A program made the translations under genes and the position numbers. The notes beneath the pieces are model-generated. The model did no database searches. It saw nothing but the letters and a program-made list of their open reading frames with translations, and was not told where the DNA came from. From the NCBI GenBank assembly GCA_022865265.1, contig JALIDO010000002.1, positions 1 to 38,306 on the forward strand: a stretch of DNA of 38,306 bases, given 5' to 3'. How positions within the stretch are numbered: the first letter of the stretch is position 1; the number at the start of each line of letters is the position of its first letter. The stretch is from Candidatus Nanohalarchaeota archaeon QJJ-5. GTDB taxonomy: Archaea; Nanohalarchaeota; Nanosalinia; Nanosalinales; Nanoanaerosalinaceae. Shown here piece by piece: positions 1 to 38,306 of the stretch.

Positions 1-31
1 TGATTGATACGGTTCTCCGCGGTGATCGAGA

Positions 32-1453
32 ATGACACTGCGGGTCTATGACTCGAACGATGGCGAGAAACAGCGGTTCGAGCCGATCGATGATGACCGT
101 GTCCGGATGTATGTCTGTGGCCAGACCGTGTATGACTACATGCATATCGGGCATGGCCGTACCTACATCGCCTTCGATATCATCCGGCGCTGGCTGGAGT
201 TCAAGGGCTATGCGGTCCAGACGGTCATCAACATCACCGATGTGAATGATAAGATCAACAACCGGGCCGAGGAAGAGGACCGCGAACCACACGAGGTGGC
301 CGAAGAGTACGCCCAGATCAATCTTGAGGACTTCGAGAGTCTCGGTGTGACGGCTGATGCGTACCCGAAGGCGTCCGAATACGTGGATGAGATGATCGAG
401 ATGGTCCAGGAGCTGATAGACAACGGGCTTGCCTATGAATCAGAGGGCAATGTCTTTTTCGATGTGCATGCCTTCGAGGACTACGGCAAGCTCTCGAATC
501 AGGATCTCGAACACATCTCACCTGAGCGCGATGATATCCTCGGGATGGATGCGAAAGAGCATCCTGAGGACTTCGTGCTGTGGCGTGCACGGACACATGG
601 TCCGACATGGGACAGTCCATGGGGTGAAGGGATCCCTGGCTGGCATATCGAGTGTTCGGCCATGAGTTCTGCGCTGCTGGGGGAGCAGTTCGATATCCAC
701 GGTGGTGGCAGTGATCTGGTCTTCCCACACCATGAGGATGAGATTGCCCAGGCAGAAGGCGCAACAGGCGAGAAGCCATGGGTCAACTACTGGATGCACA
801 GTGGCCTGGTCCGGATGAAGGATGAGAAGATGTCCAAATCACTCGGAAACTTCGTCCCGACCCGTGAGCTACTCGAGGAATACGATCCAGCGGTACTGCG
901 TCTGATGATCGCGTCCACACATTACCGGAAGCCGTTCGAATACAGTGAAGAGGCTCTACAAGAGGCAAAGAACAATGTAGCCAAGCTCCGCAATGCTGTT
1001 GAGAATGTCAAGGCAGAGCTTCGTGCTGTAGACACGGTTCCGGCCAAGTATGATGCGGCCGATCATGCGGCACTGAATGCACTATACGAACACCGGGAAC
1101 AGTTCATCGATGCGATGGATGATGATTTCAACACACCGAAGGCACTCTCGCATCTCTATGCGATAGCTGAACAGGCCAACAAGTATGTTGGATCCGCTGA
1201 TCCGAAACGTCCGGTCCTGGAGAAAGCTGCACAGTTCTTACAGGAACTGGGTCAGGTCATCGGTGTGCTTGAGGATGTCGAAGTGAGCAGTGATGCTGGT
1301 CCATTCATCGATCTGCTTGTTGATGTCCGGGAACAGCTCCGTGAGAATGAGCAGTATGAACCAGCAGATATGATTCGTGATCGGTTACAGGACCACGGTG
1401 TGGTGCTTGAGGATACAGATGATGGTGGACGATGGGCCTGGGATCAGTCCTGA
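32..1453 (+). CDS. cysS: Cysteine--tRNA ligase
   Basis: 473-aa ORF with a class I aaRS HIGH-type motif (HIGHGR), KMSKS present verbatim and a WHIECS zinc/Cys-binding motif. A GGTGATC SD-like box lies just upstream of the ATG. Confidence 0.95.
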   Translation: MTLRVYDSNDGEKQRFEPIDDDRVRMYVCGQTVYDYMHIGHGRTYIAFDIIRRWLEFKGYAVQTVINITDVNDKINNRAEEEDREPHEVAEEYAQINLEDFESLGVTADAYPKASEYVDEMIEMVQELIDNGLAYESEGNVFFDVHAFEDYGKLSNQDLEHISPERDDILGMDAKEHPEDFVLWRARTHGPTWDSPWGEGIPGWHIECSAMSSALLGEQFDIHGGGSDLVFPHHEDEIAQAEGATGEKPWVNYWMHSGLVRMKDEKMSKSLGNFVPTRELLEEYDPAVLRLMIASTHYRKPFEYSEEALQEAKNNVAKLRNAVENVKAELRAVDTVPAKYDAADHAALNALYEHREQFIDAMDDDFNTPKALSHLYAIAEQANKYVGSADPKRPVLEKAAQFLQELGQVIGVLEDVEVSSDAGPFIDLLVDVREQLRENEQYEPADMIRDRLQDHGVVLEDTDDGGRWAWDQS

Positions 1454-1560
1454 TCCAGGTCTCGTTTCCGTCCATCATCTTCATCGAGGAGTTCTGCTGC
1501 TCGGTCGCCCAGGAATCCGCGTAGTTCTTTCTTCTTCTGTCGTCGTTCTTTCTCGTCCAT

Positions 1561-1977
1561 CTATATCTCCAGTGATTCGATCGTCTCTTTGAACTCGTTT
1601 GTCATCTCATCAGTAGGGGTGACGTTCACATGGCCGTCATGGGAGATGAACACGGTCACATGTTCGCCTTCGAACCCGATATCGAACAGGCCGAGGTCCA
1701 ACAGATCATGGCAGATCTCGACTGCGTCTTCTACATCGATGGCCTCTGGTGTCTCGAGATCGTATCGTTCCAGGAAGGCATCGACAGAGATCTCTAGTGC
1801 TTCATAGTACGGCAATGGCATGCGTTGTTCATCGAGGATGAGGTCGACGGTCTGTTCATCGAATCGTTCAAGGACCTGTTCGACCAGATCTGCATACTGT
1901 GTTGCCTGCGGGACCAGGAAGAGATCGACTGAGGCATAATCGCCTCTGATATTGGTATCGAGTTCGAGATTGTGCAT
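1561..1977 (-). CDS. Hypothetical acidic cytoplasmic protein (138 aa)
   Basis: Clean ORF with the acidic composition of the neighbouring genes. A TATA-like GGCTATAAAGC lies about 23 nt upstream of the ATG, which suggests a leaderless transcript. I recognise no family. Confidence 0.55.
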   Translation of the reverse strand: MHNLELDTNIRGDYASVDLFLVPQATQYADLVEQVLERFDEQTVDLILDEQRMPLPYYEALEISVDAFLERYDLETPEAIDVEDAVEICHDLLDLGLFDIGFEGEHVTVFISHDGHVNVTPTDEMTNEFKETIESLEI

Positions 1978-1981
1978 CGTA

Positions 1982-2056
1982 GGTCATGACGCGATATCCA
2001 GCTTTATAGCCTTTATGACCATGTGGCCCGGTAGAGCTTATAAGGTCATCGTGACC
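1982..2056. promoter_or_regulatory. Divergent promoter region with clustered GGTCA/TGACC palindromic elements
   Basis: GGTCATGAC (1982-1990, core GTCATGAC is palindromic), TGACC (2016-2020) and GGTCAtcgTGACC (2044-2056). Each outer palindrome sits between a TATA-like box and the start codon of one of the two divergent genes. Confidence 0.35.
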
Positions 2057-2068
2057 GATATGTGATAT

Positions 2069-2536
2069 ATGTCCGAGTGGACCAAACTACGCTATATCCT
2101 CGCGGGCTCGGAACCGAATATCCCGTTGCGTCTGGCTGCGATCGTGGCCGTGTTGGCGGATACGGTCACCACACTGTATATCCTGTATCTGTCCGATCTG
2201 CCGGTCGGTGAATTCAATCCGCTGATCTATCTGACCGAACTCGGGTTCATCGGTGATGTCTTGTTCATCAGTGTGCCGCTTTTCACGGTTCTTGCTGCCT
2301 TCTATCTGCCAGGGCTGTTCGGTGATGCTGTCGCATTGACGCTTCTGTTCATCAATGGGCTGGCTGCTGTTGTGAACTTCATCCACAGTCAAGGGCTGAT
2401 GGTCGAGGCTGTGATCGGTATACCGGTCGAGACGGTCTACCTGTTCATTATCACATTCGGGACAGGTGTTGGTGTGTTGGTCCATCTTCCGGCCCTGTAT
2501 CACCGTGATAAACAGTACGATGGGGAACAAGAATAG
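2069..2536 (+). CDS. Hypothetical integral membrane protein (about 4 TM)
   Basis: 155-aa ORF with four hydrophobic segments. A TATA-like CTTATAAG lies about 24 nt upstream of the ATG. No family recognised. Confidence 0.6.
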   Translation: MSEWTKLRYILAGSEPNIPLRLAAIVAVLADTVTTLYILYLSDLPVGEFNPLIYLTELGFIGDVLFISVPLFTVLAAFYLPGLFGDAVALTLLFINGLAAVVNFIHSQGLMVEAVIGIPVETVYLFIITFGTGVGVLVHLPALYHRDKQYDGEQE

Positions 2537-2540
2537 TTCG

Positions 2541-4544
2541 TCAGATTGAACGGTTCCGCATCAGTTGTGCATTGATGGCCACGATCACGGTGCTCATCGA
2601 CATCACGAGTGCACCGATGGCCGGAGACAGCAGGATACCGATCGGTGCCAGGACACCGGCTGCAAGTGGGATCGCAACAGCATTGTACCCGGTCGCCCAA
2701 AAGAGGTTCTGTAGCATCTTGTGGTAGGAAAGCTGGCTGAGTGCTAGCAATGACACAACATCGAGTGGATTGTTCTTGACCAAAATGATATCGGCTGATT
2801 CGACTGCAACATCGGTCCCGGAACCGATCGCGATACCGATGTCGGCCCGTGCCAGTGCTGGTGCATCATTGACACCATCACCGACCATTGCGACGGTCTT
2901 GTCCTGGTCTTGAAGTTCCTGTATCTTGCTGTCTTTATCGTCTGGTAGGACTTCTGCGAAGTATGTATCGATATCGAGATCGGCTGCTACGGCCTCGGCT
3001 ACTTCTTCACTGTCGCCGGTAAGCATCGCTACTTCGATGTCTCGTTCATGGAGCTTTTTGATCGCCTGTCTGCTTTCTTCACGGATGACATCGGCCAGTG
3101 AGATGGCAGCGATCGCTTCACCATCACGGAACAGATAGACAACAGTCTCCGCCTGGGCTGCTGCATCTTCGGCAAAGGTCTGTAAGGTGTCTGGTATCGT
3201 GAAGTCATTGTCTGCTGCGAGGTTTGGTCCACCGACATACAGGGTCTGGCCACCGATTGTGCCTTTGATGCCTTTTCCTTCGATTGCTGTGAACTCATCG
3301 ACGTCCTGATATTCGATATCGCGTTCATCGGCTGTGTTCCGTATCGCTTCGGCGATCATGTGTTCAGAATCAGCTTCTAGTGATGCGATCAGACGGAGTG
3401 CCTCATCTTCATCGATTGCTGCCGTCTCGATGCCTGTTACACCCATCTCGCCTTTGGTGAGGGTGCCTGTCTTATCGAAGACGATGGTATCAAGGTCTTT
3501 CGCCTGTTCCATGGCGATCCGATCACGGACCAAGATCCCGTTCTGTGCTGCCATCGATGTATTGATGGCAACAACCAGTGGGACAGCAAGTCCGAGGGCG
3601 TGTGGGCAGGCGATAACAAGGACAGTAACGACCCGTTCGATCACAGTGACGTTAAATCCAGTGGCTACAGTCCAGGCAAGGCCTGTCAGGATGCCGGAGG
3701 CAAGGGCGATATAGAACAACCAGCCTGCTGCCTTATCGGCCAGTAACTGTGTCTTCGATTTGGACTCTTGTGCATCCTCAACCAGACGCATGATGCCAGA
3801 AAGGGCTGTTTCATCACCGGTCGCTGTCACCTCGACCCGCAGGCTTCCGCTTTTGTTGACTGTACCACCGATGACCTCATCGCCTGGGGTCTTTGCCACT
3901 GGCTTGGATTCCCCGGTGATCATCGATTCATTGATAGATGATTCGCCCTCGATGACGGTTCCGTCTGCTGGAACTGATGCACCTGGCCGTACAAGGACAG
4001 TATCACCGTCTTCGAGTTCGCTGACAGGGATTTCTTCTGTTTCTCCGTCATCGATCACACGTTCGGCTGTTTCTGGCATCAGTTTCGCCAGTTCATCCAA
4101 TGCACCTGATGCCTGCCGGATGCTGCGCATCTCGATCCAGTGCCCGAGCAGCATGATATCGATCAGGGTTGCCAGTTCCCAGAAGAAGCTCGATTCGGTC
4201 GGGAGGAACAGGGCTGCCAGGCTGTAGACAAAGGCAACAGTGATAGCAAGTGAGATGAGCATCATCATGCCTGGCTGTCGGTCCTCGAGTTCGGAACGGG
4301 CCATCTTCAGGAACGGTATTCCGCCATAGAGAAAGATGATTGTCGAGACAACAGGTAAGATCCACTGGCTGCCGGTAAAGGTTGCAGGAGTATACCTTAG
4401 AAGGCCCGAGATGAACGGACTCATGTACAGGACCGGTATCGAGAGGACTGTCGAGATGATGAACTTACGTCTAAACATCAGTTCATGGTGCTTGTGGCCA
4501 TGATCGTCATGGCCTTTTTGGTCTTCGTCGTGATCGTGGTCCAT
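2541..4544 (-). CDS. copB: Copper-transporting P1B-type ATPase, CopB-like (P1B-3 subgroup)
   Basis: 667 aa. His-rich N-terminus (MDHDHDEDQKGHDDHGHKHH), transmembrane CPH motif (IACPHALGLAVP), DKTGTLT phosphorylation site and GDGVNDAPAL hinge. There is no CxxC HMA domain. Confidence 0.9.
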   Translation of the reverse strand: MDHDHDEDQKGHDDHGHKHHELMFRRKFIISTVLSIPVLYMSPFISGLLRYTPATFTGSQWILPVVSTIIFLYGGIPFLKMARSELEDRQPGMMMLISLAITVAFVYSLAALFLPTESSFFWELATLIDIMLLGHWIEMRSIRQASGALDELAKLMPETAERVIDDGETEEIPVSELEDGDTVLVRPGASVPADGTVIEGESSINESMITGESKPVAKTPGDEVIGGTVNKSGSLRVEVTATGDETALSGIMRLVEDAQESKSKTQLLADKAAGWLFYIALASGILTGLAWTVATGFNVTVIERVVTVLVIACPHALGLAVPLVVAINTSMAAQNGILVRDRIAMEQAKDLDTIVFDKTGTLTKGEMGVTGIETAAIDEDEALRLIASLEADSEHMIAEAIRNTADERDIEYQDVDEFTAIEGKGIKGTIGGQTLYVGGPNLAADNDFTIPDTLQTFAEDAAAQAETVVYLFRDGEAIAAISLADVIREESRQAIKKLHERDIEVAMLTGDSEEVAEAVAADLDIDTYFAEVLPDDKDSKIQELQDQDKTVAMVGDGVNDAPALARADIGIAIGSGTDVAVESADIILVKNNPLDVVSLLALSQLSYHKMLQNLFWATGYNAVAIPLAAGVLAPIGILLSPAIGALVMSMSTVIVAINAQLMRNRSI

Positions 4545-4565
4545 TATGCTGTAGCCTCTTCTCGA

Positions 4566-4835
4566 TCAGTCGAGGTATCGGCCTGTCATATCGTAGATAT
4601 AGATGCCTATCCATCCGATCATATATCCTGTGATGCCAGCACCAAGGATACCAGCACCAGCAGTCATCGGTTCGACAGTGGTGGTCGTATAGGTGGAGGA
4701 AAGGAAATGGCCGGCTTCAAGTGCATCGATAATGGTTTGACCAGCGCCAGACACAACTGCTCCAACCCATAAAGCATGTGTCAGGCCGAAAAGGATGCCG
4801 ACTGTGATGCCTGTTCGCTTTCGTTTGTCTGTCAT
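4566..4835 (-). CDS. Small membrane protein (89 aa), co-transcribed with copB
   Basis: Two to three hydrophobic segments. The start overlaps the upstream stop (ATGA-type 4-nt overlap at 4832-4835). No family recognised. Confidence 0.5.
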   Translation of the reverse strand: MTDKRKRTGITVGILFGLTHALWVGAVVSGAGQTIIDALEAGHFLSSTYTTTTVEPMTAGAGILGAGITGYMIGWIGIYIYDMTGRYLD

Positions 4836-5155
4836 TGTTGTTCTTTTTCGTTCTCCTCTTTTTGATGTTGTTCCTGTTCCGTTATTCGCTGGTACAGATA
4901 GATGATACTAAGAATGACCAGTATCCAGAGGGAGATTCCAAATAGAAGCCCGAACCAGCCCATTCCCCACATGTCATAACCCATCATGTGTGTACCGGAA
5001 TGCATCCAAGACCCATCCCCCATCATCATGCTGCTCCCGTGTGTGGTTTCATTTCCTTGATGGGCAATGACAGTAGAGCTGACCGTCAGGGCAGTGGCTG
5101 CAAGGAACAAACCGTTCCTGGCCAGGTCTTTTGCACGTCGAAGATTGTCGCTCAT
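4832..5155 (-). CDS. Met/His-rich small membrane protein, putative copper-binding
   Basis: Track ORF 4832..5458 trimmed to the internal ATG at 5155, which lies 14 nt after the upstream stop at 5169. It has a signal/TM segment, then HQGNETTHGSSMMMGDGSWMHSGTHMMGYDMWGMGW, then a second TM and a charged tail. Confidence 0.55.
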   Translation of the reverse strand: MSDNLRRAKDLARNGLFLAATALTVSSTVIAHQGNETTHGSSMMMGDGSWMHSGTHMMGYDMWGMGWFGLLFGISLWILVILSIIYLYQRITEQEQHQKEENEKEQQ

Positions 5156-5168
5156 CTGGTACACCACA

Positions 5169-5960
5169 TCAATTGTTGTCCAACAGTTCCGTGATTTCTG
5201 TTTCAAATGTACTGTACGGCTGAGCACCCTGGATCGGTGTTCCGGTGTCTGATTGGCTCTCGAAAAGGACGAACCCGGGGGTGCCGGTGATGCCTCGCTG
5301 GCGGGCCTGTTGGATATCTTGGGTGACTGTTTCGTCACTGATCTTGTCCATCGTTGTTCGAAGGGTTTCCTCATCAATACCCTCGACCTTACTCGCTGTA
5401 TCCATGATGTCTTGCATGACTGATTGTTCATTCTGCTTCCGTATCTGTTGATCGTCATGGAGCTGCGAATGGAAGGCCCAGTAGGTATCGGGATCTGTTT
5501 CCCCGACCATGTCCCATGCTGCTTCTGATGCTTTAGCCAGCGTGATAGAGTTTTGCCCCATGGTGATCAAGTTCTTGTACACGATTTTTACATCGCCGGA
5601 CTGGACGAAGGTATCCCTGAGCTGGGGGAGTGTCTGCTGTGCGAATCTGTAACAGTACATGCAATTGAAATCACCGAAGTAGACGAGTGTAACTGGAGCG
5701 TCCTGAGCACCCATTGTCCGTTCATCGGTGATATTGAGATCGCTCACTGATACGGGTTCTGTCTCTGTATCATCTTGTGAGGGTTGGTTTGGTTCTTGAT
5801 TATCTGTTGGCGCCAGTTGTTCTATATCTGGCAGTGAGCCTGGATTATTCTGTAGTGTTATAGTGCTAGCACCTCCTATAACAGTGCCGAAAGAGATACC
5901 TAGCAGGAATACTGTTGCAAATGCCAGTCGTCGTGAGATTTTGATCGGTGTGTCGCCCAT
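5169..5960 (-). CDS. Membrane-anchored DsbA-like thioredoxin-fold oxidoreductase
   Basis: N-terminal anchor (RRLAFATVFLLGISFGTVIGG), an acidic linker and a thioredoxin-fold CxxC (FGDFNCMYCYRF). The ATG at 5960 is preferred over the TTG at 5972 used by the ORF track. Confidence 0.8.
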   Translation of the reverse strand: MGDTPIKISRRLAFATVFLLGISFGTVIGGASTITLQNNPGSLPDIEQLAPTDNQEPNQPSQDDTETEPVSVSDLNITDERTMGAQDAPVTLVYFGDFNCMYCYRFAQQTLPQLRDTFVQSGDVKIVYKNLITMGQNSITLAKASEAAWDMVGETDPDTYWAFHSQLHDDQQIRKQNEQSVMQDIMDTASKVEGIDEETLRTTMDKISDETVTQDIQQARQRGITGTPGFVLFESQSDTGTPIQGAQPYSTFETEITELLDNN

Positions 5961-5971
5961 ATCAATCAACA

Positions 5972-5992
5972 ATGTATCATATTGTGATACAT
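5972..5992. promoter_or_regulatory. Perfect 8-bp inverted repeat (ATGTATCA-n5-TGATACAT), operator candidate of the dsbA-like/copB operon
   Basis: Read directly. On the minus strand the repeat lies between a TATA-like GTTTAAAAAC (5993-6002) and the ATG at 5960. Confidence 0.45.
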
Positions 5993-6009
5993 GTTTTTAA
6001 ACCTGATCG

Positions 6010-6603
6010 CTACTGGGACACCAGGCCCCATTCTTGCATGCGTTCGATTTCTCGTTGTTGGGTCGCTATCATCTGTTCTTCGAGGTCGATGAGTTCGGCA
6101 TTTTGGCCGCGCTCTGCGAATGATCGTGCCATCTGGATGCCGCCACGATGATGGGTGATCATCAATCTGGCAAAGCGTCGATCGAACTCCGCTCCGGTGC
6201 TGTTACGGAGCTGTTCCATTTCATGAGCAGAGGCCATGCCAGCCATTCGGTGGCCGTCTCGTGGTCGTTCGTATCCGAGCTGTCGTAACCAGTCGGCCAT
6301 CTTTCTGTTCTCTTCCTGTTGTGCTTGTGAGATGTTCTGTGCGAGCTGGAGTATATTTTCATTATCTGTCCTGTTCGCTGCAAGTTCGGCCATCTGGATG
6401 GCCTGGTCATGATGGATGATCATCATGCTCATGAACATGATATCGGCATTGTTGAATGATTCCTCGTTGGTATCATCGAAAGCCCCCATCTGTCCTAAGG
6501 TGTAGAGCAGTATCGTTGATGCTGTTAGAGCCACGAGAATGATGGTTATTGGTCTTCTGTAGTGTCGTATCCATGTAGTTGCATCGATGGTCATGATGAT
6601 CAC
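6010..6603 (-). CDS. DUF305-family protein (CopM-like four-helix metal-binding protein)
   Basis: N-terminal TM anchor plus two copies of the HH-helix motif (MMIIHHDQAIQMA and LMITHHRGGIQMA), which is typical of DUF305. Confidence 0.85.
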   Translation of the reverse strand: MIIMTIDATTWIRHYRRPITIILVALTASTILLYTLGQMGAFDDTNEESFNNADIMFMSMMIIHHDQAIQMAELAANRTDNENILQLAQNISQAQQEENRKMADWLRQLGYERPRDGHRMAGMASAHEMEQLRNSTGAEFDRRFARLMITHHRGGIQMARSFAERGQNAELIDLEEQMIATQQREIERMQEWGLVSQ

Positions 6604-6606
6604 ATA

Positions 6607-7128
6607 CTATGCGAGTACTTGAATGATGGTGCTGAACACGAGAAGGGATGTCAGCGTGATCAGGATTCCCTGGTAGTCGATGTGCTTGTCTCGTATCGCT
6701 GTCAGTTTCGCACTCATCGTCGGGGAAACGGTCACGATCAGTCCTCCGAGAAGAGCAGTCACTAGGGAAAGATCATACATATAGGTGTTGTGCAGGAGCG
6801 AACCGTAGCTCCCGTACCAGCCGATGAAAAGCGGTACTTGCTTGCCTATCACTGGGAGGAGAGGGATGACTGTCAAAACGAACGATGCCACGACTGTCGT
6901 GTGGTGCTGGTAGGGGATGTAGGTGCGTGGGATCTTTTTGGCAAACCAGCTCCCCATCGAAACACCCAGTGCTCCGATGAGGAGCCCGAGGACTGGTTTT
7001 GCAACACCAAGATAGGCGGCTCCTGCTGCTGCAGCACCAGCCCCTGCCGTACATAGTGGGCAGTGGGCGGCACTCATGGTGCTGAGGAAAAGGATGATGA
7101 GGGTGATGCCGGCTATGTGGAGGAACAT
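6607..7128 (-). CDS. Integral membrane protein with an N-terminal CPxC motif
   Basis: 173 aa and multi-TM. An AHCPLCTAGAG motif follows the first hydrophobic segment. The gene sits between the DUF305 and DUF411 genes with 3-nt gaps. Family not recognised. Confidence 0.6.
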   Translation of the reverse strand: MFLHIAGITLIILFLSTMSAAHCPLCTAGAGAAAAGAAYLGVAKPVLGLLIGALGVSMGSWFAKKIPRTYIPYQHHTTVVASFVLTVIPLLPVIGKQVPLFIGWYGSYGSLLHNTYMYDLSLVTALLGGLIVTVSPTMSAKLTAIRDKHIDYQGILITLTSLLVFSTIIQVLA

Positions 7129-7131
7129 CGG

Positions 7132-7632
7132 TCACACGGTCATGAATGCTTCTATGTTGCCGCTTTCGGTGAAGCTAGAGATCTGCCAGTCTCCCTGTTT
7201 TGGACCGGGCATACCAGGGCTTCCCTGTGGCATGCCAGGAAGTCCGATTCCGGAGACATCTGGTTCATTCTCTAGGAGTCGTGCGATACTCTCGACGGGA
7301 ACGTGTCCTTCGACCACGTAATCGTCGAGAACTGTCGTATGGCATGATGAAAGCTCTTCAGGAACATTGTGCTCATCTTTGATCTGATCGAGGTTGTTGA
7401 CTTCTTTCACCTCTACGTTCATTCCCTGCGATCGAGCATACTGTGCCCAGGCCCCACAGCATCCACAGTTGGGGGACTTATAGACAGTTGCATCGACATT
7501 CTGGATGATGCTGTTGGCTGTCGATGTTGTTCCTGAGGTTGTTATACCGGTAATGGCGAAAAGGGCCAGTCCGATGATGAGTGCTCCGCCGATCACATGT
7601 CTGTTCGAAAGAGTGTCAGTATTCATCTTCAC
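7132..7632 (-). CDS. DUF411 / CopG-type copper-binding protein, membrane-anchored
   Basis: Signal anchor followed by YKSPNCGCCGAW, SCHTT, VEGHVP and GLPGMPQGSPGMPG motifs, all characteristic of DUF411. The start is the GTG at 7632 or the ATG at 7626. Confidence 0.85.
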   Translation of the reverse strand: MKMNTDTLSNRHVIGGALIIGLALFAITGITTSGTTSTANSIIQNVDATVYKSPNCGCCGAWAQYARSQGMNVEVKEVNNLDQIKDEHNVPEELSSCHTTVLDDYVVEGHVPVESIARLLENEPDVSGIGLPGMPQGSPGMPGPKQGDWQISSFTESGNIEAFMTV

Positions 7633-7633
7633 G

Positions 7634-7654
7634 ATATATCTCTATATGATATAT
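7634..7654. promoter_or_regulatory. 7-bp inverted repeat (ATATATC-n7-GATATAT) in the divergent promoter of the DUF411 operon and ORF 7687
   Basis: Read directly. On the minus strand it lies between GATTTAAAAATAT (TATA-like, 7651-7663) and the DUF411 start. The region is AT-rich, so a chance match is possible. Confidence 0.35.
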
Positions 7655-7686
7655 TTTTAAATCTTCCGTAATGACCAATACACAGT

Positions 7687-8259
7687 ATGGAACGGGAAGA
7701 ACTCCATGACCGGCTCGAAAGTGATGTTGATGATCTCGATCTATCCCGGGATGAGGATCTCTCGATAGGGATTATGAATCTCATTTCGCTGGAAGAGCAT
7801 CTGTTTTTCACACATGAAAAGACAGATGATCCTGAATATCTCGAAATGCTTTCTGAAGTACGAGAGATGCGTGCAAGGTCCATGGAAGAGATTGTAAACG
7901 ATACAGAGGGCGAGGAATGGTGTATATCAAAACATTTACTTTCAGCAGCGATGCGGTTCAAAGAGACAGCCGATAAGATGCTTGATGAGGGCCGGGATGA
8001 TGCAGAGAGATTCTATGATCGAGCATTTTCCCTCTATGCGATGTTCTGGGCTATCAATTACGATATTGATGGTGAAAACGGCATTATCGAGCATACAGAT
8101 GCGGTACATGACCAGGACGAACAGGTATCGCTGACCAAGGATACGGAAGAGGTCGGGGATCAAATACGGGGAACAGATCAAGGTACTGGCAAAGGATCCT
8201 GGCTTGAAAACGCCAAGAGCGTGGTTAAGAGGGCAGTTAACTGTTGCAAGGAACTGTGA
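7687..8259 (+). CDS. Hypothetical acidic helical protein (190 aa), C-terminal CC pair
   Basis: Clean ORF with a TATA-like TTTTTAAAT about 27 nt upstream (leaderless geometry). It ends NCCKEL. Family not recognised. Confidence 0.55.
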   Translation: MEREELHDRLESDVDDLDLSRDEDLSIGIMNLISLEEHLFFTHEKTDDPEYLEMLSEVREMRARSMEEIVNDTEGEEWCISKHLLSAAMRFKETADKMLDEGRDDAERFYDRAFSLYAMFWAINYDIDGENGIIEHTDAVHDQDEQVSLTKDTEEVGDQIRGTDQGTGKGSWLENAKSVVKRAVNCCKEL

Positions 8260-8302
8260 CCACAGCCACGTTTATTAAGTCTTCTAGGAGATACAATAAT
8301 CC

Positions 8303-8707
8303 ATGGCTGAGATAGATCTATCCAACGTCAACCGGTTGTATACGGTCCTTTTGCTTGCCTCGGGTGGAAAACATGGTTACCAACTGATCAAAGAGATTGA
8401 AAACATCACGGGGACGAAACCGACCACCTCGCATATCTATCCGTTCCTCGATAAGCTGGCCGAGAAGGGTCTTGTCGAGGCTGAAAAACAGGGAAATCGT
8501 GGGAAGAAGGTCTATCATCTGACAGAGGCAGGAGAAGACCTGGTTGAAGAACAATTGAACTCATTCGGAACAATCCTGGAAGCCGCCATCGAAGGGGAAA
8601 TCGAAGAGTGCACACACTGTGGCTGTGAAATCTACAAAGGAGGATATGAGGATGCGGGTGAACTGTTCTGTTGTGAGCACTGCGCTGCGGCCAGTAAGGA
8701 GGTATAA
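8303..8707 (+). CDS. PadR-family winged-helix regulator fused to a C-terminal Cys-rich TRASH-like metal-binding module
   Basis: PadR signature (GGKHGYQLIKEI ... HIYPFLDKLAEKGLVEAE ... KKVYHLTEAGE). The C-terminus is CTHCGCEIYKGGYEDAGELFCCEHC, a C-x2-C ... C-x3-C pattern. Confidence 0.75.
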   Translation: MAEIDLSNVNRLYTVLLLASGGKHGYQLIKEIENITGTKPTTSHIYPFLDKLAEKGLVEAEKQGNRGKKVYHLTEAGEDLVEEQLNSFGTILEAAIEGEIEECTHCGCEIYKGGYEDAGELFCCEHCAAASKEV

Positions 8708-8722
8708 CGGTGTTATACCGTT
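8706..8722. terminator. Hairpin (AACGGT-gttat-ACCGTT) lying exactly between two convergent stop codons
   Basis: 6-bp stem and 5-nt loop read directly. It overlaps the padR-like TAA (8705-8707) and the msrA stop (8722-8724). Hairpins are not required for archaeal termination. Confidence 0.3.
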
Positions 8723-9396
8723 CACTTGTCTGTTAATGGACTGTTTTCCCATGTCCGTTCAAGGAACCCTTTCCGTCCTGAGGCACGCTCATAGGCTTCA
8801 TACTGGTATTGGTTCCGTATCGAGTAGTTCTGGTGTCTATCTGCAGCACGGTAGAAGGTACTGGCGTTCAGTATCTCGGTGACGATCGGTTCATCGAAGG
8901 TTCCACTCTCGCTCAGGTTCTGTTTTGATTCTTTTGCCAATCGATACTGTCGATCGGTATGGGTATAGATGGCTGTTGTATAGTGATATCCCCGATCTGA
9001 GAACTGTCCACCGGCATCGGTTGGATCGATGCTTTTCCAGTACATATCGAGCAATTCTTTGTACGAGATCAAAGAAGGATAGTATCTGAGTTTAACGGCT
9101 TCTCTGTGATCGGTCTTACCGGTTACAACAAGGTTGTAGCTGGCGTTTTCTTCTGATCCACCGGTAAAGCCTGATACTGCTGATGCGATTCCTTTTTCTC
9201 CCTGATAAACGCCTTCGATACACCAGAAACAGCCGCCGGCGAATGTTGCTGTCTTCGGTGTCTCGTTCTGCACCATGGTGTGCCATTGTTCATCGTCTGC
9301 AGGGTTTGCAGTATCAGTTGCTGTTGCCTGCGTCGTGACGACTGCTGTCAGGACGGCGACACCGATCAATGTTGTGATAAAGATGTTCCGGTACAT
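8722..9396 (-). CDS. msrA: Peptide-methionine (S)-S-oxide reductase MsrA with N-terminal membrane or signal anchor
   Basis: GGCFWCIEGVY active-site motif, preceded by a hydrophobic N-terminus (IFITTLIGVAVLTAVV). Confidence 0.9.
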   Translation of the reverse strand: MYRNIFITTLIGVAVLTAVVTTQATATDTANPADDEQWHTMVQNETPKTATFAGGCFWCIEGVYQGEKGIASAVSGFTGGSEENASYNLVVTGKTDHREAVKLRYYPSLISYKELLDMYWKSIDPTDAGGQFSDRGYHYTTAIYTHTDRQYRLAKESKQNLSESGTFDEPIVTEILNASTFYRAADRHQNYSIRNQYQYEAYERASGRKGFLERTWENSPLTDK

Positions 9397-9415
9397 CGTG
9401 GCTCGGTCGGAATGA

Positions 9416-9488
9416 TAGCCCCCCCCGGATTCGAACCAGGGCCACGCGGTCCAAAGCCGCGCGCACTTGACCGCTATGCTAGGGGGCT
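9416..9488 (-). tRNA. tRNA-Gln (anticodon UUG)
   Basis: Hand-folded cloverleaf. Acceptor AGCCCCC/GGGGGCT with the A1-U72 pair typical of archaeal tRNA-Gln. Anticodon stem CGCGG/CCGCG with loop CUUUGGA. T arm CCTGG-TTCGAAT-CCGGG, discriminator A. CCA is not encoded and there is no intron. Confidence 0.9.
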
Positions 9489-9510
9489 CTACAATGGTTC
9501 ATGCGTGCAA

Positions 9511-9523
9511 GTTTCTTAAATTC
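9511..9523 (-). promoter_or_regulatory. TATA-like box (GAATTTAAGAAAC) for tRNA-Gln
   Basis: Centred about 27 nt upstream of the tRNA 5' end, the canonical archaeal spacing. Confidence 0.5.
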
Positions 9524-9537
9524 ATCAAGGGTTGCTG

Positions 9538-10071
9538 TCAGATGATGGTGATGATAATGCCAACTAGAGGCAGGATACCGATGACAGCGATCAACCAGCC
9601 CACGAAGCGGAGTTGCAGGTCTGGCTGGTCTGGTGTCAGTTTGTCAGTGGTTCCGTCTTGTTCTGCCACCACGACACTTCCTGCTATCCTGTCACCGAGT
9701 CGCTGGCTGAAGGGAGATGCGAATGCTGTCCCGATACCGGTGAGGTAGAAGGTCGAAAAATCGAGGATACGGAAAACATTACGTATCAGGGCTGCTTTTG
9801 GTGTGATTGGTTCAAGTGTCTCTTTCTGCACGATCTTCAGATCCATACGTTCTTTTGCAGGCGTTGTTCCATCTTTGCTCTCGAATCCGATGAAATAGAG
9901 GATGTTGGCTATGATGATGGTGGCTCCTGCCGGGATCGGCCACGGGATAGAGAGTGTGTGAGCAAGTCCGAATCCGATCGGTATACCGATGAGGCTACCA
10001 AGAATCGACGCGATGAGGTGATCCGCCATTACGGCTGATCGAGAAACTAATGAGGCTGCTTGTAGACCCAT
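9538..10071 (-). CDS. RDD-family membrane protein
   Basis: TM segments flank ...TTPAKERMDLKIV... and a C-terminal QRLGDRIAGSVVV motif typical of RDD domains. The start is uncertain (ATG at 10071 or 10029). Confidence 0.65.
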   Translation of the reverse strand: MGLQAASLVSRSAVMADHLIASILGSLIGIPIGFGLAHTLSIPWPIPAGATIIIANILYFIGFESKDGTTPAKERMDLKIVQKETLEPITPKAALIRNVFRILDFSTFYLTGIGTAFASPFSQRLGDRIAGSVVVAEQDGTTDKLTPDQPDLQLRFVGWLIAVIGILPLVGIIITII

Positions 10072-10080
10072 CAGTGTCTA

Positions 10081-10647
10081 TTAGTTCGGGGTGACTTCTG
10101 TTTTCCGGAATTCGACGGTCTTGAGTGGGTAGATCTTCTTGCAGGCGTCGTTCAGTTCTGACTGGAGTTCGTTCTGGAACATATCCTGCATGAAGGTCTG
10201 GAAGTCACGGTCCTGTGCCTGTTCTGTGACAATCTCTTCCATCTGCTTCCGGATTTCGGTCTTGGCTGCTGATGTGGTCTTGTTGATGGTCGTAGCGATT
10301 AGCTTGACACGGACTTCACGGCCATCGCTTGTTTCCACATCGACGACCTGGTCGATTCGGTCGGTCTGTCGCCGTACCATCTTTGAGATGTATTCCTTCG
10401 ATGTATCGTGGCCTGCGAGGACGGCTTTTGCCTTGTTGCCCTCGACGTCTTTGACCTGTAGATAGACATCCATGTAGTATTTATCAGAGGATGGCATCAG
10501 GTCTTGTAGATTGACCTTGACGCGTCGGTCATGTAGCTTCTGTTCCTTGTCTGCTGGTGTCTCTGCTACTTTCTCGTTGTCAAATACATCTGGAGCGATG
10601 ATTTCGTACCAGTCTTTCTGTATTACTGATTTGGCCATGAGTATCAC
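10081..10647 (-). CDS. rps3ae: 30S ribosomal protein S3Ae (eS1)
   Basis: N-terminal KDWYEIIAPDVF motif, the right length and conserved archaeal synteny with S15 and RecJ-like. There is a 4-nt overlap with the upstream gene. Confidence 0.93.
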   Translation of the reverse strand: MILMAKSVIQKDWYEIIAPDVFDNEKVAETPADKEQKLHDRRVKVNLQDLMPSSDKYYMDVYLQVKDVEGNKAKAVLAGHDTSKEYISKMVRRQTDRIDQVVDVETSDGREVRVKLIATTINKTTSAAKTEIRKQMEEIVTEQAQDRDFQTFMQDMFQNELQSELNDACKKIYPLKTVEFRKTEVTPN

Positions 10648-12032
10648 GCTTGGTGAGTCAGGGTGTCTTTTGACAGTGACTCTGTCAGCTCTTCTCTGAT
10701 GACCTTTATAAACCTTTCTTGTTCTGTCCGGGGGATCTTGCCGCCTGCGGCTCGTTCGTGTCCACCGCCTTCACCCCCGACTGTCGTACAGCAGGTTTCC
10801 ATCAGTTCGCTCATCGCGAGGCCTGTCTCGGTCACCTCGGAGGAGGCGCGTGCAGATATCTTGATCGCATCCTCGCCTTTGTGTGCCATCCCGATGATGA
10901 TTGGATCATCCAGGATGTCGCTACGAATACAGATACTGGCGATGGTTCCGATCATATTGGCATGGATACTGTCGTCTGCCTGTATAAGAGTCCCGGGACC
11001 GATCTCCTGGATCACTTCTGTATCGTCCATGTTATCTTCCACGAAGGAAAGGTATCGTCCGATCTTGCGGCTGTACTTCCGTTTGATGGTCGCGGCCAGG
11101 TCGAAATCATCTTCACGTGCGATCGTCACACCATCAGCCGGCCGATCGAGGCGCCCGCATGCGTTCATCAATGAGGCGAATTCTCTGATCTCCCATCCGT
11201 TGTCCAGGATATAGACACTGCCGATGAGTTGTTCGATATCACCGTATCCTTTTTTGATAAGGCCATTGACAATCATCCGTTCTTCTTCAAGGCTCAGGTC
11301 TGCGAGTGACCGCCATTCTCCATTCTCGTCTGATAGTTCGATGCCAATCGAGCGGAGGAACTGGACGGCGCCGGATTCATTATCGGTGATGCCACTGAGA
11401 TACGGGTCGGTCGTGTAGGTCAGGGCTTTCACGAGATTCCTGCCCCGTCGTCCATAGAGTTTCAGGCCCTGTTTGATGGTGATGTGGTCATGCTTTTGTG
11501 CTTCTTCGACAATCTCTTGGTTCAGGCCCTGATAGGTATCACCATCACGCTGCATATCACCGGTTGCACCGATAAGAGCATAAGGGCTCAGGTCGATGTT
11601 TGCCTGATCAAGTTCGCGGGCTACCACATAGGTCATCCCGGCACCAGAGATTTCTGAGCCGCCATCGATGCCGACTAGATGGGGGTTACAGTGATGCTCA
11701 AGGGTTCCGTCCTCGGATGGTTCGTGGTGATCGATGATGGCCACGTCGTGATGGTCCAAGACAGTATTTACTGTCGGGAGCTGGCCGCTTCCGAAGTCTG
11801 TCAACAAGACGGTCTCGTGGTCATGGTCTGTCACAACAGATGCAAGTTTCTCTTCGGTAAGTTCATCGAGGAAGACCTGGTCGAACTGTTTGTCTTCCCG
11901 TTCGAGCATTTCACGCACGATGACAGCAGAACTGATGCCATCACAATCGTAATGGCTGACACAGAGAATATCATCGTGGTCTTTGAGAAATGATGCGATT
12001 TGTGCAGCGCTGGTTGTCAGTTGTTGGTCCAT
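10644..12032 (-). CDS. DHH/DHHA1 phosphoesterase, archaeal RecJ/Cdc45-like (GAN-type)
   Basis: DHH-family motifs (VSHYDCDGISS, LTDFG, IIDHH) and a C-terminal GGGHERAAGG (DHHA1). It occupies the conserved position between the S15 and S3Ae genes. Confidence 0.85.
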   Translation of the reverse strand: MDQQLTTSAAQIASFLKDHDDILCVSHYDCDGISSAVIVREMLEREDKQFDQVFLDELTEEKLASVVTDHDHETVLLTDFGSGQLPTVNTVLDHHDVAIIDHHEPSEDGTLEHHCNPHLVGIDGGSEISGAGMTYVVARELDQANIDLSPYALIGATGDMQRDGDTYQGLNQEIVEEAQKHDHITIKQGLKLYGRRGRNLVKALTYTTDPYLSGITDNESGAVQFLRSIGIELSDENGEWRSLADLSLEEERMIVNGLIKKGYGDIEQLIGSVYILDNGWEIREFASLMNACGRLDRPADGVTIAREDDFDLAATIKRKYSRKIGRYLSFVEDNMDDTEVIQEIGPGTLIQADDSIHANMIGTIASICIRSDILDDPIIIGMAHKGEDAIKISARASSEVTETGLAMSELMETCCTTVGGEGGGHERAAGGKIPRTEQERFIKVIREELTESLSKDTLTHQA

Positions 12033-12050
12033 CCTGTCTGCCTTCCTGTC

Positions 12051-12488
12051 TTATCGGTGGCGTTCAGGGGTGTAGGTCCAATCGTCATCGAGTTCATCGC
12101 CTCTGTAGTAATCAGCGAGGCGTCGTACTTTTGACTCGATGAGATCGAGGCTGCGCTGTGCTTCGAGATCGTTCTGGTTTTCATCCAGATGATCGCGGAT
12201 GCTGACAGCCCGATCGATCAGGTTCTGAAGATCTTCTGGTAGGTCAGTTCCGAGGTCTTCGGCATCGAGAATATCGGTGACTGCCTGGCCGGTCATGGCC
12301 TGAACGTCAGGGATGCCATACCGATCTCGGAGGATGCGGCCGATATCTGAGGCTCTGTGGCCCTGGTTGGCAAGCTTGACGACCAGTTGTTCGACTTCAT
12401 CGCTATCATAGGTAACCCAGCTTGTATCCATCGTTTTGGGTTTTGTCGATCCAGACTGGCCGCGTTGTTCTGAGTGCATCCGTGCCAT
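12051..12488 (-). CDS. rps15: 30S ribosomal protein S15 (uS15, S13e-type)
   Basis: 145 aa with an archaeal uS15 N-terminus (MARMHS..RG.SGS.KP) and a C-terminal helical S15 domain. Confidence 0.93.
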   Translation of the reverse strand: MARMHSEQRGQSGSTKPKTMDTSWVTYDSDEVEQLVVKLANQGHRASDIGRILRDRYGIPDVQAMTGQAVTDILDAEDLGTDLPEDLQNLIDRAVSIRDHLDENQNDLEAQRSLDLIESKVRRLADYYRGDELDDDWTYTPERHR

Positions 12489-12548
12489 GTATCATCACTA
12501 CCTCTGAAAGGGTATAGTATGCTCTCGCAGGCAAGTTTTTTATACCCT

Positions 12549-13136
12549 TCAGGTGTATCGTTGTCGGTTCTCGATGCTATGCATGCGTTGTTCCACATCT
12601 TCGCTTTCATCATATGTATCATGATAGGTCTCCATGATGGTCGAGAAAGCGTCGTTCCAGATGGTATTGTGGGTGGCCTCTAGTGTCTGTCGCAGCAGAC
12701 GGATATCGGTGGCACGGTCTTCGATTCGCTGTGAGAAATACCCAAGTCCGAAATCGATCACGATGATCTCATTGTCCTTTGAATACAGCATGTTCGAGGT
12801 GGTGAGATCGCCATGGATGATGTCATTAGCATGGAGGCGTCCGAGATATTCACCGATCGTTGGCCAGAGTGTCTCATCTGTCTCCAGATGTTCCCGTACA
12901 GGTGTGCCGCTGATCCATTCGATCTTGAGGGTGTGGTCATCGATCTGTTCGACAGCTGGGGTCGGGACACCGGCTTGCTGTGCTTTTTCCAGGAGACGTT
13001 TCTCCTGTGAGGTCCGATCGGCACGTATTGTCGCATCGATCTCAGGATGGCGATACTGTTTCGGGATTCGTTCTTTGATCACATGGTCATTGTCTCGTTT
13101 CAGGATGGCTTCGGCACCCTGGGCGATGATGGTCAC
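12549..13136 (-). CDS. bud32: KEOPS kinase/ATPase Bud32
   Basis: Small RIO-like kinase with GAEA near the N-terminus, IIHGDLTTSN catalytic loop and VIDFGL. ATGA overlap with the upstream yrdC-like gene. Confidence 0.88.
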   Translation of the reverse strand: MTIIAQGAEAILKRDNDHVIKERIPKQYRHPEIDATIRADRTSQEKRLLEKAQQAGVPTPAVEQIDDHTLKIEWISGTPVREHLETDETLWPTIGEYLGRLHANDIIHGDLTTSNMLYSKDNEIIVIDFGLGYFSQRIEDRATDIRLLRQTLEATHNTIWNDAFSTIMETYHDTYDESEDVEQRMHSIENRQRYT

Positions 13137-13711
13137 TGGTTGATCACCGCCTCGATCTGTTCTTTGGTGACCGGTCCGTTCCGATGGATGGTTATCCCTG
13201 TTGCTGTCAGTTCGGCGACAGTTGATGATGGTGTCTGTTCGAGTGTGCCGGCATCGATGATCGTATCGACCTGTTCTCGTACGGTCGGGTCGATCTCATC
13301 GATGCTGTAGGATGCGGGTTGGCCTGATCGGTTCGCACTGGTTGCGATGATCGGTGCACCGAGTTCCCGCGATAATCGTCGGCAGCGTTCGTGTGCAGGG
13401 ATACGGAAGGCAAATTTATGGTTCACGATAGAGGGTAATCGGTCATGTTTTTCTGTCACCAGGGTCAAAGGTCCTGGCATGAGGGTATCACAGATGTTCT
13501 GTTCTGCTGTTGTCAGGTCGCCATACTGGTCTGCCATCGATCGGTCGGCAACGATACAGGTGAGTTTCTTTTCACGCGGTCGTTGTTTGATATCGTATAT
13601 CTGCCGGACAGCATCAGGGTTCGTGGCATCACAACCGATGCCATAACAGGTCTCGGTTGGATAGATGAGTGTGCCACCGTGTTCGAGTGTCGTGATGGCA
13701 TCGTCAGTCAT
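13133..13711 (-). CDS. Threonylcarbamoyl-AMP synthase, short YrdC-only form
   Basis: Track ORF trimmed to the ATG at 13711, which overlaps the kae1 stop by 8 nt. YrdC motifs are present (LIYPTETCYGIGCDA, KQRPREKKLTCIV, LRRxxGAPIIATSANRSG-type segment). At 192 aa there is no C-terminal Sua5 domain. Confidence 0.85.
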   Translation of the reverse strand: MTDDAITTLEHGGTLIYPTETCYGIGCDATNPDAVRQIYDIKQRPREKKLTCIVADRSMADQYGDLTTAEQNICDTLMPGPLTLVTEKHDRLPSIVNHKFAFRIPAHERCRRLSRELGAPIIATSANRSGQPASYSIDEIDPTVREQVDTIIDAGTLEQTPSSTVAELTATGITIHRNGPVTKEQIEAVINQ

Positions 13712-14684
13712 CGATCCATGGCACCTCGGTCTGGTCGGTCCGCCAGTTTGGATCGGTGCCCAGTGCTGAAAGCTCTTCGCCACCGGCTGCTCTGTACTGG
13801 CGGGCACCGGCCTGTGCGATCATGGCACCGTTGTCCATACAGTATGCATGTGGAACCTTGAAACGCTGACCATCCCGTTCCTCGGCCATGGTTGCAGCCA
13901 TCTCCTGGAGTCGGTTGTTCGCGGCCACACCACCGGTCACGAGGAGTTCGTCTTTCCCGGTGTGTGCCATCGCCCGTTCTGCTGCTTCGATCAGCATGGC
14001 GAATGCGTATTCCTGGAAGGAGAAACACAAGTCATCGGTATCGACATCATCGATCTTCGATTGTGCTTCGGTTACAAGGCCTGAGAATGAGAAATCCATC
14101 CCTTTGACCACATATGGCAGATCGATTAGTGTCTCCCCCTGTCGTGCTCGTTGTTCGATCTCTGGACCACCAGGATGTGGAATATCCAGGGCACGGGCGA
14201 ATTTATCGAGGGCATTCCCGATGGCGATATCGAGGGTCTCACCGAAAACACGGTATCGTCCACCACTGTAGGCAATGATCTGTGCGTTGCCTCCGGAGAC
14301 ATACAGGGTGACGGGGTCTGTAGCATCGGTTGTCAGTTTTCCGATCTCGATGTGGGCGACACAATGGTTGACACCGACGATCGGGATATCATGCTGGGCT
14401 GCGAGGCTCCGGGCTACGGTACCACCGATCTGGAGGCATTGTGGAAGGCCAGGTCCTCGCGAGAAGGCGATACAATCGATATCTTCGATGTCATGGTCAG
14501 TCTGTGCCAGTGCCTGATCGAGGACCGTGTCTGCTTTCCGATAATGGTGTTCGGAGGCTTCGCTTGGATGTATGCCGCCTTCCTCGGGGGTGTACTGGTC
14601 TTTGCTGTTGGCCTGTATGGTGCCATCTTCGATGATACCGATACCGAAGGTATGTGCTGTCGACTCTATCCCGAGGGTGATCAT
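13704..14684 (-). CDS. kae1: tRNA N6-adenosine threonylcarbamoyltransferase Kae1
   Basis: ASKHA-fold Kae1/TsaD signatures: LGIESTAHTFGIGI, VGVNHCVAHIEIG, SGGNAQ and CMDNGAMIA. Confidence 0.95.
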   Translation of the reverse strand: MITLGIESTAHTFGIGIIEDGTIQANSKDQYTPEEGGIHPSEASEHHYRKADTVLDQALAQTDHDIEDIDCIAFSRGPGLPQCLQIGGTVARSLAAQHDIPIVGVNHCVAHIEIGKLTTDATDPVTLYVSGGNAQIIAYSGGRYRVFGETLDIAIGNALDKFARALDIPHPGGPEIEQRARQGETLIDLPYVVKGMDFSFSGLVTEAQSKIDDVDTDDLCFSFQEYAFAMLIEAAERAMAHTGKDELLVTGGVAANNRLQEMAATMAEERDGQRFKVPHAYCMDNGAMIAQAGARQYRAAGGEELSALGTDPNWRTDQTEVPWIDD

Positions 14685-14709
14685 CTCGGCTCACGGAGAG
14701 AAAAAAGGG

Positions 14710-14862
14710 TTACTTCTGGATCTTCGAGTACCCACACTTGCCACAGCTCTTGCGGCCGTCATGCTGTGCGAGCAATGAGCTGCATCGTGGGCACTGTTCG
14801 CCATCGAGTTCTCCGTCGTCGCTGTATTTTTCCCAGCGTTCAACGTTGGCGTGTTTCGGCAT
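14710..14862 (-). CDS. rps27ae: 30S ribosomal protein S27ae (eS31), 50 aa
   Basis: Hand-translated because it is below the ORF-track length cutoff: MPKHANVERWEKYSDDGELDGEQCPRCSSLLAQHDGRKSCGKCGYSKIQK. It has a CxxC...CxxC zinc ribbon. The ATG overlaps the S24e stop (TAATG). Confidence 0.85.
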   Translation of the reverse strand: MPKHANVERWEKYSDDGELDGEQCPRCSSLLAQHDGRKSCGKCGYSKIQK

Positions 14863-15167
14863 TATGCATCATCCTCTTCTTGTGTATCTTCTGTTTCGTC
14901 CTGTCCGTCTTCTGTGTCTTCCTCATCTTCGGGTTCGTGGACAGGTTCGTCCCAGACAGTGAGGACTGCTCGTGAGATTCCGTTTCCGTATTCTGTCTGG
15001 ATGGTCTCGACACTGACTGTATTGCGGTCGAAGTCCTGTTGTGCTGCGAAGTTCTTTCTGACATCATCGCCTGCCGGTGTAACCTCACCGGTGTGGTCGA
15101 TTGTCAGCTCATACTCGTCTCGTCCGAGCAGAGGGTTCTGTTTCTCTGCTGTGATTGATAGTTCCAT
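14862..15167 (-). CDS. rps24e: 30S ribosomal protein S24e with acidic C-terminal extension
   Basis: N-terminal NPLLGRDEY motif typical of S24e. GAGGTGA SD upstream. The tail is Asp/Glu-rich. Confidence 0.9.
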   Translation of the reverse strand: MELSITAEKQNPLLGRDEYELTIDHTGEVTPAGDDVRKNFAAQQDFDRNTVSVETIQTEYGNGISRAVLTVWDEPVHEPEDEEDTEDGQDETEDTQEEDDA

Positions 15168-15178
15168 GGTGGTTCACC

Positions 15179-15370
15179 TCATCCTTTCACACGGACGGCA
15201 TATTTGCCTGGTGTGGATATGTCTGCTTCCTCGGCGATCTCAGATTGATCTGCATCGTAGATGATGATCATGCCGTTCCATGCTGTTGTTAGATCATTGT
15301 TTTTACAGATCGGGCAGGTGTTGCCTTCTTCGACGATTCTGTTACAGTCGGGGCATGCTTTGTCTGGCAT
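15179..15370 (-). CDS. spt4: Transcription elongation factor Spt4 (RpoE'')
   Basis: 63 aa with a CPDC...CPIC zinc ribbon. It lies immediately downstream of rpoE' as in other archaea. Confidence 0.85.
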   Translation of the reverse strand: MPDKACPDCNRIVEEGNTCPICKNNDLTTAWNGMIIIYDADQSEIAEEADISTPGKYAVRVKG

Positions 15371-15372
15371 GA

Positions 15373-15936
15373 TTACTCGTCCTCCTCTTCTTCATCGTCT
15401 TCCAGTTCTTCCTCGATCCATTCGAGCTTGCCAAGTGCTGGCTGTCGCATGGTGAGGTTGACTTTGTTGTCGGCTGAATCATCGAGGCTGACAGCCGTGA
15501 TTCGTGCACGAACTGTATCGCCTTGCTGTAGTGTCTTCGATCCTTCTTCGCCGACAAGCATTTCCTGTGTCTCATCATAGTCGACGTACTGGTTCATGAT
15601 CTGTGAGATATGACACAGGCCATCGATGGGTCCGATGCGGATGAATGCGCCGAAATCGGTCACATCGACGACTTCACCTTCGACGACTTCGTGTAGTTCT
15701 GGTTCAAAGCTCAGGGTCTCGTACGTGACTGGATAATGAACGCCGGCGTCTTCTGGTTCGATATCGCCTTCACCGATATTTGTCACATCGGTGATCGCTA
15801 GCACTACGCCAAGATCCTTATGGATCGTGCCTTCGAGTTGGCGTGCGAGGCTCTGATGGACGGATTCCTGGAGATCACGGCCCAGTAGTTCCGGATCGAC
15901 GCGGATGCGCTCTTCGATGGTAAGTTCTCTGTACAT
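15373..15936 (-). CDS. rpoE: DNA-directed RNA polymerase subunit E' (Rpo7)
   Basis: N-terminal Rpb7-like domain plus a C-terminal S1 domain (GEVVDVTDFGAFIRIGPIDGLCHISQ). Confidence 0.9.
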   Translation of the reverse strand: MYRELTIEERIRVDPELLGRDLQESVHQSLARQLEGTIHKDLGVVLAITDVTNIGEGDIEPEDAGVHYPVTYETLSFEPELHEVVEGEVVDVTDFGAFIRIGPIDGLCHISQIMNQYVDYDETQEMLVGEEGSKTLQQGDTVRARITAVSLDDSADNKVNLTMRQPALGKLEWIEEELEDDEEEEDE

Positions 15937-15938
15937 TC

Positions 15939-16478
15939 TTAGTTACCGTATTTTCGTTTGTATAGTTCGACGGAGTGGTTTACTGCCTTTTTCGCATCTT
16001 CCTTATCATCCCAGCCGTTGACAGCTACTTCTTTTCCTTCTTCAAGGTCCTTGTATGTCTTGAAGAACTGTGCAACTTCTTTCTTGATATGTTCTGGAAC
16101 ATCGTCGATATCGGTCATGTGGTCATATCGTGGATCTTCTGTCGGTACAGCGAGGATCTTATCGTCTTTCTCGCCTGAATCGACCATACGCATCAGACCC
16201 ACTGGTCGTGCTTCGATGATACAACCCGGGAAGGTCTGTTCATCCATCAGCACGATGATATCCATCGGATCGCCGTCATCATAGGTCGTCTTCGGGATGA
16301 ATCCGTATTCGCCTGGATAATGTTGTGGGCTGTACAGGACACGATCGAGAACATAGGTGCCAAAGTCTTTGGAGTATTCGAATTTGTTCCTGCTTCCTTT
16401 CGGAATCTCGATGACTGCGTTTACGATGTTCGGTACTTCGGGGCCGGTCGGAAGGTCTCGCCAGTGATCGTCAACCAT
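15939..16478 (-). CDS. ppa: Inorganic pyrophosphatase (family I)
   Basis: Trimmed to the ATG at 16478. Motifs AVIEIPKGSRNKFEY and YGFIPKTTYDDGDPMDIIVL. Confidence 0.9.
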   Translation of the reverse strand: MVDDHWRDLPTGPEVPNIVNAVIEIPKGSRNKFEYSKDFGTYVLDRVLYSPQHYPGEYGFIPKTTYDDGDPMDIIVLMDEQTFPGCIIEARPVGLMRMVDSGEKDDKILAVPTEDPRYDHMTDIDDVPEHIKKEVAQFFKTYKDLEEGKEVAVNGWDDKEDAKKAVNHSVELYKRKYGN

Positions 16479-16557
16479 GTGATATCTACCTCTGTCCTGT
16501 AATAGAACAGTTGTTAAACCACAAGGCACCTTTTTAAGTGTTTCTCTGAGTGGCGGT

Positions 16558-16944
16558 CTAGAACGTGAGCATATCGAGATGCTTCCCCTCAAGGTGGTTC
16601 TGCTGTCTGAGGAAGATATGTGGGAGGTTGTGATGGTCGACGCGTCGTTTTAGTTCTGTATCATTCGTACAGAGGATATACCCATCCTGTGCATATTCGA
16701 GGAGTTGTTGATCGACCGGGACGTCGGCTGCTGTCTCGATGATGTGGACGTCTTTCACTGCAACGAGTTTCTGGACCAACTGGTGATACTGTTGGTCTTC
16801 GAGGTTCAGTGCCTCATTGTAGGTGCGTTCAAGGGTATTACATGCATGATCTGGCCCGATGAGGCGTTCGATCTCATCGAAGACAGGAACATTGAACTGG
16901 AACGGGAGGACGAGGAAGTTGGCATCAAGGAGGACCTGGTGCAT
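16558..16944 (-). CDS. Fcf1/Utp24-like PIN-domain endonuclease (COG1412 type)
   Basis: PIN acidic residues lie in VLLDANFL and CTNDTELKRRV...LPHIFLR. The start is placed at the ATG at 16944, about 27 nt downstream of GTATAAAA. ATG 16968 is an alternative. The track ORF extends to 17124. Confidence 0.7.
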   Translation of the reverse strand: MHQVLLDANFLVLPFQFNVPVFDEIERLIGPDHACNTLERTYNEALNLEDQQYHQLVQKLVAVKDVHIIETAADVPVDQQLLEYAQDGYILCTNDTELKRRVDHHNLPHIFLRQQNHLEGKHLDMLTF

Positions 16945-17007
16945 GTCTTTATGTATGGTCAGTATCATTTTATACTCATGGAACAACGGGTACTGCATAC
17001 CTTTGAA

Positions 17008-17928
17008 ATGCTGGATGGGAGCTATGAGCTTGAATGCTGGGAGATTGGGAACGGTGATCCTGTCTGTCTGTTGATCGCTGGTATTCATGGTGATGAATAT
17101 CTTTCGATGGAGATCGCAGAACATGTCAGTGACAATCTAGAGCCAGCAACAGGGACGGTACGGATTATTCCTGTGGCGAATATTTTTGCTGCCTTCCGAC
17201 GGGCCCGAGCGACACCGTGGCCTGAGTTCGATTCACACGAGAGTGAGGAGCGTAATCTGAACCGGTCCTTCGATGCTGCGAAGGCGGCTGATGATCCGCG
17301 TGAATTGAGTCTCACTGCGGCTGTTGCATACTATATTTTGAACGAGGTCGAGACGGCTGATTATGTGATCGATATGCATACGGCAAGCTGGCCGGACCGG
17401 AAACTTCCACATGGACGTATCAAGGTATCTGAAAGCTACGATAGCGATGTTGTTGATGCAATGGAGGATCTGCTCCAGTGGAGTGGGCTTGAACATGCTT
17501 TGAAGACGGATCCAGCAGAGATCGGGTCTGGTGTCTTGAGCGATATCGTGCCACAACTCGGGACGCCAGCGATAACCTTAGAGATCGGCGGGGCGGGGAA
17601 CTATCGTGAAGAGGACTGGGAGACCTACCGGACCGTGATCAGGAATCTGTTACAGGGGGTCGGTATCAAGGAGGGTGAAAGTGTGATTGGAGAACCATCA
17701 ATCTTCCATGGGCTCCGGACCGTCTATGCACCGCGGTCTGGAACACTGGAACATGTAAAAGAGCTCGGTGATTCGGTAACAAAGGGTGATGTGATTGCAC
17801 GGGTCCGTGATACAACAGGTACGATCATTGATACAGTTGAGGCACCTGTAGCAGGAGTTATCGAGGCAGTCACCCAGCGTGATGCGGTGAACAGAGGGAA
17901 CAGGGTTGCGAAGATTGCGATTGAATGA
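17008..17928 (+). CDS. Succinylglutamate desuccinylase/aspartoacylase (AstE/AspA)-family zinc hydrolase
   Basis: Track ORF 16705.. trimmed to the ATG at 17008, about 33 nt after TTTTATAC. Family motifs are present: IAGIHGDE (Zn ligands), NLNRSF, VIDMHTAS and the C-terminal barrel segment GDVIARV...APVAGVIE. Confidence 0.8.
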   Translation: MLDGSYELECWEIGNGDPVCLLIAGIHGDEYLSMEIAEHVSDNLEPATGTVRIIPVANIFAAFRRARATPWPEFDSHESEERNLNRSFDAAKAADDPRELSLTAAVAYYILNEVETADYVIDMHTASWPDRKLPHGRIKVSESYDSDVVDAMEDLLQWSGLEHALKTDPAEIGSGVLSDIVPQLGTPAITLEIGGAGNYREEDWETYRTVIRNLLQGVGIKEGESVIGEPSIFHGLRTVYAPRSGTLEHVKELGDSVTKGDVIARVRDTTGTIIDTVEAPVAGVIEAVTQRDAVNRGNRVAKIAIE

Positions 17929-17969
17929 GCTCATGGTAAAGATAAAAAAGCCGTCATGGTAACAGGGAT

Positions 17970-19019
17970 ATGACAATGCAGCTCGATTATGACTACAAGG
18001 CCTCATCATTAAAGCGTATCGAACTTTCGTCTGATGCACGGATTGAACAAAGTGGTCACAAGCCCCAGACCGGTGATGTGATCGCTGTCCGGATCACGGA
18101 ACAACGCGGGGAGTACGGAGAACTTGATCTTCCTGGCGGTGATCTCGTCGATCTCGAAGAAGGTGATGTCGTTCTTGGGTGTTTTGGTAATCGGGCTGGT
18201 GTGAAAGGCTATATCGGGACGGTTCCAGAACGGATCGAGGAAGGTGATGATGTCTTTTTCCTTGGTTCGGGAGGGATCTTTGGTGCGTACAAATCAGCGA
18301 CGAAAGAGCTTGGTCTTCCGTATCGAGCCGAATTCATCGGCTATGTATCTGATGGGGAGAATATTCTCAATATGAAGGATTTCGGTGTTCAGAGTCATGA
18401 GGATCTGGAGGAAGAACCAGTCATCGTGGCTGTGGTCGCCAGTCGTATGGATGCTGGAAAGACGACGATCGCCTCGGAGTTGATCGAAGGGTTGACAGAT
18501 GATGGCTATGCGGTTGGGTCTGTCAAGCTAACAGGATCGGCCCGTGAACGTGACCGTGTGCAGATGTATGAATCAGGATCGCAGGTATCGCTTGACTTCG
18601 TCGATGGCGGGATGCCCTCGACCGTTGATGATGCTGATCAGGTCATCGATACAGCCAAAGGGATTGTTGATGCAGCCTGGATGGAGACTGATCTCGATGT
18701 GATCGTGGCCGAGTTCGGTGCCGGGATCATCAGTAACTATAATGTGAAAGAGACACTGCAGGATCTCGATATTCGTGATCGTGTCGCCTCGGTGGTCGTT
18801 GTTTCACTGGATGTTGCCGGGGCCTATGGGGTCAAGAAGGTCTTATCAGAGATCGATTACGATCTTGATCTGGTCTCTGGCCCTATCACCGATACAACAG
18901 CTGGTGTTGAAAAGATCGAGGACACGGTCGGTGTTCCTGCATTGAATGCCTTCCGCGATGATGATGTCGAACAAGCGGTTTCTATCGTTGCTGAAAAGAT
19001 CGATTCCTTTGAAGACTAG
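17970..19019 (+). CDS. P-loop NTPase-fold protein with N-terminal beta-rich domain (DUF1611/cDPG-synthetase-like?)
   Basis: 349 aa. Walker A-like VVASRMDAGKTT is followed by KLTGSARE and DFVDGG. The family assignment is from memory of motif patterns only. Confidence 0.55.
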   Translation: MTMQLDYDYKASSLKRIELSSDARIEQSGHKPQTGDVIAVRITEQRGEYGELDLPGGDLVDLEEGDVVLGCFGNRAGVKGYIGTVPERIEEGDDVFFLGSGGIFGAYKSATKELGLPYRAEFIGYVSDGENILNMKDFGVQSHEDLEEEPVIVAVVASRMDAGKTTIASELIEGLTDDGYAVGSVKLTGSARERDRVQMYESGSQVSLDFVDGGMPSTVDDADQVIDTAKGIVDAAWMETDLDVIVAEFGAGIISNYNVKETLQDLDIRDRVASVVVVSLDVAGAYGVKKVLSEIDYDLDLVSGPITDTTAGVEKIEDTVGVPALNAFRDDDVEQAVSIVAEKIDSFED

Positions 19020-19909
19020 ATACCGCGTTCGGACTGGAACGCATGGGTCTTGCGGTAGATGAATTCCATGACTCTGTCTGCCATGTCGATCCCGACCGCT
19101 TCATCTGTAGATTCGACACCAGGTGACATGTTGATCTCACCGATATAGAAGCCATCCTCACCCTCCAGGATATCGATCCCACAGAAATCGAAGCCACACA
19201 GGCGTGCTGCTTTCCGTGATACTTCTCGCATCTCTTCTGTAGCATCGTGCTGTTGTCGTTCGCCACCGGCCGAGATATTGGATCGCCATTCGTCTTCACC
19301 GCCGACACGTTTGTAGGAGAAGGTCTCGTCTCCGAGGACGATCACTCTGATATCTTCACCTGGGTTCTCGATGTACCGCTGGAGTGAAACGTCTTGTTCG
19401 AACAATGTCAAGGTATCGATGATCGGGCTCAGGCCGGATTCGTCCTCTGCTCGCATCACGCCTTTGCCACCATAGCCGGAGATGAGTTTGATGATGACAG
19501 GATAGCCGAGTTCTTTGGCTGCTCGTTCGGTCTCTTTGGTCGAAAGCGTATATGTGGAATCAGGGACCGGGATACCGCCTTCTCCGAGGGTCTTGACGCT
19601 GTAGAATTTGTTCGAGGCAATGGTCAGCGAATCGGTCTCGAGCTGAGTGTATACATCATGTTCTTCCAGTATCTCTGGGATGTGTTCTCCATACAGGAGA
19701 TCGCTCCCAAGGAATCTGATAAAGACGGCATCGAACTCATTCAGGTTGGTGTTCCGATACATCAGGCGTGTGTCTTCTTCACCATAGACGATGCGGACAC
19801 TTTCAAGTGGAACACCGAGAACCGTATCGAAGTATTCTTTTCCTTTCTCGATGAAATGATGGTGTTGTGCAGATTTCTTGCCATAGATAACAGCACACTT
19901 AATCATCAT
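19016..19909 (-). CDS. RimK-family ATP-grasp ligase (alpha-L-glutamate ligase-like)
   Basis: Trimmed to ATGATG at 19909/19906, which overlaps the upstream TAA and is preceded by GAGGTGAT. Motifs NKFYSVKTL, GYPVIIKLISGYGGKGV, LQRYIENPGEDIRVIVLG, WRSNISAGG and CGIDIL...YIGEINMSPG. Confidence 0.85.
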   Translation of the reverse strand: MMIKCAVIYGKKSAQHHHFIEKGKEYFDTVLGVPLESVRIVYGEEDTRLMYRNTNLNEFDAVFIRFLGSDLLYGEHIPEILEEHDVYTQLETDSLTIASNKFYSVKTLGEGGIPVPDSTYTLSTKETERAAKELGYPVIIKLISGYGGKGVMRAEDESGLSPIIDTLTLFEQDVSLQRYIENPGEDIRVIVLGDETFSYKRVGGEDEWRSNISAGGERQQHDATEEMREVSRKAARLCGFDFCGIDILEGEDGFYIGEINMSPGVESTDEAVGIDMADRVMEFIYRKTHAFQSERGI

Positions 19910-20717
19910 CACCTCGCAGCATATCTGCCACTTTTCCATAGACGTTTTTGCCACTGTGTTCCTGGAAGAGATCGAGTCGTGGTTCGTTCTCGACGCCAAC
20001 GATAGTGTTGCCGATCAGTCGCACACGGCACATCTTGGTACCGATGGCCTGGGCGGTCTCGTTCACCGCTTTGCTCTGTTCTGTCGAGAGTTTGCTGTAC
20101 TGTATCTTGTCATTGTTATCGAGATGCCAGGCGTCGCCTTCGAGTTCGAGCGAGACGAGGTCGCCGTCGATATACAGGACATCATAGACATCGCCATCAA
20201 CGTATTCCTGGAGGATGATGACATTTTCCTCGTGGTTGGCCGACTGTGCGAATGAGTGAAGGTCATCGCTGTCATCGATGGTTTTCATACCGGCGCTTGT
20301 GAATTGTTCATACATCTTTGCCACGGCCGGGAACTCGATATCGTCTTCGATTTCGGTGAGTGCTTTCTCGGTCGAGAAGGCGATAGTCTGTGGGATATTA
20401 ACATCGCGTTGATGGAGTACATGGAAGAGATAATGGCGTTTCATCATCAGAAACAGCGCTGTCGAGTCCATGTTTGTCTGGATATGGTGATCCTGGATGG
20501 TCTCGAGGAATGTCTTAGCGTAGATGGCTGCCCGTGGCTCTGGATTCAGGTAGACAGCATCATACTCGGTGATCGGTGTGCCCTCGACGGCTGCTGTCGT
20601 GGTGGTGTCTTTGTGGCTGATCTTGGCATCGGCCAGTGAATAATGATCCCACTGATCGAAATGCTCGGTCAGTCCATCGACCTCGGTCTCGTTATTCGTC
20701 AGTATCAGTAAATTCAT
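19899..20717 (-). CDS. Divergent ATP-grasp-like paralog, possibly non-catalytic or specialised
   Basis: Trimmed to the ATG at 20717, giving a 26-nt overlap with the upstream gene. It retains the ATP-grasp landmarks FPAVAKM, ILQEYVDGDVYDVLYIDG and VGVENEP. It lacks the Gly-rich loop and the R..SN..GG motif. Confidence 0.6.
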   Translation of the reverse strand: MNLLILTNNETEVDGLTEHFDQWDHYSLADAKISHKDTTTTAAVEGTPITEYDAVYLNPEPRAAIYAKTFLETIQDHHIQTNMDSTALFLMMKRHYLFHVLHQRDVNIPQTIAFSTEKALTEIEDDIEFPAVAKMYEQFTSAGMKTIDDSDDLHSFAQSANHEENVIILQEYVDGDVYDVLYIDGDLVSLELEGDAWHLDNNDKIQYSKLSTEQSKAVNETAQAIGTKMCRVRLIGNTIVGVENEPRLDLFQEHSGKNVYGKVADMLRGDDD

Positions 20718-22293
20718 CGAGCTGTTTCTCACCTGTATCGTTCTTCTGGTCGGGTTTCCACACGCGGTCGACTTTTTCTTCTCGGCGCCACTGGTCGAGG
20801 AAGTCTTCGACACTGTCAGGCATGACGCTTTTCAGGATACGGCCCTTACGCATGATCTTCCGGAGTCGTACCTCGAGTGTCTTTGAGAGGCTATCGTAGT
20901 AGTTCTTGTCGGCGTAGATGAGTCCTTCCTTGATACGCCAGTATGCTGTTGTTCCTTCTGGCGCCATGATGATGTATCCGCGTTTCCGGTCTTCCCACTC
21001 CTGCATGGCATCCAGCATCTCGTCTTTGTCGACGTAATAGACACCGCCTGAGGTAGTATGGGCTGATGGATCGACGATCAGTAGTTCATCTCCCTCGACG
21101 CCCACGGACAAGACATAATGACCCGTGTTTGCCTGTGGGAACAACATCGGTTTGGCGAAGTTCGGGACAACCAGACCGCCATCGTTGAACCATGTCTTGA
21201 ACTCATCGCCGAGATCGGTGATATTGTCGTATTCGACCCACGCTGCACGGATTTCACCATCTGTCTCGTTTTCGATACCTTCGATCAGATCATCGGGCAT
21301 CACGCCTTTGCCGACTTCGGTACCGGTCACTTCTGCAAGTCGTCCTTGATCAATATCATAGCCAAACAGTGTTAGGGCCATTTCTGCTGATGCAGGGCCA
21401 CAGTATGAGGGCTCCTGAGCGACAAAGTACTTCTTGATATCTTCAAGTGTTTCGATATCGGCCTGGACGCGTTTGAACAGGACTTTCCGATCCATCAGTT
21501 CGCTGTTCGGTGTCAGCATGAAGTACCCGGAATCGGTCGAGATGGTGGTACCGAATGCGGATATGTCTCTGATCTCGCCTGTTTCGTCTTCAAACTTGAC
21601 CTTCTTCCCTGGTTTGAGGACATCTGAGCTCCTGAGATACAGGCCCGCTGCGTAGTTCCGGATCAGGTCTTTGAAGCCGAAGAAGGCCAACAGACCGATG
21701 ACTCCGATCATCCCGTATGATGCTGCGATGACAGCATTGCTCAAGATCTGGGACTGGATGCCCAGTTGAACGAGTGCAATATCGATGATGACGAGATACA
21801 GCAGTACCTTGAGTCCTTTGAACGACAGTTCCATGATCTTCGGCGAGAAGCCAAGTTCCTGGAAATACTTCTTCAGCCCCACTGTATCGATGAACCGCAT
21901 CATGAAGTTGACACTCAGGTTGATCACAAAGATACCAAGGATCACTGTCAGGATGGCCGTCATCACGATCGGTGCGTTCTCGATCACGGTCCGATAGAGA
22001 TCGCTGCTCGCTGGGGCATTCAGATACAGGAGGGCAAGACCGATAGTCGCGATGGTAAAGATATATTCGATCGGTTTGTGTGGTTGTTTATCTCTATTAC
22101 GGATTTTTTCCACGACATCCTCTGATGCGCGTCGCTGGTAGAAGTATTTGAATATTGTGCTGGCTATCCGTCCCAGTAAGAAGCCACCTGCTAGGATACC
22201 AAAGGTAACAAGTATACGGACGGGCGTTGGTTGTTCAAGAACGATGTTCAGGAATTCTGACATGGGCTGGGAGGTAAAATCCATAGACCACAC
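20692..22293 (-). CDS. MscS-like mechanosensitive channel fused to a C-terminal papain-fold (C39-like) cysteine peptidase domain
   Basis: N-terminal multi-TM region plus MscS TM3/beta-domain (FGFKDLIRNYAAGLYLRSSDVLKPGKKVKF..GEIRDISAFGTTIST). The C-terminal domain has QEPSYCGPASAEMAL (Gln and Cys), NTGHYVLSVG (His) and LLIVDPS (Asp). The start is the GTG at 22293 or the ATG at 22284. TATATAAA lies about 22 nt upstream. Confidence 0.8.
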   Translation of the reverse strand: MWSMDFTSQPMSEFLNIVLEQPTPVRILVTFGILAGGFLLGRIASTIFKYFYQRRASEDVVEKIRNRDKQPHKPIEYIFTIATIGLALLYLNAPASSDLYRTVIENAPIVMTAILTVILGIFVINLSVNFMMRFIDTVGLKKYFQELGFSPKIMELSFKGLKVLLYLVIIDIALVQLGIQSQILSNAVIAASYGMIGVIGLLAFFGFKDLIRNYAAGLYLRSSDVLKPGKKVKFEDETGEIRDISAFGTTISTDSGYFMLTPNSELMDRKVLFKRVQADIETLEDIKKYFVAQEPSYCGPASAEMALTLFGYDIDQGRLAEVTGTEVGKGVMPDDLIEGIENETDGEIRAAWVEYDNITDLGDEFKTWFNDGGLVVPNFAKPMLFPQANTGHYVLSVGVEGDELLIVDPSAHTTSGGVYYVDKDEMLDAMQEWEDRKRGYIIMAPEGTTAYWRIKEGLIYADKNYYDSLSKTLEVRLRKIMRKGRILKSVMPDSVEDFLDQWRREEKVDRVWKPDQKNDTGEKQLDEFTDTDE

Positions 22294-22362
22294 GTAGGGT
22301 TAACCTGTTCTGTTGTTTATATACCTTGTGCTTGATTCCTGTCTTCAATCGGTGCAGAAACG

Positions 22363-23571
22363 TTATTTGATCGTTCCATGGCCGATAAGGCGCCACCGTG
22401 AGCCCATTCTTCGTGAAATAGCGACCCGTTCTCCTTCTTCAACACAGACTGGTCGTTTGAGCTGGATCTTGACGGTTTCACCAGCCTGGGTCACAACACC
22501 GGATGTCTTCGCTGTGCCTATGTTGAGGAGCAATGGTTCTTTCTCTTTGATGTTCTCTACGGTCTTGTCTTCTTCGCTCCCGACGACACGGTCCATGAGT
22601 TCAACGTTCATGGTTAGTTGCTCTTCTATCGGTGGTAATTTTCCTTTCTTTCCGAGAACATTGCCTGCAAGATTGTCTGACTTTGTCATGTTCGGGTCAA
22701 GACCGGTCTCGATACCTAAGAGCCCGCCTGGTGTCCCTGTCGAGACAGAGCCGCTGCCTTGCATGATACTGCGTACTGTCGTGGTGACTACTTCCCAATC
22801 GTCGTCTTCATCATTGATACCGGGTCTGAGTTCGATCTCATCACCTTCTTCGAGTTCGCCTTCTACGAGGCTTCCACCGACAACGCCACCACTGAGATCA
22901 TCAGCCTCTGTTCCTGGCTTGTTGATGTCGAAACTACGTGCAACAAGCATGCGTGGTTCAGCGCCAGCATCACGGTCTGGTGTCGGGATTTCTTCTTCGA
23001 TGGCTTCGACGAGCTTATCGATATTGACCTCGTGCTGGGCCGAGATGGGGATGATCGGTGCGTCTTCTGCTACCGTCCCTTCGATGAATTCCTGTATCTG
23101 TTGATAATTCTGTTTTGCTTCTTCCTTCGAGACGAGATCGATCTTATTCTGTACGATGATGATGTTCTCGATCCCCACTATATTCAATGCTTCAAGATGT
23201 TCCCGTGTCTGTGGTTGTGGACAGTCTTCATTTGCCGAGACGAGAAGCAAAGCACCGTCCATGATGCTTGCACCGGAGAGTACATTGGCCATCAGTGTCT
23301 CGTGGCCTGGTGCATCGACGAGTGATACTGCACGTGCTGGGCTCGTCTCTCCACCACAGTCACATGTTTCAGAAACAGTATAGGTATCACAGTCGTCACA
23401 CTGCCGGATGACGATATCAGCATACCCGAGGCGGATCGTGATGCCTCGTTTTAGTTCTTCTGAATGTTCATCTGTCCACTTACCGGACAGTGCACGTGTC
23501 AATGTCGTCTTCCCGTGGTCAACGTGGCCTACAAGCCCTATATTGGCTTCCGGGATCAGCGATTCACTCAC
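22363..23571 (-). CDS. eif2g: Translation initiation factor aIF2 gamma subunit
   Basis: GTPase G1 ([10 protein letters not shown]), DAPGHE, NKID and a zinc knuckle (CDDC...CDCGG). Confidence 0.95.
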
Positions 23572-23945
23572 GCTTCATCCTCTTCGAGGAGGGCTTCGAT
23601 CGTTTCGGAACCGGATTCAACGACTTGACAGTTCAACTGCACGATTTCCTCGGACACCGTGTTACCACGAACCGATTTCCTGGTACGTTCACCATCTTCC
23701 AGGTTTCTGGCACCAGTCCCTTCGGAAAGAAGGACTTTTTTCCGACCGGTTCCCTGGATTTGTCGTTTCATCGGGAAGCCTTCACTATCACTCCCTCCTG
23801 TCACAGCCAGCGTATAGCCGTCAAGGCCTACGACAGACCCATCGAATTCGTCACCGATCTGGCGTCCGTTGAGGGTTTGTGCTGTATCGTCATCGACCTC
23901 GATTGAGGCCGTCGTTCCATCTTCCTGTCCGATTACGAGTTGCAT
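23568..23945 (-). CDS. rps6e: 30S ribosomal protein S6e (eS6)
   Basis: [12 protein letters not shown] and the [11 protein letters not shown] motif typical of S6e. 4-nt overlap with the downstream aIF2-gamma gene. Confidence 0.9.
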
Positions 23946-24076
23946 TGGTCATCACCGCGCTCAGTACTTGATTCCCAGAGCGTGGTTATAGAATGAGGTC
24001 TAAGGTTTAAAAGGATGTGATCGATCTGCGGTGCTGGTGGCACCTACCTTAAAGTATCAACTGGTCCCATGGCAGG

Positions 24077-24934
24077 ATGATGGCACAGGTCGGTGAGATA
24101 CTTGATTCAGCATGGGCAGCGATGAGTGAATACATGCAGGTCTCGAATCTTACTCAAGGAGAGGTAACCTCGGCTGTCATCATAATCGTTGTTGGGCTGA
24201 TCGGGGGCCGGATCGTTGCTCAGGTGGTCCGACGGCTTCTCAAGATGACAGCATTGGATGACCTCGCTGTCAAGGCCGATATCCAGCAGCTCCTGCGGAA
24301 ATTGGATTATTCGGGATCGCTTTCTGACCTGTTAGCCGATATCACCAAGTATATCATCTATCTCTTTGTCCTGTTTGCCCTATTCACGATGCTTGAGGTG
24401 CAGTTCCTCAGTCAGCAGCTCCAGTCGTTGTTCACCTATCTGCCTCGGTTGTTCATCGCATTGTTGGCTGTCATCATCGGGTCGATCATTTCCTCACATG
24501 TTGGAAGTATCACGATGAAGATATTCCGTGCTGGGCCGATGTCACAGCGAATCGATGAATCTGAAGCCTCATTGCCAGCATATCGTCTTGTTGGTGGCGG
24601 TGTCAAATTCATCGGGTATATCGCAACAATATTGATCGCCCTAGCAATCCTTGGAATCAACAGGATCGTGATCTATATGTTGCTTGCGATATTCATGACT
24701 GGCTTGACGGTACTGGTCATTATCGGGATGAAAGACGTGGTCCGTAATGTAGCGGTATCGATCTACTTCCAGCTCTCACGGACTGTCTCGGCAGGGGACA
24801 CGATCGAGACGGAGGAGTGTTCTGGGGAGATTATTCGTATAACACCGTTATACACTGTCATCAATGATAGTGGTGAGCATTTCTACGTACCGAATACCGC
24901 CCTTATTTCAAACACGATGCGGCATGAATCATAG
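24077..24934 (+). CDS. MscS-like mechanosensitive channel, minimal form without peptidase domain
   Basis: Same architecture as the N-terminal 280 aa of ORF 20692-22293 (GMKDVVRNVAVSIYFQLSRTVSAGDTIETEECSGEIIRITPLYTVIN). It ends directly after the beta-domain. Confidence 0.75.
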   Translation: MMAQVGEILDSAWAAMSEYMQVSNLTQGEVTSAVIIIVVGLIGGRIVAQVVRRLLKMTALDDLAVKADIQQLLRKLDYSGSLSDLLADITKYIIYLFVLFALFTMLEVQFLSQQLQSLFTYLPRLFIALLAVIIGSIISSHVGSITMKIFRAGPMSQRIDESEASLPAYRLVGGGVKFIGYIATILIALAILGINRIVIYMLLAIFMTGLTVLVIIGMKDVVRNVAVSIYFQLSRTVSAGDTIETEECSGEIIRITPLYTVINDSGEHFYVPNTALISNTMRHES

Positions 24935-24940
24935 GTACCG

Positions 24941-26386
24941 ATGGACCGAATTGTCGCCTATTATCTTGGTCTCTTTCTCAAGATCTATTCGGCGTTTCTG
25001 CTAGTTCCGGTTGCGGTTGGTCGGTATTTTGGTGAATCGTTTGTCCAGATGGAGCCGTTCATCTATGCGGCGTTTATCTCGATCGTGCTCGGCTATGCGC
25101 TCGATTACTGGGGTGTGAAAAAGGAACCAGATGCGATCGAAGGGATGCTTGCAGCGACAACAGGGTGGATCGCTGCTGTGGCGATTGGTGCGCTCCCGTT
25201 CATGGCGATGTTAAACATGGGCTTCGTTGATGCGTTTTTCGAATTGATGGCCGGGTTCACGACGACAGGGATGTCGATTCTTCCTGATCCTGCTGTTATG
25301 CCACATTCATTATCTTTCTGGCGTGGGTTCAGTCAATGGATCGGCGGGTTAGGAATGCTGACGTTCTTTGTAGCTGTCATCATCGAGGCAGGTGGTGTGG
25401 CCCAGAGTCTTTTGTTTGCTGAAGCAGACAAGACGGATGCTGGCACGATCCGGCCGTCGCCGATCAATGCAATCAAGTCACTCTGGTATGTCTATATCGT
25501 CTTTACGGCATTGCAGGCGACGATCCTCTATCTCCTTGATCTTTCTGTCTTCGATGCCGTGATGTATGCCTTCCAGACCCTACCGACTGGCGGGTTCTCC
25601 CATACGGCTGGTGGGATCGCAGCATTTGATTCGCTAGCGATCGAGGCGACGTTCACGGTGTTTATGTTCATCGGTGGAACCAATTTCCTGTTGTTGTATC
25701 TTTTGCTGAAGGGACGTCCGTGGGCTGTACTTCGAAACTATGAGTTCCGTTTGATGACAAAGGTACTGGCATTGGCACTGGTCATCATCGGTCTGGATGT
25801 CTGGATGAATAGTGGTCGAACGATCATAGAAACAGTCAGAGTTACGGTATTCATGACAGTTTCTGTGATGAGTTCGACCGGGTTCGAGCCGACAGGGGTC
25901 CGAACATTCCCGGAGCTTTCCAAGATGATCTTTCTGATGCTGATGTTTGTCGGTGCCTCGCTCGGGTCGACGACAGGCGGTATCAAGATGCTCCGATTCG
26001 GTGTCTTGTTGCGGGTTGTCATCAGAGAGGTCCGCAGTTTCTCCATGCCCCGGTCGGCTGTCAATCCGATCATGATCGGTGCCAGGCGGATCAAGACAGA
26101 AGAGTTGTTACGGATCATCACGATCGTCACGGTCTGGTTGACCATGATCATGGGTGGTGCCGTGATAACGATCGTGTTCTCTGATCTGGCGATGATCGAG
26201 GCGATCCAGGGAATGACATCATCGATGGGCACGATGGGGCCGTTGTTCATCGAACCCGGGGAATTGATCGGATTGCATCCTGTTGTGAAACTGTTGTGGT
26301 GTCTCGGGATGCTTGCTGGTCGTCTTGAGATTCTACCGATCTTGATCTTGATGAATGTCGAGGTTGTCAAGCGGATCCGTGGTTAA
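24941..26386 (+). CDS. trkH: Trk/Ktr-type potassium transporter membrane subunit TrkH
   Basis: 481-aa polytopic protein with repeated pore-loop Gly motifs (FTTTGMS, PTGGFS, SSTGFE, TTGGIK). Confidence 0.9.
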   Translation: MDRIVAYYLGLFLKIYSAFLLVPVAVGRYFGESFVQMEPFIYAAFISIVLGYALDYWGVKKEPDAIEGMLAATTGWIAAVAIGALPFMAMLNMGFVDAFFELMAGFTTTGMSILPDPAVMPHSLSFWRGFSQWIGGLGMLTFFVAVIIEAGGVAQSLLFAEADKTDAGTIRPSPINAIKSLWYVYIVFTALQATILYLLDLSVFDAVMYAFQTLPTGGFSHTAGGIAAFDSLAIEATFTVFMFIGGTNFLLLYLLLKGRPWAVLRNYEFRLMTKVLALALVIIGLDVWMNSGRTIIETVRVTVFMTVSVMSSTGFEPTGVRTFPELSKMIFLMLMFVGASLGSTTGGIKMLRFGVLLRVVIREVRSFSMPRSAVNPIMIGARRIKTEELLRIITIVTVWLTMIMGGAVITIVFSDLAMIEAIQGMTSSMGTMGPLFIEPGELIGLHPVVKLLWCLGMLAGRLEILPILILMNVEVVKRIRG

Positions 26387-26428
26387 AAGCACAAACTTCT
26401 ATAAGTTACAGCGGGAAAGGTAGACTGT

Positions 26429-27085
26429 ATGTATGTCATTGTCGCTGGGGTCAACACTATTTCGAAGAAACTGATCGAGGATCTCGTACAGAACCATGAT
26501 CTGGTCGTTGTGGAAGAAGATGAGAAAAAGGCTGAACGGATCTACTCGAAGACAGGGGCCAAAGTCATCAATGGATCACCGACGCGGCTCTCGATCTTGG
26601 AGGATGCGGGGATCTCGAAGGCGGATGTGTTGGTCTCGACGTTGGAAGGAGCGAATGAGAACATGATTGTTTCGATGCTCGGGCGGAAATATGGTGTCCC
26701 AAAGGTTGTGGCCCGGGTAGAGGATACTGATTATCTGGATATCTACAAGATGTTAGAAGTGAACACGATCGAGTACACGGATCTGGTGTATGGTGAGTTC
26801 ATGTCTGTCATCGAGCATCCATCGATTCGGAAGATTGCTAATGTAGGGGCTGAAAAGGAGGTGCTTGAATTGCTTGTCGACCGCGGCTCACCGATCCAGA
26901 ATCTCCGGATCGATGAGGTCAAGTCTCTTGATAAGTTCCCGAAGGAGGATGTCGTGTTCACGGCTGTGCTACGTGATGGCGAGGTTCATGACCCATCTGA
27001 GACGTTCAGATTGCAGCAAGGTGATTCTGTGATCGTGATCATCGATCCTGGCGCGAAGAAAGGGATCAATGCAGTGCTGGATTAA
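26429..27085 (+). CDS. trkA: Trk system regulatory subunit TrkA (RCK N + C domains)
   Basis: 218 aa with RCK/TrkA-N and TrkA-C organisation. The N-terminal dinucleotide-binding Gly motif is degenerate (IVAGVNTISKKL). Confidence 0.85.
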   Translation: MYVIVAGVNTISKKLIEDLVQNHDLVVVEEDEKKAERIYSKTGAKVINGSPTRLSILEDAGISKADVLVSTLEGANENMIVSMLGRKYGVPKVVARVEDTDYLDIYKMLEVNTIEYTDLVYGEFMSVIEHPSIRKIANVGAEKEVLELLVDRGSPIQNLRIDEVKSLDKFPKEDVVFTAVLRDGEVHDPSETFRLQQGDSVIVIIDPGAKKGINAVLD

Positions 27086-27255
27086 AGGACCACGCGTGCC
27101 CCGATGTACCCGATACCGAGCAATACAATGCTTATGATTGCGGTTTCTATGCTTGTTCTGGACAGAGTCTCTGGCATCGAAAGTATCTGGCTCGATCGTG
27201 CTACAAGAATACCGAACAGTCCGATGAGTCCGACCATGAGGAGATGAATGCGCAT
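27082..27255 (-). CDS. Possible 57-aa two-TM membrane peptide
   Basis: Hand-translated: MRIHLLMVGLIGLFGILVARSSQILSMPETLSRTSIETAIISIVLLGIGYIGARVVL. It starts 7 nt after the Lon-like stop. Its stop overlaps the trkA stop. Support comes only from the ORF, hydrophobicity and position. Confidence 0.3.
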   Translation of the reverse strand: MRIHLLMVGLIGLFGILVARSSQILSMPETLSRTSIETAIISIVLLGIGYIGARVVL

Positions 27256-27261
27256 GTATGA

Positions 27262-27981
27262 TCACTCCAGTATCTGGACAGCATCCTCGATTGTTGATAC
27301 TTCGATGGTTTGCATATCGTACTGTGCGGTCATCGTCGTGATATCGACCTGCTGGACGGTATAATCATCGGCACTGTACCGGCCGAAGGGATCGGGTTGA
27401 CTATTGTTTTTTCGTGTATAATACGTGATGCTGCTTTGTCCTTCGGGGACGAGGAATGTTTTTTTGCCTGCTGTGCCTGCGGCCATCGCTTTTTCCAAGA
27501 TGCCACCGACACGTCCGATTCTGCCATCTGGCTGTATGGTGCCGGTGATCACAGCTGTATCAGGAACGGTCCTGTTCTGGATCGCAGCAATAATCCCAAG
27601 TGTCATCGCTGCACCGGCTGATGGTCCTCCCAATTGGGCTGCATCGATATTGAACCGTATGGTGATGTCTTTCTCAGCAAGTGATGTCTGTGTATACTGT
27701 TCCGCGATCTGTTTTGCCGTCCGTCCTGATGCTTGTGTATCGAGGTCGATGAATGGGTCTGTGTCGAGACGAACCCGTCCATTTCCTTCACTGATATCGA
27801 TGCTGACGGTACTGATGCTTCCTTGGCCGTTCTCTGTGACGGTTGCGATGTTCACAGTGGTTGTTCGTTCGCCCGCAAATGCAGAAGTGGAGGGTGGTAG
27901 GTCTGGCTCTTGGACGGCCGTGCCCAACAGAAAGACGAATCCATGTGTGATGGCTAAAAGAAGGAGGATCTGTCGTCTCAT
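27262..27981 (-). CDS. Membrane-anchored or secreted Lon-like S16 serine protease domain (ATP-independent)
   Basis: Start set at the ATG at 27981, which overlaps the aIF5B TGA (ATGA). N-terminal anchor RRQILLLLAITHGFVFLLG. Lon catalytic Ser motif GGPSAGAAMTLGI and a downstream Lys (ILEKAMAAGTAGKK). No AAA+ module. Confidence 0.75.
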   Translation of the reverse strand: MRRQILLLLAITHGFVFLLGTAVQEPDLPPSTSAFAGERTTTVNIATVTENGQGSISTVSIDISEGNGRVRLDTDPFIDLDTQASGRTAKQIAEQYTQTSLAEKDITIRFNIDAAQLGGPSAGAAMTLGIIAAIQNRTVPDTAVITGTIQPDGRIGRVGGILEKAMAAGTAGKKTFLVPEGQSSITYYTRKNNSQPDPFGRYSADDYTVQQVDITTMTAQYDMQTIEVSTIEDAVQILE

Positions 27982-29747
27982 GACTGGAGTTTCCACCGTG
28001 GATCGATGCTATCTTTGATATCGACGATCTCCTCGAGGGTGGATTGTTCACCGGCTGAGATATACTCGCTGTATTCTTTCAGGGTATTGTAGTCTTCTGC
28101 ATCGATGTCTGTCAGGTATGTTCCACCTTCCTCGATCTGTCGGCCGACCTGCACATTCGTGAGTGAGAGTGCTACTTCGTCGCCTTTTGTCGCTAGATCG
28201 ATCGATTCACCATCTTCCTGTACTGATTTGATCGTGCCCAGTTGCTCGCCTTCACTCGTCATGAATGTTGATCCTGGAGCTACAGCACCATCGATGATCT
28301 CGACGCCGACAACTGCAGGATTTGATGATCGAAAGACGTGATCGGGCATGATACGGAACTTGCCTGGTCGTGCAATACTGCCGAGTTCTTCCTGTCGTTC
28401 TTGTTCCTGCAAGGCGGTGAGCCATTCCTGATACTGGTCGACGAGTTCATAGATCACATCCGAGGTGAAGACCTGGATATCATCGTGGTTGGCCAGTTCT
28501 TCGCTGGCCGAGTCTGTCATACTCGTGTTGAACCCGAACAGTATCTTGTGCTCGCGATCAAGGCCTTCGAGATTGACGATATCTCGTTTCGTGATCTTAC
28601 CGACTTCGGCCGAACCGATAGGGATTTGTTCTTCTCTGAACGTCTTCGACACGGCTTCGAGGCTTCCGAGGGAGTCTGCTTTTACGCTTACACCTTCTGG
28701 TTGTGTCGTGACATCGACTTCTTGTATCTGTTCGGTGATCGCTTCTCGGGCTGTATCGATGTCTTCGCTGTCATGGACGGCACGTAATGGTGCTCCGGCC
28801 ACAACATCATCAAGATGTTTCGCTGAGATCTTGACACCGGCTGCTGGTTCGACCTGCTCGAGTCGGTCAAACTGCTGTTCGCGGCGCATCTCGGCCATTG
28901 CTTCTGGTTTCAGTAATGATTTGACGTCTGTCTGGACACATCCATCTGAGCCCCCGATGATGATCGTATCGTCGTTTCTGATCACGCCATCATAGAGGAT
29001 GATATCGATCGTTGTTCCGAGGCCTTTGACTTCGTTGACCTCGAGGACGGTCGCTTTCCCGATGCCATCTTCTTCGATTTCGAGTCGCTCCCCGAGGAAC
29101 TGCTGAGAGAGGCCTGAGATGGTCATGAGTAATTCAGGAATCCCTTCACCTGTCTGGGCTGAGATCGGGATGATGGCGACTTTCTTCTGGAAATCATCCA
29201 CCCGATCAAAGCGTTCACAGGTGATGCCAAGATCGTGGAGGTCGCCCATGATCTCATAGATGGTCTCATCGAGTTCATTCTGCAGACGATCTGTCTGTTG
29301 TTGATAGTTGGCGGTCCAAGAGGTGGTTTCGGTCTGCCAGCCTGGTAGTGTATCGATCTTATTGAGGGCGATGACAAAGGGTGTCTCTGATTCTTTCAGG
29401 ATCTCGACGGCTTCTTTCGTCTGTGGCTGGACGCCGTTTTTCACATCGACAACGAGGATGGCGATATCTGAAAGTGAGCCACCGCGTTTCCGCAGCGATG
29501 TAAAGGCAGCATGGCCTGGTGTATCGATGAACAGCAGACCAGGGATGGTAAGATCGACACCGATCTGGTCAGAAATATCTGCGGTGATCTCATCGATCGC
29601 ACCGATCGGTACTTCGGTCGCACCGATCATCTGGGTGATGCTACCTGCTTCTTTCTCGACGACCAGTGATCCACGGATGTAATCAAGGAGTGTTGTCTTG
29701 CCGGCATCGACATGTCCCAGTACCGATACAATTGGCTGTCGTACCAT
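27978..29747 (-). CDS. infB: Translation initiation factor aIF5B (IF-2 homologue)
   Basis: 589 aa with GHVDAGKTTLLD, DTPGH and NKID GTPase motifs plus the typical domain II-IV length. Confidence 0.95.
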   Translation of the reverse strand: MVRQPIVSVLGHVDAGKTTLLDYIRGSLVVEKEAGSITQMIGATEVPIGAIDEITADISDQIGVDLTIPGLLFIDTPGHAAFTSLRKRGGSLSDIAILVVDVKNGVQPQTKEAVEILKESETPFVIALNKIDTLPGWQTETTSWTANYQQQTDRLQNELDETIYEIMGDLHDLGITCERFDRVDDFQKKVAIIPISAQTGEGIPELLMTISGLSQQFLGERLEIEEDGIGKATVLEVNEVKGLGTTIDIILYDGVIRNDDTIIIGGSDGCVQTDVKSLLKPEAMAEMRREQQFDRLEQVEPAAGVKISAKHLDDVVAGAPLRAVHDSEDIDTAREAITEQIQEVDVTTQPEGVSVKADSLGSLEAVSKTFREEQIPIGSAEVGKITKRDIVNLEGLDREHKILFGFNTSMTDSASEELANHDDIQVFTSDVIYELVDQYQEWLTALQEQERQEELGSIARPGKFRIMPDHVFRSSNPAVVGVEIIDGAVAPGSTFMTSEGEQLGTIKSVQEDGESIDLATKGDEVALSLTNVQVGRQIEEGGTYLTDIDAEDYNTLKEYSEYISAGEQSTLEEIVDIKDSIDPRWKLQS

Positions 29748-29785
29748 GATTCACCATCTCGCTGCTGGGGTGCCGGCCTCAGGGC

Positions 29786-29929
29786 TCAGTTACGGTATTC
29801 AAGTCCGCGATCGTTGGCCCAGTTCTTCTCACACTTACCCGAGCAGAAGTATACTTTCTCGCCCGAGCTTTTGATAAGAAGCTTGCCGGTGGTCTTGCTG
29901 AGTTCCTCGCCGCAGTACTGGCATTCCAT
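29786..29929 (-). CDS. rpl24e: 50S ribosomal protein L24e (eL24), 47 aa
   Basis: Hand-translated because it is below the ORF-track cutoff: MECQYCGEELSKTTGKLLIKSSGEKVYFCSGKCEKNWANDRGLEYRN. It has the C-x2-C...C-x3-C zinc motif of L24e. The ATG directly follows the S28e TAG. Confidence 0.85.
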   Translation of the reverse strand: MECQYCGEELSKTTGKLLIKSSGEKVYFCSGKCEKNWANDRGLEYRN

Positions 29930-30112
29930 CTATGATCCCTCCATTTCGGTTTCTTGTAGCATCAGGATATCATCTTCTCGAACAGGGCCCATGACGCTTC
30001 GGACAAGGATTTTTCCTTCCTCGCTTCCTTCGACGACCTTACATCGAATCTTCTGGACGCCTCTGTGTCCGGTTCGTCCGAGGACCTGTACGACGCGTGC
30101 TGGAACTGCCAT
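29930..30112 (-). CDS. rps28e: 30S ribosomal protein S28e (eS28)
   Basis: 60 aa. ARVVQVLGRTGHRGVQKIRCKV...GPVREDDILMLQETE matches the S28e pattern. Confidence 0.9.
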   Translation of the reverse strand: MAVPARVVQVLGRTGHRGVQKIRCKVVEGSEEGKILVRSVMGPVREDDILMLQETEMEGS

Positions 30113-30118
30113 TGGTTA

Positions 30119-30481
30119 TCACTCGCTCAGTTCCTCGACTTTGTCCTGGATTTCATCCAGCTCATCGTCTGAGTTGCCGGCATCACAGATCGCAATCGCT
30201 GCGGTCTGGACATTGATGCCTGAGGCAAGGCCGAGTTCTTCTTTGCTCGGTACGAATGTGTAACTAATATCTTTCTCCTGGCAGAGTGCTGGGAGATGCA
30301 TGATGATCTCTTCAGGCTCAACATCGGACGCGATCACGACAAGATCTGCGTTTCCGCGCTCGATTGCCTTTGTTGCCTCATTGGTTCCTTTACGTAGTTC
30401 GCCTGTGTCTCGTGCTTTTTCGACGGCAGTGTATGTGGTTTCTGCCAGTCCGTCTGGTACTTCGAATTCAGCGTATCCCAT
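30119..30481 (-). CDS. rpl7ae: 50S ribosomal protein L7Ae (K-turn binding)
   Basis: LRKGTNEATKAIERG and DVEPEEI motifs. Conserved L7Ae-S28e-L24e gene order. A perfect SD (GAGGTGATC) lies 5 nt upstream. Confidence 0.95.
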   Translation of the reverse strand: MGYAEFEVPDGLAETTYTAVEKARDTGELRKGTNEATKAIERGNADLVVIASDVEPEEIIMHLPALCQEKDISYTFVPSKEELGLASGINVQTAAIAICDAGNSDDELDEIQDKVEELSE

Positions 30482-30485
30482 TGTT

Positions 30486-30524
30486 GATCACCTCATGCGG
30501 CCATAGCGGCCGATCATTGGCTAA
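30486..30524 (-). promoter_or_regulatory. L7Ae 5' leader with a GC hairpin flanked by UGAU / UGAG motifs (candidate K-turn-like autoregulatory element)
   Basis: Minus-strand RNA is AGCCAAUGAUCGGCCGCUAUGGCCGCAUGAGGUGAUC. It contains a CGGCC/GGCCG stem, tandem GA dinucleotides on both flanks and GCC/GGU pairing that overlaps the SD. A TATA-like CATTTAAAAAAC lies at 30545-30554. Confidence 0.3.
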
Positions 30525-30599
30525 GATATACCAGTGCCTGCAAGTTTTTTAAATGTGCCCGGGGTCAAGAATGAATCGGTTCGTCATCTGCTGTGGTTT

Positions 30600-31433
30600 T
30601 TACGGGCTGACGATAGATTCGATACTTTTCATCGAATCCTGGAGCTTTTTGAGCCGTCCTTTGAGGTCGTTCTGGATGTCTTTGTCTTCTTCAAGTGTGT
30701 TCTGGAGACCGCCCATGTCCGTCTCGACGTCTTCGGACAGGTCCTGCATCTGATGGATGAGTTTTTTCGCTTCCTTGAATTTCTTCACTCGGATGAACAA
30801 CGGCCCTTTCTCGATGTCGGGGACGTTGATCTCTTTGGTCTTCGGTGCTTCAGGGATATCTGGACGGTTCCTGGATGTCTGTCCTGTTTGTTCATCGTTC
30901 CTCTCTGGCTCGAATCGTTCTTTCGCCTGGATCGGTTCTTCCTGGTCTGATGACGTACTTTCGTCTTGTGATGCTGCTCCTGGTGGCGGTGGAAGATCAT
31001 CGATCGAATCATCCGGTTCGGGTTCGGGACGATCTGGTGTCTGATGCTGTTCCTGCGGCCGTGCTGATCGTTGCTGTTGTCTTGCTTGTTCTTGCTGTGG
31101 CTTTTGTCGTTGTTGTGTATTTTGTTCGGACGATGCCTGTGGTCCTTGCTGTGATTGTGATCGTGACGGAGGATGCGAGGTCCGTTCCTGGCCCGGGCCA
31201 TCTTGCGGTAGTGATTCCTGTTGCTGTTGTGCTGGTCCGGGTCGTTGTTCTGACTGGTTCTGGCCGCCAGGTGGCTGGTCCTGTCTACTCTGAGGGGCCA
31301 CCGGGGTTGCTTGCTGTGATGTGTCCTGTGGTTCCTTCGATCCCTCGACCATGGAGCGGATTTCTTCGACGTTCTTGTCTATTTCTTCTTTTTTCTCAGA
31401 AGAGGACCCGAATAATTCGAACATAATGTACAT
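30600..31433 (-). CDS. Hypothetical protein with about 190-aa Gln/Pro-rich disordered region and C-terminal coiled-coil domain
   Basis: 277 aa. The start is the ATG at 31433 or 31424 (MFELFGSSS). The central region is Q/P/R/S-rich. The C-terminus is GPLFIRVKKFKEAKKLIHQMQDL...DLKGRLKKLQDSMKSIESIV. The opposite-strand ORF looks like an artefact. Confidence 0.6.
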   Translation of the reverse strand: MYIMFELFGSSSEKKEEIDKNVEEIRSMVEGSKEPQDTSQQATPVAPQSRQDQPPGGQNQSEQRPGPAQQQQESLPQDGPGQERTSHPPSRSQSQQGPQASSEQNTQQRQKPQQEQARQQQRSARPQEQHQTPDRPEPEPDDSIDDLPPPPGAASQDESTSSDQEEPIQAKERFEPERNDEQTGQTSRNRPDIPEAPKTKEINVPDIEKGPLFIRVKKFKEAKKLIHQMQDLSEDVETDMGGLQNTLEEDKDIQNDLKGRLKKLQDSMKSIESIVSP

Positions 31434-31470
31434 ATTTTAAGTGCAACTTCCTTTTAATGATTAGGTACCT

Positions 31471-33354
31471 GTGACGGTCACGACTGCACAACGAGGGCTC
31501 GCCCTTGCTATTCTGTTCGGTATGATCGCGGTTTTCCCAGCAGCTGCCTTCGAGATAGATACATTGCTATCAACACATGTTCTTGATGAAGGACAGAATG
31601 CGACATATGTCTTTACGGTACAGGGCGAAGGCGCAGGGGATGTATCTGTCGAGACATACGGCCCGATAGCCCGGTATCTTTCTATTGAAGAGGCCGAGTC
31701 TGGGCCTGATCTGTCGATCTATGATGTCACGTTGCTGGCTCCGACTGTCGATGAAGAAACATCATATGCTGGTGGTATCGCGATACAGGGAGAAAACGAA
31801 TCGCAAGATCATCCAGTCGAGATGCGGGTTGTGGATAGTGATGCGGTCTCCTTTGAGTTCTCGGTACAGTTTGTCTCGACCACGATACGTTCGGCCGAGA
31901 CCCCACAGGTGAATACCCAGATCCGTAACAATCAAGGGCGGAATGTAACGTTGAATGTTTCATATATATTCCAGCGTTCGTCAGATGCCGCTGAACTATT
32001 CAACACGACAGAGGCCATCGAGGTCGGCGGATCATCGGCGTCTCAGACTGTCGAGATCGATGATCTGGCTGAAGGATTGTCGGCAGGGTCATACTATGTG
32101 CGTGCCAATTTCATCTATGAGGATCGTGTGTATTCTGATATCGCTACGTTACGTGTGATCGAGCCGTTCTGGACACCGTTCCGGATCCGGCTTGTCTCGT
32201 TCCTTGCTATTGCTCTTCTCTTACTTGGTGGATCATGGAAAGGATATCAATGGTATCAGGAAAAGCGTGCTGAGGAGGCCCGTTATGTCTTCCCTGTCGA
32301 TTACAATGACCTGCCTGATGACGAAGGGGGTTACTGGATGGGGAAGGTTGCTGAGACGTCGAAGCAGTCATATATCGATCCCAGTGATCTGACAACACAC
32401 GCTATCGTGGCTGGGTCGACTGGTGCGGGCAAATCCGTGACTGCCTCTGTGCTGATCGAGGAAGCACTGGAACAGGATGTCCCGGTAGTTGTCTTCGATC
32501 CAACAGCACAGTGGACCGGGTTTGTGAAAGAGTGTCAGGATGAGAATGTGCTCGAACACTATGAACGATTCGGGCTCGATCCGGAAGAGGATACGAAACC
32601 ATACAAGGGTCTGATCAAGAAATTCGAGACAGAGGATGTCGATGATCTTGATTTCACGCGGTTGATGGAGCCTGGTGAGGTGACAGTGTTCACGCTGAAT
32701 CATCTCTCTACAGAGGAGTTCGATACCGTGGTCCGCGGGATCATCGATTCCCTGTTCGAGGTCGAGTGGGAAGAGTCGGCTGATCTCGAGCTCCTTGTGG
32801 TCTTCGATGAGGTCCACCGTCTATTGGAGGAGTATGGTGGCGAAGGCGGGTACAAGGCCCTGGAACGTGGTGCACGAGAGTTCCGTAAATGGGGTATCGG
32901 GCTTGTGATGGCTTCCCAGGTGACGGCTGACTTCAAGCAAGCTGTATCTGGTAACATCCTGACAGAGGTCCAGATGCAGACCAAGTCGATGGAGGATATC
33001 AAGCGGGCGGAGAGCAAGTACGGTGAACAGTATGCCAAACGGATCTCCTCGGTAGAGGTCGGAACAGGTATGATCCAGAATCCGGAATACAACGAAGGCC
33101 AGCCATGGTTTGTTGATTTCCGTCCACCGTATCATAATCCACACAAGATCCCTGATGAAGAGCTCGAGAAGTACTATGAATACACGGACTGGGCCGATGA
33201 GCTCGAGGACACGATCGATCAGATGGAAGAGGATGGTGAGGATGTCTATGATGAGCGACTGGAGCTCAAACTGGCCCGGGACAAACTGAAAGAAGGACGG
33301 TTCAAGATGGCAGAGGTCTATCTGAACTCACTCGATGAGAAGTTAGGGTCATGA
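31471..33354 (+). CDS. Membrane-spanning HerA/FtsK-superfamily (DUF87-like) ATPase with an extracellular beta-sandwich-like N-terminal region
   Basis: GTG start and a signal-like N-terminus (LALAILFGMIAVFPAAAFE). About 230 aa are beta-rich, followed by a TM (LVSFLAIALLLLGGSW). The ATPase has Walker A (GSTGAGKS), Walker B (LLVVFDEVH) and REFRKWGIGLVMASQ. Confidence 0.8.
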   Translation: MTVTTAQRGLALAILFGMIAVFPAAAFEIDTLLSTHVLDEGQNATYVFTVQGEGAGDVSVETYGPIARYLSIEEAESGPDLSIYDVTLLAPTVDEETSYAGGIAIQGENESQDHPVEMRVVDSDAVSFEFSVQFVSTTIRSAETPQVNTQIRNNQGRNVTLNVSYIFQRSSDAAELFNTTEAIEVGGSSASQTVEIDDLAEGLSAGSYYVRANFIYEDRVYSDIATLRVIEPFWTPFRIRLVSFLAIALLLLGGSWKGYQWYQEKRAEEARYVFPVDYNDLPDDEGGYWMGKVAETSKQSYIDPSDLTTHAIVAGSTGAGKSVTASVLIEEALEQDVPVVVFDPTAQWTGFVKECQDENVLEHYERFGLDPEEDTKPYKGLIKKFETEDVDDLDFTRLMEPGEVTVFTLNHLSTEEFDTVVRGIIDSLFEVEWEESADLELLVVFDEVHRLLEEYGGEGGYKALERGAREFRKWGIGLVMASQVTADFKQAVSGNILTEVQMQTKSMEDIKRAESKYGEQYAKRISSVEVGTGMIQNPEYNEGQPWFVDFRPPYHNPHKIPDEELEKYYEYTDWADELEDTIDQMEEDGEDVYDERLELKLARDKLKEGRFKMAEVYLNSLDEKLGS

Positions 33355-33399
33355 TATCAATACAAAGGCTTAAATTCCGCCGAGGGCTAAGGTGATACT

Positions 33400-35697
33400 A
33401 TGTCGGCATCCGAGGACGAACCGGAAGACGAAAACAAGGACGTGGAACAAACGACAGAGGAACTCGAGGGAGAGGAACAAGCGTCCGAAGAACCAAAGCA
33501 GGAAGCACCTGAAGAGCCTGTAGAAGATGAATCAAAACAGGCAGATGAACCGGAGGCGTCTGACGACGATGCTGAACAGGATGCAGAGGAGCAAGAAGAT
33601 GAAGATGCCGATGAGGACAAAAGCATCGGTGAGATCGCCAGGGAAGACCAGGATATCGACTGGGATCCACAACAGGCTGAAGAAGAGGAACAAGAACAGA
33701 TCACGGTCCAGGATCTGATGCGTGATCTGGAGAAGTTAGAGGGTCGGCTTGAATCGACTGAAGAGCGTGGTGAATCGTTCAATACACGTGTTTCTGATCT
33801 GTCTGAGCGTATCGGTGAGGTCCGATCGATGGTCCTCCAGCGTGAACGTGAGATCGATGAGATGAAGGCATCGGTCGATCGTGTGGAAGATATCTTCGAG
33901 GAGATCGAACCGGACCGGTTCAAAAAGCGTCTTTCGAAGCTGGATTCGCGTATCGATGAGCAGAAGGCCGAGATCGAACAGAATACGGACATGCTGGATA
34001 AGATGAAGCATGATGTTCGTGAGATACAGGATACGATCGAGAATGTTGAATCATTCGAGAATATCGCTGATCTGTATGAAGATGTTCAGGACAAGATCTC
34101 TGAGGTCGATGAGAAAAAGCGCTATGTCGATAAGATGGCATCGAAGACAGAATCGATCTTCGGGGAGCTGAAAAAGCGTCTGCCGGAGCTCGATACTGCT
34201 GTCGACCGCACTGAACAGCATGAGGAAATGTTGAAGGAGCAGATGAAAGATCTCGACAGTCTTTCGCTGACTGTCGAGTCGATGCTCACAGAGGAAGAGA
34301 TCGATGATAAGCTCGAATCGTTCGCTGAGTCAGAGGATTTCGGTGAGCGATTGCAGGAACTGCCGGCTTTTTCTGAATTGCAGGAAGAGATCGAGGAGAC
34401 ACGTGAATCGATCTCGCATGTCGAAAAGAACATGACAAAGATCACAGATGATATCAAAGAAGAAAAACGGGAGCTAGAAAAGAAGCTCGAGGATGAGCTG
34501 ACCTCGAAGATCCATGAGTTGGAAGATCGGTTCGGGAATATGCAGTCCGATATCAAGCATCAGCTCTCAGATAAGGCCGATGCCGATGATGTGATCGATC
34601 TGGAGCGCGATGTTGAAGGGATGGATTATGAAATAGGAGAGCTTCAGGATGAGCTTGATCGAGTTGAAGAGGCGACAGCTGTTCTTGATGAGCTTCGTAC
34701 GGATATAAGCGAGATTGGATCCCGTGTAGATGAACTGGAAGAGCGCCAGAAGGATATGAATGATATCGAGGCCATTATCCAGAGTTACACATCGATGGAT
34801 GATGTCTCAGCGATCAAAGACGATGTCGAAGAGATCCGTGACCGTGTTGAGGAGGCAGAAGGTGTTCTCGAGGAGGTGAACCAGCTCGGATCACGGCTCG
34901 ATTCGCTTTCGACGACGATTAATCAGATGCAACAGCGTGATGATGATCTGGATGATACGGTCTCGATGCTCGATGATGCTTTGGACAATCTTGAGGACCG
35001 TGTATCAGATCTTTCCTCCCGGGCACGGAAGATCGATGATCTCCAGCCACGTGTGAAAAAGCTCTATGGATCGATGGGCGATCTTAAAGAACGGCAGGAA
35101 TCGATCCTTGATGCTGTCGATCTCAATGGCGATATGAACCAGCTCGAGGATCAGGTCGATGATGTCACACAGGAAGTGAACCAGCTCAGGTCCCGGTTGC
35201 AAGATCTTTCATCCAGTATGGATACTGTACAGGACGAGACATTGGCAGAGATGCAGGATGATCTGGCGACGGTGGATGAGCTTTCGCAGAAGCTGGATTC
35301 AGTCCGTGATGATCTCCATCAGCTATCGATGCATGTCGATGAGGTCCAGCAGGAGACGGCTGACCACGATGAACTGGAACAATTGATTGCCCAGCAGGTC
35401 GATGCGATGCGTAAAGAGGTCAAAAAAGAGGTGAAACAGGAGCTACGGGCTGAGATCGAGAGTTCGATCGTTGATGTACGGGAGCCACCATCACCACAAG
35501 AGCAGCAAAACGGTGCCCGTGATCGTGTCGAGACGAAGCTCCAGCAGGCGAACAAGGCCCTTGAACAAGGTGATTCTCAGCGGGCCAGGGAGCTCTATAA
35601 GGAACTGCTTCCATTGTACCGTGATATGGATGATTCGAAGACAGATCTGGCGTCCGATGTGAATGATCTGTACAGCCGGTTGACACAGGAGGGATAG
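33400..35697 (+). CDS. Hyperacidic 765-aa coiled-coil protein
   Basis: AGGTGAT SD upstream. The first about 100 aa are Asp/Glu low complexity. These are followed by about 600 aa of heptad-like repeats (…DELDRVEE…, …VDELEERQ…, …LEDRVSDL…). The C-terminus carries a TPR/MIT-like hairpin. Confidence 0.75.
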   Translation: MSASEDEPEDENKDVEQTTEELEGEEQASEEPKQEAPEEPVEDESKQADEPEASDDDAEQDAEEQEDEDADEDKSIGEIAREDQDIDWDPQQAEEEEQEQITVQDLMRDLEKLEGRLESTEERGESFNTRVSDLSERIGEVRSMVLQREREIDEMKASVDRVEDIFEEIEPDRFKKRLSKLDSRIDEQKAEIEQNTDMLDKMKHDVREIQDTIENVESFENIADLYEDVQDKISEVDEKKRYVDKMASKTESIFGELKKRLPELDTAVDRTEQHEEMLKEQMKDLDSLSLTVESMLTEEEIDDKLESFAESEDFGERLQELPAFSELQEEIEETRESISHVEKNMTKITDDIKEEKRELEKKLEDELTSKIHELEDRFGNMQSDIKHQLSDKADADDVIDLERDVEGMDYEIGELQDELDRVEEATAVLDELRTDISEIGSRVDELEERQKDMNDIEAIIQSYTSMDDVSAIKDDVEEIRDRVEEAEGVLEEVNQLGSRLDSLSTTINQMQQRDDDLDDTVSMLDDALDNLEDRVSDLSSRARKIDDLQPRVKKLYGSMGDLKERQESILDAVDLNGDMNQLEDQVDDVTQEVNQLRSRLQDLSSSMDTVQDETLAEMQDDLATVDELSQKLDSVRDDLHQLSMHVDEVQQETADHDELEQLIAQQVDAMRKEVKKEVKQELRAEIESSIVDVREPPSPQEQQNGARDRVETKLQQANKALEQGDSQRARELYKELLPLYRDMDDSKTDLASDVNDLYSRLTQEG

Positions 35698-35700
35698 GTA

Positions 35701-36027
35701 GTGCCGGCCCCGAATGTCGAGTGCACACGTTGTGGCCACCGATGGTATGCTGAGGAATTTGCGGAGCGGGATATCGTTCCACACTACTGTCCTCGTTGTT
35801 ATCGTGAAGATATCCAAGAGATTCCAGAACCACCAACTGCTATCGAAAAACAGGTCAGGAAGGCACGTGATCAGGTCAGTGTGTGGCGGAAACGGTATGC
35901 GGAATACAGTAAACAGTTCACCTTATGGCGTGAGAATCATCGTGAATTGATCGAATTTGTCGGGTTCTTTTCAGGGATGTTCATCATCTTGGCGATTATC
36001 TATGTCTTTATCTTCGTCTGGGGCTGA
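35701..36027 (+). CDS. Tail-anchored zinc-ribbon protein
   Basis: GTG start 3 nt after the upstream stop. C-x2-C-x17-C-x2-C (CTRCGHRW...YCPRCY), a charged helix and a C-terminal TM (FVGFFSGMFIILAIIYVFIFVW). Confidence 0.6.
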   Translation: MPAPNVECTRCGHRWYAEEFAERDIVPHYCPRCYREDIQEIPEPPTAIEKQVRKARDQVSVWRKRYAEYSKQFTLWRENHRELIEFVGFFSGMFIILAIIYVFIFVWG

Positions 36028-38306
36028 TCAGACATCGAACTGTTCGCCGTGTTTACGGAGTTCCCTGTTGAATGCACGGGCTTTCTTGGTCACTTTGTCC
36101 GTGTTCTCGATCGATGAATCTGTCTTCATCCGGTTGTAGAGTCGCTGCAGGTTCGATAAGGTGTTCAAAACTTTTTCTGTGTTCCCTTTCTTCAGCTGTG
36201 CTTCTGAAAGATCGAGCAACAGATAGACCCGCATTGCCATGCCCAGTTCACCGAAGAACTGGTTCCAGAAGCTCATCGATGGTGGCTGTCCATGGAGTTT
36301 GGTGTAGAGATCTTTTGCCTTGTTGTAGTGTTCGATGACCTTATCGAAGTTGTCCTGATCGAATTCCTCCTGCATCTGATCGAGCTGGTCCTGGAGTTGT
36401 TTCTTCCGTATACGTTCACGAACCGGTGTGATGATATCCCCGCGATATCGATAAATACCACCGGCTGCCAGCAGTACTGTGAGAAGTCCAAGGATCGGCA
36501 CGAGTGGGACAGGAGTCCCCCTATCCACCGGCTGTTCGGGTTGTCGATAGACGCGATATGTTTCGATAGCTTGCTGTTCTTCTTCACCTTCGCACAGCAC
36601 AGTGACCGTGTTCCATCCAACATCGAAGGAGCTATTGTAGGTATATGGTGGCTGGAAATTCCTTTCGATCGTCTGGTCGTTGATATCGAGTGAACACTGG
36701 TTTGCATTGCTTGTCTCGATGGACAGTGGTTGATAGCTGGATGAGATATTCCGGATGAGGTCCGGCATCATGATCGTTGGTGGTGGCGGGGTCTCCGGGG
36801 CAGGGAGTGAGTGGTTTTTCATCACCACGATCGGTGGATCGAACTCGAACGATCCATTTGCCTGTGTTCGGTAGGTGATATTGATACCTGTTCCCTCGGT
36901 GATGTTCTTTGTCGTGTATGCGATCTGTGTCGGGTTTGTCGAGAGGACGAGTTGTTCCATCTCTTCGGTCTCGCGACTGAAATCATCATAGCTGCTGTAT
37001 TGTTGTGGAATGGTATCGAAGATCATGATCTCTTCGAGGAAGTCTGTACAGCTGTATCTGAGTGTCAATGTGGTATTCTTGTAGCCCTCGTCAAGCCCAC
37101 GGTACCGTCGTACACCTGATAGACACTGGTCACGTGATGCCGTGTATGTCCGACTGACCATCGGATCTCGGGTGTCAAGGATCGCTCCCAGCGAATCACG
37201 GAGCTGTGGATGCTGGTCGAGTTGGTCAGCAAGAGCGGAACCGGCCTGATGGCTGAAATCATAGGTCTCATTCAGGATGGTTGGGTCTGGTTCCGGTGGT
37301 GTGATCGGGCCTGATCCACCGCCGCCTGATCCTGACCCACCATTTCCACCGCCGCCTGTGTCTTCTTCTTCGACACTGATGGTGGTGCTTGTCACATCGC
37401 CCCAGCCGCCGTCTGATTCTGCATTACAGGTGATTGTGTATTCGCCAGCACTATCTGCTGATACGCTGCTGGTCAGATTGGCACTTGTCAGTGGTGCAAT
37501 TGTGTCTATCTCTTTTGAACTGTTACCCTCGATGGTAAGACTGTCTGTCTCAAGGGTGATGTTCACGTTGACAAGATCGGCACCATCTGCAACGACATTC
37601 TCGACATCACAGACCAGGTCGGTCGAATCGCCAGGGTTGAGGCTACTCGAGGTTACATCGAGGGTGATATCCCCGTTGAGATTCGAGAAGAAGTAGCTGA
37701 ATCCCTGCCATGCGGCTGTGATCATCGATGCCTGCTGATCTGGGTCATCACACTGATAGCTTTGGTTCCAGATATCACAGGTCCGATTGGTGCCCGTGTC
37801 CAAAAGATCATACCCGGTATCGTGATAGGTCTCATTGTCTGTCTCACTGAACGCGGTCATACTGGTCTCGAAGGTCTGTGCGTAGGGGTATGGATCACAG
37901 TCATCGGAGATACAGGTATGTACTGTGTCGTTTGTCGTCGTGTTCACTGCTGTCTCGGCATCTGTGTTGGCTGTTGTCCCGGCTACATCCCAGAGGGCGG
38001 TTGTCAGTTCTGGATCCGAGGGGCTTGATGTGGCTGCGGAGACGAGCGACGATGCCTGATCGCGGTATGTTGTGTTACCGGTCGCAAGGTAGGCAGCACG
38101 CATGCCATCGATCATCGCTCCCTGTCCACGCTCACTGCCACAGCTATGATCGCCACTCCAGGGATCACAGTCATTTGGTGTGCCGTGGGTGTAATTATAG
38201 GCAAGTTCGCGGACGGTCTGGTTCCCGGTCAATGTGTATGTTTCCCACAATGCCTCGATGATCTTACCCTGACGGACCGAGCCATTCGGTGTCCGTGTTG
38301 CCTGGC
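36028..38306 (-). CDS. Large surface protein, 5'-truncated by the window edge: helical-repeat ectodomain + Ig/CARDB-like domain + Gly-rich linker + TM + cytoplasmic helical tail
   Basis: The reading frame stays open upstream of the TTG at 38250 to the end of the window. It has repeated TGN..Y(R/H)D.A helical motifs and a beta-rich segment (ITLDVTSSSLNPGDSTDLVCDVENV...). The linker is GGGGNGGSGSGGGGSGPITPPEPDP and the TM is ILGLLTVLLAAGGIY. The tail is about 138 aa. Confidence 0.75.
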   Translation of the reverse strand, partial: QATRTPNGSVRQGKIIEALWETYTLTGNQTVRELAYNYTHGTPNDCDPWSGDHSCGSERGQGAMIDGMRAAYLATGNTTYRDQASSLVSAATSSPSDPELTTALWDVAGTTANTDAETAVNTTTNDTVHTCISDDCDPYPYAQTFETSMTAFSETDNETYHDTGYDLLDTGTNRTCDIWNQSYQCDDPDQQASMITAAWQGFSYFFSNLNGDITLDVTSSSLNPGDSTDLVCDVENVVADGADLVNVNITLETDSLTIEGNSSKEIDTIAPLTSANLTSSVSADSAGEYTITCNAESDGGWGDVTSTTISVEEEDTGGGGNGGSGSGGGGSGPITPPEPDPTILNETYDFSHQAGSALADQLDQHPQLRDSLGAILDTRDPMVSRTYTASRDQCLSGVRRYRGLDEGYKNTTLTLRYSCTDFLEEIMIFDTIPQQYSSYDDFSRETEEMEQLVLSTNPTQIAYTTKNITEGTGINITYRTQANGSFEFDPPIVVMKNHSLPAPETPPPPTIMMPDLIRNISSSYQPLSIETSNANQCSLDINDQTIERNFQPPYTYNSSFDVGWNTVTVLCEGEEEQQAIETYRVYRQPEQPVDRGTPVPLVPILGLLTVLLAAGGIYRYRGDIITPVRERIRKKQLQDQLDQMQEEFDQDNFDKVIEHYNKAKDLYTKLHGQPPSMSFWNQFFGELGMAMRVYLLLDLSEAQLKKGNTEKVLNTLSNLQRLYNRMKTDSSIENTDKVTKKARAFNRELRKHGEQFDV
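37315..37358. repeat. 14-nt direct repeat (TCCACCGCCGCCTG) with 30-nt period inside the Gly-rich linker coding region
   Basis: Copies at 37315-37328 and 37345-37358, read directly. The in-frame spacing is 10 codons. Confidence 0.6.

Follow-up and report, generated by a model that had tools for sequence, protein, structure and literature searches.

The window, the whole 38,306-nucleotide stretch of DNA analysed here, contains a five-gene locus in which three overlapping minus-strand genes (E, D and C) converge with two plus-strand genes (A and B). The locus is flanked by aIF2-gamma and S6e on one side and by PIN_9 and a pyrophosphatase on the other, so that its neighbours are core translation genes, PIN and pyrophosphatase, as the initial annotation had described. 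TrkH and a second MscS-like gene lie close by. The genes and promoter-like elements are as follows.

16968 to 16974, no strand assigned: TTTTATA / TATAAAA element between the divergent PIN gene (start 16944) and gene A (start 17008)
17008 to 17928, plus strand: gene A (accessory), AstE/AspA-family zinc amidohydrolase with a C-terminal barrel-sandwich domain
17970 to 19019, plus strand: gene B (accessory), all-beta N-terminal domain and SIMIBI-class P-loop domain
19016 to 19909, minus strand: gene C, predicted RimK-family alpha-L-glutamate-type ATP-grasp ligase
19899 to 20717, minus strand: gene D, catalytically degenerate RimK-paralog ATP-grasp protein, predicted to be translationally coupled to E and C
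20692 to 22293, minus strand: gene E, MscS-like channel with a papain-like Cys peptidase, 533 aa from the GTG at 22293
22316 to 22323, minus strand: TATA-box-like element TATATAAA, some 27 nt ahead of the GTG that starts E, as read from the sequence

Genes E and D overlap by 26 nt and genes C and D by 11 nt, with the ATG of C lying within the end of D and GAGGTGAT at 19915-19908, by the start of gene C. The tetranucleotide CTAG at 19016-19019 is common to the stop codons of B and C. The initial annotation had already reported the five ORFs with their overlaps, the common CTAG and the domain assignments, and the coordinates and the Pfam and TIGR searches agree with it. An alternative in-frame ATG at 22284 would give E a length of 530 aa, which is the database form. 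Since the position of TATATAAA fits the usual archaeal spacing between TATA box and start site, the sequence suggests that the E-D-C triad is transcribed from a promoter of its own, distinct from that of aIF2-gamma. The TTTTATA / TATAAAA element is a possible bidirectional promoter for PIN and A.

The triad was compared across 56 genome matches, all nanohaloarchaeal, of which about 50 had enough contig to display it. All of these loci have the order E-D-C, with D in the middle wherever the locus is complete, and the start/stop overlaps are kept. Gene order and overlaps thus show the triad to be an invariant and, by its reading frames, translationally coupled operon; its recurrence in all of the approximately 50 loci places the arrangement far beyond chance. 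The five genes had been proposed as one system, but only E-D-C is universal, and the complete A-B-C-D-E set occurs in only four other species-level loci. Genes A and B belong to a set of six or more accessory gene types that are interchangeable in one slot downstream of the triad; in other lineages this slot holds GCS2 ligases, TTL/YheCD-like or RimK-like ATP-grasps, or MATCAP-like metallocarboxypeptidases. The slot contents, all of which are amide ligases or peptidases, are distributed as follows.

B alone: 11 loci
B and A: 5 loci
GCS2 with or without G2: 11 loci
G2 (TTL/YheCD-like ATP-grasp): 6 loci
G2 and MATCAP: 7 loci
G2 and B: 6 loci
A, RimK-like and MATCAP: 4 loci
Empty: 1 locus

Gene E matches both the MscS beta-domain (PF00924) and Peptidase_C39_2 (PF13529) above the Pfam cut-offs, and is organized in three parts.

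E residues 1-275 (21469 to 22293, minus strand): transmembrane helices, pore helix and MscS beta-domain
E residues 276-445 (20959 to 21468, minus strand): papain-fold peptidase domain, conserved in the family alignment
Catalytic codons (minus strand): Q293 at 21415-21417, C298 at 21400-21402, H392 at 21118-21120, D408 at 21070-21072
E residues 446-533 (20695 to 20958, minus strand): C-terminal helices and a disordered acidic tail ending ...LDEFTDTDE

In a PDB sequence search, the channel part aligns with E. coli MscS residues 90-175 through the pore helix and beta-domain. The hinge and gate equivalents are conserved among 212 family members: N213 (MscS N117) in 206, G217 (MscS G121) in 189, and an aromatic residue at position 205 (MscS L109) in 200. 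Channel function is predicted. The cytoplasmic alpha-beta domain and C-terminal barrel of MscS are replaced in E by the peptidase domain and by helices bearing a conserved basic patch (R453, K471, K479, R482 and R510). The MscS part could also be merely a membrane anchor.

The catalytic Gln, Cys and His of the peptidase domain are all present in about 170 of the 212 members and jointly lost in about 41, so that roughly a fifth of the family carries a dead peptidase. At the present locus the active site is intact (Q293, C298, H392 and D408). In the AF2 model, pLDDT is about 80-90 across this domain and falls below 50 over residues 506-533; the full-length model has low global confidence (pTM 0.41), so it does not fix where the peptidase sits with respect to the pore. 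In Foldseek, the top matches to the model are NsPCS Alr0975, PeiR, the PCAT/ComA C39 domains and MscS. By this modelled fold, the domain appears structurally closest to the gamma-Glu-Cys-processing NsPCS, an isopeptidase and C39 peptidases. The NsPCS and PCAT C39 domains share its papain-like fold and Gln-Cys-His-Asp order (Foldseek E 1e-7 to 1e-4), but their identity to E is only 15-21%, and the locus has neither an ABC transporter nor a GG-leader substrate. Pfam gave no phytochelatin match to E of the present locus. Homologs of E number 250 at E<=0.001; among them, the 120 listed cover nearly the full length, and their given source names are all archaeal and nearly all Nanohaloarchaea. A search of 1.84 billion proteins did not find the E peptidase module outside nanohaloarchaeal triads. 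The system appears to be lineage-specific and nanohaloarchaeal.

The Pfam C39 and C39_2 matches, together with the structural likeness to the PCAT1, ComA and LahT peptidase domains, could indicate that E cuts a double-glycine leader and exports through its channel a ribosomal peptide modified by the ATP-grasp proteins. We consider this most improbable. Among the ORFs inspected, none in the locus encodes a carrier or precursor and none near the operon a precursor, the gaps between genes being 41 and 69 nt; no ABC transporter is encoded, and C is of the RimK type and not a graspetide maturase. The housekeeping position of the locus, its universality in the class and the retention of the operon in the roughly 20% of the family whose peptidase is dead also argue against it.

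Gene C scores 163.6 bits against the RimK model TIGR00768 (cut-off 143.4), and its top PDB matches are the E. coli and Pseudomonas RimK proteins (~1e-29). All 54 orthologs share residues K141, G145/147/148/150, Q177, R209 and D246/E258, and 53 of them also N260; with every RimK catalytic residue in place, C is predicted to be an active ligase. It falls below all characterised equivalog cut-offs, namely S6 ligase (118 bits; cut-off 331), MptN (142.7; 350), LysX (127.7; 275.6) and CofF (63; 300). These sub-threshold matches are what would favour C as an MptN, CofF or LysX/ArgX-type enzyme acting on methanopterin, F420 or a LysW carrier beside unrelated neighbours. Such a role is very unlikely, as the scores lie far under the cut-offs and a LysW-like ORF and cofactor genes are absent from all 56 loci. 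The neighbours also co-vary with the catalytic state of E and are therefore not unrelated genes.

Gene D gives merely weak ATP-grasp/Ddl matches in domain searches, but aligns with C at 98.6% probability (hhalign). It retains K134 and Q170-E171, while the Gly-rich loop, R-S-N motif and E-x-N motif are not conserved and the Mg-ligand Asp is now Arg. From these residues, D is best described as a RimK-derived, catalytically degenerate pseudoenzyme. Of the two RimK-type ATP-grasp proteins previously claimed, only C can be a ligase; D lacks the Gly-rich loop, R-S-N and the Mg-binding acidic residues.

Gene A matches AstE_AspA_cat (PF24827, 1.5e-22) and, in the PDB, DoeB (6twm) and 3na6. Its active-site residues H27, E30, H124, R86 and E192 are invariant in nine orthologs, and the active site is intact at the present locus. 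It occurs in nine loci, either with B or with extra RimK-like and MATCAP-like genes. For B, domain searches returned a sub-threshold MobB-like P-loop match and nothing else, and the best hit of a PDB profile search was DTBS, at only E ~0.01. Its AF2 model (pLDDT 91) resembles SRP54/FtsY, HypB and dethiobiotin synthetase in Foldseek, and G163-K164-T165, K186 and E248 are invariant; it fails the DUF1611/DgcN membership tests. B had been called a P-loop protein; the P-loop is there, but the model points more specifically to an all-beta N-terminal domain joined to a SIMIBI-class fold resembling dethiobiotin synthetase, making B a candidate second ATP-dependent ligase.

B is found in 22 of the 49 species-level loci with a resolved slot, and the E peptidase is intact in all 22. 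Of 33 intact-E loci, 32 have B or GCS2; of 16 dead-E loci, none does. Conversely, the catalytic Gln/Cys/His of E are lost in 11 of 11 loci with a MATCAP-like gene, and MATCAP is present in 0 of 33 loci with intact E (Fisher p=1.5e-7, loci counted without correction for phylogeny). Dead forms of E are spread over at least 4-5 clades in a rough NJ tree. The MATCAP-like genes retain HExxH and EEG, at remote similarity that is sub-threshold in places. Their occurrence in 11 dead-E loci and in none of the 33 intact-E loci suggests that a MATCAP-like carboxypeptidase functionally replaces the E peptidase.

These patterns also bear on whether A and B are independent housekeeping genes merely adjoining the triad, with E-D-C alone forming a system. 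Their opposite strand, their own likely promoter and their absence from many loci would fit such an arrangement, but it is improbable given that the slot consistently holds amide ligases or peptidases and that B is restricted to intact-E loci. Moreover, in one clade (L012-L017, L026 and L052) where the triad is relocated from aIF2-gamma and PIN, B and G2 travelled with it. The evidence supports a conserved, functionally coherent system in which ligases and hydrolases of amide bonds are tied to an MscS-like channel.

The leading explanation, to which we give about an even chance, is a membrane-anchored nanohaloarchaeal system making and trimming glutamate-containing peptide tails or oligomers. 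C, probably complexed with the non-catalytic D, would use ATP to add alpha-linked glutamates to the free carboxyl terminus of a protein tail or short peptide. A second, lineage-specific ligase (B here; GCS2, a TTL/YheCD-like or a RimK-like ATP-grasp elsewhere) may add or prime a different residue. The cytoplasmic papain-like domain of E would bind and cleave the product, helped at the present locus by the zinc hydrolase A. A heptameric MscS-like part would put this chemistry directly beneath a tension-gated pore, where it may couple to turgor or to glutamate and K+ efflux; a link to osmotic stress or release, as first proposed, is inferred. MscS channels of the MscCG type export glutamate. Where E has decayed, a MATCAP-like metallocarboxypeptidase would take on trimming and E may stay as a binding scaffold, like the inactive transglutaminase-7TM protein RloB.

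The literature searched contained no published description of the E-D-C system and, as claimed initially, none of a system of such composition. The nearest parallel is RloABC of Pseudomonas aeruginosa, whose components RloB (papain fold and 7TM), RloC (ATP-grasp) and RloA (poly-Glu peptidase) are all needed when cells face hypo-osmotic stress (PMC12239564). RloB is an inactive transglutaminase fused to seven TM helices, RloC is cytoplasmic and RimK-related, and rloABC are genetically linked (PMC12239564). Both systems combine a papain-fold membrane protein, an ATP-grasp and a peptidase, and loci with dead E and a separate MATCAP-like gene closely match this layout. However, the likeness is one of layout and the host is archaeal; the membrane part is MscS-like instead of 7TM, the papain-fold domain of E is cytoplasmic and catalytically intact in most lineages, including the present locus, the separate peptidases are metalloenzymes (AstE-like, MATCAP-like) instead of retropepsins, and D is an extra pseudo-ATP-grasp.

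RimK polyglutamylates the S6 C-terminus and makes poly-alpha-Glu, which RimB trims (PMC12239564). As in RimABK, the operon here pairs a RimK-family ligase with a peptidase expected to take the added glutamates off again. In contrast, the nanohaloarchaeal locus has no retropepsin and no EAL protein, its peptidase is fused to a channel, and C reaches 118 bits against the 331-bit S6 ligase cut-off. Bacterial-type S6 is not known from archaea, and the neighbouring S6e is unrelated to it. A further parallel is with the tubulin tail enzymes (TTL/TTLL versus MATCAP and M14 CCP): in some slots a TTL/YheCD-like ATP-grasp (PF14398, PF03133) stands beside a MATCAP-family (PF08014) metallopeptidase, and in others a RimK-like ligase beside the M14-related AstE-like hydrolase. 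By analogy, the shared logic may be that of ligase versus carboxypeptidase on acidic C-terminal tails, although the similarity is remote (MATCAP 25-103 bits) and a tubulin-like target is absent.

For AstE/AspA, dethiobiotin-synthetase-like and GCS2 enzymes the classical substrates are small molecules, and this is as compatible with a soluble metabolite as with a protein tail. In a cycle of a soluble anionic solute, B and C would synthesise a small compound of N-acyl or oligo-glutamyl type, which A and the E peptidase would hydrolyse, and the MscS part would release the products on hypo-osmotic shock, with no protein modified. Such a compound would resemble N-acetylaspartylglutamate or N-acetylglutaminylglutamine amide. 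The mammalian NAA/NAAG system employs RimK-like ligases (RIMKLA/B) together with aspartoacylase. This parallel counts for a solute cycle, as do the nearest solved relatives of A (N-acetyl-diaminobutyrate deacetylase, DoeB, and aspartoacylase-family enzymes), the fold of B, typical for small-molecule ligases, the YbdK/GCS2-type ligases among the slot alternatives, a glutathione-processing enzyme as top structural match of the E domain, and TrkH and the second MscS-like gene nearby. Free glutamate is also polymerised by RimK itself (PMC12239564).

We nevertheless judge the solute cycle possible but rather unlikely. No acetyltransferase was recognised, and B failed the DUF1611/DgcN tests. TTL/YheCD-like and MATCAP-like pairs take the place of the E peptidase in no fewer than 11 loci, and characterised members of these families act on protein C-termini. 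The permanently kept pseudo-ligase D and the kept dead peptidase domain suggest macromolecular recognition or scaffolding. Of the ligase/hydrolase cycle first proposed, a conserved amide ligase/hydrolase system stands, while its purely small-molecule form is less favoured than peptide-tail trimming because E is dead wherever a MATCAP-like gene is present. Counting against peptide-tail modification, a survey of the C-terminal tails of E and D found no pattern that followed accessory type beyond phylogeny, and the locus has no carrier or precursor ORF.

The five-gene block at 17008-22293 of the window comprises three overlapping minus-strand genes, the triad E-D-C, towards which two plus-strand genes, A and B, converge. 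Its layout as first annotated, including gene overlaps and the CTAG at 19016-19019 that is common to the stop codons of B and C, is confirmed by an ORF map and direct junction reads.

Genes and promoter-like elements of the block
22293-20692, minus strand: E, MscS-like channel fused to a papain-like peptidase; GTG start, with an in-frame ATG at 22284 that yields the 530-aa database form
20717-19899, minus strand: D, ATP-grasp pseudoenzyme; 26-nt overlap with E
19909-19016, minus strand: C, RimK-type ligase; ATG 11 nt inside the end of D, within GAGGTGATG
17970-19019, plus strand: B, P-loop protein; placed by ORF map and junction reads
17008-17928, plus strand: A, AstE/AspA-like zinc hydrolase; placed by ORF map and junction reads
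22316-22323, minus strand: TATA-like TATATAAA, about 27 nt upstream of the E start (22293)
16968-16974: TATA-box-like element, about 27 nt upstream of the PIN start (16944, minus strand)

The block is flanked by aIF2-gamma and S6e on one side and by PIN_9, pyrophosphatase and Rpb7 genes on the other. The position of TATATAAA ahead of E suggests that the triad has its own promoter, and the spacing of both TATA-like elements suggests leaderless or short-leader transcripts. The element at 16968-16974 could double as a bidirectional promoter that drives gene A (start 17008) too.

The fusion encoded by E is confined to one archaeal lineage. Its homologs among the 120 of 250 matches listed are near-full-length, with 45-77% identity, and carry source names that are all archaeal and nearly all nanohaloarchaeal. 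When one genome per GTDB species was scanned by pattern, 56 loci emerged, all in nanohaloarchaea, a few of which are labelled Aenigmatarchaeota. An exhaustive HMMER search with the peptidase-plus-tail module of E returned only 72 proteins, nearly all of the same ~500-aa architecture; the fusion of an MscS-type channel with a papain-fold peptidase is thus a lineage-specific invention, seen nowhere else among the 1.84 billion representative proteins searched.

Scripted neighbourhood analysis recovered the order E-D-C in every locus with enough contig, about 50 in all. The triad is an invariant, translationally coupled operon with E/D and D/C overlaps conserved among related loci, and its usual position is immediately behind S6e and aIF2-gamma and ahead of PIN and Rpb7. 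Between C and PIN lies a stretch of variable content, hereafter the slot, as a census of the 49 species-level loci with resolved slot content shows.

Contents of the slot between C and PIN
B alone: 11 loci
B with A: 5 loci (this window, L006, L009, L033 and L057)
YbdK/GCS2-type carboxylate-amine ligase: 11 loci (with G2, a TTL/YheCD-like ATP-grasp, in 7 and without it in 4)
G2 alone: 6 loci
G2 with a MATCAP-like (PF08014, QEGLA-type) metallopeptidase: 7 loci
G2 with B: 6 loci
A with an extra RimK-like ligase and a MATCAP-like peptidase: 4 loci
Nothing recognisable: 1 locus

Every slot occupant is an amide-bond ligase or a peptidase or, in the case of B, a candidate ligase. Because the slot contents vary, the five genes of the window represent a core triad with one of several accessory configurations, and the initial annotation's treatment of all five as a single unit does not survive the comparison of about 50 loci. 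In one clade (L012-L014, L017, L026 and L052, with records labelled Aenigmatarchaeota or Nanobdellati) the triad lies away from aIF2-gamma and PIN; it is still followed by G2 and B, so that the module moves as a unit. Nanohaloarchaeal genomes are about 1 Mb in size and stripped of most biosynthesis. That every sampled lineage nevertheless keeps this operon, usually within a core translation/transcription cluster, indicates that it is probably important. In the Nanohalovita and M3_22 genomes, S6e and aIF2-gamma are separated by a conserved ORF of 102-110 aa (L001 6466-6774 and L003 6457-6789), with no Pfam match and no counterpart in the window.

C is, as judged from its sequence, the one competent RimK-type ligase of the triad, with glutamate predicted as the added residue. 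It matches the RimK family model TIGR00768 with 163.6 bits against a cut-off of 143.4 (NCBIfam), and its closest solved relatives in the PDB are the E. coli and Pseudomonas RimK enzymes (about 1e-29). All 54 orthologs share the ATP-binding lysine K141, the glycine-rich loop and residues Q177, R209, D246 and E258; the Mg-ligand N260 and the R-S-N motif residues S210 and N211 are each retained in all but one (53 of 54). Scores against the equivalog models fall far below their cut-offs for the S6 ligase (118.4/331), MptN (142.7/350), CofF (63/300) and LysX (127.7/275.6). These values disfavour a role in cofactor glutamylation of the MptN, CofF or LysX kind and set C apart from the CofF/MptN and RimK-S6 groups, in either of which the initial annotation had considered that the ATP-grasps might fall.

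D is homologous to C (hhalign probability 98.6% over 253 columns), with only weak ATP-grasp/Ddl matches in Pfam and NCBIfam. Its glycine-rich loop has become a YExFExxEM-type sequence, the R-S-N motif is lost, the Mg-binding Asp is replaced by Arg, and neither Glu nor Asn is conserved at the Glu-x-Asn positions. With these losses, D is an ATP-grasp pseudoenzyme and not a second ligase; of the two RimK-type ATP-grasps originally annotated, only C stands as a competent enzyme. The adjacency of aIF2-gamma raises the alternative of D as a CDC123-like partner of that factor. D, however, is clearly RimK-derived and has no D123 Pfam match, and the clade with the triad away from aIF2-gamma also speaks against this role.

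The channel part of E is recognised by the MscS beta-domain model PF00924 (24.4 bits against a Pfam cut-off of 20.2; residues 209-270) and by PDB MscS matches with E-values of about 0.01-0.02. Residues 190-220 align to MscS 94-124, the pore-lining TM3 with its hydrophobic gate and Asn/Gly hinge positions. Among 212 E-family members, N213 is kept in 206 and G217 in 189, and position 205 is aromatic in 200. The MscS cytoplasmic alpha-beta domain and C-terminal beta-barrel, which form the vestibule, are missing. In their place, an AF2 model of the monomer has a papain-fold peptidase after residue 275; behind it come two helices, which bear a conserved basic patch, and a disordered, acidic tail.

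The peptidase part matches PF13529 (Peptidase_C39_2; 31 bits against a Pfam cut-off of 24). Foldseek matched this domain best to NsPCS (Alr0975), a glutathione-processing enzyme, to a pseudomurein isopeptidase, to PCAT C39 domains and to CtaG. NsPCS is the best of these despite the absence of a PF05023 (phytochelatin synthase) match in the window's E at E<=0.01; only some homologs carry a precomputed PF05023 match. The expected catalytic set of Q293, C298, H392 and D408 is present in E of the window and in about 170 of the 212 relatives, so that the active site is intact in this window, where the initial annotation had named a degenerate one as a refuting outcome. PCAT-type export, by which E would act as a C39 exporter on a double-glycine leader, accords with the PCAT matches and is disfavoured by the absence of both an ABC domain and a precursor ORF from the window and the related loci.

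Residues 446-533 of E (20695-20958) form the basic patch on the helices after the peptidase, followed by the disordered acidic tail, in a proteome that is otherwise strongly acidic (net charge -8 to -12 per 100 residues). R453, K471, K479, R482 and R510 each occupy a position that is K or R in at least 186 of the 212 sequences. The tail often ends in a DEF(T/I)D-like or DE(T/S)xDxx motif, and the region could be an acidic-peptide binding site or an auto-inhibitory tail. The E and D tails surveyed include short ones (...SPEEEE) and ones with DEF(T/I)D-like endings; in the window, E terminates in ...KQLDEFTDTDE and D in ...MLRGDDD. As candidate glutamylation targets, these tails showed no motif that tracks accessory type beyond phylogeny.

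The accessory proteins of the window are a zinc hydrolase, A, and a candidate ligase, B. A matches the AstE/AspA model PF24827 (80.5 bits against a cut-off of 25; 1.5e-22) and has a C-terminal barrel-sandwich domain. All nine orthologs keep H27, E30 and H124 as zinc ligands, R86 for carboxylate binding and E192 for catalysis, which answers the concern, raised at the outset, that this active site might be degenerate. Its scores lie below the DoeB (66.4 versus 402.7) and AstE (16.7 versus 170) equivalogs.

B has only a sub-threshold MobB-like P-loop match in Pfam and NCBIfam. Its AF2 model (pLDDT 91) comprises an all-beta N-terminal domain and a SIMIBI-class P-loop domain, which resembles dethiobiotin synthetase (Foldseek E about 2e-6, TMt 0.62), with SRP54/FtsY and HypB scoring equally well. 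In a sequence-profile search of the PDB, dethiobiotin synthetase was the best match, at an E-value of only about 0.01. The invariant motifs GKT163-165, K186 and E248-FGAG resemble those of the dethiobiotin synthetase ligase family. Two other assignments were considered. For a DUF1611/DgcN N-acetyltransferase, remote relatives of B reach 16-24 bits against the PF07755 cut-off of 25, in the P-loop region only; B itself has no PF07755 match, and its N-terminal domain is all-beta, not Rossmann-like. HypB/MeaB-like fold matches suggested a metallochaperone for the zinc enzyme A, which is unlikely since B occurs without A in 17 loci.

The evidence that accessory genes and triad act together comes from the catalytic state of E. 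In the alignment of 212 E-family proteins, about 41 have jointly lost Q293, C298 and H392 and retain D408 and the MscS marks. Such dead forms occur in at least 4-5 separate clades of a rough NJ tree, with differing substitutions at the catalytic positions. All 11 loci with a MATCAP-like gene have a dead E peptidase, whereas none of the 33 loci with an intact E has such a gene (Fisher p=1.5e-7, uncorrected for phylogeny). The MATCAP-like genes (for example L036 9879-10934) retain the HExxH and downstream EEG motifs. Five further dead-E loci (L040, L041, L047, L049 and L054) carry no MATCAP-like gene locally. Conversely, B or GCS2 is present in 32 of 33 intact-E loci and in 0 of 16 dead-E loci. 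Chance adjacency of slot genes and triad is disfavoured, as accessory presence tracks the catalytic state of E. The simplest reading is that the accessory genes are functionally part of the triad system and that the papain-like domain of E and the MATCAP-like carboxypeptidase are non-orthologous replacements acting on the same substrate. The matching of E peptidase decay by MATCAP-like gain points to this shared substrate and constitutes a natural experiment, while retention of the dead domain implies a binding or scaffolding role as well.

Three loci depart from the common configurations. L030 (Ca. Nanohalalkaliarchaeum halalkaliphilum; 7001-15171) has a dead E, with G/Q/S at the Q/C/H positions, and the largest accessory set seen: a second full RimK gene (a copy of C), an extra RimK-like ligase, a MATCAP-like peptidase and an AstE-like gene. 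L054 (7001-11675), also with a dead E (E/A/N), is the only locus without a recognisable accessory gene, and the next gene after its triad is a convergent purD (GARS). In L029 (11275-13269, minus strand), the extra RimK-like ATP-grasp occupies residues about 490-660 of a 665-aa stop-to-stop frame, which may reflect a long N-terminal extension or a frame that simply stays open ahead of the real start codon.

Among described systems, the nearest are RimK/RimB and RloABC of Pseudomonas. There, RimK polyglutamylates S6 and makes poly-alpha-glutamate, which RimB trims; in RloB, seven TM helices are joined to a papain-fold (transglutaminase) domain that is inactive, while RloC is an ATP-grasp related to RimK and the polyglutamate-cleaving enzyme is RloA (PMC12239564). 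Loss of the RloA peptidases is lethal under hypo-osmotic conditions, and this lethality is suppressed by rloB or rloC mutations (PMC12239564). The nanohaloarchaeal system likewise has a membrane protein with a papain-fold domain, a RimK-related ATP-grasp and a candidate polyglutamate-directed peptidase, an analogous architecture. In contrast to RloABC, its membrane module is MscS-like rather than 7TM, its papain-fold domain is cytoplasmic and usually active, and it includes accessory metallo-hydrolases and the pseudo-ATP-grasp D. A second functional analogy is with the tubulin code and its TTL/MATCAP and TTLL/CCP enzymes. A defence role is disfavoured, as none of the five proteins matches a PADLOC anti-phage model.

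In the searchable literature, which does not extend to a 2009 amidoligase survey, no paper was found that connects nanohaloarchaea to RimK, or that brings together an MscS channel, ATP-grasp genes and a C39-type peptidase; a search there for DUF1704/MATCAP with ATP-grasp gave nothing relevant. That survey (Iyer et al. 2009), which reportedly predates nanohaloarchaeal genomes, may hold an earlier description of related RimK-peptidase contexts. The system appears to be a lineage-specific form of the ATP-grasp ligase and peptidase theme, marked by a unique channel-peptidase fusion and by informative catalytic decay with apparent replacement.

The initial idea of a ligase/hydrolase cycle is strengthened by these comparisons, though its unit is now three genes plus a slot, with a single ATP-grasp ligase in the window. 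C, probably with D as a non-catalytic partner, would add glutamates to a carboxyl terminus. A second ligation would come from B here, and from GCS2, G2 or an extra RimK-like ligase in other lineages. The product would then be trimmed by E, together with A in this genome, at the cytoplasmic face of an MscS-type pore. The MATCAP/TTL-like pairs and retained pseudo-domains favour a peptide or protein tail as the acceptor, whereas the AstE-like, dethiobiotin-synthetase-like and GCS2 enzymes favour a small molecule.

A glutamylated protein tail would represent the first archaeal counterpart of bacterial S6 glutamylation and of the eukaryotic tubulin glutamylation/tyrosination cycles, while free oligo-glutamate would tie osmotic control in salt-in organisms directly to the synthesis of peptides. 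With either product, the bacterial RloABC phenotype, so far without an explanation, would become easier to understand, and a class-wide signature gene set would gain a concrete, testable function.

A connection to turgor is a hypothesis, drawn from MscS homology, the nearby TrkH and second MscS-like genes, and analogy with RloABC. Among organic ions, it is mainly glutamate that balances K+ in a salt-in cell. An improbable extension is that an E heptamer acts as a tension-gated 'peptide valve', its cytoplasmic cage made of seven Cys-peptidase domains and basic helices, while C and D polymerise glutamate. The resulting poly- or oligo-alpha-glutamate would be osmotically silent and held at the channel, its chain ends set by the accessory ligases and carboxypeptidases. 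When the membrane is stretched or solute is in demand, the polymer would be cleaved to yield glutamate that is permeant or osmotically active, and turgor would be set by polymerising and depolymerising a counter-ion, not by transport alone.

The second MscS-like gene (24077-24934, plus strand) is divergent from S6e and encodes a truncated 285-aa protein of TM helices and beta-domain only, with 24% identity to the N-terminal half of E. The TrkH K+ transporter gene (24941-26386, plus strand) lies immediately downstream. In L009 and L035, weak matches to the N-terminal region of E lie ahead of S6e on the other strand and may be similar small paralogs.

Follow-up and report, generated by a model that had tools for sequence, protein, structure and literature searches.

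An MscS-like channel fused to a papain-fold peptidase domain, and its ATP-grasp neighbours, in DPANN archaea

We describe a gene of Candidatus Nanohalarchaeota archaeon QJJ-5 whose product is an MscS-family channel subunit in which a papain-fold cysteine peptidase domain stands where the canonical cytoplasmic alpha/beta cage would be. The gene (20692..22293, minus strand) lies in a 38,306-nucleotide stretch of DNA, hereafter the window, and belongs to a DPANN-wide family of fusions that is genetically linked to ATP-grasp genes. In our preferred reading, to which we assign a probability of about 0.4, the channel-tethered peptidase and the ATP-grasp ligases act on a glutamate-containing peptide, probably for solute or osmotic homeostasis. 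MscS relatives acquire sensory add-ons; to our knowledge, none with an enzymatic cytoplasmic domain is known. An intact enzyme domain replacing the MscS cytoplasmic cage is not described in the literature we searched, and a search for MscS-peptidase fusions found no paper, which agrees with the initial annotation of this DNA, to whose author no characterised example was known.

The channel half and the peptidase domain

The open reading frame encodes 533 amino acids from a GTG at 22293, or 530 from an ATG at 22284. Its channel half (residues 1-270; 21484..22293, minus strand), supported by Pfam, PDB profile, AF2 helices and Foldseek MscS matches, comprises five predicted transmembrane (TM) helices, a pore helix with the MscS signature FGFKDL..NYAAGLYL, and a beta-domain at residues 209-270. 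The Pfam model MS_channel_2nd (PF00924) matches residues 209-270 with 24.4 bits (cut-off 20.2), and the family profile aligns with TM3 and the beta-domain of E. coli MscS (residues 93-175) at E 1e-10, with NLAAG opposite NYAAG. As in the MscS family, a pore-lining TM3 with a conserved kink and the NxAAG signature leads directly into the beta-domain, and the N-terminus is predicted outside and the C-terminus inside. The latter placement, which the initial annotation had assumed, follows from the positive-inside pattern of the loops together with MscS homology. Unlike E. coli MscS, however, the protein has five predicted TM helices rather than three, and the alpha/beta domain and C-terminal barrel are absent (the third MscS domain has no Pfam match in the window protein). 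In their stead, the fusion carries a peptidase domain of ~170 residues and a conserved helical extension of ~60 residues.

Beyond residue 270, AF2 and Foldseek both indicate a papain-like fold. The domain (residues ~278-447; 20953..21462, minus strand) is of the C39_2 or phytochelatin-synthase-like type according to Pfam, PDB profile, AF2 and Foldseek. It had been recognised from the letters alone by three strings, VAQEPSYCGPASAEMAL, NTGHYVLSVG and LLIVDPS, all of which are present in the frame, and its assignment to the C39-like peptidases holds: Peptidase_C39_2 (PF13529) matches residues 292-409 at E 4.5e-7 (31 bits, cut-off 24) and Peptidase_C39 (PF03412) reaches 22.3 bits against a cut-off of 22, while among 22 family members these models match 22 and 21, respectively. 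Profile searches, which the initial annotation had proposed as the means of challenging the papain fold, thus returned significant matches, both to C39_2 and to Nostoc Alr0975 (PDB 2bu3/2btw), with which a profile of the C-terminal domain aligns at E 8.8e-10 over 161 positions. Alr0975 is the best PDB match by sequence profile and also by fold (Foldseek 2bu3, E 1.4e-7, TM 0.65); the peptidase domains of PCAT1 and ComA are good fold matches as well (Foldseek TM 0.71-0.76).

All four catalytic residues of Alr0975 are aligned with counterparts in the fusion (codons all on the minus strand). The oxyanion-hole Gln64 corresponds to Gln293 (21415..21417), Cys70 to the putative nucleophile Cys298 (21400..21402), His183 to His392 (21118..21120) and Asp201 to Asp408 (21070..21072). 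The Cys codon and the Gln five residues ahead of it had thus been correctly located, as had the spacing of the other two residues, His392 lying 94 residues past the Cys and Asp408 16 residues past the His. Their order is that of papain, and each stands on the kind of secondary-structure element expected of it: in the AF2 model, Cys298 lies close to the start of helix 295-309, and His392 (strand 391-393) and Asp408 (end of strand 403-408) are on neighbouring strands, an arrangement that supports the papain fold. Block-mean pLDDT over residues 301-460 is mostly ~90 or above (77-97).

The domain is therefore nearest to Alr0975, a phytochelatin-synthase-like gamma-Glu-Cys peptidase with a glutathione acyl-enzyme (MEROPS C83), and it also resembles the C39 peptidases. 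The likeness to phytochelatin synthase pointed out in the initial annotation is borne out by these profile and fold matches. With the Pfam Phytochelatin model (PF05023), the window protein by itself stays under the cut-off (12.5 bits, cut-off 24.9); 16 of 22 relatives match that model at E <= 0.01 (best 2.5e-7). Identity to Alr0975 is only ~20%, and the fusion is membrane-tethered whereas Alr0975 is soluble. In phytochelatin synthases, the residues of the second-substrate cavity are strictly conserved (NsPCS Arg173/Lys206/Tyr207, equivalent to AtPCS1 Arg152/Lys185/Tyr186), and the R152K substitution abolishes AtPCS1 activity (PMC3855540). These acceptor-site residues are not conserved in the fusion family; by profile alignment only, Arg173 is replaced by a near-invariant Lys381 and Lys206-Tyr207 by (Thr/Ser)-Gly416. 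We infer that the fusion protein is not a phytochelatin synthase of the canonical kind, nor a C39 exporter of bacteriocins.

The peptidase domain is followed by a conserved helical extension (residues ~448-505; 20779..20952, minus strand), with AF2 helices at 449-455, 463-488 and 493-505 modelled at a pLDDT of 55-70. Its invariant positions in the alignment include W452, R453, Y466, K471, E474, R482 and W502. The C-terminal tail (residues 506-533; 20695..20778, minus strand) is predicted to be disordered and is acidic; within it, R510 and W512 are conserved and the motif KQLDEFTDTDE occurs.

Distribution of the fusion and its active site

At least 250 full-length homologues were found in Nanohaloarchaeota, Iainarchaeota, Micrarchaeota and Woesearchaeota. 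A search of 1.84 billion representative proteins returned, below E 1e-10, essentially only the fusion family or its fragments, indicating that this peptidase domain is tied to the fusion. The initial annotation had named a common, already annotated architecture as an outcome that would speak against it. This is partly the case: the family is conserved, with hundreds of DPANN proteins that already bear automatic labels; these labels (NCBI/JGI 'C39 family peptidase' or 'mechanosensitive ion channel domain-containing protein') do, however, name one domain or the other only. The fusion is thus conserved over several DPANN phyla with extremely reduced genomes, and in Nanohaloarchaeota it occupies a fixed place beside K+ uptake genes. 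Together, these two features suggest that it is important for solute or peptide handling by these obligate symbionts.

Of 119 close members (~50% identity), 100 have the complete Gln/Cys/His/Asp set, which is also intact in most representatives at 50% identity and is kept in ~80-85% of lineages, down to ~30% identity. Among the 119, Gln is found in 100, Cys in 103 and His in 104, and Asp408 is invariant. Cys and/or His are gone, usually both, from 17 of the 119 (~15%) and from ~13 of 56 distant representatives, with the domain itself retained. Gln, Cys and His are mostly lost together, which fits their forming one functional unit, and Asp408 stays. Lineages with a dead active site also still carry the C-terminal helices and the ATP-grasp gene pair described below, so catalysis is dispensable in some genomes. 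Neither this loss nor the ligase pair nor the replaced acceptor-site residues figured in the initial annotation.

These dead-site lineages, together with the absence of the canonical alpha/beta domain, lend weight to a pseudoenzyme-like role, in which the domain mainly replaces the MscS cage as a sensor or structural element, may bind a peptide ligand that tunes gating, and has catalysis as a secondary or vestigial property. We consider this unlikely, though it survives better than the other alternatives. Conservation of the full catalytic set across so large a share of lineages, down to such low identity, is hard to explain without catalysis. Nor is a cage obligatory. MscS-like channels of only 171-174 amino acids have been solved in the PDB, and the window itself encodes a short MscS paralog (24077..24934, plus strand; 285 aa) that stops four residues past its beta-domain (220-281). 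As initially noted, then, the window has two MscS genes, and a peptidase is attached to one of them only. The dead-site lineages nevertheless have a value of their own as natural controls.

ATP-grasp genes beside the fusion

The channel-peptidase gene is the first of three overlapping genes on the minus strand. Gene 2 (19899..20717) starts with an ATG 26 nt inside the channel gene and encodes a divergent ATP-grasp-like protein of 272 aa, with an NCBIfam match of the D-Ala-D-Ala-ligase type (E 4e-8) and a PDB match to Ddl (E 1.5e-3). Most conserved ATP-grasp catalytic motifs are missing from it and few are kept, which counts against the reading that we prefer. Gene 3 (19016..19909), which the gene 2 stop overlaps by 11 nt, encodes a RimK-family alpha-L-glutamate ligase of ~297 aa (Pfam RimK E 2e-32; TIGR00768 163.6 bits, cut-off 143.4). 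It matches the E. coli and Pseudomonas RimK structures at E 1e-29, and its classic ATP-grasp motifs are kept in a comparison of 43 orthologues; it does not reach the equivalog cut-offs of RimK proper, MptN, LysX and CofF. The overlaps suggest that the three genes are translationally coupled, and a TATA-like box (TATATAAA; 22316..22323, minus strand), ~27 nt upstream of the GTG, suggests from its sequence that the module is served by an archaeal promoter of its own, distinct from that of aIF2-gamma. A scan of the window with promoter and terminator models, which are bacterial whereas the host is an archaeon, gave counts equal to those of shuffled sequences.

The linkage is not peculiar to the window. 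Among 50 species-representative loci with enough flanking sequence, 40 have both ATP-grasp genes immediately downstream of the fusion gene and in its orientation; the sample was drawn with a search pattern that includes the catalytic Cys, so that dead variants fall outside it. The arrangement recurs in Nanohaloarchaeota, Iainarchaeota, Micrarchaeota and Diapherotrites, whose channels are only 31-37% identical. In ten loci of the Woesearchaeota type, the fusion has no adjacent ATP-grasp genes. Genes for further amide ligases and for peptidases are repeatedly found next to the module, namely GCS2 (glutamate-cysteine-ligase family 2), extra RimK paralogs, MATCAP and AstE/AspA. In Nanohaloarchaeota loci, TrkH/TrkA K+ uptake genes adjoin the module, and the window and closely related loci also hold the second MscS gene, which in the window adjoins TrkH (24941-26386) and TrkA (26429-27085). 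Three linked genes of this kind form a defined experimental system.

Proposed function and its alternatives

Characterised RimK modifies the acidic C-terminus of a protein, and its additions are trimmed by RimB (PMC11957051). In P. aeruginosa, hypo-osmotic tolerance is controlled by the rlo operon, whose products are a peptidase, a RimK-like ATP-grasp protein and a membrane protein that carries a transglutaminase domain of papain fold, which is inactive (PMC11957051). As in RimK/RimB and RloABC, a RimK-type ATP-grasp ligase is here genetically linked to a peptidase and, as in RloABC, the same module holds a membrane protein with a papain-superfamily domain. The analogy is functional only, since RimB, RloA and RloB are not homologous to parts of the fusion module. 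The Pseudomonas Rlo system has a retropepsin-like aspartic peptidase and a 7TM membrane protein whose inactive papain-fold domain is periplasmic (PMC11957051), whereas the peptidase of the fusion family is a cysteine peptidase, mostly of the active type by its catalytic set, cytoplasmic and fused to an MscS channel.

Reading the module in this light, we propose that one or both cytoplasmic ATP-grasp proteins would make a small peptide, or a peptide tail, that contains glutamate in alpha or gamma linkage, and that the tethered peptidase would cut this product through a thioester intermediate at Cys298, opposing the ligase. By analogy with MscS, the protein may assemble as a heptamer, which would place seven peptidase active sites under the pore. 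The balance of peptidase and ligase could then determine how much free acidic solute is present at the mouth of the channel and thereby contribute to solute or osmotic homeostasis. The domain may also bind peptide and tune gating, which would account for the retention of domain and ligases where Cys and His are lost. A coupling of gating to catalysis, as put forward in the initial annotation, is pure speculation. In a more ambitious version, the seven sites would form a vestibule in which membrane tension switches the hydrolysis of acidic peptides, or peptide binding or cleavage gates the pore; we think this improbable, although the fusion would, if this is true, be the MscS family's first channel-enzyme as well as a DPANN-specific solute-buffering device.

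The peptide might instead be a thiol. The fusion would then act as a phytochelatin-synthase-like gamma-Glu-Cys dipeptidyl-peptidase or transpeptidase on a glutathione-like product of GCS2 and ATP-grasp enzymes, with the channel passing the thiol peptide or its products. Several observations point this way: the best profile and fold match is Alr0975 with its glutathione acyl-enzyme; most relatives match Pfam Phytochelatin; the RimK open reading frame also matches glutathione-synthetase ATP-grasp models; and GCS2 directly follows RimK in 11 nanohaloarchaeal loci, with a distant GCS2-like gene within ~3 kb in five Iainarchaeota-type loci. Gamma-Glu-Cys is moreover used by haloarchaeal hosts, and GshA-family matches exist in DPANN (PMC7278568). 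However, the window has no GCS2 gene, the ligase passes a RimK family cut-off and no GshB one, the window protein is under the Pfam Phytochelatin cut-off, and the acceptor-site residues that phytochelatin synthases strictly conserve map to Lys381 and (Thr/Ser)-Gly. We therefore regard a role in gamma-glutamyl thiol metabolism as improbable, too.

The C39 matches and the good fit of the PCAT1 and ComA domains raise a further option, in which a leader would be cut from a ribosomal peptide, perhaps one cross-linked by ATP-grasp enzymes as in graspetides, with the MscS-like pore as the exit. Graspetide clusters do pair ATP-grasp ligases with C39 exporters, and PCAT1 and ComA likewise join a cytoplasmic papain-fold peptidase to a membrane transport protein. 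In those proteins, however, the peptidase is N-terminal on an ATP-driven exporter, whereas here it is C-terminal on a channel, larger, and nearer the phytochelatin-synthase type. The overlapping genes leave no room for a precursor gene, and inspection revealed no precursor reading frame, or other evident leader-peptide substrate gene, inside or beside the module. The ligase is RimK-family, with no graspetide-ligase model among its 25 best NCBIfam matches; the module resembles vertically inherited core genes with conserved synteny rather than a patchy biosynthetic cluster; and we know of no MscS pore with peptide-translocation activity. Export-coupled leader cleavage thus seems very improbable.

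Least probable of all is that the RimK-type ligase adds Glu to the channel's own acidic tail, as RimK does to ribosomal protein S6, for the peptidase to trim in cis as a rheostat of gating: nanohaloarchaeal members do have an acidic, disordered tail in which LDEFTD is conserved, and the acidic C-terminal target of characterised RimK would suit it, but the tail is short and basic in non-halophilic members that keep the ATP-grasp pair, its final residues vary, and the motif sits where the overlapping downstream gene starts, so that dual coding may explain it. LDEFTD as a docking or substrate site was downgraded for the same overlap and for its absence outside halophiles.

Some observations on the neighbourhood remain. 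A single gene lies between the divergent ATP-grasp gene and aIF2-gamma, which brought to mind CDC123, an assembly factor of eIF2-gamma that is itself an ATP-grasp protein. We nevertheless rejected this identity, as there is no D123 Pfam match at E <= 1 and aIF2-gamma is adjacent only in Nanohaloarchaeota. Part of the synteny in that group (S6e, aIF2-gamma) reflects housekeeping genes and is uninformative on function. The idea that MATCAP or AstE/AspA replaces a lost cysteine peptidase is weakened by the presence of an AstE/AspA-type gene in the window, where the peptidase is intact, and further by one dead-site lineage with neither gene nearby. Convergent with the module is a gene for a P-loop protein of 349 aa (17970..19019, plus strand), with a weak MobB-like match and no match in a PDB sequence search; it is syntenic in ~20 nanohaloarchaeal loci, and its membership of the module is uncertain. 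Upstream of it lies the AstE/AspA-type gene (succinylglutamate desuccinylase/aspartoacylase; 16705..17928, plus strand), which encodes a putative deacylase (Pfam AstE_AspA_cat 79.5 bits), recurs in five loci of our set (L005, L008, L034, L065 and L066) and possibly belongs to the same peptide-metabolism island.

A papain-fold domain in place of the MscS cage

The channel-peptidase ORF (20692..22293, - strand) encodes 533 aa from a GTG; the public copy, P0001, starts at an ATG three codons later (530 aa). The strings and coordinates on which the initial annotation based its Gln-Cys-His-Asp set were all found in this ORF, exactly and with spacings of 5, 94 and 16 residues. In the ORF translation, the codons lie at 21415-21417 (Gln293), 21400-21402 (Cys298), 21118-21120 (His392) and 21070-21072 (Asp408), all on the - strand. 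On the window protein, the Pfam models Peptidase_C39_2 (31 bits, E 4.5e-7, cut-off 24, residues 292-409), Peptidase_C39 (22.3 bits, cut-off 22, residues 293-415) and MS_channel_2nd (24.4 bits, cut-off 20.2, residues 209-270) pass their cut-offs. A chance motif is ruled out by these scores, and the papain-fold match proposed earlier is borne out by C39_2 and C39, though not by the Phytochelatin model (12.5 bits, cut-off 24.9).

An AlphaFold2 model (119 homologues as input, mean pLDDT 81) folds the N-terminal half into five long helices and places MscS beta-domain strands between residues 231 and 262, ahead of a low-confidence linker (272-277). These are followed by a well-predicted alpha/beta domain (block-mean pLDDT mostly about 90 or more at 301-460, one block 77), three helices of lower confidence (449-505) and a disordered acidic tail (506-533). 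Cys298 is modelled close to the start of helix 295-309, with His392 and Asp408 on neighbouring strands, a predicted placement that is the papain-fold arrangement. Read from the sequence, seven Lys/Arg fall in the loop after TM1, six after TM3 and 0-1 in the remaining loops, suggesting the same N-out / C-in topology as MscS. The family profile matches E. coli MscS residues 93-175 (E 1e-10) in an alignment spanning the NLAAG / NYAAG signature of TM3b, and Foldseek searches of the N-terminal half against PDB returned MscS and YnaI. The protein is MscS-like in its pore helix and beta-domain; the canonical cage is absent, and the Pfam scan detected no third MscS domain in the window protein. The fusion architecture is essentially certain: the protein is an MscS-type channel subunit in which a cytoplasmic cysteine peptidase, apparently competent, replaces the cage.

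The top Foldseek match of the C-terminal domain in PDB was the glutathione acyl-enzyme of Alr0975, a phytochelatin-synthase-like peptidase of Nostoc (2bu3; E 1.4e-7, TM 0.65 on target, ~200 columns), followed by the pseudomurein endoisopeptidase PeiR and then the C39 domains of PCAT1 and ComA (TM 0.71-0.76). A profile of this domain alone, built from 22 divergent members (alignment A6), matched Alr0975 across 161 positions with E 8.8e-10, against only 4e-3 for ComA. It aligned the family Gln, Cys, His and Asp to Alr0975 Gln64, Cys70, His183 and Asp201, a numbering cross-checked against the residue names in PMC3855540. Scanned member by member, Pfam C39_2 matches 22/22, C39 21/22, Phytochelatin 16/22 and DUF3335 7/22. 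Given these fold, profile and Pfam matches, the domain is part of the clan CA cluster C39 / C39_2 / phytochelatin-synthase, belonging to C39_2 and C39 by Pfam with the phytochelatin-synthase type nearest, so that both likenesses first noted by eye hold.

Distribution and conservation of the catalytic set

A word-indexed search with the channel-peptidase protein retrieved at least 250 homologous proteins. The best 120 of 250 are mostly nanohaloarchaeal and nearly all 503-534 aa long (query coverage 86-99%, identity 45-77%). Database names include 'C39 family peptidase', 'mechanosensitive ion channel domain-containing protein', 'small-conductance mechanosensitive channel' and 'hypothetical protein'. 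When the last 258 residues were compared exhaustively by phmmer with 1.84 billion representative proteins, just 72 matches reached E <= 1e-3. Some 55 of them are 430-545 aa long and align in their C-terminal half, i.e. the same fusion; the short strong matches are fragments, and no unrelated peptidase scores better than E 1e-6. Scanning one genome per GTDB species yielded 57 loci, all Cys-bearing variants, as the search pattern includes the catalytic Cys and dead lineages (lacking Cys and/or His) are invisible to it. Rather than an isolated case, the fusion is therefore a family.

By the depositors' own labels, the 57 loci include Nanohaloarchaeota (with complete genomes of Nanosalina and strain M3_22), Woesearchaeota, Iainarchaeum / Diapherotrites, Micrarchaeota and 'Nanobdellati'. 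A few lie on contigs labelled Aenigmatarchaeota or Methanosarcinales (L009-L011, L014, L021, L033, L037, L038, L058, L059), probably mislabelled DPANN bins. The 'Aenigmatarchaeota' contigs are hypersaline sediment bins, and their channels share 47-58% identity with the window protein. Acidic proteins, a GC of ~51% and nanohaloarchaeal best homologues place the window itself clearly among the Nanohaloarchaeota.

Gln, Cys, His and Asp are complete in 100 of 119 aligned close members, and Asp408 is invariant. Cys, His or both are absent in 17, as a rule both at once and in most cases along with the Gln; at 50% identity, representatives divide into ~43 intact and ~13 dead. These correlated losses argue that the residues act as one catalytic unit where present.

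No account of an MscS-peptidase fusion turned up in literature searches, in line with the initial annotation. A nanohaloarchaeal genome paper lists such genes simply as MscS channels (PMC10266531), and a 2023 survey of papain-like peptidases does not mention the fusion (PMC10318531). The protein's existence is already known, since automatic pipelines label both domains; its conserved architecture, operon and phyletic pattern appear undescribed.

Linkage to ATP-grasp ligases

The 69 nt that separate aIF2-gamma from the channel gene hold a TATA-like box, TATATAAA (22316-22323, - strand), ~27 nt upstream of the GTG at 22293. This box suggests that the three-gene module is transcribed from an archaeal promoter of its own, with almost no leader on the transcript. 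The second gene (19899-20717, -) encodes a divergent ATP-grasp-like protein of 272 aa and starts (ATG 20717-20715) 26 nt before the channel gene ends. The third, a RimK-family ligase gene overlapping the stop of the second, scores 163.6 bits with NCBIfam rimK_fam (cut-off 143.4) and E 1e-29 against RimK crystal structures, and falls below the NCBIfam equivalog cut-offs of RimK proper, MptN, LysX and CofF. Across 43 orthologue pairs, the classic ATP-grasp motifs are kept in the RimK-type protein; very few are kept in its partner.

Of the 50 species-representative loci whose downstream flank is 2.2 kb or longer, 40 have the ATP-grasp pair directly downstream of the channel gene on the same strand, including Iainarchaeota, Micrarchaeota and Diapherotrites with channels only 31-37% identical to the window protein. 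The channel-peptidase is thus genetically linked to ATP-grasp amide ligases across deep divergence. The fusion without an adjacent pair occurs in ten Woesearchaeota-type loci of variable context.

Beyond RimK, Nanohaloarchaeota have either a convergent P-loop gene, which an AstE/AspA-type deacylase accompanies in some loci, or a co-directional GCS2-family (glutamate-cysteine-ligase family 2) gene (11 loci), and these arrangements look mutually exclusive. The window is of the first type: at 16705-19019 (+), an AstE/AspA-type deacylase (Pfam 79.5 bits) and a 349-aa P-loop protein, for which no solved relative was found in PDB, converge on the RimK gene. A distant GCS2-like gene also occurs in five Iainarchaeota-type loci, no more than ~3 kb away. 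In two dead-site lineages (L065, 9278-13587; L066, 9191-12290), where Cys and His are gone, the pair is followed by 1-2 more RimK paralogs, a MATCAP-type metallopeptidase (PF08014) and an AstE/AspA gene, a dense ligase/peptidase island. A third dead lineage has no extra RimK paralogs, MATCAP or AstE/AspA nearby.

Possible functions and neighbouring genes

With a probability of roughly 0.4, the module may work as follows: the ATP-grasp ligase(s) would build a peptide or tail containing glutamate, and the peptidase tethered to the channel would cleave it via a Cys298 acyl-enzyme. The module would thus help to regulate either the pools of acidic solute at the channel or a peptide signal there. 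Such pairing has an experimental precedent in RimB, which trims RimK-added residues. The rlo operon of P. aeruginosa, needed for hypo-osmotic tolerance, likewise encodes a peptidase, a RimK-like ATP-grasp protein and a 7TM protein whose papain-superfamily domain is inactive (PMC11957051).

Alternatively, the C-terminal domain may be mainly a structural or ligand-sensing cage. Dead lineages keep the whole domain, which argues for a non-catalytic role too, next to a catalytic set intact in most members. Phytochelatin-synthase-type gamma-glutamyl-thiol metabolism would suit the Alr0975 likeness and the GCS2 genes. Arg173, Lys206 and Tyr207 of the acceptor cavity are strictly conserved and mutation-sensitive in phytochelatin synthases (PMC3855540); in the A6 profile alignment, Arg173 becomes a near-invariant Lys381 and Lys206-Tyr207 become (Thr/Ser)-Gly416. 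The domain is not a canonical phytochelatin synthase, from which the window protein departs in both cavity residues and Pfam score. PCAT-like leader cleavage coupled to export would fit the C39 matches, but the protein lacks the architecture of a bacteriocin C39 exporter, and a search by inspection, within and beside the overlapping module, showed no precursor peptide gene. Finally, the channel's own tail might be edited; its conserved C-terminal motif LDEFTD is encoded in the overlap with the downstream ATP-grasp gene start (20692-20717, -), so that its conservation may come from dual coding rather than tail function.

Upstream of the channel gene, Nanohaloarchaeota have aIF2-gamma, S6e, TrkH/TrkA and sometimes a short MscS. 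aIF2-gamma (22363-23571, -) is one gene from the divergent ATP-grasp protein, and CDC123, a eukaryotic ATP-grasp protein, is described as an eIF2-gamma assembly factor (PMC4431377). A CDC123-like link is probably coincidence, as the ATP-grasp protein has no D123 Pfam match at E <= 1 and the adjacency occurs in Nanohaloarchaeota only. The short MscS-like protein (24077-24934, +; 285 aa) does end right after its beta-domain, as first noted, with four residues left before the stop. Its gene directly precedes TrkH and TrkA (24077-27085, +). In most nanohaloarchaeal loci the TrkH/TrkA block adjoins S6e, aIF2-gamma and the channel module; a subset of them has the short MscS with it, as the window does. 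Further along, a 244-aa ORF (27262-27996, -) carries only Lon_C, the Lon protease C-terminal proteolytic domain (E 2e-12), and shares 19 nt with the end of the aIF5B/IF-2 gene (27978-29747).

Follow-up and report, generated by a model that had tools for sequence, protein, structure and literature searches.

The window analysed here, i.e., the whole stretch of 38,306 nucleotides, carries five open reading frames (ORFs) between positions 30600 and 38306. A Q/P-rich protein of 277 aa (30600-31433, minus strand) and an ATPase of 627 aa with a GTG start (31471-33354, plus strand) are encoded divergently on either side of a 37-bp AT-rich spacer (31434-31470), in which two TATA-like TTTTAA elements were read. 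This spacer is likely the promoter region of the ATPase operon, and the transcript predicted from it would be leaderless or near-leaderless. The ATPase gene is followed after 45 nt by the gene of a 765-aa coiled-coil protein (33400-35697, plus strand) and this, after 3 nt, by the gene of a tail-anchored zinc-ribbon protein of 108 aa (35701-36027, plus strand), with SD-like motifs ahead of both starts (GGTGA and GGAGG, respectively). With a gap of 0 nt, a convergent surface glycoprotein-like gene (36028-38306, minus strand) adjoins the operon; its stop codon lies at 36028-36030 and its frame is readable from 38304 and open at the window end, by which it is cut, giving a protein of at least 758 aa.

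The five ORFs are not due to chance, since each has homologues in related genomes. Their coordinates, the gaps between them and the spacer were exactly as given in the preliminary description when compared with the ORF list and the sequence, as was the account of a surface protein of more than 750 aa with one transmembrane (TM) segment converging on the operon. The coiled-coil protein had been called giant; its length was correct, but the word is generous for 765 aa.

Architecture and family placement of the ATPase

The ATPase had been proposed to bridge the outside and the inside of the cell, and the hydrophobic segments, the AF2 model and the enrichment of N-glycosylation sequons agree on this. 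A signal peptide (residues 1-26, 31471-31548) is indicated by a hydrophobic segment at residues 8-30 and a cleavage-like site between AAA and FE. It is followed on the plus strand by two Ig/FnIII-like ectodomains (residues 27-233, 31549-32169), a TM segment (residues 235-255, 32173-32235), a RecA-type core (residues 291-560, 32341-33150) with Walker A (GSTGAGKS) and Walker B (VVFDEVH) motifs, and three C-terminal helices (residues 561-627). The AF2 model (pLDDT 84) comprises two beta-sandwiches (28-230), a long TM helix (236-269) and a RecA-type ATPase. Five sequons were observed in the ectodomain against 1.6 expected, and the sequon count gave none in the predicted cytoplasmic parts of either the ATPase or the surface protein. 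The N-terminal region is thus predicted by model and sequons to be extracellular, not cytoplasmic, and an exported protein with a signal peptide, two Ig domains outside, one TM and a cytoplasmic HerA-clade ATPase is well supported. A catalytically intact cytoplasmic ATPase, as predicted from its residues, is also well supported: Walker A and B and 60 or more residues are invariant among 24 diverse family sequences, including the AREFRKWG and HNPHK motifs in the core, and the juxtamembrane motif RYVFPxDY is conserved.

Mean identity across phyla was 63% for the core versus 19% for the ectodomain, which is hypervariable. In Foldseek searches the ectodomain was matched as tandem Ig/FnIII domains like those of RbmA and WxLIP (9i25, 4be6), with a PDB profile match to 9i1y at 6e-4. 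WxLIP and the Vibrio biofilm scaffold RbmA also carry two tandem Ig/FnIII-like beta-sandwiches at the cell surface; however, the likeness is at the level of fold only (12-14% identity), and both are without an ATPase.

The cytoplasmic domain is HerA-clade, with HerA as its nearest relative. It shares the RecA-type core, DUF87 (Pfam, 6e-13) and HerA_C with HerA, which is known as an archaeal double-strand-break-repair translocase and from the bacterial Sir2-HerA and DUF4297-HerA defence complexes. HerA was the best match by both sequence and fold (4d2i, 9x1m, 8woc), and a hexameric ring is presumed; 4d2i headed the PDB sequence search (4.8e-10), and Foldseek ranks 1-5 were all HerA, with the first type IV secretion system (T4SS) coupling protein at rank 43. 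The ATPase did not pass the tests of membership in HerA-NurA, VirB4/VirD4, Ced and FtsK. The NCBIfam HerA models scored 28-35 bits against cut-offs of 800-970, and the best NCBIfam match, CedD (1.4e-10), stayed at 40 bits where the cut-off is 600, with only the P-loop region covered.

These matches could also be read as a cytoplasmic HerA-type repair or anti-phage module (HerA-NurA, Sir2-HerA, DUF4297-HerA or MADS-like) in which the hydrophobic segments are incidental, given that HerA complexes of repair and defence head the PDB and Foldseek matches and that PADLOC returned mad8 (5e-15) and HerA models (1e-14). However, the scores (20-54 bits) are far under the family cut-offs of 800-970, the AF2 model lacks the HAS-barrel N-domain that HerA has, and the family conserves the signal peptide, the Ig ectodomain rich in sequons and the TM helix. 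Moreover, no NurA, Mre11, Rad50, Sir2, DUF4297, methyltransferase or effector partner accompanies the gene, its usual neighbour being a coiled-coil gene. A grouping with HerA-NurA repair, against which the preliminary description had cautioned, was accordingly not found, and this explanation is effectively refuted by architecture and neighbourhood; it is extremely improbable.

Partner and neighbouring genes

The coiled-coil protein consists of 31% Asp plus Glu. Its acidic N-terminal tail is probably disordered and is followed by a conserved, family-defining helical segment (residues ~90-305, 33667-34314, plus strand), a variable rod and a C-terminal helical-hairpin module of about 60 aa (residues 707-764, 35518-35691, plus strand). 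The conserved N-terminal segment of ~200 residues was alignable among 32 coiled-coil sequences and retrieved 412 representative clusters at E<=1e-10; weak matches to WXG100/ESAT-6 were generic. Across the family the coiled-coil partners range from 230 to 1,122 aa, with small adaptor modules at the end. Among 80 related loci, the gene lies directly after the ATPase gene in 67 and no more than two genes away in another 6, so that the order is kept in 73 (median gap 9 nt), in Nanohaloarchaeota, Aenigmatarchaeota, Woesearchaeota and Hydrothermarchaeota, the last of which is not DPANN.

In the zinc-ribbon protein, two CxxC motifs provide four invariant cysteines (C8, C11, C30 and C33), G12 and W15 are likewise invariant, and a C-terminal TM segment was recognised by hydrophobicity (residues 82-108, 35944-36024, plus strand). 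Its gene follows the ATPase and coiled-coil genes in the window, in L001-L003, L081, L082, L083 and L099, and weakly in L004, and reverse searches from the zinc ribbon returned only ATPase and coiled-coil loci. Of the trio, whose conservation in Nanohaloarchaeota or DPANN genomes the preliminary description had put forward for checking, the ATPase and coiled-coil pair is widely kept, whereas the full set occurs only in Nanohaloarchaeota-type loci (seven independent ones besides the window, plus the weak one). In neither case are the genes scattered among relatives.

The surface protein is built of Cys-rich alpha-helical repeat modules (with a borderline GH127-like match) and an Ig-like region, and contains 20 sequons against 7.2 expected. 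A TM segment (residues 596-619 of the partial protein, 36448-36519, minus strand; from hydrophobicity) leads into a conserved helical cytoplasmic tail of 139 aa (36031-36447, minus strand). It is an associated component of the system: its inclusion in the preliminary description is borne out by linkage to the operon in the closest relative, L081, where the orthologue has 1,384 aa, but elsewhere linkage was seen only at domain level, in six Woesearchaeota-type loci. The Q/P-rich protein, with its conserved 85-aa C-terminal domain, is divergent from the ATPase as described, but it probably stands outside the system. In L082, another nanohaloarchaeon, its gene lies 7 kb from the system beside L7Ae/S28e, which adjoin it in the window too, and it belongs to a neighbouring conserved cluster of L7Ae, S28e and aIF5B.

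Relationship to the SPEARE family

The genes had been presented as a second candidate system; they are not a newly seen one, the ATPase family being already published. Giant nanohaloarchaeal surface proteins, named SPEARE, were described by Hamm et al. (2019 PNAS, PMC6642349), who also reported the family in Altiarchaeales, and a "second VirB4/TraG-like ATPase" adjoining the giant gene was noted by Reva et al. (2023 Front Microbiol, PMC10266531). Over its full length, the window ATPase shows 49-51% identity with the short ATPases of the two genomes concerned, P0015 and P0012 (SVXNc_0299, BNXNv_0297; 50% with SVXNc_0299), and it shares 49% of residues with the module at the C-terminus of the 9,409-aa SVXNc_0300; judged by sequence, it is the orthologue of SVXNc_0299/BNXNv_0297. 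These two and AQV86_02330 (SG9) have the same signal peptide, ectodomain, single TM and cytoplasmic ATPase, and at the SVXNc_0299 and BNXNv_0297 loci a coiled-coil gene and then a 108-aa zinc-ribbon gene follow in the same order as in the window. Neither partner is mentioned in Hamm et al. (2019) or Reva et al. (2023), and both are new here.

In the giant homologues (2,000-9,500 aa) the extra length is always N-terminal, and the C-terminal module consists of two Ig domains, a TM helix and the ATPase, as in the window. Within a locus, the giant and short modules share 65-97% identity and group with each other, which fits a need to stay compatible. It is highly probable that the window genes are the core operon of a SPEARE-type archaeal surface-ATPase system, with the 627-aa ATPase as the minimal paralogue of the giants. 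No giant paralogue is present inside the window. In L081, however, where the ATPase is 59% identical and the gene order is the same, the surface-protein gene is closely followed by the start of a 9,544-aa giant gene, and by analogy the window probably ends just short of such a gene. Compared with the published loci, the window has no giant gene directly upstream, an inversion having placed the L7Ae/S28e cluster there, and the convergent surface protein of the 1,384-aa type is linked in the window lineage only.

The earlier annotations of the cytoplasmic domain, first "restriction endonuclease" and then "VirB4/TraG" (PMC6642349, PMC10266531), were not reproduced for the HerA-clade ATPase of the window. 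Reva et al. (2023, PMC10266531) proposed a bona fide T4SS, with an ATPase homologous to VirB4/TraG and a giant protein that serves as a "straw" injecting effectors into the host. In line with this, host DNA methylation was raised at the symbiont's canonical motif in Nanohalococcus co-culture and bridges were seen by cryo-ET (literature), and Pfam matched weakly, with 23.3 bits for TrwB_AAD_bind (over the P-loop region only) and 16.3 bits for T4SS-DNA_transf. However, the VirB4 N-domain PF03135, claimed for SVXNc_0299/BNXNv_0297, was found in 0 of 24 family members, these two included. For VirB4_CagE the score was 11.5 bits where the cut-off is 643, the TraG and TraD models fell equally far short of theirs, and HerA ranked above every T4SS ATPase by sequence (PDB) and fold (Foldseek). 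Moreover, the genes recorded around it in L081, L082 and L099 include neither a relaxase nor anything VirB2/3/6/8-like. A true T4SS is therefore quite unlikely.

Proposed function of the SPEARE-type operon

The SPEARE-type operon could encode a ring-shaped motor by which ATP is coupled either to surface adhesins or to the translocation of a polymer. As all characterised HerA/FtsK relatives do, the ATPase would assemble into a hexameric ring, here beneath the membrane and probably together with subunits of the giant paralogue from the nearby gene. The coiled-coil protein may dock on the ring by its conserved ~200-residue N-terminal helical segment and extend its variable-length rod, with the small adaptor module at the end, into the cytoplasm, and from the tail-anchored zinc ribbon each protomer would gain a second TM helix and a binding domain in the cytoplasm. 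At the cell surface, or where the host is contacted, ATP hydrolysis would then drive a polymer (unfolded protein or nucleic acid) through the ring or against it, coupling the cytoplasm to the adhesin ectodomains. The full scheme of ring, docked coiled coil, zinc ribbon and polymer movement is tentative, with somewhat less than an even chance of being correct.

Membrane-bound HerA/FtsK-superfamily ATPases are known in archaea from CedB and CedD, which act at cell-cell contacts and power DNA import in Sulfolobales (PMC11823120). The Ced ATPases, however, are without the ectodomain of the window ATPase, and neither a CedA-like polytopic channel nor CedA1/A2 pilins are listed in the Pfam tables of L081, L082 and L099.

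The type VII secretion ATPases EssC/EccC are membrane-anchored and FtsK-like, with helical WXG100/LXG substrates. A functional analogy lies in a membrane-anchored FtsK-like ATPase encoded with elongated all-helical partners whose helical N-terminal region is conserved and whose C-terminus varies. However, the sequence relationship is only at superfamily level, and the C-terminal modules of the coiled-coil proteins resemble cytoplasmic adaptors, not toxins.

In the neighbour survey of related loci, no polytopic channel, pilin, relaxase, nuclease or peptidase was conserved beside the ATPase, the recurrent neighbours being only further coiled-coil proteins and small proteins with 1-2 TMs; a single TM helix in each protomer offers little from which to build a conduit. 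The ring might instead be an adhesin anchor or mechanical scaffold that bundles and anchors giant and short surface adhesins, the coiled coil serving as a cytoskeleton-like tether and ATP being used to assemble, tension, retract or release the adhesin cluster with no movement of substrate across the membrane. The exclusively single-pass TMs of the conserved set, the restriction of its conserved partners to coiled-coil proteins, the variable length and end adaptors of these, the hypervariable, adhesin-like tandem Ig/FnIII ectodomains and the occurrence in non-symbiotic Hydrothermarchaeota are all consistent with this. On the other hand, all HerA/FtsK-superfamily ATPases that have been characterised either move nucleic acid or power secretion, and the high identity of the motor across phyla together with the invariant juxtamembrane motifs suggests a catalytic task more specific than clustering. 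Such a scaffold is somewhat unlikely.

The organism of the window is a nanohaloarchaeon. Cytoplasmic bridges have been seen between nanohaloarchaea and their hosts (literature). However, an episymbiotic setting, from which the preliminary description had argued, is not defining, because the ATPase family is present in a Hydrothermarchaeota genome of 1.9 Mb as well (L047) and is thus not episymbiont-specific; together with its presence in Altiarchaeales (Hamm et al. 2019, PMC6642349), this means that the role is not purely one of symbiont-host transfer. The cluster is real and conserved, and in this tiny salt-loving symbiotic archaeon a membrane-spanning motor ATPase is partnered by a dedicated coiled-coil protein and a small zinc-finger membrane protein.

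Gene order and genomic setting

The five ORFs of the candidate system, as well as their spacings, were confirmed exactly where the preliminary description had placed them, both by the ORF listing of the window and by reading of the sequence. The ATPase gene (31471-33354, plus strand, 627 aa) is followed after 45 nt by the gene of a 765-aa coiled-coil protein (33400-35697, plus strand) and this, after 3 nt, by the gene of a 108-aa zinc-ribbon protein (35701-36027, plus strand). The SD-like motifs GGTGA and GGAGG upstream of the coiled-coil and zinc-ribbon genes, respectively, are consistent with a single operon; the three genes are strictly linked and their spacing is translationally coupled. 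A surface-protein gene (36028-38306, minus strand, running off the window end) converges on them, its stop codon abutting that of the zinc-ribbon gene, and a Q/P-rich protein (30600-31433, minus strand) is encoded divergently across a 37-bp AT-rich spacer. The remaining window contains ordinary chromosomal housekeeping genes (CysRS, a P-type ATPase, Kae1, aIF2-gamma and TrkH), with aIF5B, L7Ae and S28e recognised by comparison with the related loci L081 and L099. The best homologues were from Nanohaloarchaeota, the closest named one being from Ca. Nanoanaerosalina (72% over a partial ATPase). A separate cluster at 16705-22293, which encodes an AstE/AspA-like deacylase, a 349-aa product unmatched in Pfam, an ATP-grasp ligase of the RimK type and a 533-aa protein carrying a C39-like peptidase domain, is possibly the "first candidate system" of the preliminary description.

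The closest syntenic relative, L081, is a 477-kb metagenomic contig with the same gene order, i.e., the divergent Q/P-rich gene, the ATPase (59% identical to that of the window), the coiled coil, the zinc ribbon and the convergent surface protein. The latter (L081:14250-18404) comprises 1,384 aa and is 32% identical to the window protein, tail included. About 100 bp past its gene, and divergent from it, starts the gene of a giant of 9,544 aa (L081:18511-21869, continuing beyond the locus). By analogy with this placement, the window probably stops short of an equivalent giant gene that would lie about 2 kb past its end. No longer contig covering the window end was found, and the contigs encoding an identical zinc-ribbon protein measured only 1.3 and 2.2 kb.

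The proposed linkage of the surface protein to the system held for L081; elsewhere only similar modules were found, in six Woesearchaeota-type loci (L016, L026, L028, L036, L039 and L065), where they occur in proteins of 1,250-1,920 aa adjoining the coiled-coil gene. In the window protein (36028-38304, minus strand), the N-terminal part (residues 1-200 of the partial sequence) is composed of repeated modules of ~150 aa with the recurring motif C-D-x-W-x-G-D-x(2)-C-G-x(3,4)-G-Q-G-x-M-I, and gave a borderline match to the GH127 catalytic domain (24.3 bits, cut-off 24.9).

The Q/P-rich protein, in contrast to what had been proposed, was rejected as a component of the system on grounds of synteny and is a member of the ribosomal cluster. 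Its conserved 85-aa C-terminus (VPDIEKGPLFIRVKKF..., 30600-30854), which follows a low-complexity Q/P-rich region and had no Pfam or NCBIfam match, adjoins L7Ae/S28e in each of the three genomes in which it could be identified (the window, L081:9048-9866 and L082:20260-20958). In L082, the locus with the 9,409-aa giant SVXNc_0300, it travels with L7Ae/S28e 7 kb away from the ATPase system. An inversion has brought the ribosomal cluster next to the ATPase gene. L099 also has the ribosomal cluster, with a 259-aa ORF in the equivalent place that tblastn failed to recover.

Affiliation of the ATPase

[quoted passage not shown] 2019, PMC6642349). The same domain was later reinterpreted as a VirB4/TraG-like ATPase and a T4SS-like "straw" was proposed, with a second ATPase gene just downstream of the giant (SVXNc_0299, BNXNv_0297), and the name-giving serine protease, laminin-G/toxin and restriction endonuclease domains of the giants were disputed (Reva et al. 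2023, PMC10266531). The window ATPase was 49-51% identical over its full length to the short ATPases P0015 (623 aa, Ca. Nanohalococcus occultus) and P0012 (Ca. Nanohalovita). The gene of P0015 comes right behind that of the 9,409-aa giant, which is the placement given by Reva et al. for SVXNc_0299, and therefore P0015 and, by analogy, P0012 were taken as their second ATPases. Residues 37-626 of the window protein shared 49% identity with the C-terminal module of the L082 giant (9,409 aa), and identity with the giant genes of L083, L084 and L099 was 50%.

The window protein is thus a short SPEARE form, with an extracytoplasmic adhesion-type N-terminus, one TM and a cytoplasmic C-terminal ATPase homologous to that of the giants. 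Its upstream neighbour is the divergent Q/P-rich gene and not a giant gene as at the SPEARE locus of the cultivated nanohaloarchaea. In longer homologues the extra length was always N-terminal and the two membrane-proximal Ig domains were retained, so that the 627-aa protein represents the minimal family core. Profile searches found no serine protease, laminin-G/toxin or restriction endonuclease domain in it, and the SPEARE name does not fit the conserved core. The SPEARE ATPase family itself is already published, and it is functionally uncharacterised.

The preliminary description of a membrane-spanning HerA/FtsK-type ATPase with an ectodomain was supported by topology, structure and sequon distribution. 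The protein consists of a signal peptide, two Ig-like domains forming a minimal ectodomain (207 aa), a single TM and a cytoplasmic ATPase with DUF87 and HerA_C matches exceeding the Pfam cut-offs. In the AF2 model (pLDDT 84), two beta-sandwich domains are followed by a long TM helix and then by the RecA-type core, and three helices end the chain; the TM helix runs into the core with only two short strands in between. N-glycosylation sequons were about three times as frequent as expected in those parts of the ATPase and surface protein that are predicted to be extracellular, and numbered zero in the predicted cytoplasmic parts, which supports the predicted topology. The ectodomain resembles tandem Ig/FnIII proteins, e.g., RbmA and WxLIP, in Foldseek. 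With the whole ATPase, HerA hexamers occupied Foldseek ranks 1-5 (probability 1.00), the first conjugative coupling protein (TcpA) appeared at rank 43, and the PDB sequence search returned HerA 4d2i at 4.8e-10.

Among 24 aligned homologues, drawn from Nanohaloarchaeota, Aenigmatarchaeota, Woesearchaeota and Nanoarchaeia, the signal peptide, the ectodomain of ~200 aa, a PFWT motif, the TM helix and a juxtamembrane RYVFPxDY were kept, as were GSTGxGKS (Walker A), VFDEVHRL (Walker B), AREFRKWG, HNPHK and the C-terminal helix LKEGRFKMA. The catalytic motifs are intact, with GSTGAGKS and VVFDEVH of the window protein invariant in this alignment. ResIII and DUF87 matches were present in 24/24 members. 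Mean pairwise identity was 63% in the motor vs 19% in the ectodomain. AREFRKWG (residues 469-475), HNPHK (residues 555-559; core 32341-33150) and the juxtamembrane RYVFPxDY were invariant across phyla; HNPHK sits where the RecA core meets the C-terminal helices, and lacks a clear counterpart in HerA.

With its RecA-type core, Walker A and B motifs and HerA-like fold, the protein belongs to the HerA/FtsK superfamily of ASCE P-loop ring ATPases, its ring state being predicted. However, it departed from each of the other families compared: NCBIfam models for VirB4, TraG/TraD, CedB, CedD, HerA and anti-phage HerA scored only 11-40 bits vs cut-offs of 366-970. For the DSB-repair helicase HerA, the values were 34.8 bits vs 800 (NF040937) and 28.2 vs 970 (NF040819), and the HAS barrel of HerA is missing from the AF2 model. 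An operon of the NurA/Mre11/Rad50 type was not indicated either, as no nuclease was found in L081, L082 and L099 and the downstream gene was a coiled coil in 73/80 loci. With the PADLOC models of defence systems (HerA with Sir2, DUF4297, etc.), the ATPase gave matches at the superfamily level only (mad8 53.7 bits, HerA 51.9 bits), so that membership was rejected; the other four proteins had no specific matches there, the coiled coil matching SMC-like coiled-coil regions only. A repair or defence module, the reading to which the HerA-like fold might have pointed, is hence extremely improbable.

A true T4SS, as implied by the published "straw" model, would also be quite improbable. The VirB4 N-domain PF03135 (CagE_TrbE_VirB) was absent at E<=0.01 from 24/24 members, P0012 and P0015 included, and the literature report of this domain in the short ATPases was therefore not reproduced. 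The VirB4 model TIGR00929 gave 11.5 bits (cut-off 643) and the TraG/TraD models 11-25 bits (cut-offs 366-686); there was a TrwB_AAD_bind match of 23.3 bits, limited to 43 P-loop residues. Neither the precomputed Pfam tables of L081, L082 and L099 nor the recurrent neighbours contained VirB2/3/6/8-like genes or a relaxase. The Ced cut-offs were likewise missed (CedD 40.4 bits vs 600, CedB 13.2 vs 700), and in the neighbourhoods of the related loci no polytopic partner was conserved beside the ATPase, whereas a Ced system would include CedA, CedA1 and CedA2. FtsK/SpoIIIE combine a gamma domain with an N-terminal membrane domain of several passes, whereas the ATPase has one TM after an ectodomain and no gamma domain, and PF01580 reached 21.1 bits over 45 residues vs a cut-off of 24. 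Based on these comparisons, the ATPase is best regarded as a separate HerA-clade family that is anchored in the membrane.

Partner proteins and their distribution

The survey with one genome per species yielded at least 572 loci, of which the best 80 were analysed. The expected conservation of the ATPase and coiled-coil genes in related genomes was found in most of these: the gene immediately 3' of the last ATPase gene matched the coiled-coil profile in 67/80 loci, a match lay within two genes in 6 more, and there was none in 7. The median intergenic gap was 9 nt, and the best match in the reversed-sequence control for the profile had E=3e-5. Similarity was confined to one segment of ~200 residues (~90-305 in the window protein) with the motifs EKLEGK, EEIGELRS, an invariant Pro, KSFENL and KVExIFSEL, and judging from the alignment it was not compositional. 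A globular domain in this N-terminal segment was rejected, AF2 giving two long helices kinked at the invariant Pro. No Pfam family matched the segment above cut-off, the Pfam and PDB matches being generic coiled-coil and sub-threshold.

An exhaustive HMMER search with the segment recovered 412 representative clusters at E<=1e-10, mostly with the segment near the N-terminus, and all named database members were "hypothetical protein". A word-indexed protein search with the coiled coil, in a collection from which the exact full-length window sequence is missing, returned just 1 and 5 relatives and missed the window's own protein. Indexed searches can therefore badly under-report coiled-coil families (1-5 relatives vs 412 clusters by HMMER).

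Outside the segment the partners vary, ranging from 230 to 1,122 aa. They may end in a helical hairpin of ~60 aa (window residues 707-764, 35518-35691; A..L..G....A..LY..L ... LY..L, HMM E 1e-17 to 1e-23) or in a UBA-like module (G(Y/W)..E(I/L)...L...GW....I). Examples with either module are the window, L006, L055, L062, L056, L016, L028, L036, L039 and L065; Nanohalobium-type partners carry neither. The hairpin HMM, built from 17 coiled-coil tails and searched against 603 sequences, matched the surface-protein tail of the window at E=0.0036 and the orthologous L081 tail only at E=6.2, so that a shared cytoplasmic motif was rejected; the ATPase C-terminus was not matched. No Rosetta-stone fusion of ATPase and coiled coil was found, all longer ATPase homologues extending N-terminally.

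The zinc-ribbon protein has four Cys, G12 and W15 as invariant residues and a C-terminal TM. Its gene follows the coiled-coil gene in L001, L002, L003/L084, L081, L082, L083 and L099, and weakly in L004. A metagenome scan starting from it gave two full-length relatives only, each right behind giant ATPase, short ATPase and coiled-coil genes; twelve other matches were short CxxC matches and were disregarded. This distribution, together with the reverse search, indicates that the trio is a Nanohaloarchaeota-type elaboration of a much wider ATPase/coiled-coil pair. Conservation of the trio, which was to be checked in Nanohaloarchaeota/DPANN genomes, is thereby narrowed to Nanohaloarchaeota-type loci; elsewhere the pair alone occurs, also outside DPANN. 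In Hydrothermarchaeota, the pair and a giant ATPase gene of >3,000 aa were found in L047 (a 1.9-Mb contig of Ca. Hydrothermarchaeum profundi), L069 and L051, and the presence in L047 means that the family extends beyond DPANN symbionts. The pair of L047 is followed by the gene of another coiled-coil protein and, after this, by a CheR methyltransferase gene.

The recurrent extra neighbours in the 80 loci were further coiled-coil proteins and small 1-2-TM proteins, with no enzymes among them. Between their ATPase and coiled-coil genes, L025, L031, L045, L047 and L051 encode a protein of 270-340 aa for which one or two TM are predicted, and a pair of 1-TM proteins (~75-90 and ~105-270 aa) is encoded upstream of giant genes in L005, L018, L030, L061 and L070. 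The examples tested had no Pfam match. Such small membrane proteins may be counterparts, in role, of the nanohaloarchaeal zinc-ribbon TM protein.

Tandem giant and short ATPase genes were present in 12/80 loci, among them L001-L003, L010, L011, L016, L020, L026, L028, L039 and L065. The two modules of a locus were mutual closest relatives (65-97% identity, 96.6% in L003) and often closer to each other than to orthologues of sister genomes. At the sequence level, this pattern suggests concerted evolution (gene conversion) or repeated duplication, and it is compatible with mixed rings.

Possible mechanism and significance

The preliminary interpretation of the module found partial support. Beneath the membrane, the ATPase might assemble into a hexameric ring that probably includes its giant paralogue. 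The coiled-coil partner would dock via its conserved N-terminal segment, as a stalk or adaptor, the zinc ribbon would supply another TM together with a binding domain in the cytoplasm, and ATP hydrolysis could drive polymer movement at the surface or at a contact site. This ring-motor mechanism as a whole is offered tentatively, at somewhat less than even confidence. Its main weakness is that no conserved polytopic channel partner was found. A scaffold that anchors or tensions the adhesins would need no conduit, and is considered rather unlikely.

A broader hypothesis is that archaea possess a trans-envelope machine of their own, which arose independently of type IV secretion and Ced and has the ATPase, the coiled coil and a small membrane partner as its conserved engine. 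A HerA-like ring would be fused covalently to adhesin ectodomains, with the coiled coil as an obligatory stalk or adaptor, and the machine would build or power cytoplasmic bridges for the exchange of DNA, protein or lipid between DPANN symbionts and their hosts. In this full extent the hypothesis is doubtful, more so than either the ring motor or the scaffold.

As the means by which DPANN archaea attach to their hosts and extract material from them, the SPEARE giants are cited most often, yet the two published annotations of their conserved cytoplasmic domain conflict. The motor is of the HerA clade, neither VirB4/TraG nor a restriction enzyme, which contradicts both published annotations. New are the conserved coiled-coil partner family, which is almost always beside the motor, and the tail-anchored zinc-ribbon partner as a nanohaloarchaeal addition. 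The window locus presents the module in its minimal form (627 aa vs up to 9,500), and since this three-protein set lends itself far better to expression, modelling and localisation than a 1-MDa adhesin does, it brings tests of what the whole family does within reach.
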